Shown here: positions 1 to 64,000 of the stretch, in pieces
How positions within the stretch are numbered: position 1 is the stretch's first letter
Layout: every line of letters starts with the position of its first letter
IMG/VR virus record: IMGVR_UViG_3300034062_002410
Location: 21,293-85,292 of that record
Length of the DNA: 64,000 nt
Source: a virus
Reading direction: 5' to 3' (one strand)
Notes under the pieces: generated by a model
Database searches by the model: none
What the model was told of the DNA's origin: nothing
The model's input: only the letters and a program-made list of their open reading frames with translations
Position numbers and translations under genes: made by a program

Positions 1-2
1 GG

Positions 3-3000
3 CTAAAAAAAGAAGCTGCTAAAGAAGGTGTTAAACCTCTTGACATTCAAGAACGATTAGCTGAATATAAAGAAACAAAAGAAGCAGATAGATATGATTA
101 TTTAATAGAACAAATAAATGAAGTTTATGCAGTTGAAACTGAAAACTTTAACAATTCTACACAAGAAGCTATTGATTATGAACAAGGACAACTTGATATA
201 GCTAATAAAAGATTATCTACATTAGAAAGTCAACCTACAGAAGTAAAACCTGATATAATTTTATCAGGACTTGCTGGAGGATTTAAAGGAGTTTCTAAAA
301 ATTCTTTTGATGTAAGAAATTCAACGGAAGTAATGAATAATGTAAACTCTGGTAAATCATTTTCTGAAATAGTAGAGTATAAAGGTAAAAAATATGTTGT
401 TGTTGGACTTAGGTTAGATACTGCAAGATTTTCTACAACAGTTGGAAGAGATAACTATTCTTTTGCTGTTGCTGAGCTTAATGAGAATACACCAAATAAT
501 ATTGTAGAAATACTTGAAACAAGTGCAAAAGAAAATTTTAAAAATATATATTCTGATTTTAATAACAATGATGTTATTAGACCTATTACAGAACAAAACA
601 AAGAATTATCTGCTTTAAAAAGTAAACCTACAGTAGAACAAAAACAAACTAAAGCTGTCAAGCCCTTAAACTTTGTCATATCAGGGATAGGTGGAATAGG
701 TAGAGGAGGGTTTAGAGTTTGGAAATCTCAAAACTATAATGTTGAGGCAGGTGGCAATGAGGCTCAAGATAATAGGAGTAAACAAGAAGTAAGCGAGCTT
801 ACTAATCCAACTGATAAGACAAGACTAATAGGTAGGTTCTACTCAGTTGACCAAGGTGATAAAGTAACTTATTATGCAAACACTAACGAAGTTGCTTTTG
901 ATAATGAGTTTAAAAGATTGACAGATGCTGTTAATAGAGGCGCAAGTGTCCAAGTAAGTGTTACTGTAAATAAGTCAGACAATGTCAATGAGGCAGACAT
1001 ACAGAAGGCACTACTAGAAAAGCTAACTCAAGTTGTTGAGGTATCTGTAGATAAGAATACTTTCAAAGCTAATCCTCAAGCTGACTTCTCAGGAATAAGT
1101 TTAAATGAGATTAATCCCACTAAACAACAAGAACAAGTTACTTTATCTCAAAAAGAACAAGAAATATTAAACTCATTTAAAGATAATAAAGCATCTAAAC
1201 CTTTACTTAATAGAAAGTTTGCAGCTAATAAATCTGAAATAGAAAGTTTATTAGCTAAAGGTATAATCAAAGAAGATGGTAATAACTATGTAATTGCAGG
1301 CAGAGAAGCTCAAGAAGTAACTCTTACAGTACAAAAAACTAAAGCAGAACAAGTTGCTGATAATTTATTAGCAAAACAATTTACTCGTAATGCTGAAGGA
1401 ACTTATAACTTACAGATAAATTTAAAAGCATTATCTCCTGAAGAAAAAGCAGACATTGAAGATGCTGTTAAAGTTATTAAAGAAAGAATTAAAAATAATC
1501 AACTTGATGGTTGGGAAATAAATAAAGTTAGTAATCCATTATTTGAAGTAGTTACAATAACTAAACCTAATCTTACTTCTAATCAACCAATGGAAGAAGG
1601 TGATGTATCTTATCAACCTGATGAAATACCAACACTAACTAAGGAGCAAGAAGAGAAGATTAAAGACCTTATAGAGAGTTATGTTAATACAATGGAAATT
1701 GACAATAATAAATTTCCAACATTTGAAGAACTTGTAAAAAGTTATATTAGAACAGTAGGTAAAGAAAAAGCAGAAAAACATTTAAAATTATTAGGTACAG
1801 GTTGGGAACTAAATGGTTATGGTACTATTAGTGATTACAATGCTATACTTAGAAAGCTATTTGGAAAAAGGGAAGACATAGCTTTAGGTATATCAGCAAT
1901 GAGTGAAGAGTTATCTCAAAGTGTAGCTGCTCCTGAAGAAGTAGAAGTAAAACAAGATGAGTTAATTAAGAAAGAAGAAATCAAAGATAGTGCAGAACCA
2001 ATAGATGTAACTCCTGATAAACAAGTTGTATACTCTACTGAAACTGATATTGTAAGTGATACAAGTCCTAAGTTAGGTTATTCAGTATTTGATTTTTCAA
2101 TCTCTCAAAAAGTAAGAGGTAAAGATGGTAAAATAATAGTAACTACTGATACTATAAATGAAGGATTGAAAAAGAAACAAGATGGTCTTGTAAAAGCTAT
2201 TAAGACAGCAAACTTTGAAAATGTTAAAGTTGGTGCTAAATTAACTGTATCAGTTAATCCTTTAAATGAACTTAATAGAGTAAAGTCATGGGTTATACCA
2301 GCAAGAGTAGAGGATAAAAACAGTCCATTATATGGTACTGATGTATTAGAAAATGGGAAAGTTAAAACTATAAAGTTTGGTGAATGGTTAGACCAAAAAG
2401 TAAAAGAGTCAGGATTACCTGTAGAAGAATTTATGGAAACTCAAGAATTTTGGGATAGAGTTCCTATTCTTGTTTCTGATGAACAAGGAGATTTCATTGC
2501 ACAAGTACATGACATAGGATGGTATACTCCTGCAAAATTTAATGGTGACATTAAAGAAGCAAAAAGAAATGTCAATGAAATTAGAAAGTTAATAAAGGAA
2601 GCTTTTAAAAGAGGTGAGAATTCAGTATTTGAAATTACTAATATTACTGGTGGTAAAACTGATGGATTAAAACTTACTGAACTTGTACCATTAAAAAAAG
2701 CTAATCCTCAAGCAATGATGGGATTAATTGTTAAGGATAAAGATGGTAACTTTCAAACATTTATTTATGAAAATGGAAAAAGAAAAGAAGTAAAAGTTGA
2801 AAATCTTAGTGTTATCACAGGAGCAGAACAAAATAAAACTAAGTCTATGATGAAAGTAGACATTAGAAGATGGGGAACTGATGCTGATGGTAAACCTACT
2901 TATAAAGCATTTTACTCTACTAGTCCTAAGTTATCTGCAAGTCAAGTTAATACTGTTAAGAATATTATATACTCTAAACTTATTGTTGCTAATAATAATT

Positions 3001-6000
3001 TATCAACTTCACAAAATAATAAGTTTGGTAAATTACTAAATGCAATTAATTCTACAATAGGTTCTGATATAACTAACAATGAATCATTTACAGATTTATT
3101 AAAAAGATTTGTTTTTATTTCTCCAGTTAAAAATGTAAGTCAGGAATATAGACAAGGTCTTATCAATAAAGTAAATGAAGGAAATATATCTGAAGTTGAA
3201 AATACATTAGCAACTTCATACTTTAAAAATATTAATAAATTAGAACCTGGGCAAACAACTATATTATCTTTAGCTCCTGATATTTTAGTTGTTGCTAAGA
3301 ATGGCAGTAATGGAATAGAAGTAAAAATTATCAATAAGAATACTATTCCTGTAGAGAATAATGAAATTGTAAATAATCAAGAGTTCTTACAAAGAGATGC
3401 ACTACTACAAGAAGCATTGCAAAACTCATTATTAAATGGTTATGCTCAAGTTGGTAATTATAAACAACCAGTAATACAAGTAAATAATGATTTTACTTTA
3501 ACTACTGTTGCAAATAATTATCCAGAGTTTGTACAGAATAATGTACTAACTAATCTAATGTCTGTAAATGTAGGCACTAATGATAAACCTGTATATGCTA
3601 CAAGACTACAATCTAATATTTATTACAAACCTGTAGGAACAGCACCTGGTAAAAGTGTAAGTAGAAAAGAAGGACAGACTATGGTTAGTGATAGCAAAGT
3701 AACTGAAAAAGATAAACAAGCTATAACTAATGTAGTAGAGTCAACTTCTGATGAAGCATTTGAAGAAGCAGTAGAAGGGGTAGAACAAGATGGCTTTGAA
3801 TTATTTGGAGATACAGTAGAAGAGAAAGCTGAAGACTTAAAAGAAGTAGTTAAACAAATGAGTAATGAATCTAAAGAGATTGTAGAAAATCATTTAGAAG
3901 CAGGACCTAACTTAGATAATATAAGTGAATACAATGAGTTTTTAAACCAAGCAAGTAATAAAGTAAAATGGGTTAATGAATATTTCAATGAGGATAATAC
4001 TGAATCAGCAGAGTCTTTAGAATCTAATCAACCTAGAGAAATAGGTGAAGAAGATGTTGAAGATATGGCTATTAATTTATTGAGAATTAATGGTGTCAGT
4101 AGTAGACATCAATCTCAATTGGCTAACTATGCTTCTGTTAAACTTGGTGATATACTTTCTACTAAAGAAATAAATCAACAAGAGGTTAGAGATAAAGTAG
4201 TAGAGGATATTACTAACACATTGAATGCTAACAAAGAATCATTACAAGAAACTCTTGCTCAATTAAAAAGCATACCTCAGTATCAGGATAGACCAAAGGT
4301 AATGGAGCTTGTTGTTAAATATGAAACTGCACTTAATAAAATAAACCTTGTATTAGATAATATAGATGTTATTTATAAACAAAGTGTAGCTATAGCTTTA
4401 AAAGATTTAAATGGTAAAGTCATTGAAAATGATGAAATAGAAGTTGGTGATGACCCTAATGACAATGACCTTGATAACCAAGAGAATGAAGAAGATGTAG
4501 ATGATGAATTGAGTGAAGAAGAAGATAGACATTTAGGAACTGAAAACTATTCTAAGACTTCATTAGAGGTAAATCCTAAAGCAAGTATTACTTCTACTCT
4601 TAGAAGATTTATGAGAGGTATTCCTGATATTAGTCCCACTACTGGATTACCCAAATCAGGTGCAATGGGTGTAACTACTTATGTAGACTTTGATACTGTA
4701 TATGATGTAGTTCAATCTTTGTTAGCTGATGCTCCTGTTGATTTCAACATGATGATGGATATACTTGAAGTCAATAAAAATAAACAACCTTGGCTTCCTA
4801 TACTTATTAATAAATTAAAAGAATCAAGTTCTGAAGTTAAAAATCAGTTTACTACTACAATGGGTAAACATGCTTTAACTATGGAGTTCTTAATGTATTC
4901 TTTTGACAAAGAAGGTAATGCAACTTTTAAAATTGTCAATACTAACTTATCAAGTATTAATCGTAAAATAAAAGATGAGTGGTCAAATAATCTTACTTCA
5001 TCTAATGTTCTTATAGATGAATATGGTAATGTAAGTAGAGATACTGTTGATGAGTTACTTAATGAATATAACTCATGGATGAAAACTCCAAGTGTTTTAA
5101 GTTCTGTACATCAAAGATTTATCAAAGAAAGATTAAAACTAGGTGAAACATCTTTTAATGCTGATGAAAATAATAAAACTTTAAATATAAGTGTTGAATT
5201 AGCACAACAAAAAACTAATTCTAAAATTACAAATATTGATGGTAAAGAATATTTAGTTTCAATAGGTAGTGATGATGTTGTTTATGTAACTCCCTATGAA
5301 AGAAATATAGTTTCTAAAGCATTGGTTGATTATGCTAGTCTTACTCCTGCTGAATCCAAAGAAGCTATTGAAAAGATTAAAGATTGGTTTGATGCCTTTG
5401 GTATTGAATTAACTGATAATGCTATTGATGGATTATTTAAAAATCCAAAAGTATCAGCATCTCAATTTTTTGAGCAAAGTAATAACTTTGCAGTAGGTAG
5501 TCTTGTAAAATGGTTAGATACTACTAGAAAAGCTTTTTCACAAGATAAAGAAGTAACAATTACAGAAGGTAGTAAAAATAATCCATTAGATAATTCTGCT
5601 GTTAGTGACCTTGCATACCATCAATCTAAATACTCATCAGGTATTGTAACTTCTTCATTTAGAGATGGTAAAAAATCTATTTATGGATTTACTGCATTTA
5701 AATTTATTACTGATAGAGCTAATGAGATTAAAAATAAACCTGAGTTTAGAGATAACCTTAGAAAATTATCTTTTTCTAAAAATTCATTTTGGTTACAATT
5801 ATTTGAAGATGGTATTGATTTACCAGTATATAACTTTAAAGAAAGATTTAATGTTACTCACTTAGGTTTAACTGCACTAAAAGAATTTGCTAAGAAGTTA
5901 TACAGAGATAATGGTATTACTTCACTTGGTGATGTTGACCATGAATTAGTTAAAGTAGGTATGCATCAAGCTGACCAAGGTGCATTATCAAAGCCATTTA

Positions 6001-9000
6001 CTGTATTTGGACAACAGATAAGTTTAAGAAATATAACTGCTTTGTTTCCAACAATGTCAGATAAATCTACAATGACATTAGTTAAAACATTAGGATTAAA
6101 TCTTACTGATAAAAAATACTTTGATAAAACTGAAAATGGTAAACTTGTACCTAATAAAAGCATAGCTGAATTTATTTTTGAACAAACTGTATTACCTGAA
6201 ATAGAAAGAGTTATAAACTTTAATGCAAAGAATCCTAATGGTACTGACATTAAGAATTATGACAAGGGTGCTAAGATGCTTTTGTTAATGCCACATCTTA
6301 ATGATTTAGTTATCTTTGAAAAAGATGGTAAGAAGATTACTTTGAATGAAGCAATAAATACTAAGAATGCAAAATTACAAAAAGTCTTAAGTAAGAAAGA
6401 TGTTATCCTTGCTGAAGTACAAAATTATGTTTCTGCATTAGTAGAGGAGAAAATGAAAGTATGGGCAGCTAATGGATATTATACAGTAGAAGAAAAAGAT
6501 GGAAAAACTAAAGTAACCAATAACTTACTTGATAAAAAATACATGGAGGGAGTTGTAGCTGATAGTCAATTAGAAAAAATTGAACTAGCTGCAATGGATT
6601 TTGAAATCAATCAAATGTTATCTAATGCTAATGCATTTATGACAATGATTGGTGACCCTGCTATTTATTATAAAGCTGATTCTTCTAAATCTTTTATTCA
6701 GCAAAGTAAAGAAACCTTTACTAATGTTGGTAAGAGATTAGCTTTAATGATTGCTCCTGGTTCTAAGTTAGCTGATTCTGAAACTGAACAATACACTCAG
6801 GTAATGCTAGAAGACAGAGTTGCTATGTCTGAAAACATTAGTTTTTTAACTGAAGTATTAGATAATAAAAAGTTTGATTGGAAAGAATACAATAGAATAA
6901 AAAGTCTTAATACTAAATCTGATGACCCAGTAAAAGCTAAAGAACTTAAAGATGAGCAGAAAAAACAATTTGAAGAGTTTTATGATAAGTATCCTAACTC
7001 AAATGGTTACTTTAATATAGAAGGAACTGATGCTCAGGAATATACTACATGGCAAGAACATCTACATATCTTAGAAAAGTTAGGTAGATTAAATGATGCT
7101 ACTGTGAGTATTACTCCTGAAGAGATAAGAGAAGCAAAAGAAATGTTTGCTAATAATACTCCTTATTCTCAAATGTCAGATAAACAAAAAGGTATTCTGA
7201 AGAAAGTTCTTCAACCTATTAAACCAGTTTATACAGGTCAAATATTTGATGAAGCACAAGATGTAATGAGGACTGTATATATTAAGTCATCTTCATTCCC
7301 ATTAATTCCTCAAGTAACTGAAGGTACTGAACTTAATAAACTAAAAGAAGCATTAGAGGCTTTACAGAAAGAAGGAGCAGGTCCTAACCCATCACCATAT
7401 AAATATGTAAGAGCTTCTTACCAATCTGCTAATAAAGTAGGTGCTAAAGCTAAAGCATTAAATATGTATGAAGATGATGGTTCTATTAAAGACCTTAAAG
7501 TAGAAGACTTAAAAGCTTCATCACTTACTCTTAATAGAAAAGACTTTAAGATTCAGTTAGATGTACCTTATAAGTCATTTAAGAAAAAAGAAGATACAGT
7601 TAGTTTAGGTACTCAGCTTACTAAGATATTATTTGGTAATGGTGTCATGGATGCTACTGGATTTATGTATAATGGTAAACCTATAGATGGAGTAGAACTT
7701 GAAAAAGAATACACTAAAGCATTTATAGAGTTAGTTAATTATAAAACTCAACAGCTTTATGATGAATTAGGTATAGATATTAAAACTAACAAGCCTATTG
7801 ATGTTAGAGCAACTGCTGCTAAACTTCAAAACATTTTAAAGACTGAAGCTATAAATAGAGGTTACTCTAAACAAGATGTTGAAGCTCTTGAAGTTATCAT
7901 TAAAGAAGTAAATGGAGAAGAAGATTTAACTTTTAAATTACCATTGTGGTTAGCAGCTAATGCTAATAGATTTGAATCTCTTTTAAATGCTGTTGTAAAC
8001 AATAGAATAGTTAAACTTAAGTTTCCTGGTAGTTCATTTGTAGCAGGTTCTGAAGAAGGATTTAAAATTCAAAAAGATTTTAAAGGTGTAGATAAGAACA
8101 AAATAGTATGGACTAAAAACTGGAATGGAAAAGAATTACAAGCAGCTAAATATGATGCTGATGGTAACTTACAATATGCTCAAGTAATTGCTCCATCTAA
8201 ATTTAGAAAGAAAGATGGTACTCTTATTGATTTGTTAGAAAGAAAAAATAATAAATATGTCTATGTAACTGAAACCAAACAAGGTTTTAAACTTAAAGAA
8301 GACATGATTGACCCTGAGTTGAGAAACATTACTGCATTCAGGATTCCAACTTCAGGTCACATGTCAGCAGCTCAAGTAGAGATAGTTGGTTTCTTACCTA
8401 ATGAGCAAGGGGATTTAATGATTGTACCAAAAAACCTCACTAAACAAAAAGGTCTTGACTTTGACGTAGATAAAGAAAACACTTATAGTCTATGGCATGA
8501 AACTGATGAGAATGGTAAGATTACTGTATTGAAAGAAGGTGATAAAGAAAAGCTATTACAAAATGAAATTATTAAAATTCATACTGCAGTATTAAGTAAT
8601 CCAGATAAAGAAGTACAGAAGAAAATTAATAATATTCTATCTATTGACTATGCTAAAGAACAAGCAGAGAATATAGATAGTATGATTTCTTCTTCTAAAG
8701 ATGAAACTTACTTTACTCCATTAGGTTCTGAGTATCAGAAAAATAAAATGTTCTTAGGAGCAAGTGGTAAAATAGGTATTGGTGCTTACTCTTTAGATGT
8801 AACCACACATTCATTATTTGAACAAGCTAAAGCTAAAGGAAACCAAGTATCATTAAACTATACTGATATTGATGAAAAAGGTAAAACTATTGCCAATCCT
8901 TTTAATATGTCTTTTGAAGGAGAAGGAAGAACTGATGGAACTTTAGGTAATCAACAAACAATAGATGGTCAAAGAACTATTGCACAAGTATTATCTGAAT

Positions 9001-12000
9001 TACAAAACATTGCTACAGATAATGAGAAAGAGCAAGTAATGGGTAGAGTAAATCTAAACTCTTATACTCTTGATGTATCTAAGATATTAGCAATGTTAGG
9101 ATTTGACAAAGCTAAAAATGGTAACTCAATTCAGTTTACATTCTTATCTCAACCTATTATTAGAGAGTATGTAAAAGAAATGGATAATGTCAATTCTAAT
9201 GTTGCAAAGTTTAATCCTAATAAAGAATCTGCAGTAATTAATAAGCTATTAGAAAAGTATGGTAATAAGAATTATGAGTTAGGATATGATGTTGATGTTC
9301 AGAATACTAAGAACTTCACTATGGATAAGATGGAGAATCAGTTAAGAGGTGAAGTAGATAATGATTTTCAATTAGCTGTTTTAAATAGATTCTTAGAATT
9401 AAAGAAACTTGGACTTGCTGTAAGAACATTACAAGGTGCAATTAATACAGATTCAAAAGGATTAGGTAAATCTATATTAGATAATTCTCAAAAGATTGAG
9501 AGTATAAATAACCTATTGAGTAATCCAGTAATAACTAATGCAGGTGAGTTGTTAGGTAACTTTATTCCAATAGTAAAATATGAAAAAGGTAAGAGAATTA
9601 AAGCATTAAGTGATGCAGAATATCAATCTTATATAAATGATGGTTATGTAAAATTTGGTGATAACTTATTCTTACCTACTACTGTTAGTGGTGTATTTAC
9701 TGCTAGAGCATTAGTAACTGCTACTTCATTATGGGATAGGCATTTTCCATATAACTCTAAGTTATTCAATTCTATTTTTGAAAATCTAATGCCTTTGATA
9801 TCTAAAAGTGAAGCAAGTGATGCTAAGAAAGTAGAAAAGAAATCAATGGTTATTAAAGAAATCAAAAGATTCTTAAACTCTTATTCTGCTTCTAATACAT
9901 TATTTGATAATATAAATGCACAAGCAGAAAGAGAAAGATTATTCTTTGATAGACCAAGTACTGGTAAAGTATCTTTAGCAACTTACATTAAAGAACTTAA
10001 GAAAGCTAATAGTTCATTAGCATCTAATAAGTTAATAGAAAGACTTGAGTTAGTAGCAAATACTCAAGGTGAACCATCATTGATAAAATTCAATAATACA
10101 TCAGCAGGATTCTATGATGAGAATGGATTAAATAATGCACTACTTGAACTAATGGAGTTAAATCTTAACTTACCATCATTTAATAATGAACCATATACAA
10201 GTAGAAAATTAGCACAAGATTTAATTACCTATTCTTATCTTGAAGGAGGAGTACAAGAAGCAACTCAATTTGTTAAATTTATTCCATTGTCTTATCTTAA
10301 TAAGATGGGATTCACTTTTGGGTTATCAAATATTGATTTTGATTCAATGGGTGCATACTCAATATTTGATATTAATCCTGATTTACTAAATACTAACTCA
10401 AAATTCATAACTCAGTTTGTTCAACATAATCCTGGTATCTTACCTAAGTTAGATAACTACATTCCTAAAATTGGAGATATCAAAAACATAAGTGAGGTAA
10501 CTGAGTTTAACATTGAAAAAATGTTAAATGCTATTGAGTATCAAGGAATGACTGCAGCAGAGTTTTATGACTATTATAAAATGGATGCAAAACAAATTGA
10601 AGAATTTAAAATTGCACTTGCTAATAAAGTCAGTAATTTTTCAATGCCTGAGTTTGTAGCATTAAGAAAAGATGGTGAATACTTATTATGGAAAAGTGCA
10701 GGTAATGGAAATTATGTACAAGTTCCTGTAGTTCAATCAGGTATATCAGAATATGATAGTAATGTACAACAAATTACTCCATTATCATCTGAAATAGTTA
10801 CTCCTCAAAATCCTGTTAAAGAGCAACCATTAAGTCCTTCATCAGATGAATCTAAAGTAACTAATGAAACAAGATTTGGATTAGGTACTGATGCTTCATT
10901 AACTGATATAGTTACTAACTTAGCAAACTCTACAAGTATAGATGAATACTTAATAACTTTAGCTAAACAATTATTACCTGCCATTAACCCAACTACTAGT
11001 ATTACAGTAGATAATATTAAAACAAGAGGTAAATATAAAAGAGCTGAAAATGCTATAACTATTAGTGCTAGTCAAGCTAAAAATGCTACTGATACTGAAT
11101 TAGCAAGAACTATTCTTAAAGAGTTAATGCATTCTATTACTGATAATGAACTTGGTAAACATGTATATAGAAGCTCAGGAGATAATAAATACTATTTAAA
11201 ATCAAGTGATGCACCTAAGCATATTTCAGTACTCATTAATTTATTCAACCAAGTATCTAAAATACCTGAGTTTGAAAATGCAATAGAGTCTATTAAAAAG
11301 AAATTAGCAATAGAGGGGCAAGAGCAAGCACTTACACCAGAAGAAAATAGAATTTATTATGGTGCCTATGATGTATATGAGTTTGTTGAAATGATGATGA
11401 CTCAACCTGAGTTTCAACAAGAGATGGCTAAGATTAAAACTGGTAATGGTAAATCAGTATTAGACTTATTTAAAAACTTCTTAAATACTTTATTTAAAAA
11501 TTTAGGAATACAATTTGAAACAGGTACTGTTGCTTCAGAAGCTATTGAAAATATATTAATCCTTGTTGATGAAAAAGGTAGACTTAAACAACAACCTACT
11601 CAAACTCAACTTATTGCAAGTACTCAAACTGAATCTAATTTATTTTCAAAAGATGAAATAGATGCTATAAAAGGAAATTATTTAAATGCTGATGATTTAA
11701 GTATTGAGCAATTAAAAACTGTAGGTTCACCTTTAAGTTTAAAATTAGCAAAATTAAAAGAAGATATAAAATCTGCTTCACCATTTAATAAAGCAGATAT
11801 GAAATTAAAAGCAATGGATTTTTTAATTAATAATGAAGAAAAATTAATTAAAGAATTACAAATCTTTATACAACAAACTCCTGAAGTTAAACCTACTACA
11901 ACATCTAGTTTACCTGGACCAGAAACTAAAATTAATATTTATGCAGGTACAAGAGAAAATGCTGAGTTAAGTAATTTTGCTATTAGACCTTTTACTATAG

Positions 12001-15000
12001 ATTATGCAAGAATAGGAGAATATGGCTTAGGTAAAATAAAATTTCAATCGGTAGAACAAGCTTTTCAATATATTAAATTTGAAGATTTACCTTATACTGA
12101 AGAAAATGTAAAAACTGCTAATGAAATTCTTAAAACTGTTGATGGAGCAAAATTAAGACAACTAGGTAAACAGTTTAAAGGATTAAATAAAAGTTCTTGG
12201 GACAATATTTCATCTCCTATGATGAAACAATTAATTCAAAGGTCTTTTGAACAAAATCCTGATGCTCTTCAAAAACTTCTTGCTACAGGTAATGCTACTC
12301 TTACTCATAAAAGTCCTTATAAAGATGACAAATGGACTACAGAGTTTCCTAAACTACTTATGGAAGTAAGAGAAGAACTTAAAGGTCAACAACCTACTAC
12401 AACTACTCAACCTAGTACTCAAGAAATACAGATGCCTAAACCTACAGGTGTTTTTACAGAAAGATTAAATGAAATTAGAAAAATATATAGCGGTAATAAA
12501 TCTTATATAAACACTAATGTTAGTGGTGCAGAAGCTTGGGAACAAATAAATGCACAGCAAGGAAATGTTAAACCAGAAGATATTTATAATATTAAAGATG
12601 AAATAGGAGGTAATTTGTTTGAATATTTTAATAGAGCATATCAATATATAACAGGAAATAAATTAGTACAAGATAAAAATTTTGTAATACCAATAAATCA
12701 ATCTTCTAAATCTACTACAACTACTCAACCTATTGTTACTCAAGAAGTTAGTAAATCTGATTTAGAAAAATTAAAACAAACTCCTGAAGGTAAAAAAATA
12801 GAAAAAGAAAGACAAGAAGAATTAAAACCTTATTTAGTAACATCTATTGATGATAAGATTAATATTATAAATGAAAATCTTGGAAAAATGGGATTTGCAG
12901 GCTTAGCTAATTCGCCATCCATTATTTTTACATTTAATGAAAGAGAACCTTCTACAAGTTTTTTACAAAAACCTATAACAAAAGAAGGAAGTAATTATCG
13001 AATAATTACAAGTAGATATAATGTACTTGTAGATAAAGATTTTAATATTATTAGTACAACAAATGTTGATACAGGAAAAACTTATAAATATAAAGAATCT
13101 GAAATAGGAAATTCAATAGTTGAAATAGGAAGAGTTCCTGATAATTTTAAAGTATCTCAATTAATAGAGCAACTATTTAATGAGAATACTGCTTATAAAC
13201 AAAACAAACAAGAAGAAATTAATAAAAAATATGATGAAGAATTAATTGCTGAATATAGAAAACAAGAAGTCAAACCTACACCTACTGTATCTAATTCTAT
13301 TAAGAATGATTTGTTGAATATCCTTGAAGATATAAAAAGAGAAACTGATGATGAAAGTTTAAATGATAACTTAGAGTTTCCTGTTGTAAATGCAAGTGAG
13401 TTTTCAGGTTACCCTAATATTCAAAAATATCTTAATACTGAATATGGTATAGAACAAAGAGAATATGAATTTTTTAAGTTACATAAAGATGTAGTAGAAG
13501 ATTTGTTATCAAGTATGAAAGAAGTTAATCCTACTAACTTACTTGAAAAACTTAAATCTGTAACTGATACTAATGATACAGGAGTTGACTCTAATATTAA
13601 ACCTATTATTACTTCTGATACTAAAAAGGACCAAGAATTAATTAAAAAAGCTAATGAACAAATAAAGAATACTAAGTATGAATTATTTCCTGGTGTAGGT
13701 GCTAATGTAAAACAAACAGAAGCATTAGATAAATTAACAGATTTCTTAAAAGCACCAATAGATAAATCAGAAAAAACTCAATCTACTTTTGTATTAGTAG
13801 GTAGAGGTGGTACTGGTAAAACTACTATTGTTAAAAAGATTGTAGATGAATTTCCTGGTAGTAAAGTAGTAGGTGGTGCTATATCTCATACTGCTAAAAA
13901 TAATTTGCAAAAATCATTAAGAGGTAAAACAGTAAGGACTATTGCTTCATTGACAGGCATAGGAGTATTTGATGATTTAAATGATTTTAAAGATACAACA
14001 TTGTCAAGAGCTGATATTATCATTATAGATGAATGTTCTATGATTGATACAGCTACTATGAATAGAATTTATCAATTAGCTAATCCTAATGCTAAAATTA
14101 TATTCATGGGTGATAATGTACAGTTACCACCTATTGAAAAAAATACTAAAGAATCTCCTACTTTTAATGCAGCTACTAAACCAGAAAATAATGCTAAGTT
14201 AACTAAAAGAATGCGTCAAGGTGAAGATTCTCCTATTGTACCTTTATCTGATATTGTAGCAGAAAATATTGAAAGGTCTGAAAAAGAAATAGAAAGAAAA
14301 GTTATTAAAAGAAGAGATAGTAACTTTAATCCTGTAACTAATAAAGGTGTAATCTTTACAGATAACAATGCTGAACTAATGAGTAATCTTGAAAGAGATT
14401 TTAAAGCTGATGTTCAAAACACTAAGATTATAACTTACACTAATGATGAAGGTAAAACTGGTAATCCTGGTAATAAAAAAGAAATGAATGGAGTAGTAAG
14501 AAAAATACTATGGGGTGCAGATGCTAAAAATGAATACAATGTAGGAGAAATATTAGTAGCTGATAATATTATTTATGATGCAAATATTCTTAATGGTGAA
14601 TATTATGAAGTTCAAGGGATTAAACCAATAAATGATGCAGTTAGTATTACTGCTGTTGAATTAATTCCAGGAAAAGGTATAGTTACTAATCAAAAAAAGT
14701 TTCCTGGTTATTCTTTAAAAGTAAAAGTAATTTCTGAAACTGATAACTTTAATAAAATAATAACTTTAAATTTGCCTTCTGCTGATTCAAAACAAAAAAT
14801 AGATGAAATTCAAGAAGGTTTAAAAACAGCTAATAAATCATTATTTTATCAAAATAAAAAAATAATACCTGATGTTAATTATGGTTATGCTATAACTTCT
14901 CATAAAGCTCAAGGTTCTACTTTTAACAATACTTATGTAATGGAGGATAATATTATTAACTCAGGGATGAGTAATAAAGAAGCTAATCAAGCATTATATG

Positions 15001-15722
15001 TAGCAATGACAAGACCAAGAAATAAATTGGTAATGTTCTCTGAATTAAAAGAAGGTGAGTTTTTAACTGAGAAGCAAAAGGAAAATATGGTTCCTACTGG
15101 TGAATCATTACAACCTGAAGAAATAAAATTAGGAGTAGAAGAACTATTTAATTCTAATTCTGAATTATCTTCTATTGGAACTCCTCAACAATACTCTCAA
15201 TACTTAAATACTATATTTCCTGATAGTCAAGTAAAAGATATTGTTTATCATGGCACATTAAATAAGTTTGAATTTTTTGATAAGTCAAATCTTGGAATAA
15301 ACACTTTTAAAGATAGACCTAAAGGATTTTATTTTACTAGAAAGAATGTAGCTGAATATCTTTATGGTACTTTTAAGCAGATATCGCAAGAAACAGGAAA
15401 AGAAGAATTTGTAAAAGGTAATTTAATTAGTGCAGTTATTAATACTAAAGAACAATATCAATTAGTCCAAGAAAAAGATGATATTAGCGGTTATGGAGAT
15501 TTTGTTGAATATGAATCTCATGTAGTATTTGAACCAGAACAAATACATATATTAGGAAGTAAAGATGATATAAAAGGATTTAAAGAGTTTGTAGAAAAGC
15601 AATCTACTCAAGAAGTAAAAGAAAAAGTTCAAGAAACTAAAAAAAATACAGTATCTTCAGCAATTGAAAATCAAATTGAAGAACTTATCAAAAAAGGTAT
15701 TATTAAATCTAAATGTGATTAA
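3..15722 (+). CDS. Giant virion-associated two-barrel RNA polymerase polyprotein (crAss-like vRNAP) with accessory C-terminal domains; 5'-truncated by the window
   Basis: The frame is open from nt 3 (LKKEAAKEGVKP...) to the ATG at 333, so the real start lies upstream of the window. Motifs FRIPTSGHMS (~8337) and KGLDFDVDKE (DFDVD at 8457-8471) match the catalytic DxDxD of crAss-like virion RNAPs. Confidence 0.9.
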   Translation, partial: LKKEAAKEGVKPLDIQERLAEYKETKEADRYDYLIEQINEVYAVETENFNNSTQEAIDYEQGQLDIANKRLSTLESQPTEVKPDIILSGLAGGFKGVSKNSFDVRNSTEVMNNVNSGKSFSEIVEYKGKKYVVVGLRLDTARFSTTVGRDNYSFAVAELNENTPNNIVEILETSAKENFKNIYSDFNNNDVIRPITEQNKELSALKSKPTVEQKQTKAVKPLNFVISGIGGIGRGGFRVWKSQNYNVEAGGNEAQDNRSKQEVSELTNPTDKTRLIGRFYSVDQGDKVTYYANTNEVAFDNEFKRLTDAVNRGASVQVSVTVNKSDNVNEADIQKALLEKLTQVVEVSVDKNTFKANPQADFSGISLNEINPTKQQEQVTLSQKEQEILNSFKDNKASKPLLNRKFAANKSEIESLLAKGIIKEDGNNYVIAGREAQEVTLTVQKTKAEQVADNLLAKQFTRNAEGTYNLQINLKALSPEEKADIEDAVKVIKERIKNNQLDGWEINKVSNPLFEVVTITKPNLTSNQPMEEGDVSYQPDEIPTLTKEQEEKIKDLIESYVNTMEIDNNKFPTFEELVKSYIRTVGKEKAEKHLKLLGTGWELNGYGTISDYNAILRKLFGKREDIALGISAMSEELSQSVAAPEEVEVKQDELIKKEEIKDSAEPIDVTPDKQVVYSTETDIVSDTSPKLGYSVFDFSISQKVRGKDGKIIVTTDTINEGLKKKQDGLVKAIKTANFENVKVGAKLTVSVNPLNELNRVKSWVIPARVEDKNSPLYGTDVLENGKVKTIKFGEWLDQKVKESGLPVEEFMETQEFWDRVPILVSDEQGDFIAQVHDIGWYTPAKFNGDIKEAKRNVNEIRKLIKEAFKRGENSVFEITNITGGKTDGLKLTELVPLKKANPQAMMGLIVKDKDGNFQTFIYENGKRKEVKVENLSVITGAEQNKTKSMMKVDIRRWGTDADGKPTYKAFYSTSPKLSASQVNTVKNIIYSKLIVANNNLSTSQNNKFGKLLNAINSTIGSDITNNESFTDLLKRFVFISPVKNVSQEYRQGLINKVNEGNISEVENTLATSYFKNINKLEPGQTTILSLAPDILVVAKNGSNGIEVKIINKNTIPVENNEIVNNQEFLQRDALLQEALQNSLLNGYAQVGNYKQPVIQVNNDFTLTTVANNYPEFVQNNVLTNLMSVNVGTNDKPVYATRLQSNIYYKPVGTAPGKSVSRKEGQTMVSDSKVTEKDKQAITNVVESTSDEAFEEAVEGVEQDGFELFGDTVEEKAEDLKEVVKQMSNESKEIVENHLEAGPNLDNISEYNEFLNQASNKVKWVNEYFNEDNTESAESLESNQPREIGEEDVEDMAINLLRINGVSSRHQSQLANYASVKLGDILSTKEINQQEVRDKVVEDITNTLNANKESLQETLAQLKSIPQYQDRPKVMELVVKYETALNKINLVLDNIDVIYKQSVAIALKDLNGKVIENDEIEVGDDPNDNDLDNQENEEDVDDELSEEEDRHLGTENYSKTSLEVNPKASITSTLRRFMRGIPDISPTTGLPKSGAMGVTTYVDFDTVYDVVQSLLADAPVDFNMMMDILEVNKNKQPWLPILINKLKESSSEVKNQFTTTMGKHALTMEFLMYSFDKEGNATFKIVNTNLSSINRKIKDEWSNNLTSSNVLIDEYGNVSRDTVDELLNEYNSWMKTPSVLSSVHQRFIKERLKLGETSFNADENNKTLNISVELAQQKTNSKITNIDGKEYLVSIGSDDVVYVTPYERNIVSKALVDYASLTPAESKEAIEKIKDWFDAFGIELTDNAIDGLFKNPKVSASQFFEQSNNFAVGSLVKWLDTTRKAFSQDKEVTITEGSKNNPLDNSAVSDLAYHQSKYSSGIVTSSFRDGKKSIYGFTAFKFITDRANEIKNKPEFRDNLRKLSFSKNSFWLQLFEDGIDLPVYNFKERFNVTHLGLTALKEFAKKLYRDNGITSLGDVDHELVKVGMHQADQGALSKPFTVFGQQISLRNITALFPTMSDKSTMTLVKTLGLNLTDKKYFDKTENGKLVPNKSIAEFIFEQTVLPEIERVINFNAKNPNGTDIKNYDKGAKMLLLMPHLNDLVIFEKDGKKITLNEAINTKNAKLQKVLSKKDVILAEVQNYVSALVEEKMKVWAANGYYTVEEKDGKTKVTNNLLDKKYMEGVVADSQLEKIELAAMDFEINQMLSNANAFMTMIGDPAIYYKADSSKSFIQQSKETFTNVGKRLALMIAPGSKLADSETEQYTQVMLEDRVAMSENISFLTEVLDNKKFDWKEYNRIKSLNTKSDDPVKAKELKDEQKKQFEEFYDKYPNSNGYFNIEGTDAQEYTTWQEHLHILEKLGRLNDATVSITPEEIREAKEMFANNTPYSQMSDKQKGILKKVLQPIKPVYTGQIFDEAQDVMRTVYIKSSSFPLIPQVTEGTELNKLKEALEALQKEGAGPNPSPYKYVRASYQSANKVGAKAKALNMYEDDGSIKDLKVEDLKASSLTLNRKDFKIQLDVPYKSFKKKEDTVSLGTQLTKILFGNGVMDATGFMYNGKPIDGVELEKEYTKAFIELVNYKTQQLYDELGIDIKTNKPIDVRATAAKLQNILKTEAINRGYSKQDVEALEVIIKEVNGEEDLTFKLPLWLAANANRFESLLNAVVNNRIVKLKFPGSSFVAGSEEGFKIQKDFKGVDKNKIVWTKNWNGKELQAAKYDADGNLQYAQVIAPSKFRKKDGTLIDLLERKNNKYVYVTETKQGFKLKEDMIDPELRNITAFRIPTSGHMSAAQVEIVGFLPNEQGDLMIVPKNLTKQKGLDFDVDKENTYSLWHETDENGKITVLKEGDKEKLLQNEIIKIHTAVLSNPDKEVQKKINNILSIDYAKEQAENIDSMISSSKDETYFTPLGSEYQKNKMFLGASGKIGIGAYSLDVTTHSLFEQAKAKGNQVSLNYTDIDEKGKTIANPFNMSFEGEGRTDGTLGNQQTIDGQRTIAQVLSELQNIATDNEKEQVMGRVNLNSYTLDVSKILAMLGFDKAKNGNSIQFTFLSQPIIREYVKEMDNVNSNVAKFNPNKESAVINKLLEKYGNKNYELGYDVDVQNTKNFTMDKMENQLRGEVDNDFQLAVLNRFLELKKLGLAVRTLQGAINTDSKGLGKSILDNSQKIESINNLLSNPVITNAGELLGNFIPIVKYEKGKRIKALSDAEYQSYINDGYVKFGDNLFLPTTVSGVFTARALVTATSLWDRHFPYNSKLFNSIFENLMPLISKSEASDAKKVEKKSMVIKEIKRFLNSYSASNTLFDNINAQAERERLFFDRPSTGKVSLATYIKELKKANSSLASNKLIERLELVANTQGEPSLIKFNNTSAGFYDENGLNNALLELMELNLNLPSFNNEPYTSRKLAQDLITYSYLEGGVQEATQFVKFIPLSYLNKMGFTFGLSNIDFDSMGAYSIFDINPDLLNTNSKFITQFVQHNPGILPKLDNYIPKIGDIKNISEVTEFNIEKMLNAIEYQGMTAAEFYDYYKMDAKQIEEFKIALANKVSNFSMPEFVALRKDGEYLLWKSAGNGNYVQVPVVQSGISEYDSNVQQITPLSSEIVTPQNPVKEQPLSPSSDESKVTNETRFGLGTDASLTDIVTNLANSTSIDEYLITLAKQLLPAINPTTSITVDNIKTRGKYKRAENAITISASQAKNATDTELARTILKELMHSITDNELGKHVYRSSGDNKYYLKSSDAPKHISVLINLFNQVSKIPEFENAIESIKKKLAIEGQEQALTPEENRIYYGAYDVYEFVEMMMTQPEFQQEMAKIKTGNGKSVLDLFKNFLNTLFKNLGIQFETGTVASEAIENILILVDEKGRLKQQPTQTQLIASTQTESNLFSKDEIDAIKGNYLNADDLSIEQLKTVGSPLSLKLAKLKEDIKSASPFNKADMKLKAMDFLINNEEKLIKELQIFIQQTPEVKPTTTSSLPGPETKINIYAGTRENAELSNFAIRPFTIDYARIGEYGLGKIKFQSVEQAFQYIKFEDLPYTEENVKTANEILKTVDGAKLRQLGKQFKGLNKSSWDNISSPMMKQLIQRSFEQNPDALQKLLATGNATLTHKSPYKDDKWTTEFPKLLMEVREELKGQQPTTTTQPSTQEIQMPKPTGVFTERLNEIRKIYSGNKSYINTNVSGAEAWEQINAQQGNVKPEDIYNIKDEIGGNLFEYFNRAYQYITGNKLVQDKNFVIPINQSSKSTTTTQPIVTQEVSKSDLEKLKQTPEGKKIEKERQEELKPYLVTSIDDKINIINENLGKMGFAGLANSPSIIFTFNEREPSTSFLQKPITKEGSNYRIITSRYNVLVDKDFNIISTTNVDTGKTYKYKESEIGNSIVEIGRVPDNFKVSQLIEQLFNENTAYKQNKQEEINKKYDEELIAEYRKQEVKPTPTVSNSIKNDLLNILEDIKRETDDESLNDNLEFPVVNASEFSGYPNIQKYLNTEYGIEQREYEFFKLHKDVVEDLLSSMKEVNPTNLLEKLKSVTDTNDTGVDSNIKPIITSDTKKDQELIKKANEQIKNTKYELFPGVGANVKQTEALDKLTDFLKAPIDKSEKTQSTFVLVGRGGTGKTTIVKKIVDEFPGSKVVGGAISHTAKNNLQKSLRGKTVRTIASLTGIGVFDDLNDFKDTTLSRADIIIIDECSMIDTATMNRIYQLANPNAKIIFMGDNVQLPPIEKNTKESPTFNAATKPENNAKLTKRMRQGEDSPIVPLSDIVAENIERSEKEIERKVIKRRDSNFNPVTNKGVIFTDNNAELMSNLERDFKADVQNTKIITYTNDEGKTGNPGNKKEMNGVVRKILWGADAKNEYNVGEILVADNIIYDANILNGEYYEVQGIKPINDAVSITAVELIPGKGIVTNQKKFPGYSLKVKVISETDNFNKIITLNLPSADSKQKIDEIQEGLKTANKSLFYQNKKIIPDVNYGYAITSHKAQGSTFNNTYVMEDNIINSGMSNKEANQALYVAMTRPRNKLVMFSELKEGEFLTEKQKENMVPTGESLQPEEIKLGVEELFNSNSELSSIGTPQQYSQYLNTIFPDSQVKDIVYHGTLNKFEFFDKSNLGINTFKDRPKGFYFTRKNVAEYLYGTFKQISQETGKEEFVKGNLISAVINTKEQYQLVQEKDDISGYGDFVEYESHVVFEPEQIHILGSKDDIKGFKEFVEKQSTQEVKEKVQETKKNTVSSAIENQIEELIKKGIIKSKCD
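11020..11430 (+). other. Zincin-like metalloprotease domain inside the vRNAP, with a degenerate motif (KELMH instead of HExxH)
   Basis: RGKY...NAITIS...ARTILKELMHSITD, followed by DVYEFVEMMMTQPEF, the usual downstream Glu helix. Confidence 0.6.
11925..12385 (+). other. NADAR (YbiA-like) domain inside the vRNAP
   Basis: LSNFAIRPF, FQSVEQAFQYIKF, LRQLGK, W...MKQLIQRSFEQNP, LLATGNATLTH, W...PKLLMEVRE. Confidence 0.8.
13710..15040 (+). other. RecD/Dda-like SF1B helicase domain inside the vRNAP
   Basis: Walker A GRGGTGKT (13800-13823), Walker B IIIDECSM, MGDNVQLPP, LTKRMRQ, YAITSHKAQGSTF, LYVAMTRPR. Confidence 0.9.
15130..15600 (+). other. ADP-ribosyltransferase-like (ART-PolyVal-type) domain at the vRNAP C-terminus
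   Basis: IVYHGT...F.FFD..NLG...GFYFT...A..Y, then EYESHVVFEPEQI. Confidence 0.6.
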
Positions 15723-15733
15723 ATTTATATAAC

Positions 15734-18700
15734 ATGGGATGTACTTATGAATTTATGGGTAAACTTTATACTAAGGAGCAACTAACTCAGTTGCTCCAAG
15801 ATAAAGGCATTCAGAATAAAATAAAAGTATTAGAAAGTAATATTAAACAAGATTATGGAGTATCTAATTCTCCTGAAGAAATATCTTATGAGTTTTCAGA
15901 AGATGATTTTGTAGCTTTTGATGATACTATAGCTACTAATGATGATAACATAAACTTTGATGCTGCTCAAGAAACTGATGCAGATATGGTATTAGATTAT
16001 GATAAACTTGTAAAGTTTAAAAAGAATCTACTTAATACACTTAACAATAGAATTGCTAATCTTAAAAGTTTTATAAATACATTAACTGATAAAAATAAAG
16101 TAAAAGAGAACACTAAGTTATTAGAAGAGTTACAAGAAAGAGCTAATGTATTAGACCAGGAAATATATAATGAAAAAAATGCAGGTGAAACATCTTTGCA
16201 GAAATTAAAGTTTCAAGCTGAAAGAGATTTACAAAGACTTGAAAAACTATTAAGTCCTAATGAAGGATTAACAGATGATTATGAAAACTTACAAGAAGCT
16301 AGAAAAATACTTAACTTTTATAAAGCATTAGAATTAGTTAGGAATAAAGTTGATGTAGATAATAATGCATTTAGTGTTCATCCATTTTTTAATATTGAAG
16401 AAATATTAGGACCTGATGGTAATCCTATTCTATCTGATGAAGTAGCTGCTGTATTTAATAATATAGCAGCAGAATTTAAGAAAAGAGAGAAGCCATATAA
16501 TGATAGACAAAAAGTATTATTAGAGAGAATAATTAATTCTAATCCTAAAGTAAGAGAAATAATAGGAGAAAAAACCTATGATGAATTAATGGAAAATCTT
16601 GATGATGCTCATTATGTTGATATGTGGATGATGGAAGCTAATAGAGGTATATTTTCTAAAAATGGTTTAATACCACAAGTAGCATTAGAAATAATACAAG
16701 ATAATGATACTGAAGCTTTAAGTAAACATAAAACATTTGAAGAAAAACATAATGAACTTTTACCTAAAGTAAGAGCAGCATTGAAAAGATTAAACACAGG
16801 ATTACTTTCAGGACTTAAAGGAGTATCATATAAAATATTTTTTCAACAACTATTGCCTGGAAAAACAGGAAATAAAATAGTAAATAGATTTTCACAAGAT
16901 TACTTTGATAAACTTAGTGATGTACTATTTAGATTTAAAGAATCATTGTTAAAAGCTCAAGCATTATCTCCAACAGAATTAAATGAAGAAGGAGATGAAG
17001 TAAGAAAGAAAGCTATAAATAGTGCTTATGAAGCTAAACAAAAATGGTTTAGAGAAAATACAATGATGCTTGATGTTAGGAAATTACCTGAAATTGCAGC
17101 TATATTTCCTGAATTTGAATTACAATATCAAGATGATGGAGGTAAACATAAAAAAGAGTTAATAGCACAATTAGGTCAAATAGGATATAAAGAGCAATTA
17201 AATAAACAGGTTAATGAAATTAAAAAATATATAGCCTGGAGAGATTCAATTCAAGAAATGTTTCTTGAACAAAAAAATGCAGAAAGTATAGGTGACCTAA
17301 CTAAAGAAGAGTTAAATGAACTTAAGCTTACATTAGGAACTCATAATCCATTTAATGCAGCTGCTTATTTTTATGATAATGAAAAACTTAAAATAGGAGG
17401 TAAGTTTGAAAATAGTTCAATGAACTACAACATAACTGTTCCAAGAAAATATACTGTTGAAGCATTAATAAATGCAAATGGTAAACTTACTATTAGTCCA
17501 ACTCAAAATGAAACAGGATTTTATGATAAAAATTATGAAACTATAGAATCTGATAAAGATTTAAAAGCTTACTATGATTTGATTAGTGAAAGAATGGAAC
17601 AAGTAAGTGAAATATTTCCTGAAGAAATTAGAAAGAATTTATTTTCAGGTTCTTTGTCTATGATTAGAAAAACAGTAGCTGAAATATTAACTGACCCTAA
17701 TATTCCAATTCTTAAAAGAATATCTAAAGCACTTAATCAAATATATGAAAATATTAAATTAGGATTTGGAGTAAATCCTAATGAGAGTATTCATCAAGAT
17801 ACCTTAGATGTTATTACTAATAGGGCAGAACCTAAAGTAAATTCATCATTTTTAAATAATAATAAAGAAGCTATATCAGAAAGATTTGATATTGTAAGAA
17901 GAAAATTAAATAATGAATTAAGAAAAGCAGGATTACCTTTAAGAGTAAATAAATATACTGAGATATTAACTGATGCCTTACCTTATCCTGTAGTAAAGTT
18001 ATTAGCTGAAAAATTAGGAATACCTGCAACTACTAATGCATTAAAAGCAAAGTTTGGTGAAAAGATAAAAGTAGGTGATGTATTATATAAACTAACCATA
18101 TCAGATATAGTTGAGGAAAACTCATTAGACTTACCTAAGATTGTAAAATATTATTCAATGATGGGTGCTGAATATGAAGCAAGACAAAAATCATTACCAT
18201 TAATATCAATACTTAAACAACACTATAATCAAATTAAAACTTCATTAAAAGCAGGGCAAACTTTAAGAACAAGAGCTAATACTCAATTTGAGTCTTGGTT
18301 TAATAGAGTAGTTTTAGGTAATCAATTTGAAGAAAAATATGGAGTTGAAAGTCAAAGTACACTTGAAGAAAAGAAAACTGTTAAAGATAAAGTAAATGCA
18401 TTTTTTAAAGGTAGACTTCTTTCAGGTCAAGAAGAAACTATGAGAAGAGATATTAACTCTTTAATTAATGATATAGATAAACAAATTGTTGAGTTATTAC
18501 AAGAAGGCACATTAGAATCTCAAGTAAAAATTAATAAATTACAAGATGAAAAAGCAGAATTAATTACTAAAAGAGAAGGATTAGGAAAAAGAAGAGCATT
18601 GTCAAAAGGTATTGATTCATTATTAGGTCATGTTAGATTTTTAGGATTAGGTTATAAACTTAGTTCTATGGTAACTAACTTTTTAGAAGGTCAAATAGCT

Positions 18701-20371
18701 AATATGACGATTGCTGCAACAGGAGATTATTTTGAACCTAAACATTATTATAGAGCATTGCATATTGTTAAAGGTAGTATATTTAAAAATGCTACTCTTG
18801 GTGGATATGCAACTAAAGGTGCAAAGAAAACAAGAATATTTGCTGATAGATTTGATATACTTCAAGATTCAACTAATGAATTACAAAAAGCATCTCAAAA
18901 AACTGCATTAAGTTATGTAGATTATGTAACTCCATATACAGGTAACAAAAGAGTAGAGTATTTAAACCAAACTCCACTTATGGATGCAATAATGTTGAAT
19001 ACTGAAATTACAGGATTAAATGGTGAGAAAAGTAGTTTATGGGATGCATTAGATGAAAATTGTAAATTACTACCTAAATTTAGAACTAAAGAAAATATTG
19101 AAGCATGGGAACAAGGAAAAGGAGAAAAAGCTCAAGAATTTAAAAAGAATGTTAGTAATGCTATTACAACTGCTCATGGTAACTATGATAAGTTAAGAGG
19201 TATTATGGCTAAAGAATCAGTAGCAGGAAAAGTAATATTAATGTTTAAAACCTGGATGGGTTCTCAATTATACCAAAGACTTGCTATTGAACAAGATGAT
19301 TTATCAGCAAATGCTAAAGGATATAAAGGTAGATATAGGTCACATACTAAAGCATCAGCATTTTTACATGGAGCAATGATAGGTGGAGTTTTTGCAGGAT
19401 TACCAGGTGCAGCTATTGCTGGTGGATTTGGTCTTGTACTTGCTTCATATAAAGGTAAAGCTATCAGTAAAACAGAAATGCAAGAAGGTGTAATAGGTGG
19501 ATTAAAAGAAACAGCATTTTTACTTAAATCGTTAGTTAGAAAAACAATAGGTACACCTATTAACCTTTTAGCAGGTAGAGAACTTATAAAAGAATATGGT
19601 AATTATGATAAGTTAGTAGGTGAAAATTTTACAGAAAGAGATAAGAAAAACATGAGAGCATTAATTGCTGAAATGTCAATTCAATTATCATTACTTGGAC
19701 TTGGATTATTAGTAAAACAATTATATTGGGATGATGATGACGATGAAGAAGACCCTAAAAGAATACAACATAATATCTTAATGAACTATGTAAATCAATT
19801 ACAAGAATCAGCAGCAGGGTATATTATATTACCTAATAGTTATGAAACATTATTTGGTAGAGTAGGTTTATTTGACTTTGCTAATAATGTTGGTAAAGTA
19901 GTAGTTGAATTAGAAGGATTACAAAGTGACAATGATATAGCAACTACTGGTTCTAATAAAGGAGAATCTAAATTATTAAAAGCACTTAAAAAAGTTACAT
20001 TACCTGCTATTTTAACTCAAGATGCATTTGGATTTGAAACTCTTGGCTCAAGACAATTTTCTCCTACATTTTATGATGATTGGTTTTGGGATGATGAAAA
20101 GAAAGCTAAAAAAATAATAGAACAAAAAAGAGCAGTAGTAAGAACTGAATTAGAAAAAGAAGGAATACCTGAAAAAGAAATACAAAAGTTATTAGATAAA
20201 AGTTTAAAACTACCTAAGGACATTAAAGACCCTAACAGTAGAACTGCTACTGAAAGCATTAAAGAAAAGAAACAAAAACTAACTCCTGAACAAAAGAAAA
20301 GATTAAAAGAGTTAGGAAAAGAATTAGAAGAAGAAGAAAAATCTAAAGAAGAAGATGAAGAGGAAAATTAA
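15734..20371 (+). CDS. Large virion/ejection (cargo) protein of the crAss RNAP gene cluster
   Basis: 1,545 aa, helical, directly downstream of the vRNAP; Gly/Ala-rich hydrophobic hairpin (GAMIGGVFAGLPGAAIAGGFGLVLA) typical of ejected proteins. Confidence 0.6.
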   Translation: MGCTYEFMGKLYTKEQLTQLLQDKGIQNKIKVLESNIKQDYGVSNSPEEISYEFSEDDFVAFDDTIATNDDNINFDAAQETDADMVLDYDKLVKFKKNLLNTLNNRIANLKSFINTLTDKNKVKENTKLLEELQERANVLDQEIYNEKNAGETSLQKLKFQAERDLQRLEKLLSPNEGLTDDYENLQEARKILNFYKALELVRNKVDVDNNAFSVHPFFNIEEILGPDGNPILSDEVAAVFNNIAAEFKKREKPYNDRQKVLLERIINSNPKVREIIGEKTYDELMENLDDAHYVDMWMMEANRGIFSKNGLIPQVALEIIQDNDTEALSKHKTFEEKHNELLPKVRAALKRLNTGLLSGLKGVSYKIFFQQLLPGKTGNKIVNRFSQDYFDKLSDVLFRFKESLLKAQALSPTELNEEGDEVRKKAINSAYEAKQKWFRENTMMLDVRKLPEIAAIFPEFELQYQDDGGKHKKELIAQLGQIGYKEQLNKQVNEIKKYIAWRDSIQEMFLEQKNAESIGDLTKEELNELKLTLGTHNPFNAAAYFYDNEKLKIGGKFENSSMNYNITVPRKYTVEALINANGKLTISPTQNETGFYDKNYETIESDKDLKAYYDLISERMEQVSEIFPEEIRKNLFSGSLSMIRKTVAEILTDPNIPILKRISKALNQIYENIKLGFGVNPNESIHQDTLDVITNRAEPKVNSSFLNNNKEAISERFDIVRRKLNNELRKAGLPLRVNKYTEILTDALPYPVVKLLAEKLGIPATTNALKAKFGEKIKVGDVLYKLTISDIVEENSLDLPKIVKYYSMMGAEYEARQKSLPLISILKQHYNQIKTSLKAGQTLRTRANTQFESWFNRVVLGNQFEEKYGVESQSTLEEKKTVKDKVNAFFKGRLLSGQEETMRRDINSLINDIDKQIVELLQEGTLESQVKINKLQDEKAELITKREGLGKRRALSKGIDSLLGHVRFLGLGYKLSSMVTNFLEGQIANMTIAATGDYFEPKHYYRALHIVKGSIFKNATLGGYATKGAKKTRIFADRFDILQDSTNELQKASQKTALSYVDYVTPYTGNKRVEYLNQTPLMDAIMLNTEITGLNGEKSSLWDALDENCKLLPKFRTKENIEAWEQGKGEKAQEFKKNVSNAITTAHGNYDKLRGIMAKESVAGKVILMFKTWMGSQLYQRLAIEQDDLSANAKGYKGRYRSHTKASAFLHGAMIGGVFAGLPGAAIAGGFGLVLASYKGKAISKTEMQEGVIGGLKETAFLLKSLVRKTIGTPINLLAGRELIKEYGNYDKLVGENFTERDKKNMRALIAEMSIQLSLLGLGLLVKQLYWDDDDDEEDPKRIQHNILMNYVNQLQESAAGYIILPNSYETLFGRVGLFDFANNVGKVVVELEGLQSDNDIATTGSNKGESKLLKALKKVTLPAILTQDAFGFETLGSRQFSPTFYDDWFWDDEKKAKKIIEQKRAVVRTELEKEGIPEKEIQKLLDKSLKLPKDIKDPNSRTATESIKEKKQKLTPEQKKRLKELGKELEEEEKSKEEDEEEN

Positions 20372-20396
20372 GACATTAATAGTTGGCTATAGAAAT

Positions 20397-20427
20397 AAAA
20401 AAGCAACCCATTACAGGTTGCTTTTTT
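20397..20427. terminator. Bidirectional intrinsic terminator at the convergence of the late and replication blocks
   Basis: AAAAAAGCAACC-cattaca-GGTTGCTTTTTT. Confidence 0.85.
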
Positions 20428-20474
20428 CATGGAAACACACAAATTAATAACACACAAGGAACACAAAAACTTTA

Positions 20475-21185
20475 TTAAAACTTAAATAAGTTATAAGAAA
20501 TTCCTACACCAATATATGGTACAGGTCTAAAATTTATAAGGTCTAACCCATATCCTCCTGTTATTCCAACTCCAAAATGTTTAGGTTTAGGTTGGGTTAC
20601 TTTATAAGCCATAATTTCTGAAACTTTAGAATATGGATTTTCATTAGTGACTAAAACTTCCATTTTCTTAGTCTTCTTGTTTCTAATAAAAGCTACTGAG
20701 TATTTGTTATTAAATTCTATTGAAATGTCAGAGCTTTGAAAATTGACTTTTCCTTTTAAATTTACCCAATCATTATTAAATTTTACAAGAAACTCTTCTC
20801 TTTCTTTTCCTGTACTATCAATATAAATTATAGTACTATCAGTTTCAAAAATAGTATCAAATTTTATTTTTTCCTGGAATACTGTTATTACTTCAGGTTT
20901 TTTGTTTTTGTATTTTTGAATTTCTGTTTGTAATGCTTTTACAATTTCTCTATCAGATTTAATTTCTAATACTTGTTTTGCATTTTCAACTTCCAATACT
21001 CCTATTTTAGATACTGCTCTACCATATTTATCTTTATAATGAATAACAGTATCTAAAACTAAAAGTTGAGATTGATATTTAGCTTTGTATTTAGTAACTA
21101 ATACTTTGTTACCACAATTACTGATTAACAATATAATAATTATAGTGATAAGAGTAATTATCAATGTTGTGTTGATGTTTTTCAT
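20475..21185 (-). CDS. Membrane-anchored coiled-coil protein, spanin-like candidate
   Basis: N-terminal TM followed by a Cys, coiled coil, and C-terminal amphipathic beta-hairpin ending in Phe (GVGITGGYG...YIGVGISYNLFKF). Confidence 0.45.
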   Translation of the reverse strand: MKNINTTLIITLITIIIILLISNCGNKVLVTKYKAKYQSQLLVLDTVIHYKDKYGRAVSKIGVLEVENAKQVLEIKSDREIVKALQTEIQKYKNKKPEVITVFQEKIKFDTIFETDSTIIYIDSTGKEREEFLVKFNNDWVNLKGKVNFQSSDISIEFNNKYSVAFIRNKKTKKMEVLVTNENPYSKVSEIMAYKVTQPKPKHFGVGITGGYGLDLINFRPVPYIGVGISYNLFKF

Positions 21186-21201
21186 AATAATAAATTTTAA
21201 T

Positions 21202-21233
21202 AAAAAAGTGAGATATTCCTACCTCACTTTTTT
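21202..21233 (-). terminator. Intrinsic terminator downstream of dUTPase
   Basis: AAAAAAGTGAG...CTCACTTTTTT inverted repeat. Confidence 0.7.
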
Positions 21234-21260
21234 CCCTAAAAAACCAAAACTATATAAAAA

Positions 21261-21764
21261 CTATAAAAGACCTGTGCTGCCAAAACCATCCATGTTTCTA
21301 TTTGTATTGCCAAGTTCATCAACTATTAAAAAAGAAACTACCTCATATTGAGTTAATACACCTTGTGCAATTCTTTCACCTATTGATACTTTAGATAAAG
21401 ATTGAGTCATATTACAAAGTATAATTCCAATTTCTCCTCTATAATCTGAGTCTATAGTTCCAGGAGAATTAAATACTTTAAGTCCTTTCTTTAAAGATAC
21501 TCCACTTCTATCTCTTATTTCTAATTGATAACCTTCAGGTATATCCATAAATAATCCTGTACCTATTAATACTCTTTCAAAAGGTCTTAATACTATATAA
21601 CCTTTTTGAATACTATGTTGTAAATTATCATCTAAAGATATTTCTTGAAGTCCTTTATATAGTTTTAAAAATGAATCTGCATATAAGTCAAATCCTGCTG
21701 CTACTTTAGTTGCATAAAATGGTAATTCAACTCCATCATTCTTTCTTTTTACTTTTACTATCAT
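21261..21764 (-). CDS. dut: Trimeric dUTPase
   Basis: AGFDL, RSG, GTIDSDYRGE, RIAQ and GFGSTG motifs. Confidence 0.95.
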   Translation of the reverse strand: MIVKVKRKNDGVELPFYATKVAAGFDLYADSFLKLYKGLQEISLDDNLQHSIQKGYIVLRPFERVLIGTGLFMDIPEGYQLEIRDRSGVSLKKGLKVFNSPGTIDSDYRGEIGIILCNMTQSLSKVSIGERIAQGVLTQYEVVSFLIVDELGNTNRNMDGFGSTGLL

Positions 21765-21784
21765 TGTATATATTAAATTTTATA

Positions 21785-21792
21785 CAAAAATA
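21785..21792 (-). promoter_or_regulatory. Bacteroidota -7 promoter box (TAnnTTTG) upstream of dut
   Basis: TATTTTTG on the minus strand, about 20 nt before the ATG. Confidence 0.4.
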
Positions 21793-21802
21793 AAACTTAT
21801 TT

Positions 21803-22270
21803 TTAAATATCAAATTTATAAAGTTTATAAATTTGAATAATTTTTCCTATATGTTGCCAATAATAAGGTGATTCACCATATCCTTTACAATTTTCAATCC
21901 AATATTTCCAATCTTTACCTACTGCATTACTATAATGATAAGCTAAAAATTCAGCATGGTCTATGTATCCTTCTTCTAATGTATCATATTTTCTAAATGC
22001 TAGGTACTTATTTGCTCTATAAACATCTCCTTTCCAATTTGAAAATGCTACAATACCAAAATGATTATTAGATTGTTTAGCAACATTAGATATACCACCT
22101 CCAGATTCTGCAATTGCTTGAGCTAACTGAATACTTGTAGGAACTCCACATTTATATTGTAAATTCATACATATTACAGGAGCAATAGTAGTATAAAGAT
22201 ATTTTTCATGAACATTTAATTCATTGTAATGCCCTATTGATGTAAACATCATAAATAAAAAGTAAAACAT
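21803..22270 (-). CDS. GH73 glucosaminidase (FlgJ-like peptidoglycan hydrolase)
   Basis: PTSIQLAQAIAESG, NNHFGI, FRKY, DHAEFL, GYGESPYY. Confidence 0.85.
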   Translation of the reverse strand: MFYFLFMMFTSIGHYNELNVHEKYLYTTIAPVICMNLQYKCGVPTSIQLAQAIAESGGGISNVAKQSNNHFGIVAFSNWKGDVYRANKYLAFRKYDTLEEGYIDHAEFLAYHYSNAVGKDWKYWIENCKGYGESPYYWQHIGKIIQIYKLYKFDI

Positions 22271-22354
22271 AATTTATAATTTAATGTGAAAAAAAATGTG
22301 AGTCAATTACTTAACCCACATTATTAACTTACTTAAAACTAAAAAAACCAAAAC

Positions 22355-22774
22355 TTACAAATTATCAAACCAAGATTCATTTTTAATAGTCATAATAAAC
22401 TTTATTATGTCATTAGCATAAATCTCAGCATTACTAACTATTTCTTCTTCTTTGTTATTTATATCCCAATCATTATTAAGTAATGATATATGAATAGTTT
22501 CATGCATAATGCCTGTATAGTCTTTATATGTACCATCTAATCTTGTAGAATTGATAAATACAAATCCTGGGTCACCAAATTTATATTCTCCTGATTTTTT
22601 AGGAATATAATTAGCCATACCATAAATGTATGCTTGTTGACTATTTTCTTTATGTTTTAAAGCATCCTTTTTAGTTAAACCATGTAACTCATCTACTTTA
22701 AAATAGTTAAATAAATCAACAGATTTTTCACCTAAAATAAATAAAAAATCTTTAAACTGTTTTGTGTAAATCAT
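22355..22774 (-). CDS. Putative zinc metallopeptidase (HExxH)
   Basis: IMHETIH...EE. The start is moved to Met40 of the track ORF because the extension overlaps a tRNA-like RNA. Confidence 0.55.
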   Translation of the reverse strand: MIYTKQFKDFLFILGEKSVDLFNYFKVDELHGLTKKDALKHKENSQQAYIYGMANYIPKKSGEYKFGDPGFVFINSTRLDGTYKDYTGIMHETIHISLLNNDWDINNKEEEIVSNAEIYANDIIKFIMTIKNESWFDNL

Positions 22775-22798
22775 ATTAGTTTGTTTTAAGTTAAAAAA

Positions 22799-22877
22799 TA
22801 GTCCTGACAGGATTCGAACCTGTAACTTGTTCTTTCGGTTTATCCTTTCACACACGTTACTATTACGCCACAGGACT
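22799..22877 (-). tRNA. tRNA-like RNA/pseudo-tRNA with non-canonical anticodon arm and no encoded CCA
   Basis: Acceptor AGTCCTG/CAGGACT-A, D-arm GCGT-AATAGTA-ACGT, T-arm ACAGG-TTCGAAT-CCTGT; the 29-nt middle region does not form a 5-bp/7-nt anticodon arm. Confidence 0.7.
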
Positions 22878-22879
22878 AT

Positions 22880-22972
22880 AAAATAAAACATCTTGTTCAG
22901 GGTAGGTAGGAGCCCGTTACCTTTATCTGAACCCTTTTGCCATCATTTTCTTTACAGGTGATGTTTTATTTT
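22880..22972 (-). ncRNA. Candidate structured small RNA immediately upstream of the tRNA-like RNA
   Basis: Closing stem AAAATAAAACATC/GATGTTTTATTTT encloses a GTTCAG/CTGAAC stem in a locally GC-richer intergenic segment. Confidence 0.4.
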
Positions 22973-23217
22973 TTATAGGTTTCATTGTAGTATTGTTCGG
23001 GTTCATTCTCCACATAAGGATGAAAAAACTTATACTGAAATGCATCCATTATCTGCTGCTTTTCCATTTCAAGGGCTTTGTTGAAAAGTTTATTAACATC
23101 TTCTAATGCAACATTATAACCTTCTTGCCATTCAGATATTGTATCGTTTAAGTGAGTTTTATGAATTGTCATATCACTTGTTTTTTCCTTTAACCATTCT
23201 ACTGCTGTCTGTTTCAT
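22966..23217 (-). CDS. Hypothetical protein (MKQTAVEWL-type small phage protein)
   Basis: ORF track; N-terminus KQTAVEWL and C-terminal EQYYNETY pattern seen in Bacteroidota phages. Confidence 0.7.
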   Translation of the reverse strand: MKQTAVEWLKEKTSDMTIHKTHLNDTISEWQEGYNVALEDVNKLFNKALEMEKQQIMDAFQYKFFHPYVENEPEQYYNETYKK

Positions 23218-23510
23218 AAATTATCTTTTTTAAATTGTTCATACAATTCTTGTGTGGTGTAATATTCCATATTTAAACCAATCCATTTATTTCCTGTTGC
23301 TGTTTGAAAATCTTTAATCCTAATCCATTCAGCAAACTCAATAGCATCACTATACATTCTTAGAATGTATAATGCACTATACATTCTTTCAGATTGCCAT
23401 TTAGCACCTTCAATAAATCCTAATTGATAAAATTCTGATTGTTGTCCAAAAGCGTAGTGATGTTTTTCCGATAATCTTTCAGCAGCTTCTTCAAGTGTTT
23501 CTTGTTTCAT
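23214..23510 (-). CDS. Hypothetical protein (MKQETLEEAAE-type)
   Basis: ORF track; ETLEEAA...FIEGAKWQ pattern. Confidence 0.7.
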   Translation of the reverse strand: MKQETLEEAAERLSEKHHYAFGQQSEFYQLGFIEGAKWQSERMYSALYILRMYSDAIEFAEWIRIKDFQTATGNKWIGLNMEYYTTQELYEQFKKDNL

Positions 23511-23520
23511 ATTATTTTAT

Positions 23521-24384
23521 TTAAAAAATGTAACGAATTTTATTCCAAGGTATTATCTCATCATGTAGTTTTACAAAATCAGATATGTATCTATTCTTTA
23601 ACTGCCATTTATATCTAATGTTTTTAGAACCATAAGATGATACTTTATCTTCTTGTACTTCAGGATTCCATAACAATTCTTCTACTTTAGGATTATGTTC
23701 TAAATTATATTCATGCATACTTTTATTATGAGTTAGCATAATACATTCTGCAAGTATATCATTTTTAATTTTATCATCCACATAGTAATCAATCTTTTTA
23801 AACAAATCTTCATATAAAAATTTAGCTCCAGGAATAATTATAATAGGACTAAAATTAATATGAACATCATAACCTGCATAGTAGAAATCATTTATAGCTT
23901 CAATTCTTTCTGAAATTAATGAAGTGTTTGGTTCTAATATATCTGAAAGTTTTTGTGGCATTAGTGAAAATCTAATCCTAATCTTTTTATCAGGATTGTA
24001 ATCTAACAACTTATCATTTACATATTTAGTTGCAAATGTACCCATTATAGGTAAATCAGATTGAGTAAAGAAATCAAATATCTTTTCCCAATCGTGGTAC
24101 TTAGCATGTAGTGCAAAATCTTCATTACAAGAAATATCATAAGTCCATAAATCTTCATGTGTTTGATTAGGTATTTTAACACCTAATCTTTGAGCATGAT
24201 TATATACAGTCTGTAATATTTCATCAGTATTTGTAGCTATTGATATACCTTCAGGCTTATTTCTTCTCATATAACAATAACCACATTTAAATAAACAACC
24301 ATGAATAAAAGAAGGAGTAATGTAATCACTACTCCTTCCTGATGGTTTTATATCTAATGCTTTTCTAACTGTTTGAGTTATCAT
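23521..24384 (-). CDS. Spore photoproduct lyase-family radical SAM protein
   Basis: CLFKCGYC (CxxxCxxC), DISCNED (SplB second-Cys-like), ATK, RIRFSL, LEPNTS...ERIEA, INFSPII. Confidence 0.8.
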   Translation of the reverse strand: MITQTVRKALDIKPSGRSSDYITPSFIHGCLFKCGYCYMRRNKPEGISIATNTDEILQTVYNHAQRLGVKIPNQTHEDLWTYDISCNEDFALHAKYHDWEKIFDFFTQSDLPIMGTFATKYVNDKLLDYNPDKKIRIRFSLMPQKLSDILEPNTSLISERIEAINDFYYAGYDVHINFSPIIIIPGAKFLYEDLFKKIDYYVDDKIKNDILAECIMLTHNKSMHEYNLEHNPKVEELLWNPEVQEDKVSSYGSKNIRYKWQLKNRYISDFVKLHDEIIPWNKIRYIF

Positions 24385-24398
24385 ATTAGTTTTTAAAA

Positions 24399-24872
24399 TT
24401 AGTAAATATACTCACCTACCCATTGAGATTTAACTAAAACTCCATTTTGAATATGTGTATCTTTAGCTTCAAGACTAAATCCAATAGGCATTTTTGGTTG
24501 TTGGAGGGATTGTATGATATGGTCTTGTGTGTATCTAAATTCATCATACCCATCCTCTTCTATCAATTTATTAAATTCTCTTGCCATTTTAATAGCCTTC
24601 ATAATATCCTCCTCTGTGTATTGAAATTCATCAAAACCTATTGGTTCAAGTGGTGGTAGCAAATCAACACCTTCAAGTGTAGGTGCATTATTGAGTGGTA
24701 AATGTGCAACTATATTTTTACAACCTTTACAAATATCATACTTAGTAGATTCATCTGTAAATCTTGCTTCTAATGGATATTCAGGATAAGTACAAGTGTG
24801 CCAGCTTCCTAACTCAATTTTTGAATCATCTACAATTAGTAAATAATTGGGTGTTTTAATTATATTATGCAT
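24399..24872 (-). CDS. Hypothetical protein
   Basis: ORF track; internal duplication DEFQYTEED / DEFRYTQD. Confidence 0.65.
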   Translation of the reverse strand: MHNIIKTPNYLLIVDDSKIELGSWHTCTYPEYPLEARFTDESTKYDICKGCKNIVAHLPLNNAPTLEGVDLLPPLEPIGFDEFQYTEEDIMKAIKMAREFNKLIEEDGYDEFRYTQDHIIQSLQQPKMPIGFSLEAKDTHIQNGVLVKSQWVGEYIY

Positions 24873-25060
24873 ACTCTATTAAATGAAATGTTATTTAATA
24901 CTTTTACATCTTTGTTTTGCCATTCCCATATTTCACCAGTATCTTGTATAACAGTAAAGAGTTTAGATGTTTCAGTACCATATTCTGTTACTAACCATAT
25001 AAACCCTTTACCTTCAGGTGTAAGCACCTCTATTCTGTTTTGTGGTTCAAATATTGTCAT
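24860..25060 (-). CDS. Hypothetical protein
   Basis: ORF track; tightly packed in the operon. Confidence 0.65.
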   Translation of the reverse strand: MTIFEPQNRIEVLTPEGKGFIWLVTEYGTETSKLFTVIQDTGEIWEWQNKDVKVLNNISFNRVCII

Positions 25061-25257
25061 TAGTCTTCTTCGTGTTCTTCTATCTTATTTAAACAATATT
25101 CTTTTGTAGCAAGATATCCTTCTCTTTTTTGCTTAAGATATTGGATAGTTTCAAATGACATATTTAGTTCTGTTTTTAACAATGTAAAATCAATAAACTC
25201 AATAAGTCCTTTTGCTCTTTCAAGTTGTCTATAATAATGCTCTCTCATTGCTTTCAT
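25060..25257 (-). CDS. Hypothetical protein
   Basis: ORF track; stop overlaps the next start. Confidence 0.6.
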   Translation of the reverse strand: MKAMREHYYRQLERAKGLIEFIDFTLLKTELNMSFETIQYLKQKREGYLATKEYCLNKIEEHEED

Positions 25258-25268
25258 TTTTATTAGGT

Positions 25269-25847
25269 TTAAACATCATATTTATATAATTTATACTGCT
25301 TGATTATACTAATTAAGCATTTAGCATAATGTGGAGCAGTAGCATATCCACATTTTTTAAGTTGTCTTGCCCAACACTCATAATCTCTGTTACATTTTCT
25401 ACAAGGTTTATATCTTTGTAACATTAACAATTTAGAATGGTCACGATAACTCCACCAAGCAGATTTATATACTACAAACTTATCTGTGGGAGAATCATCA
25501 GCATATATTGCATACTTTTCTTTTCTACCTTTAATCCATTTCATTCCAAAATGATTATTGCATTTTGCTGATAAGCTACTTTGACCTGCATTAGATTCTA
25601 AAATACCTTGAGCTAAAGTAATAGATGCAGGAATACCATATAATTTTTGTTCTTTAATAGCAACTCTTTTATATTTTTCAATATATTGATTTACTAATTC
25701 TACTTTGGTAATTTTACTTTTCTTAGCTAACTCTTGTTTCTCTTTCTTAGTGAAACCATTACCTGTTGCTGTTGCAGGATTTGCAGCTCTTTTAAAGCTA
25801 AATGAAATAAATCCTACTATAAGGATTAAAATTAATACTTTTTTCAT
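25269..25847 (-). CDS. Second GH73 glucosaminidase, with N-terminal signal peptide/anchor
   Basis: MKKVLILILIVGFISFSF; GIPASITLAQGILES, NNHFG, DHS, GYATAPHY. Confidence 0.9.
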   Translation of the reverse strand: MKKVLILILIVGFISFSFKRAANPATATGNGFTKKEKQELAKKSKITKVELVNQYIEKYKRVAIKEQKLYGIPASITLAQGILESNAGQSSLSAKCNNHFGMKWIKGRKEKYAIYADDSPTDKFVVYKSAWWSYRDHSKLLMLQRYKPCRKCNRDYECWARQLKKCGYATAPHYAKCLISIIKQYKLYKYDV

Positions 25848-25867
25848 ACTTTCTAATTTTTTAGTTT

Positions 25868-26125
25868 TTAAATTAATTGACTTTTAAGGTAAATATTAAA
25901 TTGCATATCTACCTCTACTTCCCATTCACTATTGTCATTATCTTCTAAAATATGTAAATCTATATTGTTAATTTCTAATAACTTAAGATTTTCAGCCTCT
26001 TCTAATTTCTTAGTTGCTGCTAATATTGACATAGTGTAAGTGACAGACTTTTCATCTTCTGTTACTATTTTTGATGCACCATCAGTTAAAACGTAAAAAT
26101 CACTAATCTTTAATAATTTGAACAT
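25868..26125 (-). CDS. Hypothetical protein
   Basis: ORF track. Confidence 0.6.
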   Translation of the reverse strand: MFKLLKISDFYVLTDGASKIVTEDEKSVTYTMSILAATKKLEEAENLKLLEINNIDLHILEDNDNSEWEVEVDMQFNIYLKSQLI

Positions 26126-26142
26126 AGTTTTAGATTTTAAAA

Positions 26143-26166
26143 CAAAAGGGTATTTCTACCCTTTTG
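26143..26166 (-). terminator. Intrinsic terminator
   Basis: CAAAAGGGTA-TTTC-TACCCTTTTG (GAAA loop on the minus strand). Confidence 0.7.
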
Positions 26167-26178
26167 TGTGTTACAAAA

Positions 26179-26745
26179 TTATAAATCAATAAAAAATTCT
26201 TTTTCATCAATATTGGGTGGTAATTCTAATTCAGCTTCTTCTTTTAATTCTTCAACTTTTAAGTCAGATTTAAAATATTCATTTATTTTTTTAACAAACT
26301 TTATCTTATAGTTATTATCTTTTACTATTATTGCCTTATCATCATCTGTTAGAGAATCAAGAATTTCTTCATCATTATACATTTTACTATACTTACCTGA
26401 TAAAAACATATTAAGGTCTATAATATTAGGTAATCTGATTACAATCATGTGTAGTCTACCATTTAGTAAATTATCTACTGCATAATCATTTTCATAGTAT
26501 TCTTGTTCTCTTACCCATTCAATAACTTCTATAAATTTATTAGTGCATTTCTTAGTATCTATAAGTATGAATATATGTTTTTTATATTCTTCATTAATAT
26601 AATTGTCACTTATACCATAGGCTAATTTAAATACACTACTTAATTTTTTAACACATTCCTCACCATAATATCTTAAACAAGGTTTTACAAATCTTGCTGT
26701 TTTATTTATAGTGATTTTGCCAAGCTGAATTTTTATCCCTTCCAT
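26179..26745 (-). CDS. Hypothetical protein
   Basis: ORF track. Confidence 0.7.
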   Translation of the reverse strand: MEGIKIQLGKITINKTARFVKPCLRYYGEECVKKLSSVFKLAYGISDNYINEEYKKHIFILIDTKKCTNKFIEVIEWVREQEYYENDYAVDNLLNGRLHMIVIRLPNIIDLNMFLSGKYSKMYNDEEILDSLTDDDKAIIVKDNNYKIKFVKKINEYFKSDLKVEELKEEAELELPPNIDEKEFFIDL

Positions 26746-26750
26746 GTAGT

Positions 26751-27809
26751 TTAACTTCTTTGGTAATCTGAATCAATAGTAAATATACCATTGTGAATTT
26801 CTATTTCATAATCTTTATCCCAGCCATTTTCTTCTTGCCATTTATAGATTTGTAATAGATTTTTCCAACCATACATTTTTATTACTGATTCTTGTGTCCC
26901 ACTAGCATCATTAACATAGTATTGCCTTATTTTAGATGAGCCATATTTACCTGCATTTATAAACTCATTAGTAGTGTTAAATACAATTGGGTCACATTGT
27001 TTAGTAGTAGAAGCAACAATAAATTTAAAATTATCAACTTGATAATCTTTAAGGTTATCATCTCTCCATTTTTCTAAACCTTGTAAGTACCAAGATGCTT
27101 GTATATCATATCTTCTTCTAAGGCATTGATAATCAAAGAATTTAGTATAATCTCCAATAGTTTTAATATCTATTGGTGTTATAGTTTTAGTTTGAAAATC
27201 AACAATTACCATATCTAATAATGCTTTACATTCTACATTATTTTCTGTAAAATAAATAGGTAACTGATAGTAAATATTTATATGCTCCTTTGCTATAAAG
27301 TAGTCTTTAGTAAATCTGTGTTCTAATAATTGACTTACAATACTATCTATCTTAAGTATTTGTTCTTTATCTAACACAATTTTACCTTCACTCTGTAATA
27401 GTTCATTCCAATAACTTTCACCTTCTACTGAAACTTTAGTAATCTTAGTGTCAGGTTTCCAATTTGGTTGATAGTTATGTGCTTCAATTGCAGCTAATAG
27501 ATTATTATCAAAGAAATTATCTGATTCTCTGGATTGAAATACCTGTTGTACTATTGACATAATAGTATCACTTGGTTTTACAATGTCAGAAACATAATAA
27601 TTCTCATCAAAATAATCTTCTCCCATAGTAATAAAATCATCTACTGCTTTACCAATCAAGAAATGTTCTTTTTCTTCAAAGAATAAATCAGGTTCCTTAA
27701 CTTCTTGAAATGCTTGTGCACTTATACTTAGAAGTTTTAACTTACTCTGATTCATTGCAGGTGAATTTATATACTCCTGTATTTGTTCTTTACTACTTCT
27801 TATTATCAT
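26751..27809 (-). CDS. PD-(D/E)XK exonuclease (RecE/exonuclease VIII-like)
   Basis: SKLK, GKAVD, CKALLD...IDIKT, YDIQASWY. Confidence 0.85.
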   Translation of the reverse strand: MIIRSSKEQIQEYINSPAMNQSKLKLLSISAQAFQEVKEPDLFFEEKEHFLIGKAVDDFITMGEDYFDENYYVSDIVKPSDTIMSIVQQVFQSRESDNFFDNNLLAAIEAHNYQPNWKPDTKITKVSVEGESYWNELLQSEGKIVLDKEQILKIDSIVSQLLEHRFTKDYFIAKEHINIYYQLPIYFTENNVECKALLDMVIVDFQTKTITPIDIKTIGDYTKFFDYQCLRRRYDIQASWYLQGLEKWRDDNLKDYQVDNFKFIVASTTKQCDPIVFNTTNEFINAGKYGSSKIRQYYVNDASGTQESVIKMYGWKNLLQIYKWQEENGWDKDYEIEIHNGIFTIDSDYQRS

Positions 27810-28161
27810 AAACTAATTTTAATAATGTGAAAAAATCCTCAAAAGTCATAGTTACCAATGAACTATAATCATCCCTTTTCTTTCCTGGTTTACCTTGCTT
27901 ATGATGTATAAGCACTTTAGGAAATTGTTCTGAAAGTTTAGGAAGCTTAGTATCAATGTTCTTTAAGACCTCTTCAGGTTTCATTCCTTTATGTACTCCT
28001 GCTTTAATTTGTACAAGTAAAGGAATATTTGCTAAATCTACTCCACCATCATCTAACATTCTTGATGCATATCTGCTTGTTTGACAATCAGGGAATAATT
28101 CCTTAAACTTTTGGGCATAAAACCTTTCAGCGTTATGCCCTTTGTTTCTATTTTGATTCAT
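27793..28161 (-). CDS. Hjc-type Holliday junction resolvase-like nuclease
   Basis: RNKGHNAER, GVDL, VQIK motifs. Confidence 0.7.
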   Translation of the reverse strand: MNQNRNKGHNAERFYAQKFKELFPDCQTSRYASRMLDDGGVDLANIPLLVQIKAGVHKGMKPEEVLKNIDTKLPKLSEQFPKVLIHHKQGKPGKKRDDYSSLVTMTFEDFFTLLKLVYDNKK

Positions 28162-28636
28162 TAATAACTAGTTGTAATTTATCCTGTGATACAATGTAGG
28201 TGTCAACATACTTACTCAAAGATAAGAGATAATTCATAATTTTAGAATACTTTTTATCAGCTACATATTTCTTATCAATATATAATGCTAAACAAGAATT
28301 TCTATAATACTGATACTCTCTTAACTTGATAAAATATTGCTTCTTGTGTTTATTAACTACTTGAGCTACTATATTTAATGTTAAAGAATCAACTATAATG
28401 CCTTTAGTAATAAACAAATCTTCTTTTGGTAAATAAGCTACTTTAGGAGTAGTTGTAAAAAATGCTGTTAATACTTTATCAGTAGATGTTTTATTAGCTT
28501 TTACTAAATAAATAGTTGTGCCATTATTTCCATTAATGTTATTTGCACTACTAAAAAACTTATCTATATAAATTGTACTACCACTTACATAAGTATCATA
28601 TCTTGGAAATATAACATTGAAATCATCGTGCTTCAT
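28148..28636 (-). CDS. Hypothetical protein overlapping the E1 gene end
   Basis: ORF track; 14-nt overlaps on both sides. Confidence 0.65.
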   Translation of the reverse strand: MKHDDFNVIFPRYDTYVSGSTIYIDKFFSSANNINGNNGTTIYLVKANKTSTDKVLTAFFTTTPKVAYLPKEDLFITKGIIVDSLTLNIVAQVVNKHKKQYFIKLREYQYYRNSCLALYIDKKYVADKKYSKIMNYLLSLSKYVDTYIVSQDKLQLVINESK

Positions 28637-29381
28637 AATTTTCAGTTAGTTTATTGAATGGTATAATGTAATCCCACATATAAGGAATCTTGAATACATT
28701 ATCATCCCACTCTGTAACATTAGAAATAATGTTTGTGACAAAACCTGTAATATGAGTAGCAATCATAGCTGCACCATGAGATACTTGTTTCATTGTACAC
28801 ATTAAATCTTCAACATCTGAATCTGCAAATAAATGATTATCAATATAATCCATATGAAACTGTTGATTATCACCAGGAATACAATAAATTCTCATTTGTT
28901 CCATCAATAATCTACCATCTACAAACCAAATTTTATCTGGAGTTACAGAAGAATATTCATTGTTACAAACAGCAAGAAACTTTTCAAATAATAATTTTCT
29001 AGCTTCCATATTGTCAAATGCAGAAATAATTATGATTGGAGATTCTCTACTTGCATAACCTCCTCTGGTATTAATCAAATTATATAGATTAGTTTCTTGA
29101 ACAAGTTTCTCATTTCTATATGTAAATGAATAATCATTATCGTTAAATAAAGCAATAGTATTATGCAAAGCAATAACTTTAGATTCACCTATATCCTGAT
29201 GTAAAAACATTTGTCCACCAAGATTATGTTCTTCTACTAAGTCATAATCTACACTTAATACATTAAAACCTGCTCTTGTTAAAAAGAAACTTGTCCAAGA
29301 ACCTATACCACCTGCACCAAATACTAATATTCTTGCTGGCTTGTTATACCACAATGCATCTTTGAACCTATCTTTACTCAT
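28623..29381 (-). CDS. ThiF/E1-family ubiquitin-like activating enzyme
   Basis: DRF, VFGAGGIGS, DYDLVEEHNLGGQ, K, AFDNMEAR, VDGR, candidate catalytic Cys in LMCTMKQ. Confidence 0.9.
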   Translation of the reverse strand: MSKDRFKDALWYNKPARILVFGAGGIGSWTSFFLTRAGFNVLSVDYDLVEEHNLGGQMFLHQDIGESKVIALHNTIALFNDNDYSFTYRNEKLVQETNLYNLINTRGGYASRESPIIIISAFDNMEARKLLFEKFLAVCNNEYSSVTPDKIWFVDGRLLMEQMRIYCIPGDNQQFHMDYIDNHLFADSDVEDLMCTMKQVSHGAAMIATHITGFVTNIISNVTEWDDNVFKIPYMWDYIIPFNKLTENYEAR

Positions 29382-29382
29382 A

Positions 29383-30447
29383 TTACAATGTGTTTTCTTC
29401 TGTTAACAATTCTATCAATTCACTCAACACAACAAATTCATCAGCACTAAATATTAACTCCTCAATAAACTCTTCCCAAGTATCATCTAATTCAGATTTA
29501 AGAATAAATGGTTTTCCATAATACTCACCCATCCATTTCTTAAAATTAGATTTTATAGAAGCAGCATAATCATGTAGATTAAAATCTTGAAATTGAGTTA
29601 CTGAATTTTCTAAATCTTCTAATGCTTGTTCTAAATTATCATTTGGAACATCCATACCTAATCTTAGAATTTTACAAAACAATGGTTCTGATGCATTAAA
29701 CAAACTAACTCCTTCAGAAGGCATTGCACTTGTATCTTGCCACCAAGTAGCTTCATCAAATAACTCTGTCTGAGTATATTTAGAATTAGATTTAGGTTTA
29801 TAAAATTCAATCTTTGGAACAGGTTTAGGCTTGTTAATAGCTGTAAACTGATTTAAGAATGTTTCATCTACATTCCAAGTAGTTTCAGGTAGAACTATTT
29901 TACAATTATAATTACCTACATATTCATCTTCTTCTGTTGATGATAATGTAGTTATAGAATTATCAATATTTTGAAACTCAAATGTTGTAGGTGTAACTGT
30001 TTTAATTCTAAATGCAATCTTTGCAGAAAACTCATGTCTATTATTTACAATAATACTTAGATAAGGCTTAATGTGTTCAGAGTTTTCTACAACTTCATCT
30101 GTATCTGTACCTGAAAAGAATGTTTTCATGTTGTGATGTGAATGAAGATGTCCTATCTTTAAATGAAAATAATCTTTTTCCATCATATAAGATAATACTC
30201 TTTGGTCAAAAGAATACTCAGTAAATCCTGCACTACCTTTATCTAATGGAATCATATCCTCCACTTTAATATAGACAGTTTCAGGTTTTGCAAGGTCACC
30301 TTCAATTGAATAAAATGTACAACCACTCCATTCTACTTCATTGATGTAAGAACATAAGTATTGTATCTTTTCCCAAACTAAATGGGATAATTTTACAGGA
30401 ATTATGTACTCAAAATCATACAGTTTCAACTTTTTTATATTTTTCAT
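29383..30447 (-). CDS. JAB/MPN+ (JAMM) metallo-isopeptidase
   Basis: EWSG catalytic Glu, HLHSHHNMKTFFSGTD (HxH-x10-D), SIIVN. Confidence 0.88.
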   Translation of the reverse strand: MKNIKKLKLYDFEYIIPVKLSHLVWEKIQYLCSYINEVEWSGCTFYSIEGDLAKPETVYIKVEDMIPLDKGSAGFTEYSFDQRVLSYMMEKDYFHLKIGHLHSHHNMKTFFSGTDTDEVVENSEHIKPYLSIIVNNRHEFSAKIAFRIKTVTPTTFEFQNIDNSITTLSSTEEDEYVGNYNCKIVLPETTWNVDETFLNQFTAINKPKPVPKIEFYKPKSNSKYTQTELFDEATWWQDTSAMPSEGVSLFNASEPLFCKILRLGMDVPNDNLEQALEDLENSVTQFQDFNLHDYAASIKSNFKKWMGEYYGKPFILKSELDDTWEEFIEELIFSADEFVVLSELIELLTEENTL

Positions 30448-31639
30448 TTGCTAAATAATTTAGAATTTTATTATAATAATGATTTTCATTCAACTTGTTA
30501 TAAATATAACAAAGTGCTGGTTTAGTAATTTTAACTTCAAAGTTATCAGTTAATGATGCATTAGTTAATATTACAGGTCTTCTAGTTTTTTTAAATAAAA
30601 CATACTTACCTTCAATTTTATATTTCAAATCTACTGAACCAAGTTTGTTTACTACTTCTCCATTAGAATAGATAATAAAACTAAATGGATAACTTGAAAA
30701 AGAAAAACCAGCTGAAATAAGTAACCCAACTAAAATCTTTTCAAAATAATCATCTTTAAATACTAATTCATTATTAATTAAGAAAATAGCATTCTCTTTA
30801 ACTAGTCCATCTATTAATAAATAAAGATACTTATTGTCAAAACTCCTAGTAATGTACTTAGTCAAATTAAACAATTCAATTACTGATGATTTAACTACTG
30901 TATTATCTGTAAGATATGACATTTTGATATATGGACCACCCTCTAATGACTCATACTGCAAATATGCTTTAAGATTGAGAAGAAATAAGTTAAATACATT
31001 TGGTATTTCTTCTTTATTCTTATTCAATATTTGTTCATATAACATCATCATTGACATAGTAATATCAGTACCTGAACCTAAACAAAAATTAGTAAAACCA
31101 ACTGTAGCAGAAGAAGGTAAATGAGAATGACTATAATTCTTTTCAAGTTGTAATTCTGTAAAACTACCTCTCCTACCTAATAATCCTTTGTTATGTATAT
31201 CACCTTGTTGAGTAATATGAAATTGTACATACATATCTGTTATGTGAATAGACCTATTAAGTTTATTAGTAACTTTTAATTCAGGATAATGTATTACAAC
31301 AGTTAATCTAGGATAATAATGCATTATTTCAAAGTATAAATCACCATTATATGTAGTATTTATATATTCAAAATAGTTAAATGGAATTTTAGCATTAGTT
31401 TGATGATTTAAAATTCCAAAAGTATCAGATAATGCATGTACATTACAATCATAAGATAAATATATATCATAATCATATCCTTGTTTGTCTAACTCAGTTT
31501 TAATGATATTGTAAAACCAAAATATGCTTGATAAATTTTTATTTAATGTTTTGTAATACAGCAAGTTATTGATTCTGTTTAAATCTACATTACGTTTTTG
31601 ATTATTTTGATTATAAAACAATGATGCTATTCCTAACAT
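30416..31639 (-). CDS. Prokaryotic E2-like conjugating enzyme candidate
   Basis: YSHSHLPS...FTNFCLGSG (His motif, then catalytic Cys at 31082-31084), followed by helices and ESLEGGPY; lies between the Ubl and JAB genes. Confidence 0.65.
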   Translation of the reverse strand: MLGIASLFYNQNNQKRNVDLNRINNLLYYKTLNKNLSSIFWFYNIIKTELDKQGYDYDIYLSYDCNVHALSDTFGILNHQTNAKIPFNYFEYINTTYNGDLYFEIMHYYPRLTVVIHYPELKVTNKLNRSIHITDMYVQFHITQQGDIHNKGLLGRRGSFTELQLEKNYSHSHLPSSATVGFTNFCLGSGTDITMSMMMLYEQILNKNKEEIPNVFNLFLLNLKAYLQYESLEGGPYIKMSYLTDNTVVKSSVIELFNLTKYITRSFDNKYLYLLIDGLVKENAIFLINNELVFKDDYFEKILVGLLISAGFSFSSYPFSFIIYSNGEVVNKLGSVDLKYKIEGKYVLFKKTRRPVILTNASLTDNFEVKITKPALCYIYNKLNENHYYNKILNYLANEKYKKVETV

Positions 31640-31652
31640 ATAGATATAAATT

Positions 31653-31683
31653 AAAAAGAGCCTGATTGTTAGTCAGGCTCTTT
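31653..31683 (-). terminator. Intrinsic terminator between the Ubl and E2 genes
   Basis: Minus strand AAAGAGCCTGA-CTAACAA-TCAGGCTCTTTTT. Confidence 0.8.
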
Positions 31684-31697
31684 AGTTAGAAAATAAT

Positions 31698-32345
31698 TTA
31701 AATCTTTCCTTTCATCTTACTAATCCACTCATTTTCTGCATCTGTAAGTAAATCTGACTTTGTATTCATAGACTCACAAATAGTAGCAGCAGATACATGA
31801 CCATTAATAAGGTCAAATGCAAGTTCAAAATCATCTTTTCTTGCTTTATACTCATTACTAAAACGTAATGTATTTATAGCAGATTCTAAAAGGTGAGATT
31901 CATCTTCTTCATCCTCATTGTCATAATTATCTTCAACATACTCTTCTTCATAATCATCATCTTCACTTTCATTTTTCCAAGATAACAAAAGAGCTTCTAA
32001 CTCATCTTTAGATTTGTTAGTGTAGTTTTTGTTACCTGCATTAAAATGCTCGTGTGCAGCTTTTTTGTCATCTTCAAATGCTTGTTTGATTTGTAGTCTT
32101 ATCTCACTATAAGATAATCCACCACTCTTAGTTTTCTTAGGAGCTAGCATTAGTACAAATTCGCCATCAGGAAGAACAGCTTCATCTAACTCTAAGTTAG
32201 AATTGTTTTTGTTCTCTACTGCTGTCATATCAGATACTGAATAACCTTTATTAGTCAATTCATTTTTAAGTTGACCCCAGTTAGTTGCATTAGAGTCTAC
32301 TACTGCGATACCTGTTGCAGTAGAATAAATTTTAATTTTTCTCAT
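31698..32345 (-). CDS. Ubiquitin-like (beta-grasp) precursor: Ubl residues 1-76 ending KTKSGG plus a 139-aa extension
   Basis: Strand-strand-helix-strand pattern (RKIKIY / VVDS / TNWGQLKNEL / FVLMLAP); Gly75-Gly76 at 32118-32123. Confidence 0.7.
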   Translation of the reverse strand: MRKIKIYSTATGIAVVDSNATNWGQLKNELTNKGYSVSDMTAVENKNNSNLELDEAVLPDGEFVLMLAPKKTKSGGLSYSEIRLQIKQAFEDDKKAAHEHFNAGNKNYTNKSKDELEALLLSWKNESEDDDYEEEYVEDNYDNEDEEDESHLLESAINTLRFSNEYKARKDDFELAFDLINGHVSAATICESMNTKSDLLTDAENEWISKMKGKI

Positions 32346-32357
32346 TGTCTTAATAGT

Positions 32358-33332
32358 TTAAAATAAAAAATTGATTAATTCTTGTTTTTTTCCTGCTTTA
32401 ATAATGTCTGCAGGATCTTTTTCATCAAATGGTAATACTACACTTATAGCTTTAGAACTATAATGATTGTTAATATATTTTACTACTTTGTTAGATGCAG
32501 GTATACCAGCTTTATCATTGTCAAATAATACTATTACTTGATTAAATACTGAAATATACATTGATAATATTGATATATCAGGTAACATACCTTCATTTTG
32601 AAAATATATAGCATCTTTACCAAGATTAGTTAACACTCTCCAATCTTTATAACTCTTAGTTATATATAATGTATCACCTACAAATGGAAGATTCTTTGTA
32701 CCACCAATAGTATTTTTAGTAGTATTAGTTATCCATTTATATTCTTTAGATTTTGGCTTACATATTTTAATACCTTCACTTTTATATGAAATAGTGTAGG
32801 TAGTTTCTTGTGGAAAAGGTGTAAATATGTTTCCATTAACTTTAAACCATTTGGTAGCAAATATATTATCTGCTATAAGTTGGGAACTTGTTATCTCATA
32901 TTGTGACCAATATGTTTTATGATAATCATCAAATGGCTTAGGACAAAACTCTAACAATTTAGATGAAGATGTGGTAGATACAATGGATTGTGATTGTGAT
33001 TTATAATCTACATATTCTGATTTACCTTTAAATGAATTGTTATCCATTATATAAGTTATAGCATCTTTTAATGATAAGTTATAATACTCTTGTATTATAC
33101 CAATAGCATCTAAATTTACTACACCATAAGTACTTGCAAAATCAGTAAAATATAATTTACCATTTCTCCATTGTATCCAACATCCAGGGCTATCATCAAT
33201 TCTAAAAGGACTTTTTATATATACATTAGTTTCAAATTGACCAAAAACATGATTAAATATTTGTTCTTGGTTAATGTATTTAAATACATCTTCTATTGAT
33301 GAAAATGTAAAATCATCTTGATAGCCATACAT
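32358..33332 (-). CDS. dnaG: DNA primase (crAss-type, TOPRIM)
   Basis: SPFRIDDSPGC, FTDF, ITKSYKD, QNEG, LFDNDKAG, KDPAD. Confidence 0.85.
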   Translation of the reverse strand: MYGYQDDFTFSSIEDVFKYINQEQIFNHVFGQFETNVYIKSPFRIDDSPGCWIQWRNGKLYFTDFASTYGVVNLDAIGIIQEYYNLSLKDAITYIMDNNSFKGKSEYVDYKSQSQSIVSTTSSSKLLEFCPKPFDDYHKTYWSQYEITSSQLIADNIFATKWFKVNGNIFTPFPQETTYTISYKSEGIKICKPKSKEYKWITNTTKNTIGGTKNLPFVGDTLYITKSYKDWRVLTNLGKDAIYFQNEGMLPDISILSMYISVFNQVIVLFDNDKAGIPASNKVVKYINNHYSSKAISVVLPFDEKDPADIIKAGKKQELINFLF

Positions 33333-33359
33333 GGGTTAATGTTTATTGGTTAAATAAAA

Positions 33360-34145
33360 CTAGTCCCAAGAACTTTGAATTGGTTCTGTTCCATCAGTAG
33401 CTTTAGCAAAATTAGAAGTCATAAACCAATCAGTTCTTGTTACTGGGTGAAGTACAAAGTTACCATTATCTTCTTTTACATAAATCAAACCTTTATTAGA
33501 ATCTACTGTTATAGTAGCATCTCCAATACTAAGATTAAATTTCTTAGCTCCACCATTAGTTACAGGATAATCTGTACCTCTAAATGTAAAAGTCATAGCT
33601 TTACCATCAATAGTGATAGGCTCATAGTTACCTTCTTCAGCAAATACAAATACTTTACCTTGTTTTACATTAGATGGGATTTCTACATACTTAGTACCAT
33701 TGTCATTCTTAGAAGTCCATTGATATTGACAAAATACATCTAAGTTAATAGAACTAAAATCAGTAGGTAATAACTTAGCAAGAGCATTACAGTAAGATTT
33801 AAAGTTAGATACTCCCAATAATCCTTGTTTTAAATCTTCTTCAGTTATAAAACATTTCATTAATTGAGAAATCTTAGCATTAAATTCATTAAATGCAGCT
33901 CTCATTTCATTACTGCGAGGGTCAGTAATTTTGTTGCCATTTTTATCAATAGCTTGAGTTACAGGAAATTGACGCCAGTTTTTAACTGCTCCTCCTGAAA
34001 ATTCAAATGCAATATCAATACATTCCTGAGCAGCACCATCTTTGCCACCATTAGGATTAAACTCAAACTTCGTCATCTTAACTCCTTGGTTAAGACCAAA
34101 ATTCATTGAACTTGATGATTTCTCATCATTTGCATATCCATACAT
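33360..34145 (-). CDS. Replication-module protein, possible single-stranded DNA-binding protein
   Basis: Lies between the AAA ATPase and primase; beta-rich, with an aromatic/acidic C-terminus (SSWD). Confidence 0.4.
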   Translation of the reverse strand: MYGYANDEKSSSSMNFGLNQGVKMTKFEFNPNGGKDGAAQECIDIAFEFSGGAVKNWRQFPVTQAIDKNGNKITDPRSNEMRAAFNEFNAKISQLMKCFITEEDLKQGLLGVSNFKSYCNALAKLLPTDFSSINLDVFCQYQWTSKNDNGTKYVEIPSNVKQGKVFVFAEEGNYEPITIDGKAMTFTFRGTDYPVTNGGAKKFNLSIGDATITVDSNKGLIYVKEDNGNFVLHPVTRTDWFMTSNFAKATDGTEPIQSSWD

Positions 34146-34203
34146 AATTATAAGATTTACTTATTATAAAGGGTTATAAAATTACAAATTAATATTTAAA
34201 AGA

Positions 34204-34229
34204 AAAAGGGAAAAGGGTTACTTTTCCCT
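34204..34229 (-). terminator. Intrinsic terminator
   Basis: AGGGAAAAG...CTTTTCCCT hairpin followed by a T-run on the minus strand. Confidence 0.65.
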
Positions 34230-34237
34230 ATTATTCT

Positions 34238-34522
34238 TTATTCGAATACAGCTAATGTAGAATCTATTACTGGTGTTTCTTCTACATTTTCTACAGGATT
34301 AGTGATTTCACTAATTACCTTTTGAGTTACAATTACTTCTTGAGTAACATCATCCAACAAATCAATAGGTTGTTCTACTTTTTTAGTCTTTCTACCTTTA
34401 AGAAGTGGGTGATTAAATACAGATTTAAGTTGAGCAGTACTAAGGTTGTACTTTTCCTTAATCTGTTGTCTTGTTTGACCATTAGTTAGGTCATTGAGGA
34501 TTTCTGAAATTTTGATTTGCAT
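34238..34522 (-). CDS. Small HTH-like protein
   Basis: LTNGQTRQQIKEKYNLSTAQLKSVF. Confidence 0.55.
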   Translation of the reverse strand: MQIKISEILNDLTNGQTRQQIKEKYNLSTAQLKSVFNHPLLKGRKTKKVEQPIDLLDDVTQEVIVTQKVISEITNPVENVEETPVIDSTLAVFE

Positions 34523-34623
34523 TGTTTAAAAAATTAAAATAGTTAAAAAATTATTGTTTAGTTGGTTGTACACTATATACTAGTGTATATTGTTTCTTTT
34601 CAATTTTGACTCTTGGTCTTTTC

Positions 34624-35328
34624 TTATTCTCCTTCATAATATTTGTTTACTTGTTTAATTACATAACCTAAGTCATTTGGAATATAGAGTGAAAACATAC
34701 CTGCTGCAGATTTAGCAGGATATCTACCATCAAAGTTTGTGACAAATTGCTTAATAGCTTTTTTATTCTTTGAATCAAAATCTTGAGTGCCATAAAGGAC
34801 AATGTCAAACTTACCCTCTAATGAAATATATTGGTCAATCATTTTGCCAACAGTTTTGGCTTTATATGAAGTACCAAAAGTATTTTGAATTTCCTCAGGA
34901 TGAGTAAGCACTATTACATTGCCTTTAAACTTCTGTATTGCTTTAAAGATTTGACCAATGAAATAGCCAATGTCAGAAAATTTATCAAAGCCACTAGTCT
35001 TGGCTTTATCCATATAATAATCTGCCATTAGATATTGAAAATCATCAATTACTAAGTTCTTAATCTCAGGTTTTTTATCATTAAGAATACCAATAAGACC
35101 TGCTATTGCCATACCATCATTAGTATCTACATAATTACCAGTAGATAAATCTTTACCTTCTATTGCTTTATAAAGTTTCTTCCAACCTCTTGATGGAAAA
35201 TCTTTACCACTTACATTTACAATAAAAGTTTCTTTAGGGTCTAAACCCTTAATTCCAAGTTCCTCACTTGGGCAGATAGCAGTACTTTTGCCGAAACCTG
35301 ATTCAGCAATTACCATAATTTTTGCCAT
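34624..35328 (-). CDS. AAA_24/Sak4-like P-loop ATPase
   Basis: AESGFGKST, VIDDFQY, LTH, KTVGKMID, AKS. Confidence 0.85.
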   Translation of the reverse strand: MAKIMVIAESGFGKSTAICPSEELGIKGLDPKETFIVNVSGKDFPSRGWKKLYKAIEGKDLSTGNYVDTNDGMAIAGLIGILNDKKPEIKNLVIDDFQYLMADYYMDKAKTSGFDKFSDIGYFIGQIFKAIQKFKGNVIVLTHPEEIQNTFGTSYKAKTVGKMIDQYISLEGKFDIVLYGTQDFDSKNKKAIKQFVTNFDGRYPAKSAAGMFSLYIPNDLGYVIKQVNKYYEGE

Positions 35329-35344
35329 TGTTTTGTTTTTAAAA

Positions 35345-35596
35345 TTAAGATTTGAAATAGAGTTCTCCTGGTCTTAAATAACCATTTGAGTTTTGATTTT
35401 CTACAATAGTAATCATCAGACCTCTTTTTAATCCATCAAGATAATATGGTGCATACTCATCTTGAGATTTTTCAAGTTCATTCATTACTTTAGAAGAATC
35501 TACTACTGTACATCCATAAATAGGTGTATGAGTAAATGCTATTCTGATATTAGAATCAGAAATTAAATTGCGATAATAACCTTTTGGTGCTGTCAT
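35345..35596 (-). CDS. Hypothetical protein
   Basis: ORF track. Confidence 0.65.
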   Translation of the reverse strand: MTAPKGYYRNLISDSNIRIAFTHTPIYGCTVVDSSKVMNELEKSQDEYAPYYLDGLKRGLMITIVENQNSNGYLRPGELYFKS

Positions 35597-35598
35597 AA

Positions 35599-36693
35599 TT
35601 AAATTGATTTAAAATGTTTAATATTACCATACATTTGTACTCCCAAATGCATTGGACACTCAGTATCACGAGATTCTACTAAGTGTATTGACCTATAATT
35701 TGGATATTCATGTAATGGATAACCAAAATGAACTGATAATCCATATTTCTCATCAGTAGGATTAAAAAGAGTTAGTAGGTAATCACATTCTTCTGATAAA
35801 TTACCTGAATCTTTTACATCCTCACCTGTAGGATATATGTACTCACCATTGAATTTTAATCTTTCTATATTAGATATAGACCTGTTTAGATGCACAATAT
35901 GTACAAATGTAAAATGACAGAAGTTTCTGAGTTCTACTGTGTATTCTATCCATTTGTCCATATTCTCTTTCATACTGTAACCTCTTTCTCTCTTGAGTTT
36001 ACGAATGTGGTCAGTAATGATAATAGTTCTCTTTTGCTTATTAGCAATGTTGTAACCTATCAATCTTTTCTTAGTAACTTTCTTACCTTCTTCTGTAGTT
36101 TCATAATCTTGATATACAAACTCACCATTCTTTTTAGCATAAGCAAGAATAGTATTTCTCATACCAGTAGGATTATCTCTGTCTTCTAAGAATTGTATTA
36201 TGCCTTCTTTTATCTGATGACCTCTATAGTCATATTCACCAAAGAATGGAATTATCCTATTGGTGTATATATCTTGGAGGATAGTTTTATGTTCATCAGA
36301 TAATGGAATGATATTACCTTCTCTGTCTTGTAATTTACCTAACAGATATCTACTTGACAAAGGATACTCTTCATCATTATGATAAATAGATTTTATACCA
36401 TAGTCATGATAAAAGAAGAATGATGCAAAGTCAAATTCTTTTTTGACTCTATCAATCTCATAAGAAAAATAGATTACAGTAATAGGAATGTTTTCTTTAA
36501 TACAATGTAATATAGGATGAATAACAAAACCAAAGTCTACTAATGTAGATTTACCAACTTTTGGACCAGCAGCTACACCATAAATAGCTTTCTTTTGAAC
36601 ACCATCTATTGCTCTATCCAATGGTGGTAAACCTGTTGGTAATCCTTTATTTTCTCCTTCCTGACCCTGCTTTAATGCCTCAAGGAAATTCAT
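35599..36693 (-). CDS. dnaB: DnaB-like replicative helicase
   Basis: GLPTG...LD, AGPKVGKST, YFSYEI, ITDH, HLNR, DVKDSG. Confidence 0.85.
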   Translation of the reverse strand: MNFLEALKQGQEGENKGLPTGLPPLDRAIDGVQKKAIYGVAAGPKVGKSTLVDFGFVIHPILHCIKENIPITVIYFSYEIDRVKKEFDFASFFFYHDYGIKSIYHNDEEYPLSSRYLLGKLQDREGNIIPLSDEHKTILQDIYTNRIIPFFGEYDYRGHQIKEGIIQFLEDRDNPTGMRNTILAYAKKNGEFVYQDYETTEEGKKVTKKRLIGYNIANKQKRTIIITDHIRKLKRERGYSMKENMDKWIEYTVELRNFCHFTFVHIVHLNRSISNIERLKFNGEYIYPTGEDVKDSGNLSEECDYLLTLFNPTDEKYGLSVHFGYPLHEYPNYRSIHLVESRDTECPMHLGVQMYGNIKHFKSI

Positions 36694-37226
36694 TATTTCA
36701 TGAGTTTATTATTGGGGTCAATCTTGTTTTTAGATTTAGCTTCTAAAACTCTATCTACCCATTGTGAAAGCATAGACATTTTATAATTACCTTGCCCATC
36801 ATAAATGAATCTCTCAGCAGTTTTAACATACTGTGATTCTACATTTCTAAGATAAAGTGTAGTAGCTTCTAATACATCTTCTTTTCTAACATGAGGATTT
36901 TCAGAAAAGAATAATTTCATTCTCATTACACATGTTTTTTTAGAACCAGACCTTTCTTTGTTTTTAGATGCAAATAATTCTCTATACTGATTAACCCATT
37001 CCCATACTGAATCTACATTTTGACCATCATAGAGAGGTAAATGCCATTCTATAGTATTTGTTTTGTAATCTCTTTCAACTATTCCAAGATTATTTACAGT
37101 TCTTATAGTTTTTTCAGATATACAAGTAGATTCAATATTGTGAAATATAGATAAAAGATAAAGTACACCTTCACTTTCTACATCATGCTCTTCAAGTAGT
37201 TTAAATATTTCTTGATTAATTTTCAT
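36693..37226 (-). CDS. Hypothetical protein (possible helicase loader/initiator)
   Basis: Translationally coupled to dnaB. Confidence 0.6.
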   Translation of the reverse strand: MKINQEIFKLLEEHDVESEGVLYLLSIFHNIESTCISEKTIRTVNNLGIVERDYKTNTIEWHLPLYDGQNVDSVWEWVNQYRELFASKNKERSGSKKTCVMRMKLFFSENPHVRKEDVLEATTLYLRNVESQYVKTAERFIYDGQGNYKMSMLSQWVDRVLEAKSKNKIDPNNKLMK

Positions 37227-37572
37227 GCTCTAAGTTTTTAAAAGATTGTATAACTAATTTATTTATTTCTTGTGACATCCAATCTATTTGATTTTCAGGA
37301 ACATAGGACAATAAAGCAAATACTTCAGCCATTAATCCTATACTATCAAATGTATAAGAATGTAATAATTCTTTATCTGCTGCAGTTGCTGAATTAGAAA
37401 TTGTATACATAAAATTTCTAATATTACTCCTAATATTTAAAAATCTTACTTTGTTTTGTCCCTTCATTTTATCAGGTTCTAATTCAGCAATAGCATATAA
37501 AGTACCATTTAACATAGTTAAAAGTAAATAAATCTTACTTGCTGTGACTGTATCTAAATTCTCAATTCGCAT
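37216..37572 (-). CDS. Hypothetical protein
   Basis: ORF track. Confidence 0.65.
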   Translation of the reverse strand: MRIENLDTVTASKIYLLLTMLNGTLYAIAELEPDKMKGQNKVRFLNIRSNIRNFMYTISNSATAADKELLHSYTFDSIGLMAEVFALLSYVPENQIDWMSQEINKLVIQSFKNLEHEN

Positions 37573-37876
37573 ACTCTTGTTTTTTAATTAAAATGTCATA
37601 ATCTAATTGGAATTCTTTAGTTTCATTTTTACTTTTTACCATTTCTATAAGCTTCTTATAGTTTTCTTCAGTAAAAGCAAATCTTTTAGCTAAAAAGAAC
37701 TTATAAGGATAACATGTTGCATCTAAAGTTATTTCAGCTAATGTTACCCCTAACTCATTTTGTGGCAATACAGTAACAACATCAATAATATGATATTCTT
37801 GCTCTTCCTTAATCCATTTACTTAAAGGAAAATCTGAAGGTTTTCCTTTATCATCAATACAAATACATAGTATCAT
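37562..37876 (-). CDS. Hypothetical protein
   Basis: ORF track; N-terminal CICIDD. Confidence 0.65.
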   Translation of the reverse strand: MILCICIDDKGKPSDFPLSKWIKEEQEYHIIDVVTVLPQNELGVTLAEITLDATCYPYKFFLAKRFAFTEENYKKLIEMVKSKNETKEFQLDYDILIKKQEYAN

Positions 37877-38964
37877 AATGATAAGATTTTAATTTTATCA
37901 GGGTCTAATCCTTCTAATGCTTTTTTAATCCACTCTTCATCAACAGTATTTGCATAATAGGTAATGAATATTTGAGCAATAGCATCATCTTCCATATTAC
38001 ACATTCTCATAACTTTTTGGATAGCAGATTCTTCAGAACTTTTCATCTGATGAAATATGCCAACTTTAAGATTAGGGAATGTGATGCCCATATTAGTCAT
38101 CTCACATACTGCAAGCTTATTTATTGTACCTGACATAAAAGATTCTAATACTTCAGGAGTAGATTTAGAATGGTAACCTGAACCTAATTGGTCAGCAATT
38201 TCTGTTCTTGCAGTAAATATTAAGCATCTGTCAAATTTAGCAATAATTTTTGATACTGCTTCTAATTTTGTTTTAGAATTATAAATTAAATTAGCTCTTT
38301 TAGAAGCATATTGCATTTTAACTGCATTCATTTTAGGATTATTCCATGCTGCTCTTTTAAATTTAGTAAATTGTTCTGTAAGATATTGATAATTAAGATA
38401 TTCTGTAGTTTTAAATGTAGTAGTTTTATTACCTGCATCTATATATTTATCTTTATTGTCAAGAGTTACAGGAACTAAATTAATTTCATAGTTAGCAACA
38501 ATACCATCTTTAACAGCTTCTTCTAAAGTATATTTAAAGATAGTTTTTAATCCTAATTCTTGTCGCAATTGTTTTTCAGTTTCTTTAGAAATAGAACCTG
38601 ATACACCTAATATAGGACCATCAAAATTTTGTAATACTTGTATTTGAGCATTAGATAATGTATGTATCTCATCACAAATAATAATGTCATACATATTTAA
38701 ATCACTTTCTTTAGCTAAACTTCTTTGATTTATGATAGCTATTGGAATATTTACACCCCATTTGTTTAATTCTGTTGTCCAGGATTCTTGAATAGAATTA
38801 TATGGTACAGTAATAAGTATTGTCTGAGGAACTTTAAATATTTTAATAGCATCACATACAATTTTAGATTTACCAACTCTTGGTGCAACATTAATAATAC
38901 CTCTAAAATTATGAAGGTGTATCTTCTGTGTTGCTTGCTGCTGTATTTGATTTCTCAACTCCAT
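37873..38964 (-). CDS. SF2 (DExH) helicase
   Basis: APRVGKS, CDEIH, SGS, GITFPNL, QKVMR. Confidence 0.85.
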   Translation of the reverse strand: MELRNQIQQQATQKIHLHNFRGIINVAPRVGKSKIVCDAIKIFKVPQTILITVPYNSIQESWTTELNKWGVNIPIAIINQRSLAKESDLNMYDIIICDEIHTLSNAQIQVLQNFDGPILGVSGSISKETEKQLRQELGLKTIFKYTLEEAVKDGIVANYEINLVPVTLDNKDKYIDAGNKTTTFKTTEYLNYQYLTEQFTKFKRAAWNNPKMNAVKMQYASKRANLIYNSKTKLEAVSKIIAKFDRCLIFTARTEIADQLGSGYHSKSTPEVLESFMSGTINKLAVCEMTNMGITFPNLKVGIFHQMKSSEESAIQKVMRMCNMEDDAIAQIFITYYANTVDEEWIKKALEGLDPDKIKILSL

Positions 38965-40855
38965 TGATTATTTTTTTAATTTGAATTAAGTAATATTCTA
39001 AATTTAAATTTTCTATGATTTCTGTAGTGTTTATTTGAGATAAATTATTACATACTGTACATTTCCATCCTGATTCAATTTCAGTTTCTCTCCATTTTTC
39101 AGGATTCTTAGGAAGTGGTGGCATTATTTTAATAAGAGATACACCAGTATTAGTAACTACATATCTTACAAGTTTTTGTAATGTAGTATCTTCTATATCT
39201 CTTGCTACAAGTCTATGACCTTTTTGTACTTTAGCTCTCATAAAGAAATTTTGTAATCCATTCTGTTCTAAATCCTGCATCATAAATTGAACTGGGTCTG
39301 TATTGTGTATAAAATATGCAGATATAGCTTCATTAACAATTAAAGCTGAATGATTCTCATGTAGTTCTAATTCTTTGTAAGTTTTAAATGCTGCACCTTT
39401 TCTTTTAACTTTATTATCAGTAGATATAGCCATATAATTAGATACATCTTTGATAATCATTTTAGAATAAAATACATATTCTAATTTGAGTTTAGTTAAT
39501 TCTTCCCACCAATCTATAATAGCAAATATTTTAGGTAAATCTCCTCTTAATAATTTTACAGTTACACCATCAGTATTAGCTTGTAAAAGAGTAGAAGTAT
39601 TCATAAGAGCTTCAGCTAACATACAAATTAGAAGTTGACCATTAACAGTAATAGCCATAGTATATTTAGGGTCATAGAATGCAGAATGTTCTGAATTAGA
39701 TTTACCATATACACCATTCAATTCAAGTTTTATAGAACCATTCCATACACTACCTTTAGGATATTGACCTCTTTCATTATATCTATATTCATATACATCA
39801 CAAAATTCTTCACCTAAATGCTCAGGATATAATCTATTTTTTATTGCTAAATTAGGATAATATGAAGATACATCAATATCTATAATGATATAGTCTTCAT
39901 CAGATTCATAAATACCAGGTTCAGTACATGCATGAAGTCCACCAGTACCAAATACAAATTCTATATCTTTATAGAGTATATTCAGATTCTTTTGAACTCC
40001 TTTAGTTTTATGAAGATTATAATGATTTTCAATTACAGAGAGTTCTTCAAATGGTATTTCTGAGAATACTTTATAAGTTCCTTTAATGATTTTGGATTTA
40101 AAATATGTAAGGAGTTTTTGAAATCCTTCAGTTTCAAATTGTACATAAGGAAATATAATTTCAGATAGGTTAATAGTATCTCTGTAAGTTTTTTGAGTAA
40201 GTTTATGAGAACCTATTTCTTTAGCTAATTTAAATGCAAAACTCTTCTCACCAATTTTAGGAGAGTTCCAAGACATCATATCTATATTATATTCATTAGA
40301 AAGAGATTCACGAAGTTGTATAGCTTCTTTAGAGTAGTTATATAGTCTAAAAGTTGCTTCAATATCATTCCAACAATATTCTGATACTAATTGCATTTGA
40401 GATTCTGTAAGAATGGTAGTATGTTCAAATGGTAACTCTTGTATGTTAGTCATTTGAAATGCAAATTCTAATTGTTTTAATGATGCTCTTCTTGCATCAT
40501 TATCAAAATGATGCATTAGCATTAAATCTACATTAGGACATAATGTAAATCTTTTTTGAAACATATTGTATCTTTCATCTGTAATGAGTTTATCAGAGTG
40601 TTGTTTTAATGTAGGAATTAAAACTTTACCTTTTAGATGAGTTAGGTTTAGTAATTTTTGTAGTACTTTACCATCATAGTTAATACAATTAAATCCAAAT
40701 AATCTTATATCAGATTTTAGAAATTCTATCAATTGTATTCTTTCATCTTTTCTTGGAGATATTTCAAATGATACTTTTTCATTAGTATGTACATTTAGTG
40801 CACATAATAGAAAAAAGTTAGGAAATATCTCAATGTCATACACAAAGTCTGTCAT
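38909..40855 (-). CDS. polB: Family B DNA polymerase (crAss-type)
   Basis: Exonuclease YDIE, FNCINYD, YCWND; polymerase DVSSYYP, KLELNGVYGK, NTDG. Confidence 0.92.
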   Translation of the reverse strand: MTDFVYDIEIFPNFFLLCALNVHTNEKVSFEISPRKDERIQLIEFLKSDIRLFGFNCINYDGKVLQKLLNLTHLKGKVLIPTLKQHSDKLITDERYNMFQKRFTLCPNVDLMLMHHFDNDARRASLKQLEFAFQMTNIQELPFEHTTILTESQMQLVSEYCWNDIEATFRLYNYSKEAIQLRESLSNEYNIDMMSWNSPKIGEKSFAFKLAKEIGSHKLTQKTYRDTINLSEIIFPYVQFETEGFQKLLTYFKSKIIKGTYKVFSEIPFEELSVIENHYNLHKTKGVQKNLNILYKDIEFVFGTGGLHACTEPGIYESDEDYIIIDIDVSSYYPNLAIKNRLYPEHLGEEFCDVYEYRYNERGQYPKGSVWNGSIKLELNGVYGKSNSEHSAFYDPKYTMAITVNGQLLICMLAEALMNTSTLLQANTDGVTVKLLRGDLPKIFAIIDWWEELTKLKLEYVFYSKMIIKDVSNYMAISTDNKVKRKGAAFKTYKELELHENHSALIVNEAISAYFIHNTDPVQFMMQDLEQNGLQNFFMRAKVQKGHRLVARDIEDTTLQKLVRYVVTNTGVSLIKIMPPLPKNPEKWRETEIESGWKCTVCNNLSQINTTEIIENLNLEYYLIQIKKIINGVEKSNTAASNTEDTPS

Positions 40856-40980
40856 AAGATTATTTATAAGGTTATCTAAAAAAGCAATAATAAAGAAATG
40901 GCTATAGAAAAAAAAGAGAAAACCCTAAAATATTATTCCATAGGAATTTTATTCTAAGATTTTCTCAATTTATTCACTTT

Positions 40981-41586
40981 TTACATCCCTTGGTCAAAGA
41001 ACACACTTGCTCCTTGAACTTCCATTTCAATTTCTCTGCTCATGTAAACATTTCCATTGCCTCTATAATCCTCATCTGCTTTTACTTCCTTAGAGAAGAA
41101 AGTTCTACGATATTGGACATTGTCATCAGCATCAAGAATTAGTTGACCTGCATTTTCATGAGAGTCACCATATCTCACTACTTGGCTATTAGCAAAATCA
41201 GCTTTAGTCTTTAGACCTGAAGATATACTCTGCTTTTGATTTTCATCAAGTATTGGCTCATTAGACAATACTTTGTAAATACAAGCATTAGGTAAATTGT
41301 TAAGCATTAGCTTAATTTCAGTTTCTGTTTTGTTTTCCGGTACAAGAATCCAAGCCACTCTTGTTTCTTCTTGAGTGTATTCATTGGTTTCTGCACCGAA
41401 ATCAGATTCTGTAAATAATCCATCTTGAAGAGATGAATTATATTTTTTAGAAGCATAGTAAGAAGTAGTAGTAATAAGTTGTTTTACTTCTAATGTCTTA
41501 CTTCCTGCTTTTTGATAAGAAGCCTTATAAAGTCTTGAGAAAGAAATTTTGCTTCTTTTTACTGTTACATTTTGTGCGTTGCTCAT
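40981..41586 (-). CDS. Hypothetical protein
   Basis: ORF track. Confidence 0.75.
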   Translation of the reverse strand: MSNAQNVTVKRSKISFSRLYKASYQKAGSKTLEVKQLITTTSYYASKKYNSSLQDGLFTESDFGAETNEYTQEETRVAWILVPENKTETEIKLMLNNLPNACIYKVLSNEPILDENQKQSISSGLKTKADFANSQVVRYGDSHENAGQLILDADDNVQYRRTFFSKEVKADEDYRGNGNVYMSREIEMEVQGASVFFDQGM

Positions 41587-41674
41587 AATAAATAATGTTT
41601 TAAAAAATTGATAAAATAGTTAATAAATAAAATAATTGATAATCAGTAAATATATAGAGTTGATTGTTTGAATG

Positions 41675-41702
41675 AAAAAGGTTGAGTATTTCTACTCAAC
41701 CT
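41675..41702 (-). terminator. Intrinsic terminator
   Basis: AGGTTGAGTA-TTTC-TACTCAACCT followed by a T-run on the minus strand. Confidence 0.75.
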
Positions 41703-41733
41703 AACTGACATTATTAACAAAACATACAAACTA

Positions 41734-41868
41734 TTATTTTGTGTCTTCATGGTAATCATTATCTTTTTTATAAATTGAATCATAAATCATCACGTAAAGT
41801 GAACCTGCTATTATGAATAATAATATAAAAATAAGTAATGATAATGGAAGGATTAGTTCTAAATTCAT
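41734..41868 (-). CDS. Small single-TM protein, 44 aa (not in the ORF track)
   Basis: Hand translation MNLELILPLSLLIFILLFIIAGSLYVMIYDSIYKKDNDYHEDTK; ends just before a terminator. Confidence 0.55.
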   Translation of the reverse strand: MNLELILPLSLLIFILLFIIAGSLYVMIYDSIYKKDNDYHEDTK

Positions 41869-42094
41869 GGTGAAAAGTTGTAAAGTGAAATAAAACGTAA
41901 TACTATATTTATAATGTAATATAATTTATTTAATAAAGAAAATATAAAAGTATTTTTCTTTTCTTTTTTGTCGAACTTTTTTCTTTTCTTTTTAAAGGTA
42001 TTTTGCAAGAGTTGCAATGATATATAGAAGCCGAGTTTTTACACAACAGATTTTCTACGTGTTCGTCATTACAACTCAATGCAAAATGTATAAT

Positions 42095-42388
42095 TTAAAA
42101 ATTGTATCTATAATCATCATAATATCCATTATGGGCATCATGTTGATGATTATTAAATTCTTCTGCCATATCTCCATTGAGAGATATATTACTTCGTTTT
42201 TTAGTGAATTTGTCTAAAGCTATATATAGATAGCCAATACAAGATGATTTATCTTGTAAATTTACTTCCATACCTAAATTAGACATTTGTTCACTCAGCC
42301 ATGTGTTTTCTCTCCAAAGCATTTTGATAATGTTTTGGAGATGTGAGTGGTCTAAGGTGTTGATTGGTTTATAATTCCAAGTTTTCAT
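42095..42388 (-). CDS. Early hypothetical protein
   Basis: ORF track; directly behind a promoter repeat. Confidence 0.7.
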   Translation of the reverse strand: MKTWNYKPINTLDHSHLQNIIKMLWRENTWLSEQMSNLGMEVNLQDKSSCIGYLYIALDKFTKKRSNISLNGDMAEEFNNHQHDAHNGYYDDYRYNF

Positions 42389-42411
42389 GTTGTTATGTTG
42401 TTAAAATGAAA

Positions 42412-42454
42412 AATAATGTCAAAAATGAGAAAGAGTTAAAAAAGAAGAACAAAA
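42412..42454 (-). promoter_or_regulatory. Early promoter repeat, copy 1
   Basis: Minus-strand consensus TTTTGTTCTTC-N4-TTAACT-N11-TTGACA(T/G)TATT with invariant spacing. Confidence 0.8.
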
Positions 42455-42481
42455 AAAATAAAAAAGAGATTTCTCTCTTTT

Positions 42482-42670
42482 TTATTTGAATATGACAAAA
42501 TATTCTTGAATTCCTAAGTTATTGTAATAACCTTGTAATTCTTTTTTATCTTCTGTCCATTCTGTAATTTGGAGTTTTTTTTCTCCAAATGTAATAGCAT
42601 CAGCTAATGTAGCAAACTTATAATTTGCTGCTACAATACCATCCATGTTATAACTCTGTGCTTTAATCAT
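42482..42670 (-). CDS. Early hypothetical protein
   Basis: ORF track. Confidence 0.65.
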   Translation of the reverse strand: MIKAQSYNMDGIVAANYKFATLADAITFGEKKLQITEWTEDKKELQGYYNNLGIQEYFVIFK

Positions 42671-42690
42671 AGTTTTTGTTTGTTTAGTTA

Positions 42691-43071
42691 TTAATCCTTT
42701 ATCTCATAGTGAAATAAAGTTTTCTCTTTTGTATTATTATCAATACTGTGTAATCTTTTAAAAATTTCCCAACTTACAATATAACCATCTTTATCAAATG
42801 GTACTCTAAAGTTGATTAAATCAAAAGGAGATTGTGGATTCCATCCTTTATCCCTCAGCTCAGATGCATATACTACTCTATATGCATTGAGATTTTCTCT
42901 TATAATTTCAGGTTTAATATCGAAATAATAAGAGAAGCATTCTATCTCATCATTAGATGAGCATAGTTCAGCTAAGCAAGATTTTGAAATAAGTAAGTCT
43001 GTGTTTACATCTTGAGATTTACAAGATGTAAAAATAATGATTGACATAAATGCTAAAATAAGATTTTTCAT
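42691..43071 (-). CDS. Early lipoprotein
   Basis: Signal peptide II with lipobox IIIFTS-C followed by KSQD. Confidence 0.7.
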   Translation of the reverse strand: MKNLILAFMSIIIFTSCKSQDVNTDLLISKSCLAELCSSNDEIECFSYYFDIKPEIIRENLNAYRVVYASELRDKGWNPQSPFDLINFRVPFDKDGYIVSWEIFKRLHSIDNNTKEKTLFHYEIKD

Positions 43072-43123
43072 AGTTATCTTGATTTAAATGTTAAAAAATA
43101 AGGAGATGTATTACACATCTCCT

Positions 43124-43477
43124 TTAAATAAACTTATTTAAAGTAAAGTCCCAAATGAAAGCTTCATCTGTAGCTATTACTTCGCCTTCAATAGTAGTGT
43201 AATATACACTACCATTGATAAATTTTTCTCTACCAATCAAATCAATCCCATGCACATAAATGCACATAGAATTTGTATCAATAAATTTAGCCTTAACAAA
43301 GTAAGGCTGTTCATTAAACCAATCACATACTTCTTGCCATTTAGCAAAGTATGGACTTTGAACAGGATGCATAGTAGAATAAACTCTACTATGATTGTTG
43401 TTTTCTGCAGTAAGAGTTTCTTTTAATTCTTTGGGTATTACTGCTCTACCCATGATTGTTATTTCTGTGTTGTTCAT
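43124..43477 (-). CDS. Early hypothetical protein
   Basis: ORF track; followed by the hairpin AAGGAGATGT/ACATCTCCTT. Confidence 0.7.
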   Translation of the reverse strand: MNNTEITIMGRAVIPKELKETLTAENNNHSRVYSTMHPVQSPYFAKWQEVCDWFNEQPYFVKAKFIDTNSMCIYVHGIDLIGREKFINGSVYYTTIEGEVIATDEAFIWDFTLNKFI

Positions 43478-43621
43478 GTTTTAAATTTAAAAGTTAAAAA
43501 TAATTCATTTCATCTTCAATATCTTGAATCATATTCTCCATAAAACGTGATTCAATATTTCCTAAACTTGTTTGTTTAGGAACAGGTTTATGTATTTCTG
43601 TTAATAAGAAATATGAGTTAC

Positions 43622-43759
43622 CTAAAATGGTAACTCATAATCATCGTCATTTATGTAATTATGTTCGTATTCATCATCTTCAGGAAGATAGTCTTCTGGT
43701 AGGTAATATTGTTCCATTAAGTCAAAATAATCAAGTCCTAATTCTAATGGTGTGTACAT
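43622..43759 (-). CDS. Highly acidic 45-aa peptide ending DDDYELPF (not in the ORF track)
   Basis: Hand translation MYTPLELGLDYFDLMEQYYLPEDYLPEDDEYEHNYINDDDYELPF; the stop lies within a hairpin. Confidence 0.65.
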   Translation of the reverse strand: MYTPLELGLDYFDLMEQYYLPEDYLPEDDEYEHNYINDDDYELPF

Positions 43760-43768
43760 ATTTGGAAA

Positions 43769-43852
43769 TTATTTTTGTGTTGGAAATAAGTTTATATTAG
43801 TTAAGAGGTAAATCATAACTATAAATGTTGTAATAATGAGTAGAGTTTCCAT
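43769..43852 (-). CDS. 27-aa single-TM peptide (not in the ORF track)
   Basis: METLLIITTFIVMIYLLTNINLFPTQK, with an A-rich leader. Confidence 0.45.
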   Translation of the reverse strand: METLLIITTFIVMIYLLTNINLFPTQK

Positions 43853-43918
43853 GTTTTGTGTGTTTATTTAAAAAATAGTATTACCCTTTATGTTGTATAA
43901 AAGGTAATACTATAAGAT

Positions 43919-44191
43919 TTAGATAGAAGCAAAGGTTTGCTTTTTTGACTTGCTGTCATCGATGTTGCATAATGTTGCACTTAACCAATTAGTTACACCA
44001 TCTGCATCTACTTCTGCAATAAATGCCATTGGCTTTGTAACATCAAGAGTTTTCTGTACTTTAAACCATGCACCCTGATGGGTAAATGATTTATTTCCAG
44101 ACTCTTTGTCTTCCAGGATTTCAATAGATGTAGCGTTAATTAATGTTTTGAAATTGGCTACTGTCATAAATTGAACATTTTTCTTTTCCAT
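43919..44191 (-). CDS. Early protein, paralog of 45446-45727
   Basis: Shared FMxVAxFK, DKE, W..QK, FI, DG..NWL.A.L.N pattern. Confidence 0.75.
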   Translation of the reverse strand: MEKKNVQFMTVANFKTLINATSIEILEDKESGNKSFTHQGAWFKVQKTLDVTKPMAFIAEVDADGVTNWLSATLCNIDDSKSKKQTFASI

Positions 44192-44218
44192 GATGTGTGT
44201 GATTTGTAAATAATTAAA

Positions 44219-44261
44219 AATAATGTCAAAACTAAGAGAAAGTTAAAAAAGAAGAACAAAA
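44219..44261 (-). promoter_or_regulatory. Early promoter repeat, copy 2
   Basis: Same 43-nt motif; contains TAGTTTTG. Confidence 0.8.
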
Positions 44262-44273
44262 TAAAAAATAAAA

Positions 44274-44695
44274 AGAGAATAGAGGTTTTATCCTCTATTC
44301 TCTAAAAGTTAATAACAGAGCATACATTGTTTCACTAAGATAGAAATAGAGAATATAGTCTTCCAACTGACATCACTCACAGTAGCAATTTTCTTCTAAA
44401 CAATTGTGCACCATTGTTTAGTTACTTCTTGTTGTACTGCATCAGCTTTCACAAGCTGATTATATCTTAATTAGTATGTTGTTACTAACTACTGAAATGA
44501 GGGGTCCAGGGCCGATTAAGGATTAGGACCCCTCTAAAAAATAACAGTATAGCAATCCCAAACCTTTTATTTGCTTTTCTAAGATTATCAGAAATAAGTC
44601 TACTCATAGTGGCCCCATATAGGAACATACTTTCAAACCTTAAGTCTTTACTCTAAAGGTATTTATACTATTGTTTGCAACCAATAAGTATAAAT
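44274..44695 (-). ncRNA. Candidate ~400-nt structured ncRNA between promoter copy 3 and the terminator at 44274-44303
   Basis: No ORF of 60 aa or more; several hairpins (44396-44421, 44441-44460, 44471-44488, 44499-44534, 44661-44695). Confidence 0.5.
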
Positions 44696-44697
44696 AA

Positions 44698-44740
44698 AAT
44701 ACTGTCAAAACTAAGCAAGAGTTAAAAATGAAGAACAAAA
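44698..44740 (-). promoter_or_regulatory. Early promoter repeat, copy 3
   Basis: Same 43-nt motif. Confidence 0.8.
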
Positions 44741-44777
44741 TAAAAGATAAAAAAGTGAAGGGATTTCTCCCTTCACT

Positions 44778-45047
44778 TTAGAACTTACTAGTAATTGCTG
44801 CTACTTTCATAGCAATGATTTCTTGCTTTATAAACTCAACAGCTCCTGTATTTTGTGCTGCTGGGTTTTCTGAAAACTCTTTCCACTTGTAGTTGTCAAA
44901 TACTATTGTTTTATTGACAATTTCATCAATAAAGTATTTGAACAGATATGCTGCCCTGTGGGCATTAAATCTACTATCTTCTGATGTGCTATAGTTGACA
45001 CTTCTGTCAACTAATGATGCTAAAATGTGATAAGCTTTACCGTACAT
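44778..45047 (-). CDS. Early hypothetical protein
   Basis: ORF track; own promoter and terminator (AAGTGAAGGGA-TTTC-TCCCTTCACTT). Confidence 0.7.
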   Translation of the reverse strand: MYGKAYHILASLVDRSVNYSTSEDSRFNAHRAAYLFKYFIDEIVNKTIVFDNYKWKEFSENPAAQNTGAVEFIKQEIIAMKVAAITSKF

Positions 45048-45071
45048 AGTTATATGTATTTAAGTGTTAGT

Positions 45072-45114
45072 AATAATGTCAAGAATAAGTTAAAGTTAAA
45101 AATGAAGAACAAAA
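45072..45114 (-). promoter_or_regulatory. Early promoter repeat, copy 4
   Basis: Same 43-nt motif. Confidence 0.8.
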
Positions 45115-45136
45115 AATAAAAAGATAGATACAGAGA

Positions 45137-45331
45137 TTAATTCTCTGTATCTATCATAGATATACTAACAGTTGCTGCAATGCAGCCAACTATTGACAAT
45201 GTACTAATGAAACCCAATGCTATTAGGTCATAAAAACCTAATATGTTAGCTATTTCCATATAGCAAATGCATAAAATTACTGTTAGCATTATGAGTAATG
45301 CTATTACTAAAGCTTTTGTTAAAGAATTCAT
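45137..45331 (-). CDS. Early two-TM membrane protein
   Basis: Two hydrophobic helices; own promoter and terminator. Confidence 0.65.
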   Translation of the reverse strand: MNSLTKALVIALLIMLTVILCICYMEIANILGFYDLIALGFISTLSIVGCIAATVSISMIDTEN

Positions 45332-45355
45332 AATGTTATTTATTATATTGTTTAA

Positions 45356-45398
45356 AATAATGTCAAAACTAAGATGTAGTTAAGACAGAAGAACAAAA
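45356..45398 (-). promoter_or_regulatory. Early promoter repeat, copy 5
   Basis: Same 43-nt motif. Confidence 0.8.
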
Positions 45399-45445
45399 AA
45401 CAAAATAAAAAAACACAAGGGATTTCTCCCTTGTGTTTATACCTA

Positions 45446-45727
45446 TTAGAAGCTTTCAGTAAACTCCATCTTGCGTGTGCCTTCAGCACAATTAATCAGC
45501 CTAGCTTTAAGCCAGTTTGGTTTACCATCTGGGAGTAAATCATCGGTAATAAATACCAATCTACCCTTCATATCAATGTCTTTTTGGATGTTAATCCAAA
45601 CACTGCCAGCTTTAATGGATTTTTTGCTGGGGTCTTCTTTATCGGTATAAATGTCAAGTTTAGATACACCGATAAAAGCTTTGAAATCTGCTACTTCCAT
45701 GAAGTAGGCTTTAGTCTTGTTGCTCAT
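45446..45727 (-). CDS. First early gene, paralog of 43919-44191
   Basis: ORF track; shared motifs; terminator AAACACAAGGGA-TTTC-TCCCTTGTGTTT downstream. Confidence 0.75.
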   Translation of the reverse strand: MSNKTKAYFMEVADFKAFIGVSKLDIYTDKEDPSKKSIKAGSVWINIQKDIDMKGRLVFITDDLLPDGKPNWLKARLINCAEGTRKMEFTESF

Positions 45728-45754
45728 GATTTGTATGTTTTAAAGAGCTTAAAA

Positions 45755-45797
45755 AATAATGTCAAGGATGAGATGAAGTTAAAGAGGAAGAACAAAA
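45755..45797 (-). promoter_or_regulatory. Early promoter repeat, copy 6
   Basis: Same 43-nt motif. Confidence 0.8.
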
Positions 45798-45967
45798 AAT
45801 ACAGCTAAAGATAGTTAGAGCCAAGTTTTTAAAGCTTAAGATTTGTAGGGGGGATACTGTTTAGACATTAGTTTGGGGGTGGCTAGTTTCTAATAGGACT
45901 CACACATTCACTTTTTATCAATATTATTTTTTTAAAAAATTTAATTTTAATCTTAAATAATTTTTCT

Positions 45968-45975
45968 TACTTTTG
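45968..45975 (+). promoter_or_regulatory. Bacteroidota -7 box for the packaging/structural operon
   Basis: TACTTTTG, 24 nt upstream of the ATG at 46000. Confidence 0.5.
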
Positions 45976-45999
45976 TTTATAATTTAAAAAGATAGAAAG

Positions 46000-46362
46000 A
46001 TGAAAGCATTAAGTAAAAGGTTAGTATTAGATAGTAAGAGGTTTTATAATATTCATTTGTCAATTGTTAATGCTATTATACCCACTAAGCTTACCCCAAA
46101 AGAAATAGAGATACTTGCTTTGTTTATGTCCTTGAAAGGAGATATAGCTAAAGATAGATTTGGTACTACTGCTAGGAAGTTAGTAATGAAGGAATTGAAT
46201 TTATCTGATGGTGGACTAGGTAATTACCTCAAGTCTTTGAAAGAGAAAGGATTTATTTCTCCTACTAATGAAATATTACCTTTTCTTATTCCTAATGATG
46301 ATAAGCAAGAATACTTTTTTCAACTTATAAATGAGGAACATGTCAAGGAATCCATTGATTAA
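46000..46362 (+). CDS. Winged-HTH DNA-binding protein
   Basis: LTPKEIEILA...ELNLSDGGLGNYLKSLKEKGFI. Confidence 0.7.
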   Translation: MKALSKRLVLDSKRFYNIHLSIVNAIIPTKLTPKEIEILALFMSLKGDIAKDRFGTTARKLVMKELNLSDGGLGNYLKSLKEKGFISPTNEILPFLIPNDDKQEYFFQLINEEHVKESID

Positions 46363-46678
46363 GAGGTACTATGATAAAGTTAAACATCAGTATGATATTA
46401 CTGAAGACCAGTTTTTTGATATAATATTTACAGCATTTAAGTATTTTAGGAGTAGAATGAATAGTGAGGAAATACCTGACATTAGGATAAAAGGATTTGG
46501 AAGTTTTCAGGTATTTTCTACTCCTGTTAAATATGAGTTGAAGAAATTAGCTAAGATAGTTGAGCAGAATAAAGCAAATGAGTTTCACTTTAATAGAATT
46601 AAAATTTTAAATGAGTATGTTGAAAAGAATAAGGTATTATTTAAAGAAAATACTGAAAAGGGAAATACCCCTAAGTGA
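46331..46678 (+). CDS. HU/IHF-like DNA-binding protein
   Basis: IRIKGFGSFQV motif. Confidence 0.7.
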   Translation: MRNMSRNPLIKRYYDKVKHQYDITEDQFFDIIFTAFKYFRSRMNSEEIPDIRIKGFGSFQVFSTPVKYELKKLAKIVEQNKANEFHFNRIKILNEYVEKNKVLFKENTEKGNTPK

Positions 46679-46955
46679 TGTATGGTATTATGTACAAGGA
46701 CATACAAGAGAAAAGATATACTATTCTAAGTATAAGTGGGTAAAGCTCCTAATGAGAAAACATATTAAAGAACAGTTTGAATGGAGGTTAACACAAATGG
46801 ATAAAGAGTGTTACAATAGTGGGCAATGTAAGATATGTGGTTGTGATATTCCTGCACTTACTTTTGCAAATAAGTCTTGTCACAAACCATGTTATCCTAA
46901 AATGAAAAGTAGATTTGATTGGGAATGGTTTAAATTTTATAATGAACTAAAATAA
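46611..46955 (+). CDS. Cys-rich (putative Zn-binding) hypothetical protein
   Basis: C-x4-CxxCGC-x10-C-x3-C. Confidence 0.65.
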   Translation: MSMLKRIRYYLKKILKREIPLSDVWYYVQGHTREKIYYSKYKWVKLLMRKHIKEQFEWRLTQMDKECYNSGQCKICGCDIPALTFANKSCHKPCYPKMKSRFDWEWFKFYNELK

Positions 46956-46965
46956 AGTAACAATT

Positions 46966-47265
46966 ATGTGGGATAAAAAAGTTTATGATTTTGGTAATAT
47001 CAAACCTAAGTCTGTTGTTAAAGTAGATTTTAATTATTTAGGTGATATAGAGATTATTGAAATTAAAGCAGCCTGTGGTTGTACTCTGATAGATTATAAG
47101 AAAGGTAGTAATAAGGTTACACTTGAATATACTGCTGGTGACTTTCCTAATCATCTTAAGAATACTGAAACTAAAAAAGTAGAAGTTAGTAAAACTGCTA
47201 CTGTTAAGTATAAGGATAATTCTGAAGATATTCTTATGCTAAGAGGATTTATTTTAGAAAGGTAA
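46966..47265 (+). CDS. DUF1573-like Ig-fold protein
   Basis: DFGNI...F.Y...I..IKAACGCT. Confidence 0.65.
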   Translation: MWDKKVYDFGNIKPKSVVKVDFNYLGDIEIIEIKAACGCTLIDYKKGSNKVTLEYTAGDFPNHLKNTETKKVEVSKTATVKYKDNSEDILMLRGFILER

Positions 47266-47318
47266 TTAGTAAGAAAGTATATATAAAGAAAAAGGATTAA
47301 AAAAGAATATGTAGTTTT

Positions 47319-47882
47319 ATGTCGGTAGAAATATTTGAAATCAATGGTTCAGTAGTTAGACCAGTAAAGGATATACTTCTCATATTTCCATTTAATGAAA
47401 TATGGGATAGAGATACAACTAAACATAAGTCAAGAGCTATTAATGAATTAGCTTATATTTATTATATTGTATCCCCAAAGAAATCTAATCCATATTCAGG
47501 TTATTCTAATGAACTTAGAGGTAAGAAAATTATTGAAGGTTTATGGAAAGAGAACATAGAAGAGTGGAAACCTGATGAGTTAGTAAAGGAAGGAGTTAGT
47601 ACTTATTCCAAATGGTTAGAAGAAGCTTCACCATCTATGAGATATTTTAATGCAGTTAAAAGTGGTGTAGAACAAACTATTAACTTTTTTCAAAATATAG
47701 ATTTTAATGAAAGAACAGATAAAGGTTTACCTGTATATAAAATTAGTGAAGTTATCCCTGCACTTAAGTCAGCTAATGAAGTTCTTAAGTCCATGAGTGA
47801 TTTACAGGAAAGAGTGGAACAAGAAGTTTATGAAAGTTCTAAAACAAAGGCAGGTAAAGAAATTAACCCATTTGAAAGATAA
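47319..47882 (+). CDS. Conserved crAss-like protein, terminase small subunit candidate
   Basis: IWDRD...A..ELAYIY...NPY; position upstream of terL. Confidence 0.45.
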   Translation: MSVEIFEINGSVVRPVKDILLIFPFNEIWDRDTTKHKSRAINELAYIYYIVSPKKSNPYSGYSNELRGKKIIEGLWKENIEEWKPDELVKEGVSTYSKWLEEASPSMRYFNAVKSGVEQTINFFQNIDFNERTDKGLPVYKISEVIPALKSANEVLKSMSDLQERVEQEVYESSKTKAGKEINPFER

Positions 47883-47908
47883 TTATTAAAATTTATAAAT
47901 ATAACATT

Positions 47909-48379
47909 ATGAAAAACAGATTGATAGAAGCATTTGATAGTGATGATATGAAATCTATGAGAGCTATGAAATCTAAACCTATGGGTATGGATATGGGTAT
48001 GACTATGTCTAAAGATTGTAGTGGATTTATTTCTATGTTGTTTAAAGCTAAAGAAGATGCTCATATTACTCATATTGAACAAAGAAGTAGAGCATTAGCT
48101 CCTCATGAAGCTTTATCTATTTTTTATACTGGATTAGATGAAAGATTAGATACTTTTGCTGAAACAGTAATGGGGATACATGGTCAACTTACACTTTCTT
48201 TTTCTGCTAGTGCTATATCTAATCCTTTGTCTTATATGGAGAATCTTTATACACAAGTTACTAAAGAAAGAAATATGTATGAAGAAGGATGGATTCAAAA
48301 TCAATTAGATGAAATTCTTCAACTTATAGCACATACTATTTATAGGTTAAAATATGTAACTACTGCTCCTGGACAATAA
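47909..48379 (+). CDS. Ferritin/Dps-like four-helix protein (DUF5856-like)
   Basis: AHITH, HEAL..FY..L...LD.FAE..MG..G, NQLDE...IY.L. Confidence 0.65.
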   Translation: MKNRLIEAFDSDDMKSMRAMKSKPMGMDMGMTMSKDCSGFISMLFKAKEDAHITHIEQRSRALAPHEALSIFYTGLDERLDTFAETVMGIHGQLTLSFSASAISNPLSYMENLYTQVTKERNMYEEGWIQNQLDEILQLIAHTIYRLKYVTTAPGQ

Positions 48380-50451
48380 TGAGTAAACTCCAGTCTATAA
48401 GAAACAAAGATGGTATTTGGGTTAATACAGAAGTGTTTAGAGAAGAAGCTAGACACTTTGAAAAGTATGGATATTATTGTCCTGACCCTTGGGGTTCTCC
48501 TTCTTGGCAAGGATATTGGGAAGAGCAGTTTAAAAGAACAGTTGAAGGATATGAAGTAGGAGGAGTTAAGATAACAGGTGACCATTACTTTTATATGAAC
48601 TTCTGTCCTATCATGAGGGTAGAGAAAGGAGCATCAGGTAGAAAGGCAAAGAAGTTAGCAGGATTTCCTGACTTTTGGGATGGTGATTATAATTACTATT
48701 GGGCAACTGAAATAGCTTATAATGGATTAACTAGAGAAACACTTAATAGTCTTCAATTAGAAGTAAAAGTAGAAGATGAGTTCTTAGATGGTGGTAGACA
48801 TATTATAGTAGGTAAATCAAGACGTAAAGGTTACTCATTTAAGAATGCTGCTAAAGTAGCTAATATATATAATAGTGTTAGAAACTCTCTTTCTATTATT
48901 GGTGCTTTTGAAAAGAAGTACTTATACCCTGAAGGAACTATGGGTATGGTTACAGACTATCTTAACTTTTTGAATGAGCATACTGGGTGGAGAAAGAATA
49001 GAGATTATATTGATAAACAAGAACATAGAAAGGCATCATATAAAGAAGTGTTAAATGGTGTAGCTATTGAGAAAGGTTATCAGTCACAAGTTATAGCAGT
49101 AACTTTTAAAGATAATCCAGATGCTGCTAGGGGTAAAGATGCTAAGTATGTACTGTTAGAAGAAGCAGGTAAGTTTCCTAACCTCAAGGATTCATATATG
49201 GCTACTGAACCTACATTGAAAGCAGGTAAGTTTATAACAGGACAGATACTTATATTTGGTACAGGTGGTGATATGGAAGGTGGTACAGTAGATTTTGCTG
49301 ATATGTTTTATGACCCAGCAACTTATAACTTAATGCCATTTATTAATGTATGGGATGATAATGCAGAGAATACAAAGTGTGGATTTTTCCATCCTGTATT
49401 TTGGAACATGGATGGTTTTTATGATAAACAAGGTAATTCATTAAGGCAAGAAGCTATAAATTATGAAATAGAAGAAAGAGAAAAGATATTAAAGAACTCA
49501 TCTAATGGTACAGGAGTTATTCAAAAAAGAGTACAAGAATATCCTTTAAAACCTAGTGAAGCTTTTCTTACTGTATCTACTAATGACTTCCCAATTACTG
49601 AACTTAGAAATAGATTAAATATTATAGAAAGAGAAAAGGTGTATGATAAGAAAGGTCAACCTGTATATTTGAGTAAAGAAGAAGGTAAGGTTAAAGCTAC
49701 ACCTGATTTAAGAAATGAATTAGAACCAGTATGGCATTATAAACCTAAGACATTAAGTTTAAGTGGTTGTCCTGTAATATATGAATATCCTGTATCTAAT
49801 GCACCTAAAGGATTATATAAGATAGGATATGACCCTTATCAACAAGACCAAAGTGCAGGTGCATCATTAGGTGCTGTATATGTTTATAAAGGTGTTACTA
49901 CTTTTTCTTATAGTAGAGATATGATAGTAGCTTCTTATGTAGGTAGAATGAAAACTGCTGATGATACTCATAGGATAGTAGAGTTGTTAGCAGAACTTTA
50001 TAATGCAGAAATAATGCATGAGAATATGATTAGAGATGTTAAGTCATATTTTGAAAAGAATAGAAAGTTACATCTATTAGCTGCACAACCTGATGCTGTT
50101 ATATCTAAGACTATTAAAAATTCTAAAGTAGCAAGGATATATGGTATTCACATGAATAGTGAGTTAAAGGATGCAGGTTCTAAATATATAAAGCAATGGT
50201 TATTAAAAGAAAGAGATGTAGATGAATTTGGAAATAAAGTATTAAATTTGGACTTGATATCAGACCCAGGATTGTTAGAAGAATTGATATTATTTAATAA
50301 GAAAGGAAACTTTGACCGAGTAATGGCATTTATGATGATTATGTTTCAGTTAGAGGAAGAAGGTGAAAAAGTATTTACTGAAAACTCTAATAAGAATAAA
50401 TCTGCTATTGCATTATTAGAATCTTATAAAAATTGGTTTAAAAAAGATTAA
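48379..50451 (+). CDS. terL: Terminase large subunit
   Basis: KSRRKGYS Walker A, LLEEAG Walker B, FGTGG, nuclease GYDPY and FDRVMA. Confidence 0.93.
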   Translation: MSKLQSIRNKDGIWVNTEVFREEARHFEKYGYYCPDPWGSPSWQGYWEEQFKRTVEGYEVGGVKITGDHYFYMNFCPIMRVEKGASGRKAKKLAGFPDFWDGDYNYYWATEIAYNGLTRETLNSLQLEVKVEDEFLDGGRHIIVGKSRRKGYSFKNAAKVANIYNSVRNSLSIIGAFEKKYLYPEGTMGMVTDYLNFLNEHTGWRKNRDYIDKQEHRKASYKEVLNGVAIEKGYQSQVIAVTFKDNPDAARGKDAKYVLLEEAGKFPNLKDSYMATEPTLKAGKFITGQILIFGTGGDMEGGTVDFADMFYDPATYNLMPFINVWDDNAENTKCGFFHPVFWNMDGFYDKQGNSLRQEAINYEIEEREKILKNSSNGTGVIQKRVQEYPLKPSEAFLTVSTNDFPITELRNRLNIIEREKVYDKKGQPVYLSKEEGKVKATPDLRNELEPVWHYKPKTLSLSGCPVIYEYPVSNAPKGLYKIGYDPYQQDQSAGASLGAVYVYKGVTTFSYSRDMIVASYVGRMKTADDTHRIVELLAELYNAEIMHENMIRDVKSYFEKNRKLHLLAAQPDAVISKTIKNSKVARIYGIHMNSELKDAGSKYIKQWLLKERDVDEFGNKVLNLDLISDPGLLEELILFNKKGNFDRVMAFMMIMFQLEEEGEKVFTENSNKNKSAIALLESYKNWFKKD

Positions 50452-50462
50452 CTATATTAACT

Positions 50463-52901
50463 ATGATAACTAATTCTGATGGTAATTTTAGTGTTGCAAT
50501 GCCTAAACATAGGGTAACAAGAGCACAAAAAAATGCTGACAATAAACATTGGTATAAAAATAACTTAGACTTTTTAGATAAAAGGTCATTTTCACAAGTA
50601 GGTTTTAATGGATATGGATTAGATACTTTTGATACTAATGGTGTATCAGAGTATAAAAGGATGAAAGTAAATTATGACTTGTTTAATAATATTATTAACA
50701 TTCGTGATTTTGAATATGTAACTAAACCATTTGGGGCACAAGCAGGAGAACTACCTGCTAACTTTGTTAATAGAGATATTATATCTCCTAAAATAAAGAT
50801 GCTTTTAGGTATGGAAATGAAAAGACCTTTTTCTTGGAAAGTATTTGCTGTTAATGAAGAAGCAACTACAAGAAGAGAACAAGAAGAGTTTAGTAGAATG
50901 AAAGATTTTGTGGTTTCAGAAATAATGAAACCTATAAGAATGGATATTGAAAAGAGGGCAATGGAAGAAGCTCAAGGTCAAGAACTCACTCCTGAACAAC
51001 AGCAACAAATACAACAAAAAATAGAAGAAGAGTTAAAAGCACAAACTCCTGAAGAAGTAAAGAAATATATGTTAAGGGATCACCAAGACCCAGCAGAAGC
51101 TTTAGCACATCAGCTATTAGAATATTTGATAAATAAAGAAGATATACCTACTAAGTTTAATCAAGGATTTAAACACTTGTGCATTAGTGCTAAAGAAGCA
51201 TATTGGGTAGGAGTATTAAATAATGAACCTGCAATGTCAGTTATTAATCCTCTTTACTTTGATTATGATAAGTCACCTGATTTAGAATTTATTGAAGAAG
51301 GAGAATGGGCAGTATGTGTATATAGGATGTCACCATCAAGAGTAGTACAATATTTTGGTGATGAGTTATCTACTGCTGAGATAGATAAGATTTATTCTTA
51401 CTATACTCAGAATATGAATCATGTTGTAGATGCTAACTTTACTTTTAATGTAAATAAAGAAGATGAAGGATGGACTGTAAGGGTAGTACATGCTACTTGG
51501 AAAGCATTAAGAAAGATTGGGTTTTTATCTTATATGGATGCTAATGGTGAAATACAAGAAACATTAGTAGATGAAGGTTATACACTTAATAAAGAACAAG
51601 GAGATATATCTTGTAAGTGGGAATGGATACCTGAAGTATATGAAGGATACAAGATAGGTGTAGATATTTATGTTTATTTAAGACCTGTACCTGGACAGTT
51701 TAAAGACATTAATAATCTTTATAATTGTAAACTTCCTTATATTGGTGCAGTAATGGATACTACTAACTCTTTACCTACATCATTTGTAGATAGAGTAAAA
51801 GCATATCAATATTATTATGACATTATAATGTATAGGATAGAATTACTAATGGCATCAGATAAAGGTAAAATACTTATGATGAACATTGGAATGATACCTG
51901 AGAGTGCAGGTATAGATGTAGAGAAATGGTTATACTTTGCTGAGTCTTCTAAGATAGGATTTTTAAATCCTAATGAAGAAGGTAATAAAGGTGATTATTC
52001 TATACCTAATGCTGTTAAAGAAATAGATATGTCATTAGCTTCTGATATTCAGAAGTATATTAACTTAGCTGAATATATTGAAAGAAGAGCAGGTATATCT
52101 ATTGGTATTCCACCTGAAGCTGAAGGTCAAATTGGACCTAATGCTGCTGTTACTAATACTAAACAAACTATGGTTCAAAGTTCTCATATATTAGAACCTG
52201 TATTTGAATTACATAATCATGTTAAAAGAGCAGTATTAGAAAGGTTATTAGATACAGCTAAAGTATGTTATACAGAGAATCCTAACTTAAAGTTGAATTA
52301 TATATTAGATGACTTTTCTCGTAAAATGCTTACAGTAGATGCTGACTTATTAGATAATTCTTCTTATGGTATATTTGTTTCTAACTCATCTAAAGCACAT
52401 GAAGTTAAAGAGCTTATATCTCAATTAGCTCATGCTGCAATGCAAACTCAAAAGATTGATTTATCTGATGTTATTAAAGTTATAAGAGCAGAAGGAGTTC
52501 AAGAAGCTGAAGAAATGTTAATGGCATCTGAACAAAGAAAGAGAGAAGAAATGCAACAACAGCAAATGCAGCAGTTAGAAAAACAACAAGAAATACAACA
52601 ACAAGCACTTACTCATGAAAAAGAAATGAAGATGTTTGATAGAGAAACAGAGATGATGAAAGAAAAAATGAAGACTGATAGAGAAATACAAAGTCAAACT
52701 ATTATGTCTTTAGGTTTTAATGAAGATAAGGATGTAGATAAAGATGGCAAGTTAGATATATTAGAAGTTGCTAAGCAAGGAGTAGATGTAGATGTAAAAC
52801 AAAGAAAGCAACAATTAGATGAAGAAAAGTTTAGACATCAAAAAGAGATGGATAAAAAGAATGCTGAGTTAGAAACTAAAAAGCTAAATAATAAAAAGTA
52901 A
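50463..52901 (+). CDS. Portal protein
   Basis: 812 aa after terL; IISPKI..LLG, coiled-coil Q-rich C-terminus and EF-hand-like DVDKDGKLD, typical of crAss portals. Confidence 0.85.
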   Translation: MITNSDGNFSVAMPKHRVTRAQKNADNKHWYKNNLDFLDKRSFSQVGFNGYGLDTFDTNGVSEYKRMKVNYDLFNNIINIRDFEYVTKPFGAQAGELPANFVNRDIISPKIKMLLGMEMKRPFSWKVFAVNEEATTRREQEEFSRMKDFVVSEIMKPIRMDIEKRAMEEAQGQELTPEQQQQIQQKIEEELKAQTPEEVKKYMLRDHQDPAEALAHQLLEYLINKEDIPTKFNQGFKHLCISAKEAYWVGVLNNEPAMSVINPLYFDYDKSPDLEFIEEGEWAVCVYRMSPSRVVQYFGDELSTAEIDKIYSYYTQNMNHVVDANFTFNVNKEDEGWTVRVVHATWKALRKIGFLSYMDANGEIQETLVDEGYTLNKEQGDISCKWEWIPEVYEGYKIGVDIYVYLRPVPGQFKDINNLYNCKLPYIGAVMDTTNSLPTSFVDRVKAYQYYYDIIMYRIELLMASDKGKILMMNIGMIPESAGIDVEKWLYFAESSKIGFLNPNEEGNKGDYSIPNAVKEIDMSLASDIQKYINLAEYIERRAGISIGIPPEAEGQIGPNAAVTNTKQTMVQSSHILEPVFELHNHVKRAVLERLLDTAKVCYTENPNLKLNYILDDFSRKMLTVDADLLDNSSYGIFVSNSSKAHEVKELISQLAHAAMQTQKIDLSDVIKVIRAEGVQEAEEMLMASEQRKREEMQQQQMQQLEKQQEIQQQALTHEKEMKMFDRETEMMKEKMKTDREIQSQTIMSLGFNEDKDVDKDGKLDILEVAKQGVDVDVKQRKQQLDEEKFRHQKEMDKKNAELETKKLNNKK

Positions 52902-52969
52902 TTTAAAAACATTAATCAAATCCACTATATTTTTAAGATTAAAACTTAAAGATATTTAATTTTCAAACT

Positions 52970-52977
52970 TAAATTTG
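52970..52977 (+). promoter_or_regulatory. Bacteroidota -7 box upstream of scaffold/capsid genes
   Basis: TAAATTTG. Confidence 0.4.
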
Positions 52978-52987
52978 TGTTATTATT

Positions 52988-54076
52988 ATGAGTACAGAAA
53001 AAGAAATAAGTTTAGCAGATTTTAATTGGGATAATGGTGATGAGTTTTTTAGTGTACCTTCTAATGAAGGTACTCAACAAACTGAAACATCAACAAAACC
53101 AAATAAGTTAAATGAAGTAACAGAAGAAGATGAACCATCTAAATTAGCTAAAGATAAAGATGATGCTGAAGAAGTAGATGAGTTTTTTGATGAAGATGAA
53201 GATAATAGTTTTAAACCTATTTCTTCTGAATGGTCAAGTATTTATAAAGAACTTAAGACAAGAGGAATTATAAATATTGATGTTGAAGATGAATCTCAGA
53301 TTGATGCTGATAGGTTTATTGAATTACAGGAAGAAGAAATAGAAGCTAGATTAGATGAAACTATTCAAGCTTTTATGGATGAATTAGATGAAGATGGTAA
53401 AGCATTCTTAAAGTTTAAAAAAGAAGGTGGTAATACTAAAGATTTCTTTAAGATATATTCTGAAATAAGTGAAGTACCTACTCCTAATTACAATGATGAA
53501 AAATCACAAGAGAAGTTTTTAAGATACTATTATAGTAATTATGAAGACTTAGATGATGACGATGTTGATGATAAAATTGATTGGTTAAAGGAATCAGGTA
53601 AGCTTTCTAAATATGCTCAAAAGTTTCATGAGCAAATAGAAGAAGATAATGAAAAAACAAAAATAGAAACTATTGAAAAACAAAAAAGATTTGCTTTTCA
53701 ACAAGAGGAACAGAAGAAACAATTAGTAAAAGATTTAAAACAAACTATTGATTCTTCTAATGAAATAAAGAATTGGACTTTAACACAAAGAGATAAGAAG
53801 GAATTACATGGGTATATGACTAAACCTGCAGTTAAGATAGGTAATAATCAGTTCCTTACACAATTCCAAAATGATTTACAAAATGCATTTAAGGATAAGA
53901 GTAAAATGATTTTGTTGGCTAAAATATTATCTTCTGATTTTGATGTAACAGACATTAAAGAGAAAGCAAAAACAGAAGTAATTAAAGAAACAAGACAAAA
54001 AATCAGTAATCAAAAACTCAATCCATCAACAAGCACAAAAGGTTCTCGCAATAAAGGGTTAGCAGATTTCTTTTAG
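52988..54076 (+). CDS. Capsid scaffold-like acidic protein
   Basis: Very acidic and helical; between portal and MCP. Confidence 0.65.
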   Translation: MSTEKEISLADFNWDNGDEFFSVPSNEGTQQTETSTKPNKLNEVTEEDEPSKLAKDKDDAEEVDEFFDEDEDNSFKPISSEWSSIYKELKTRGIINIDVEDESQIDADRFIELQEEEIEARLDETIQAFMDELDEDGKAFLKFKKEGGNTKDFFKIYSEISEVPTPNYNDEKSQEKFLRYYYSNYEDLDDDDVDDKIDWLKESGKLSKYAQKFHEQIEEDNEKTKIETIEKQKRFAFQQEEQKKQLVKDLKQTIDSSNEIKNWTLTQRDKKELHGYMTKPAVKIGNNQFLTQFQNDLQNAFKDKSKMILLAKILSSDFDVTDIKEKAKTEVIKETRQKISNQKLNPSTSTKGSRNKGLADFF

Positions 54077-54096
54077 TTTAACAAAAAATTTTTAAA

Positions 54097-55551
54097 ATGG
54101 CACAATTAAATAATAAGTTAATAACCAAGCAAATGCCTTGGCATGCTAACATGACAGACCTCAATCACTTGGGTGCTGCTCTCATTGCTAAGCCACATGT
54201 ATTTGAATCAGTAATGACTAAGCTGTTTACAGCTACACGTTATTCTGATAATCCAATGACTTACATTCTATCTTCTACTGCAAAAGAAGAAGAGATTACT
54301 TCTAATGAATGGGAATGGGGTCTAAGAACAGGTTCAACAAGACCACTTGTTGTAATTGAGAATGTAGAACTTGCAGCTAATACCACTCCTGGTAAGTTGA
54401 AGCAAACATTTAAAATTAAACTTGATGAAAATTGGTTTGTACCAGGTGATATTATTCATCCAGGTACTACTAATAAAAAGTATCAAGTGCGTATTCAGGA
54501 AGAACCTTACAGACATGGTAAAGGTTGGGTTTACACAGTAAGATTGATGTCAGACAATGGTGCTGATTTCCTTCCTGTTTCTTACCTATCTCCTGGTACT
54601 CAATGGGCAAAACTATTTTCTCAATATGAGGAAGCAGGTGAACAGAGTGGTTCAACTCAGTATTCACTTCCTATTACATTGAGAAATAGACTTTCTCGTT
54701 TTAGAAAGAAATACCAAATTACAGGTGATGCACATAATCAAGTACTTGCTGTTAAGGTTCCAGACCCTAATGGTAAAATGCATGACACTTGGATTAAATA
54801 TGCTGAAGTTGAATATTGGATGCAATGGTACAAAGAACTAGAGAGAGGTTATTGGTATTCTCGTAGTACAGATTCTGTACTTGGTGCTAATGGTAGACCA
54901 ATCTATTCAGGTCCTGGTATTCAAGAGCAACTTGAAGATTCTCACATTCATCGTTATACTCACCTTACTGCTACTCTAATTGAAGAGTACTTGATGGACA
55001 TTTTCTACTCTCGTGTTAAACCTGGTGGACAACGTAAAATCAAAGCATTTACAGGTGAATATGGTATGATTATTTTCCATCGTGCAATCCAAGATTGGAT
55101 GGAGAAAAAAGGTTTCATTCAAGTTGTAGACCAATTGTTTATTGACAAAACTACATCTCCTTACAATGACCAAGCTCTTGCAGCAGGTTATCAGTTTGTG
55201 AAATATAGAATGGCAAATGGTGCTGAGCTTGAACTAATCCATAATCCATTGTATGATGATAGAGAGATTAACTTTGAGATTGACCCAGTTACAGGTTATC
55301 CTACTGAATCAATGAGATTTACTTTCCTTGATTTCTCAGGAGAAAAAGGAGAATCTAATGTCAAGCGTATTAAGAAAAAAGGTGGTATGTCATTGATTTA
55401 TACTGCTGGTCTTGTTACACCTTATGGTCCTGTAAACAATAAACTTGCTTCTCACTCTGGTGACTACTATGAAATGCATGTTAAAGACCAATGTGGTATT
55501 CACATGGAAGATGTATCTCGTTGTGGTGAACTTATCCTTGCTCGTAATTAG
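54097..55551 (+). CDS. Major capsid protein
   Basis: 484 aa; crAss MCP-like motifs (EWEW, G.GWVYTVRL, GPGIQEQ, TGEYGM..F, HNPLYD); highly-expressed codon bias; strong terminator after it. Confidence 0.88.
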   Translation: MAQLNNKLITKQMPWHANMTDLNHLGAALIAKPHVFESVMTKLFTATRYSDNPMTYILSSTAKEEEITSNEWEWGLRTGSTRPLVVIENVELAANTTPGKLKQTFKIKLDENWFVPGDIIHPGTTNKKYQVRIQEEPYRHGKGWVYTVRLMSDNGADFLPVSYLSPGTQWAKLFSQYEEAGEQSGSTQYSLPITLRNRLSRFRKKYQITGDAHNQVLAVKVPDPNGKMHDTWIKYAEVEYWMQWYKELERGYWYSRSTDSVLGANGRPIYSGPGIQEQLEDSHIHRYTHLTATLIEEYLMDIFYSRVKPGGQRKIKAFTGEYGMIIFHRAIQDWMEKKGFIQVVDQLFIDKTTSPYNDQALAAGYQFVKYRMANGAELELIHNPLYDDREINFEIDPVTGYPTESMRFTFLDFSGEKGESNVKRIKKKGGMSLIYTAGLVTPYGPVNNKLASHSGDYYEMHVKDQCGIHMEDVSRCGELILARN

Positions 55552-55566
55552 TACTTTGTTTTCATT

Positions 55567-55595
55567 GGAGAGAGAGAAATCTCTCTCCATATTTT
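55567..55595 (+). terminator. Intrinsic terminator after MCP
   Basis: GGAGAGAGA-GAAA-TCTCTCTCC followed by ATATTTT. Confidence 0.75.
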
Positions 55596-55625
55596 ATATT
55601 CACTTTAAAGAAAAAGAAAGAAATT

Positions 55626-56435
55626 ATGTCAGAAAGAAATCCAAATTTTGTAGAATTAAGACCAATAGAAATATCTAAATGGCATGGTAAAACTGGTAAA
55701 GATGATTTTAGTCAAGACCAATCTTCACAGATACTTTATGATGCACAAACAGGTAAATATGCTACTGGTTTAACAACAGAAGAAGCACAAAAGTATGGTA
55801 GTTTAATGGGATTAGATTTAAGTGATACTTTTAATCCAAATAAACCACATGAGTTTTGGGCAACTAAAGTAGCACAGTTAAAGTTTCCTAATAGAACTTT
55901 AGTATTAGATATTTCTAAACCATTGGAATTTATTAAAGTTAAAAACTATAAAGCTTCACCTTATGTAGCTAATTCAGAAAAAGAATATCAGGAAGGTAGA
56001 TGGCCTTTAGCAACACATATTCTTTATGATGAAGGAGAACACATTGAGATTGAAGCTCACAGATTGAATAAAAAGAAAGATGCTTATAAGATATTAGATA
56101 AACTTACTAAAGAGCAAAAAGTATCATTAGTACAAATCATTCTTGATATTTCAGTAAGAAAACAATCTAATGAATTTATTGAAGTTAAGATTGCTGAGAT
56201 TATTGAAGGAGAATATATAAATGAGTTTTTAAAATATTCTAAAATGGATAAAAACCAATTATATATTAAAGGTATGGTTACTGAAGCTTTATATAAAAAT
56301 GTTCTTACTAAAGAAGGTGCAGGTATTTATTACATGGGTGATATACTTGGACACAGTATTGAAGATGTTACAGATTACTTTGTTAATCCACAGAATCAAG
56401 AAATTAAAGCAAGAATTCTTGAGAAATTAAATTAA
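55626..56435 (+). CDS. Conserved crAss structural-module protein
   Basis: Position after MCP; ORF track. Confidence 0.6.
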   Translation: MSERNPNFVELRPIEISKWHGKTGKDDFSQDQSSQILYDAQTGKYATGLTTEEAQKYGSLMGLDLSDTFNPNKPHEFWATKVAQLKFPNRTLVLDISKPLEFIKVKNYKASPYVANSEKEYQEGRWPLATHILYDEGEHIEIEAHRLNKKKDAYKILDKLTKEQKVSLVQIILDISVRKQSNEFIEVKIAEIIEGEYINEFLKYSKMDKNQLYIKGMVTEALYKNVLTKEGAGIYYMGDILGHSIEDVTDYFVNPQNQEIKARILEKLN

Positions 56436-56458
56436 AATTCTAACTTGCTATATACAAC

Positions 56459-57178
56459 ATGGACATTAGAGCAATGCATTATGATTTAAAAGTCAAGCTT
56501 AATAAAGTAGACTCACAGCAATTTAGGAACTTAAAGGTTCCTGAAATTGACTGGCTACTTAATGAAGCTCAAGAAGTTTTTATCAAAAACATTGCTGAGC
56601 CAAGACAAAGAAATGGATTTGGTTTTGAAGTGAATCAGAGGAGTATAGATGACATTAGAACTATTGTTGTAAATAATCTAACTCCTCTTCCTGTTGTAGT
56701 TTTTGATAATATATCTTATAGGGTAACATTACCTACAAATTATTTATTCTTTGTATCAGGATATGCTTGTATATCCAAAGGAGTGTGTACAAATGTGAGA
56801 GCAAGGCTCTATTTAAAACAACATGATGACCTCCATGAAGAAAGTCCTTTTGATAAAAGTTCCTTTGAGTGGCAAGAAGTAAATTTCAGATTTTTTGAAA
56901 ATGGACTTAGGGTCTTTACAGATGCAACCTTTATTGTTAGTTCGATATGTGAATTTAATTACATTAAGAAACCTGCATATATGCAAAATGCTCAAGACTA
57001 TGTTGGGGGCACTTACAATTTACCTAATGGAACTGTTCTAACAGGTTTTACAAATTGTGAGTTATCAGAACATACTCATAGAGAAATTGTAGACTTAGCT
57101 GTTCTTATAGCTACTGGTCAAATGCAGATTCCTGACTATGAAATTAAACAAGCAAAAATTAGTCTTTTAAACAATTAA
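56459..57178 (+). CDS. Head-tail ring/adaptor protein
   Basis: LNKVDS, EIDWLLNEAQ, YIKKP, CEL...H.EIVDLAV pattern. Confidence 0.7.
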   Translation: MDIRAMHYDLKVKLNKVDSQQFRNLKVPEIDWLLNEAQEVFIKNIAEPRQRNGFGFEVNQRSIDDIRTIVVNNLTPLPVVVFDNISYRVTLPTNYLFFVSGYACISKGVCTNVRARLYLKQHDDLHEESPFDKSSFEWQEVNFRFFENGLRVFTDATFIVSSICEFNYIKKPAYMQNAQDYVGGTYNLPNGTVLTGFTNCELSEHTHREIVDLAVLIATGQMQIPDYEIKQAKISLLNN

Positions 57179-57189
57179 ATTAATTTAAA

Positions 57190-58416
57190 ATGAGTGCAAA
57201 TAATCCAGTTTTTCAAGTACTTGTACCTACTGGTGACCAAGTTGTTTTACCTGCTGGTTCTCCTGTAACCTCTCTAGCAGTTGGTCAAATTGGTGTATTC
57301 TCTGCTACTACAAATCTATCTCAAGATGCTACTACTATTGTAAATGAAAGAGCAATATTTTTAGCAGTAGGTGTAGATACAGCAGGTGGTTCTACATTAG
57401 ATGATGTAGCTACATCAGCAGGTCAAAACATTCCAAGAAATGATGTTGATGCTTATAGCTTTAGATGCTATAATCCTGAAAGACCTAACATTATTGATAT
57501 TACAAATTTTACTAACATTGCATGTGAAACCACATATTCATTTAAGGTAGAATTTAGAGGTAACTCTCAAGCATATCAAATGTATGGTTTCAATCAGTTT
57601 TCTAAGATTTTCTCTGTAACAACTCCTTGTTGTGGTCCTGGTTGTGATTGCCCAAGTGGTGATTGCAATAATCTTGCTTTACTTCTTTTCAATGCAGTAA
57701 ATGCTGATACAGATGAAATTATTAAAGCATCAATTATTGATTACACTACTACTCCAGGTACTCCAATTGTAGTTGCTACTATTGCTGATTACATTAATGG
57801 TACTGCTGCTGCAGATGTAGCTGCTTGGGTTGCAACTCCTGCTAATGCTGGTCTATGTCTTGGTATTCGTATTACAGATATTCCTTCTAAGGTTTATGCT
57901 TATTGTAATATTCCTTTGAGATATTACAAGAATGTAGAATTCCTTATGATTGTATCTTTAATTGACAACCTTAGCTGTGAAGCTAAATCTACTATCTTCC
58001 AAATTCCTTCATTTGGTGAAGGTCAAGGTAAAGACATTGGATGGTTGGAATATGAAGCAGGTGGTTACAATGGTAAACCTGGTCCTTACAGAGTAGGTGA
58101 AATGGCAGGTACTGCTATTGGTAACTTCCAAAGATTCTCTACTAATGCAGGTAAGTATAATCAGTTGAACTTGCACTATTCTCCTCAGATTGTAGGTGGA
58201 TGGGATGAGTACAAAAACAAGATGAATACTATTGTAGTTGCTGAATGTACTACAGGTGCTTCTGCTAATAATACATTTGCTACATTGCTTCCTGTACTTG
58301 ATGCTTTCTTTGAAACACAAGGATTTAAACCATTAGAAGATGCTCTTGATAATTGTGATTGTTCTACAGTTCAATTCACAAGTGCTTTCCCTGCTGATGA
58401 AAATGGTCTTGGTTAA
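57190..58416 (+). CDS. Abundant structural protein (auxiliary capsid protein candidate)
   Basis: Beta-rich, highly-expressed codon usage, followed by a terminator. Confidence 0.5.
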   Translation: MSANNPVFQVLVPTGDQVVLPAGSPVTSLAVGQIGVFSATTNLSQDATTIVNERAIFLAVGVDTAGGSTLDDVATSAGQNIPRNDVDAYSFRCYNPERPNIIDITNFTNIACETTYSFKVEFRGNSQAYQMYGFNQFSKIFSVTTPCCGPGCDCPSGDCNNLALLLFNAVNADTDEIIKASIIDYTTTPGTPIVVATIADYINGTAAADVAAWVATPANAGLCLGIRITDIPSKVYAYCNIPLRYYKNVEFLMIVSLIDNLSCEAKSTIFQIPSFGEGQGKDIGWLEYEAGGYNGKPGPYRVGEMAGTAIGNFQRFSTNAGKYNQLNLHYSPQIVGGWDEYKNKMNTIVVAECTTGASANNTFATLLPVLDAFFETQGFKPLEDALDNCDCSTVQFTSAFPADENGLG

Positions 58417-58419
58417 TAT

Positions 58420-58451
58420 AAGGGGAAGGTTTTCCTTCCCTTTTATTTTTT
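58420..58451 (+). terminator. Intrinsic terminator
   Basis: GGGAAGG-TTTT-CCTTCCC followed by TTTTATTTTTT. Confidence 0.75.
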
Positions 58452-58473
58452 AATTCTTTAAAAATTAAATAAA

Positions 58474-58920
58474 ATGGGAATTCCTAGATATTTAGAAAGT
58501 ACAATTAAATCATTAATTAAATGTTGTACTGAAGCACTTCAAACAGAAGTTGATGGACTTAGAACTGATGTTGGTACTTATAAAGAATATGTAGCTACTG
58601 TTACTCAAACAACTACTGGGGCACCAAATCCAACTGTACTTCATAATACTTTAGGTGGTACATTAGTTTGGACAAGAAGTGGAGTAGGTACTTATTTAGC
58701 TACACTTACAGGTGCATTTCCAACTGCATCTAAAGTAGTTATTTTAACATCATTTACAAGTTCAGATTTAGCTCCAGCAGGTAGTATAGCATTAACATCT
58801 GCTGTTAGAGATACTGCAAATAGACTTAAATTTATTACTGCTACAATGGATAATGCAGGAGCAAGAACAGTAGCAGATAGTGCATTAAATATTAGTTTAA
58901 TCGTAAGAGTTTATCCATAA
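58474..58920 (+). CDS. Putative structural/fibre-associated protein
   Basis: WTRSGVGTY beta-rich motif. Confidence 0.55.
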   Translation: MGIPRYLESTIKSLIKCCTEALQTEVDGLRTDVGTYKEYVATVTQTTTGAPNPTVLHNTLGGTLVWTRSGVGTYLATLTGAFPTASKVVILTSFTSSDLAPAGSIALTSAVRDTANRLKFITATMDNAGARTVADSALNISLIVRVYP

Positions 58921-59774
58921 TGATGTACTTATCTAAAACTGAAGATTGTCAATTTATAGAAATAAAGTCAGATAATATATCTGACTTTATTTTAAATCCT
59001 GGTAACTATACATCATTCACAATTACAGCTAAAATAAATTGTTGTAATGATGGAGAGATAACTCATACTTTAGGAGAAGATGAAATTGGCAACAATGTTT
59101 TTACTTTACAATTTCCAACTAATGGTGCTGTATTTTTAGATGAACTTGTATTTGAAAACATTTTTACTCACCAACAATTTTATCTACCAATTGGAAGTGA
59201 TGCTATTAACTACATGTGTAGTACAGGAGATATAACTAATTTGTTTACAATAGTAAATGCTTGGTTTACTACTAACTTTGCTACAACAGTAACTCAGAAC
59301 TATGTTTATGACTCTGTAACAAATACTTGTCAATACACTATTACAGATTTACCTGTAAACATAACTCCTATTAAGTTAGTAACAGATGTTGGGGATACTT
59401 ACTTTGGTTATTTTCCAATTGAAGGAATGTTCTTTAATTCTAACATGATGTACATAGCTCCATCATTTTTTAACATGATGAATTTTACTGATGGTGTTTA
59501 TTCATTTACACTTACTTTTAATAATGGAGGTCAAGTAATTACAACAGAATCTAATTGTTTCTTTTTAGATTGTAAAACAGGTTGTGAGGTATCAACAAAA
59601 ATAAAAGAATTAGAAGAAGCATCTAATCCTAAAAATGCTACTAATATCTTTTTATTGCATTATACCCTAACTGAAGGTTCTAATTGTGGGTGTAATTGTG
59701 ATGAACTTTGTGAAATATTTCGGAAATTGTGCAATAATTTAAATTCAACTTCTTGCCTCTGTGGTTGTGTATGA
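58920..59774 (+). CDS. Cys-rich putative tail protein
   Basis: C-terminal CGCNC...CLCGC. Confidence 0.55.
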   Translation: MMYLSKTEDCQFIEIKSDNISDFILNPGNYTSFTITAKINCCNDGEITHTLGEDEIGNNVFTLQFPTNGAVFLDELVFENIFTHQQFYLPIGSDAINYMCSTGDITNLFTIVNAWFTTNFATTVTQNYVYDSVTNTCQYTITDLPVNITPIKLVTDVGDTYFGYFPIEGMFFNSNMMYIAPSFFNMMNFTDGVYSFTLTFNNGGQVITTESNCFFLDCKTGCEVSTKIKELEEASNPKNATNIFLLHYTLTEGSNCGCNCDELCEIFRKLCNNLNSTSCLCGCV

Positions 59775-61402
59775 AAAAATGGAACTGTAATATAGTTAAG
59801 GAAATGTATGATAGAGTAATCCATAGAAAATATGGATTACTTTGTTCTGATGATACATCTAATGAATCTTTTCTGGAATCTTATAGAAACAGATTAGACT
59901 GTGAAAATGTAGACTTACATTGTTATGGTAATAATGAACCATGTACAGGTGATTCAGCAACAAATATAATTGTATGTAATACATCTGTTATTATTAATGT
60001 AACTACAAAATTAGTAGGTGAAGAAACACATTATACATTTACAGCTGTTACTACAGGAGCTACTGCACCCATTAGTTATTCTTGGAATTGGAATAATACT
60101 TTAGTTTGGAATTATGTAAGTGGTCCATTACTTCCAAATACATATTACTTAAATGGAAATGTACTTGTTCTTAAACCAAAGCAATTAACAGGAACTGTTA
60201 GTTCAATTGTATCTGTAACTATTAAAGATGCTAATGGTTGTGAAAGTAATATAGGAATTGATGTAATATATAAAGGTGGTTGTACAGACCCTGAAGCAGT
60301 TAACTATGACCCTACTGCTACATTTAACAATGGTAGTTGTTATTATGAACCATTAACTTTAGTTACAGGATATACTTGTAATGAATTTAACTCTGGTGAT
60401 TTTTGTGCTACTATTAGTGGAGGTGTTCCACCTTATTCATTAATAGGTTCACCAAGTGATACTATACTTGTTGATGGTGGGTCATATTGTGAAAGTATAT
60501 TAAATGGTAACTCATGGTCTTGTTATGCATTAGATTCTGTAGGTAATGTTACTCCACTTCAATCAGGTACTATATCTTGTCCATTTAATTGTATAACAGT
60601 AAAAATTGAACCTAATGTAATTATAGATTGCTTAGTAGATGGATTAGGTAATGCTACTGGTCAAGCTTCAATTACTGCTAGTCCTTATGGTGGTACTGCA
60701 CCTTATACTATTACAATATCAGTTAATAGTGCTCCTGCTGTTCCTTTTGTAAATGGGTCTATATATAATAATGGTGACAATATTAAAATAACTGTAACTG
60801 ATGCTAATGGATGTGTAGGAAATTATGAACAAAAAATACCTTGTCCTCCAACTATTCCTGGAGGGTCATTTGATAATTGTGAAGAATTAATTTCTTATAT
60901 GAATACTAATGGTTCAGTTTCAATTCAAGTTACAATCTTAGATTCTGGACTTAATTTTGGAGGAGGTTATTATGTAGATTATCAAGTTAAATGGATTACT
61001 ATTATTCCTTCTCCATTAACTTCTGCTAATTTTCCTACAGTAGCAGCTACAATTTTTAATAATACAACTACTAATTTATCTCTTCAAACTGGAATATCTC
61101 CTTTCTCAGGAAGTGGTAATCCATTTCCATATATTGGAAATGTAGTTGTAAATAATGAAGTAAATATAAAAGCTGAATATAGTACTGCAATAATTTGTAG
61201 TGGATTACTTAGAGAATTAGTTCCACCTTCAAGTCCTAATTTAAACTTAACAGTTGATTTAGATTTTACAGTAGTATTACCTAATAGATTAATATGTCAT
61301 TTGTGTGGCACAGGATTATTTAGTTTAGATTATGACCCTTGTGATGACCCATTTACTCCTTCAGACCAAACTGTACTTATAACATTAACTCAATGCCCAT
61401 AA
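59771..61402 (+). CDS. Structural protein with SprB-like/Ig repeats
   Basis: GGTAPYT / GGVPPYS and VTDANGC repeats; GCTDPEAVNYDPTATFNNGSC motif. Confidence 0.7.
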   Translation: MKKWNCNIVKEMYDRVIHRKYGLLCSDDTSNESFLESYRNRLDCENVDLHCYGNNEPCTGDSATNIIVCNTSVIINVTTKLVGEETHYTFTAVTTGATAPISYSWNWNNTLVWNYVSGPLLPNTYYLNGNVLVLKPKQLTGTVSSIVSVTIKDANGCESNIGIDVIYKGGCTDPEAVNYDPTATFNNGSCYYEPLTLVTGYTCNEFNSGDFCATISGGVPPYSLIGSPSDTILVDGGSYCESILNGNSWSCYALDSVGNVTPLQSGTISCPFNCITVKIEPNVIIDCLVDGLGNATGQASITASPYGGTAPYTITISVNSAPAVPFVNGSIYNNGDNIKITVTDANGCVGNYEQKIPCPPTIPGGSFDNCEELISYMNTNGSVSIQVTILDSGLNFGGGYYVDYQVKWITIIPSPLTSANFPTVAATIFNNTTTNLSLQTGISPFSGSGNPFPYIGNVVVNNEVNIKAEYSTAIICSGLLRELVPPSSPNLNLTVDLDFTVVLPNRLICHLCGTGLFSLDYDPCDDPFTPSDQTVLITLTQCP

Positions 61403-61412
61403 TTTAATTAAC

Positions 61413-61637
61413 ATGGAAAAAGTATTAGAACTAATAAAGAAATATCAAAGACCTGTAAGAACTGTTCTGTGGTCTGTATTGATAGTTATAGCATTTGTAA
61501 CTTGTTTATATAGCAGTAAGCCTTGTAATGAAGGATTTATAACTGAAGCTATATTACTTGCAATGTTTGCTGATATGGGAGTATATACTATTTCAAGAAC
61601 TATTGAAAAACTTAAATCTAAAGACAATGACAACTAG
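61413..61637 (+). CDS. Holin-like two-TM protein
   Basis: Two hydrophobic segments; charged C-terminus SRTIEK. Confidence 0.5.
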   Translation: MEKVLELIKKYQRPVRTVLWSVLIVIAFVTCLYSSKPCNEGFITEAILLAMFADMGVYTISRTIEKLKSKDNDN

Positions 61638-61896
61638 AGATGATATTCATAAAATTAGACAAGCATTACAATGTGCTTGTGAAAGTAATGCACTTAATCT
61701 TACAGAATTACAAATTATTAGTAAAACAATAGTTAGAGCTAATTGGAGTACTGTTGTTGGTAATTCAATTGATTATACTTATGATGTTAATAATAATGTA
61801 ACTCTTGCTGAATACTATGAAGGTGCTACTTTAATATTTACTCAAGCATTTACTTATGATGCAAATAATAATTGTACAAATATAACTACTACTTAA
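61627..61896 (+). CDS. Hypothetical protein with YD-like motifs
   Basis: YTYDVNNNV, FTYDANNNC; start moved to MTTRDD. Confidence 0.55.
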   Translation: MTTRDDIHKIRQALQCACESNALNLTELQIISKTIVRANWSTVVGNSIDYTYDVNNNVTLAEYYEGATLIFTQAFTYDANNNCTNITTT

Positions 61897-61897
61897 T

Positions 61898-62941
61898 ATG
61901 TCATATAAATTAAATCCTATTACAGGTAAACTTGATTATTACGAAGCAGCATCTTCAGGTGGTGGTATAACTCATGCTACTGCAGTTGGTACTGATACTT
62001 ATACTGCTACAATTACAGGAGTAACAGCTTATGCTGATGCAGATGCTTATCTGATTAGATTTACTAATGGTAATACAGGAACATCTACTTTAAATATAAA
62101 TGGTCTTGGTGCTAAAACATTATATAGAAATAATGATGGTGTACTATTAGGTGGAGATGTTTGGAGTGGAGCAGAAATGCTTTGTGTGTTTAATACTACT
62201 ACTGATGGATTTCAATGTATAGGTACAACATCAAATGCTTTATTTTCTTATGTGACTAATGCAGATAGTGTAACTTTAACTAAAGGAATGCCTGTATATG
62301 CTTTTGGTGGTACAGGAGATAGAATGACAGTTAAAAGAGCTAACAATACAGCAGATGCAACTTCAGCTCAAACAGTTGGTATAGTATTATCTACTTCAAT
62401 AGGTGTAAATCAAAAAGGTATTATAATGATGCAAGGTTTGTTGGATGGATTGAATATTCTTCCAACATCAACCTGGTCTGATGGTGACCCTGTATATTTA
62501 GGTGCAACTGATGGAAGTATTACTAAGGTAAAACCATCTGCTCCAAATCATCTTGTTTATCTTGGTGTAGTTACAACTGCAAGTAATGGTAGTTCAGGAA
62601 GAATGTATGTAAGAGTTCAGAATGGTTATGAGATTGATGAACTTCATGATGTTGCAATAACAAACTTACAAAAAGGAGATAGTTTAGAATATAATGGTAG
62701 CCTTTGGGTTAATAGTGGCATAGTTTATACTGTAGAACTTATAAATGCACTTACTGTTGATTTTTATGCTCCTTATGCTTTAAAAATTAACACAATAAGC
62801 AATGTATTAAATAGTCCTACTACTACAATACTTGATGATGGAATAGCTTATGCGCTTACAAATACTATTGCAATAGGTAGTAAAATAACAGTTACAGTAA
62901 ATACAGCAGCAGTTATTAACTTAAACATTACTAAAGCATAA
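61898..62941 (+). CDS. Tail fibre-like protein
   Basis: YKLNPITGKLD, NTGTSTLNINGLGAK, VRVQNGYEIDELHDV fibre motifs. Confidence 0.75.
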   Translation: MSYKLNPITGKLDYYEAASSGGGITHATAVGTDTYTATITGVTAYADADAYLIRFTNGNTGTSTLNINGLGAKTLYRNNDGVLLGGDVWSGAEMLCVFNTTTDGFQCIGTTSNALFSYVTNADSVTLTKGMPVYAFGGTGDRMTVKRANNTADATSAQTVGIVLSTSIGVNQKGIIMMQGLLDGLNILPTSTWSDGDPVYLGATDGSITKVKPSAPNHLVYLGVVTTASNGSSGRMYVRVQNGYEIDELHDVAITNLQKGDSLEYNGSLWVNSGIVYTVELINALTVDFYAPYALKINTISNVLNSPTTTILDDGIAYALTNTIAIGSKITVTVNTAAVINLNITKA

Positions 62942-62943
62942 TT

Positions 62944-63528
62944 ATGAACACGTATATAAAAGCAGTTTCTCCAAATAGAAGCACGGCACAGCTAATGAAA
63001 ACAGGGCAAACAACAAGTTACGCAACTGGGGATGATGGTGACTTGGAAAGAGGTAGAGGTGTAAGTTTTACGATACTTGCTGAAAATAATGTTTTTGGGA
63101 ATACTAACAGATTTACTGATGAATTAGGCACACAAACATACACAAAAAATATTGTTATTGATTGGTCAACGTATAATGGAAGCACAGTTTTAGGATGGCG
63201 TAGAACATCATCTACAGCCCCTTGGGCGAGTGCAGTTAGCGCAGCTTTATTAGTAAGCATTGCACCTTTTACAACTGGGTGGAGGCTTCCAAATGTTATG
63301 GAATATTTATCTATTTTTAATTGGCAATTAACAGCAAGGTTAAATTATTCGCCTTTTAATTTAGCATCTAATCAATATCATACATCTAATACTGATATGA
63401 CAACTACAACAAATAATATTTATGTATGGACAGGTAGTAGTGCTCCTGTGAATAGCGCATCAAAATCAACAAATAATGCTTATTTAGTTTGTCGCACTTT
63501 CACCGTAACTGGAACAACATTATCCTAA
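62944..63528 (+). CDS. DUF1566/Lcl (C-type-lectin fold) receptor-binding-like protein
   Basis: KTGQTTSY..GDDG, W..A...A, GWRLPN..E, terminal LVCR. Confidence 0.75.
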   Translation: MNTYIKAVSPNRSTAQLMKTGQTTSYATGDDGDLERGRGVSFTILAENNVFGNTNRFTDELGTQTYTKNIVIDWSTYNGSTVLGWRRTSSTAPWASAVSAALLVSIAPFTTGWRLPNVMEYLSIFNWQLTARLNYSPFNLASNQYHTSNTDMTTTTNNIYVWTGSSAPVNSASKSTNNAYLVCRTFTVTGTTLS

Positions 63529-63544
63529 TTAAAAAAATAATACA

Positions 63545-63778
63545 ATGACATACAAGTTTCCACAATTTCAAGTTGAAATTACAGACCCTACAGTAAGCAT
63601 AAACCTTAACACTATTTCAGATAAGGCACTTGATAAGCTTTTAGGCGTTGATATACTGCTTACAACTGCATCCGCTCAGTTCGGTGTCCGTGCTGAAAAT
63701 ATGCCTTATACCGATACTTGGGAAGATAGCGATATTCCAGATATGGTAAATATTTGGTTAGCTCAATTTGCTGTTTAA
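63545..63778 (+). CDS. Hypothetical protein
   Basis: ORF track. Confidence 0.65.
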   Translation: MTYKFPQFQVEITDPTVSINLNTISDKALDKLLGVDILLTTASAQFGVRAENMPYTDTWEDSDIPDMVNIWLAQFAV

Positions 63779-64000
63779 TGCTATCACTTATAACACTTTC
63801 AATTTTTGCAGCCTTTGCAATTAAGTTTTTGCATTATTGCATCGGATCACCTGTGCAAGGCGAATTTTATACAGGGCGTATATTTTCCGCTTACGGCAAG
63901 TTTATTTCTAAATTATATTTAGACTTCGAAGCCAAAGAAAAAAACCGCGTATGGGCAAAATATAACGCGTGGAAGCAAAAACGCGATAAGGAACTAAACG
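63778..64000 (+). CDS. Hypothetical protein with N-terminal TM, 3'-truncated
   Basis: TAATG overlap; open to the window end (MLSLITLSIFAAFAIKFLHYC...). Confidence 0.55.
   Translation, partial: MLSLITLSIFAAFAIKFLHYCIGSPVQGEFYTGRIFSAYGKFISKLYLDFEAKEKNRVWAKYNAWKQKRDKELN

Follow-up and report, generated by a model that had tools for sequence, protein, structure and literature searches.

Gene organization of the cassette

The DNA analyzed here is a 64,000-nucleotide stretch from a crAss-like phage (hereafter the window). On its minus strand, a 215-aa open reading frame (ORF; 31698–32345) encodes a putative ubiquitin-like (Ubl) precursor, followed by the genes for an E2-like candidate, a JAB/JAMM metallopeptidase, and a ThiF-type E1 (Table 1). 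The enzyme genes are tightly packed: the E2-like and JAB genes overlap by 32 nt, JAB and E1 are 1 nt apart, and E1 overlaps the next ORF by 14 nt. The Ubl and E2-like genes are separated by 58 nt.

Table 1. Coordinates of the cassette features in the window, in 5' to 3' order along the minus strand.
Feature	Position	Strand	Remarks
Upstream terminator-like hairpin	34207–34229	−	start mark of the unit 261-aa gene, primase, Ubl precursor
Putative Ubl domain, residues 1–75, terminus K73-S74-G75	32121–32345	−	predicted mature modifier, 8161 Da
Predicted JAB processing site, codon 75/codon 76	32118–32123	−	position 76 variable; stand-alone forms; BilA and BubAB precedents
Predicted C-terminal polypeptide, residues 76–215, 140 aa, 16239 Da, pI 4.4	31701–32120	−	
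Intrinsic-terminator-like hairpin (31655–31683) with U-rich tract (31645–31654)	31645–31683	−	15 nt before the E2-like ATG
E2-like candidate, 407 aa	30416–31639	−	invariant H171-S172-H173, C186, G188, E230-S231, G234, P236 (36-sequence alignment)
JAB/JAMM metallopeptidase, 354 aa	29383–30447	−	predicted processing enzyme
ThiF-type E1, 252 aa, single adenylation domain	28623–29381	−	Pfam ThiF E 4e-16, above cut-off

The E1 matched ThiF in NCBIfam as well as in Pfam (E 7.6e-20, under the equivalog cut-off). Its GxGGxGS motif, D123-N124, R128, and C195 are invariant in 25/25 sequences, and an E1 could be recognized by motif at 23 of 28 loci, the DNA stretch ending too early in some of the other five. 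The match of the JAB protein to Pfam Prok-JAB is weak (E 0.0081, 16.5 bits against a cut-off of 25), and its DAC15 homologue scored E 6.5e-5. The residues of the JAMM zinc site (E...HxH-x7-S-xx-D: E39, H102, H104, S112, and D115) are invariant in all 25 sequences, and an ORF with the JAMM motif lies downstream of the Ubl gene at 27 of 28 loci.

The 407-aa protein has no match in Pfam, PADLOC, NCBIfam, or the PDB; a Pfam scan of 36 relatives returned no E2 family, and tblastn against plasmids found no homologue. Its HSH motif lies 13 residues ahead of the invariant Cys186, which is followed by a conserved ESLEGGP. We regard the protein as an E2-like candidate on two counts, its position in the cassette and this pattern of motifs.

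Fold and family of the Ubl precursor

In an ESM Atlas model of the precursor, residues 1–76 matched clusters of ubiquitin-like proteins (TM 0.70), ThiS PF02597 (0.68/0.65), and the N-terminal Ubl of SDE2 (0.67). The whole-protein pLDDT is 0.58, and we take these structural neighbors as a lead only: residues 1–75 may form a beta-grasp ubiquitin-like domain. Pfam and PDB searches with the Ubl protein or its family, by sequence and by profile, returned no Ubl match (PDB hits were at chance level or absent). No Ubl family was among the 25 families most often matched when 144 relatives were scanned against Pfam; the ten longest relatives matched nothing, and ten further relatives, including those of crAss001, DAC15, and Fpv1, gave weak, chance-like matches only. 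Across Pfam, PADLOC, PHROGs, and NCBIfam, neither the Ubl-tail protein nor the E2-like protein fell into a named family, PHROGs offering only families of unknown function. A search for ThiS (PF02597) across the phage's own 85292-base record found no match. As a separate observation, 4 of the 144 relatives matched a SAP domain (best E 5.4e-6), which three regular-expression scans failed to place.

A single invariant glycine marks the predicted processing site

The Ubl family comprises 2130 clusters at E <= 0.001. We aligned 144 sequences, namely the window protein and 143 of the 150 listed representatives, the other seven being already in another set. Residues 71–76 of the precursor read KTKSGG, with G75 encoded at 32121–32123 and G76 at 32118–32120. 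G75 is present in all 144 sequences and is the sole invariant column of the alignment. The preceding positions are also well conserved, with K73 retained in 138 sequences and position 74 occupied by Ser (109) or Ala (32) in most. By contrast, position 76 is variable: Ala occupies it in 58 sequences, Leu in 15, Gly in 14, Ser in 13, Val in 12, and Ile in 10, with other residues in the rest. By motif search, the conserved Gly could be placed in 144 of the 151 proteins; its residue number lies between 73 and 103, with a median of 77. In many relatives, homology ends exactly at residue 75. Moreover, the Ubl domain is encoded alone in three distinct phages (four loci: L044, L045/L046, and L048), where a single further residue (F, R, or K) follows KSG and ends the protein. 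These stand-alone forms came from the locus DNA; a word-based search had turned up no protein of less than 118 aa. Since even they carry one residue beyond the Gly, trimming would still be needed, which fits the retention of the peptidase.

Because Gly75 is invariant, position 76 is variable, and the stand-alone forms stop one residue after KSG, we predict a cut after Gly75 and not after Gly76, and we consider it quite likely that the JAB protein cuts the precursor there. The first-pass annotation of this DNA had noted Gly75-Gly76 followed by 139 residues with an acidic stretch, all of which are present in the 215-aa ORF. It had also taken the Ubl for a precursor, and a putative beta-grasp-like domain that ends at a conserved Gly, encoded next to a peptidase with an intact JAMM motif and a ThiF-type E1, agrees with this. 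Its parallel with the diglycine of eukaryotic ubiquitin, and hence a cut after Gly76, did not survive the comparison with homologues: at the proposed diglycine, the first Gly held throughout, while the second is missing from 130 of the 144. A ubiquitin-type cut, leaving a tag that ends in Gly-Gly, could draw on the KSGG found in the window protein, in its close relatives (>=80% identity), and in Fpv1. Nevertheless, Ala is the commonest residue at position 76, the stand-alone forms terminate in KSG-F, KSG-R, or KSG-K, and both characterized bacterial JAB enzymes cut directly after a single conserved Gly. BilC cuts BilA after Gly97 (Gly97/Ala98 in E. aridi BilA; 10.1101/2023.09.26.559546; 10.1101/2023.09.04.556158), and BubCD cuts BubAB after G229, its JAB domain freeing both the Ubl and a second protein (PMC11601596). 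We therefore hold a diglycine tag to be very improbable.

The C-terminal tail and its split forms

The region after Gly75 consists of a conserved block (77–125), an acidic linker (126–148, in which 16 of 23 residues are Asp or Glu), a helical block (149–186), and a C-terminal motif (200–215). Mean identity to the window protein among 30 relatives is 62% for the Ubl domain, 51% for 77–125, and 16% for the acidic linker, then 30% for 149–186, 17% for 187–199, and 37% for 200–215. Within the tail, F101, Y108, and T109 are nearly invariant among the 144 representatives. The tail has no family match; searched on its own against PDB profiles, it scored no better than E 0.2, and neither an E2-like motif nor an E2 family match was found in it. 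Its length in relatives ranges from 24 to 297 residues. In the three phages with a stand-alone Ubl (L044, L045, and L048), a separate ORF of 48–50 aa stands in the place of the tail, and in two of them (L048 and L045) the ATG of this small ORF overlaps the Ubl stop codon, an arrangement that points to translational coupling.

Since the tail carries conserved blocks, the polypeptide that the cut would release probably has a function of its own. This agrees with the earlier suggestion of a possibly functional second polypeptide: with 77–125 and the C-terminal motif conserved, and with a separate ORF in three phages, the tail does not look like a throw-away pro-peptide. The same conservation could be read differently, given that block 77–125, right after the Gly, is nearly as conserved as the Ubl domain. 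The protein might never be cleaved, its N-terminal beta-grasp serving as a permanent interaction domain of a 215-aa replication-module protein, with Gly75 as a structural linker. Against this, no residue other than Gly75 is invariant across the 144 sequences, the region that follows it can be swapped, reduced to one residue, or encoded separately, and the loci consistently combine the E1 with a JAMM peptidase whose motif is intact. Permanent fusion thus appears quite improbable, and a cut at Gly75 remains the reading that we prefer.

A conserved hairpin precedes the E2-like gene

A hairpin occupies the gap between the Ubl gene, whose stop codon lies at 31698, and the next gene, which starts at 31639. 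Its stem of 11 bp, 5 of them G-C, encloses a loop of 7 nt, and the tail that follows reads TTAATTTATA. Folded together with its surroundings (70 nt in all), it reaches −19.5 kcal/mol; 200 shuffled versions gave −6.85 ± 2.3, and none of them was as stable (z = −5.5). The surrounding region (26000–38000) holds eight terminator-like sites, compared with 1.9 ± 1.3 in shuffled sequence. All 32 loci examined, those of crAss001, DAC15, and Fpv1 among them, have a hairpin at the same position. These hairpins are unrelated in sequence, their ΔG values range from −11.3 to −23.9, and the distance from their end to the E2-like ATG is 13–46 nt (median 18). The predicted intrinsic terminator that the first-pass annotation had placed between the two genes is thus present and conserved in position.

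The 32 loci were drawn from 60 stretches (59 loci and the window). Twenty-eight were left out, 23 as duplicates or near-duplicates (L003–L005, L007, L009, L010, L012–L016, L018, L019, L022, L025, L027, L028, L032, L035, L041, L046, L052, and L053) and five in which the DNA lacks the E2 start (L026, L029, L049, L056, and L058). Eight of those left out were scanned separately, and a hairpin followed the Ubl stop codon in all eight. A comparable hairpin precedes the start codon of 13 of 377 other ORFs (the Fisher value of 1.8e-37 overstates independence, as the 32 loci are from related phages). A stricter scan 3' of stop codons found a hairpin at 27 of 30 Ubl genes, as against 24 of the 362 other ORFs. 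Where Ubl and tail are encoded separately, the hairpin lies 3' of the small ORF, and therefore it tracks the start of the E2 gene.

Upstream, the hairpin closes a transcription unit that appears to consist of the 261-aa gene, the primase gene, and the Ubl precursor gene, and whose beginning is marked by another terminator-like hairpin (Table 1); a terminator after the equivalent ORF of ~90–104 aa is also present in L006, L008, L021, and L024. The first-pass annotation had proposed that the terminator uncouples the Ubl from the enzymes and yields an excess of modifier, as for a stoichiometric tag. The former is overstated, given that the hairpin ends 15 nt before the E2-like ATG. As for the latter, an excess would not be specific to the modifier, because the unit also includes the 261-aa gene and a primase, which is no stoichiometric protein. 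Since the gap between hairpin and ATG is too short for a promoter, the enzyme genes would be expressed by read-through, and this would make the hairpin an attenuator. On this sequence evidence, we think it likely that the hairpin is an attenuator with read-through control and not an insulator. A reservation is that crAss-like phages have their own RNA polymerase, so that this reading depends on how the polymerase at work here responds to intrinsic terminators. A familiar precedent is the terminator between rplJL and rpoBC of Escherichia coli, an internal operon attenuator that sets subunit ratios. The likeness lies in a terminator inside co-directional genes, with no promoter behind it and downstream expression as a fixed fraction; unlike its E. 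coli counterpart, the phage element divides a modifier precursor from its predicted processing and conjugating enzymes.

Two other roles would also account for the hairpin: an efficient terminator overlapped by a promoter, which would make it a true insulator, or an RNA-processing or 3'-stabilizing element that makes the upstream message longer-lived. T-rich tracts look like a portion of the Bacteroidota −7 consensus, and a stabilizing hairpin would likewise be conserved in position. However, the 13–46 nt between hairpin and ATG leave little room, and no match to the Bacteroidota-type promoter TTTG-N18-22-TAnnTTTG occurs in or around the gap. The window contains six such matches (4.05 ± 1.95 expected), none of them within 26000–38000. 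We consider either of these roles unlikely, although less so than the alternatives weighed above. A preprint on crAss001 transcriptomics deals, in its accessible portion, with host responses and not with phage operon structure (10.1101/2024.11.17.624012).

A proposed tagging pathway

We propose the following pathway. The JAMM peptidase would cut the bond after Gly75 of the pro-modifier. The freed Gly75 carboxylate would be adenylated by the ThiF-type E1, with its invariant Cys195, and the tag would be passed to Cys186 of the E2-like protein and then onto targets. The same cut would free the acidic, helical 140-residue polypeptide (76–215) in a 1:1 ratio with the tag. The hairpin and its U-tract would act as an attenuator, either constitutively leaky or relieved later in infection, so that mRNA for the substrate would outweigh that for the enzymes or the enzymes would be delayed. 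For this reading as a whole (a pro-modifier cut at Gly75 and conjugated as a tag, with an attenuator before E2-JAB-E1), we hold the balance to be slightly in favor.

An alternative end point is sulfur transfer. The Ubl could be a carrier of the ThiS/MoaD kind, trimmed by the JAB protein and thiocarboxylated by the E1, that supplies the sulfur with which DNA, tRNA, or a cofactor is thio-modified within the replication/nucleotide module. JAB peptidases do trim or release sulfur carriers, as in QbsE/QbsD and CysO/Mec+; the E1 is a minimal, 252-aa protein of the ThiF/MoeB type whose best family matches are ThiF and MoeB, and ThiS is among the structural neighbors of the Ubl model. Three observations speak for conjugation instead, none of them decisive: every locus has, between Ubl and JAB, a large protein whose invariant Cys is set among UBC-like motifs; the gene order is that of the Bil systems; and Pfam and NCBIfam showed neither a rhodanese nor a cysteine-desulfurase domain in the proteins of the cassette. 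Sulfur transfer is in our view improbable, and we retain conjugation as the favored outcome.

Comparison with known systems

The phage cassette shares with Bil the order Ubl, E2, JAB, E1 (BilA-B-C-D; 10.1101/2023.09.26.559546; 10.1101/2023.09.04.556158) and a cut right after one conserved Gly (here predicted), with Ala often as the next residue. The differences are in context and architecture. Bil is a host anti-phage defence, whereas the phage cassette sits in the replication module of lytic crAss-like phages; Bil overhangs measure 1–9 residues in the text available, against a tail of 140 residues here; and the 252-aa E1 with one ThiF domain differs from the Bil E1 architecture, as outlined in the available part of PMC11601596. 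PADLOC left the Ubl, E2-like, and JAB proteins unmatched and placed only CBASS-type 'E1-E2' models on the E1, over its nucleotide-binding region.

Type I Bub (6E.1) offers a second likeness, in that a Ubl is fused to a sizeable second protein. In Bub, however, it is the E2 that the Ubl is fused to, peptidase and E1 form a second fusion protein, and the system includes BubE (DUF6527) and oxyester catalysis (PMC11601596). Here, by contrast, the partner appears to be a non-enzymatic, acidic, helical polypeptide, the JAB, E1, and E2-like proteins are encoded by separate genes, and the E1 and the E2-like protein both keep an invariant Cys. No match to DUF6527 was found among the nine neighboring proteins scanned.

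PRTRC cassettes of plasmids and integrative elements (NCBIfam) likewise combine a ThiF-type E1 with a JAB-like protein on a mobile element. Similarity to their models is low: the E1 matched PRTRC_ThiF at E 1.3e-8 (34.5 bits, far under the cut-off of 144.75) and the JAB protein PRTRC_A at E 0.037 (13.6 bits, far under the cut-off of 101.8), while the Ubl and the E2-like protein matched none of the PRTRC models in NCBIfam. Among eukaryotes, ubiquitin-fusion precursors (the ubiquitin-ribosomal protein fusions, FUBI-eS30, and SDE2) are opened by a deubiquitinase-type enzyme, which frees a functional, unrelated C-terminal polypeptide in a 1:1 ratio. Their sites are Gly-Gly, other protease families cut them, and their tails are non-homologous to the phage tail, which follows a single Gly.

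Implications for crAss-like phages

Work on prokaryotic ubiquitin-type conjugation has dealt with host defence (Bil, Bub, CBASS), whereas the cassette described here is phage-borne. A full-text literature search, from which subscription-only papers and supplements were out of reach, returned no paper tying crAss-like phages to ubiquitin-like proteins or ThiF. The cassette offers three testable features, namely the predicted processing site, the putative 1:1 partner polypeptide, and the universal, probably regulatory hairpin, and cultured systems are at hand for experiments (crAss001 gp79-gp76, DAC15 gp048-gp051, and FpV4/Fpv1). Owing to the nearly invariant K73, modified lysines should keep a Ser-Gly remnant after trypsin digestion (~144.05 Da from standard residue masses), and mass spectrometry is therefore a feasible route to the targets. 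The correction from Gly76 to Gly75 matters for the design of the mature tag and of non-cleavable mutants.

Tentatively, we would go one step further. It is possible that crAss-like phages possess a tagging pathway that never makes the tag without an equal amount (1:1) of a fast-evolving partner, either through fusion and JAB cleavage or through a translationally coupled small ORF. An attenuator directly before the E2 gene would then fix, or time, how much substrate is made per enzyme, and the tail would act as an effector or adaptor. If so, the tail might, for instance, associate with the replisome or with DNA, or be a specificity partner of the tag, and the cassette would be a viral counterpart to the ubiquitin-fusion genes of eukaryotes.

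A probable ubiquitin-like precursor in a replication gene string

The predicted 215-aa Ubl precursor lies in a string of co-directional replication genes on the minus strand of an 85,292-base virus record (completeness estimate 92%). It is followed by a 407-aa E2-like ORF, a JAMM peptidase (JAB) ORF and a ThiF-type E1 gene, with more tightly packed genes beyond E1. The E2-like and JAB ORFs overlap by 32 nt and JAB is spaced from E1 by 1 nt, while the end of the E1 gene overlaps by 14 nt a 162-aa ORF that had no family match in Pfam, PADLOC, PHROGs or NCBIfam. Neither the 407-aa nor the 215-aa protein had a named family in Pfam, PADLOC or NCBIfam.

Coordinates of features in the window and in relative loci
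Locus	Feature	Position	Strand	Remark
Window	94-aa ORF	34238-34522
Window	Terminator-like hairpin	34207-34229	-	after the 94-aa ORF
Window	261-aa gene	33360-34145	-	replication gene string
Window	Primase	32358-33332	-	replication gene string
Window	Ubl precursor, 215 aa	31698-32345	-	PHROGs of unknown function only
Window	Hairpin before E2-like ORF	31655-31683
Window	E2-like ORF, 407 aa	30416-31639	-	PHROGs of unknown function only
Window	JAB ORF, 354 aa	29383-30447	-	weak Prok-JAB match, full JAMM site
Window	ThiF-type E1, 252 aa	28623-29381	-	Pfam E 4e-16
Window	162-aa ORF	28148-28636	-
Fpv1 (L001, NC_031914)	117-aa ORF	8056-8409	+	matches N-terminal part of JAB
Fpv1	Gene annotated 'endonuclease'	8572-9321	-
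Fpv1	ORF with HxH...S..D	9404-10348	+	motif begins at third residue
Bacteroides phage DAC15 (L002)	Ubl homologue	5941-6681
L044	Small ORF	6277-6426
L045	Small ORF	about 1531-1686
L048	Small ORF	4994-5140

Sequence searches (Pfam with the precursor, a PDB profile search with its family) found no Ubl family, and none was among the 25 Pfam families most often matched by 144 relatives. The exact precursor sequence is present in the ESM Atlas, and structural neighbours of residues 1-76 of its model include ubiquitin-like clusters (TM 0.70), a ThiS cluster (TM 0.68 by query and 0.65 by target, 69 residues aligned) and the N-terminal Ubl of SDE2 (TM 0.67). These neighbours do not prove a Ubl fold and serve as a lead towards it; when the invariant Gly at the domain's end and the neighbouring E1 and JAB genes are added, a Ubl is the best reading.

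Gly75 is the predicted processing site

As the first-pass annotation had noted, a diglycine occupies positions 75-76 (residues 71-76, KTKSGG) and is followed by 139 residues. It placed the cut after Gly76, as in ubiquitin. However, K73-S74-G75 is invariant in an alignment of 25 relatives while position 76 varies, and Gly75 is the sole invariant column among 144 representatives (the window protein and 143 others). In these, position 73 is Lys in 138 and position 74 is Ser (109), Ala (32), Gly (2) or Leu (1), whereas position 76 is Ala (58), Leu (15), Gly (14), Ser (13), Val (12), Ile (10) or others. Homologues lacking Gly at the cut site were the outcome named as counting against cleavage there, and on that basis Gly76 drops out while Gly75 holds. 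The match to ubiquitin's residue numbering is meaningless, since a motif search placed the conserved Gly anywhere from residue 73 to 103 (median 77; 144/151 proteins).

Residue 75 is also the exact end of many tblastn matches, and the Ubl ORF stops one residue past the Gly in relative loci L044 (KSG-F), L045 and L046 (KSG-R) and L048 (KSG-K), so the domain would end, and carry its reactive terminus, at Gly75. A JAB cut right after a single conserved Gly has direct biochemical precedent: BilC cleaves BilA between Gly97 and Ala98 (bioRxiv 10.1101/2023.09.26.559546, 10.1101/2023.09.04.556158), and BubCD's JAB domain splits the BubAB Ubl-E2 fusion after G229 (PMC11601596). We consider it likely that the JAB would cut the precursor right after Gly75, as BilC and BubCD do with their own Ubls.

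The tail is variable and sometimes replaced by a separate ORF

Mean identity to the window protein among 30 relatives is 62% in the Ubl domain, 51% in residues 77-125, 16% in the acidic linker (the previously described acidic stretch is present, at residues 126-148), 30% in residues 149-186, 17% in residues 187-199 and 37% in the last 16 residues. F101, Y108 and T109 are almost invariant in the 144 representatives; these residues and the conserved blocks indicate selection on part of the tail. Tail length ranges from 24 to 297 residues among the representatives, the 77-125 block is absent from other tail types (e.g. loci L037-L041; L049), and the tail is nevertheless replaceable across the family.

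Three stand-alone Ubl cases have a separate 48-50-aa ORF between the Ubl and E2-like genes, before the hairpin. In L048 and L045 (the latter read from sequence) the Ubl stop codon is overlapped by the ATG of the small ORF, and the copies of these two loci show many synonymous differences, as a real gene would. Whether through a fusion that is cut or through translational coupling, tag and partner polypeptide would be made 1:1, which suggests that they are needed together. The tail had no family match and no PDB match. A Pfam SAP (DNA-binding) domain was matched by four of the 144 representatives (best E 5.4e-6), and the L049 tail is a Lys/Ala/Thr-rich low-complexity stretch, both hinting that some tails may bind DNA.

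A conserved hairpin precedes the E2-like gene

The terminator proposed between the Ubl and E2-like genes corresponds to a hairpin with an 11-bp stem, followed by a U-rich tract. Folded as part of a 70-nt stretch, it reaches -19.5 kcal/mol, and 0/200 shuffles do as well (z = -5.5). A strict scan (hairpin start ≤40 nt past the stop codon, dG ≤ -10) recovered a hairpin after 27 of 30 Ubl genes and 24 of 362 other same-strand ORFs of the same loci; the three misses are the split forms and L055, where the hairpin lies past the small ORF or has a short GAAA-loop stem. Anchored on the E2-like start codon, hairpin and T-tract were present in 32/32 loci examined, crAss001, DAC15 and Fpv1 included (dG -11.3 to -23.9, median -15.3; 13-46 nt from hairpin end to ATG, median 18). 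A comparable hairpin precedes 13 of 377 other ORFs (Fisher 1.8e-37, a value inflated by kinship of the phages). The hairpin sequences are mutually unrelated, and hence structure and place are what is conserved.

In the window, 15 nt separate hairpin and E2-like ATG, and a pattern search found no Bacteroidota-type promoter near this gap. Because 15 nt is too short for a promoter and none is nearby, the enzyme genes, which overlap or abut one another, must be transcribed through the hairpin. The hairpin may be a 3'-stabilising or processing element. We lean towards an attenuator that either leaks constitutively or is overcome at a later stage of infection, with the enzyme genes expressed by read-through, and not towards an insulator that uncouples them from the Ubl.

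The next upstream terminator-like hairpin lies about 60 nt from the 261-aa gene, and in L006, L008, L021 and L024 the corresponding small ORF is likewise followed by a terminator; hairpins thus seem to divide the replication module into short units. The unit closed by the Ubl hairpin would thus comprise the 261-aa gene, primase and Ubl precursor. The hairpin was first proposed to give an excess of tag over enzymes; the two other genes in the unit weaken the case that the design serves only overproduction of a stoichiometric tag.

Enzymes of the cassette

JAMM residues E39, H102, H104, S112 and D115 are invariant in 25/25 JAB proteins, and a JAMM-motif ORF lies downstream in 27 of 28 loci scanned. 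The E1 motifs GxGGxGS, D123-N124 and R128, with Cys195, are likewise invariant (25/25). UBC enzymes have an HPN...Cys...W-P layout, which the motifs kept by the 407-aa family resemble (HSH at 171-173, Cys186, Gly188 and ESLEGGP; 36 sequences). No E2 family was matched by PDB profile search or by Pfam on 36 relatives, and we infer "E2-like" from position and motif.

The JAB gene of Flavobacterium phage Fpv1 is apparently split, with the opposite-strand 'endonuclease' gene after the 117-aa ORF. An insertion of homing-endonuclease or intron type may have landed precisely on the active-site motif. The same split would account for the two distinct PHROGs (21448, 16107) matched by the JAB of the window, which is intact.

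Distribution and relation to known systems

Three cultured groups share the gene order primase, sometimes UDG, Ubl protein, 400-aa protein, JAB, ThiF: Fpv1, Crassvirales phage DAC15, and crAss001 (gp79-gp76; gp77 annotated as a metalloprotease-domain protein, gp76 as ThiF). Ahead of the last strand of its Ubl domain, the DAC15 homologue has an extra ~18-residue Pro/Thr-rich insertion, and its predicted cut site reads KSG-A. In an exhaustive profile search the Ubl-tail family counted 2130 clusters at 50% identity with E ≤ 0.001, of which 1175 reached E ≤ 1e-10, and an IMG/VR scan gave 56 loci. A full-text search of openly accessible articles, main text only, gave no report of a link between crAss-like phages and ubiquitin-like proteins or ThiF.

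Bil shares the gene order and the JAB pre-processing after one Gly that is predicted here, and type I Bub likewise makes its Ubl as a fusion released by JAB. By contrast, the window cassette has a minimal E1 and a 140-residue non-enzymatic partner, where the Bil overhang is 1-9 residues and the Bub partner is an E2; unlike in type I Bub, JAB and E1 are separate genes, and DUF6527 is not matched by any of the nine neighbouring proteins scanned. The cassette also resides in a lytic phage. PRTRC models gave sub-threshold matches only. Ubl fusions are found in eukaryotic ubiquitin-fusion genes and SDE2, the closest functional analogy of the Ubl-tail fusion. No defence-system model of Bil or Bub matched the window cassette. 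It appears to work like these systems and belongs to neither by the features above.

Collectively, our results confirm the features first noted and partly support their first interpretation. They point to a Ubl precursor carried by a phage, with a long partner polypeptide that can be exchanged, processing at a single Gly and, at every locus examined, a probable attenuator before the E2-like gene; cleavage, conjugation, termination and tail function are inferred.
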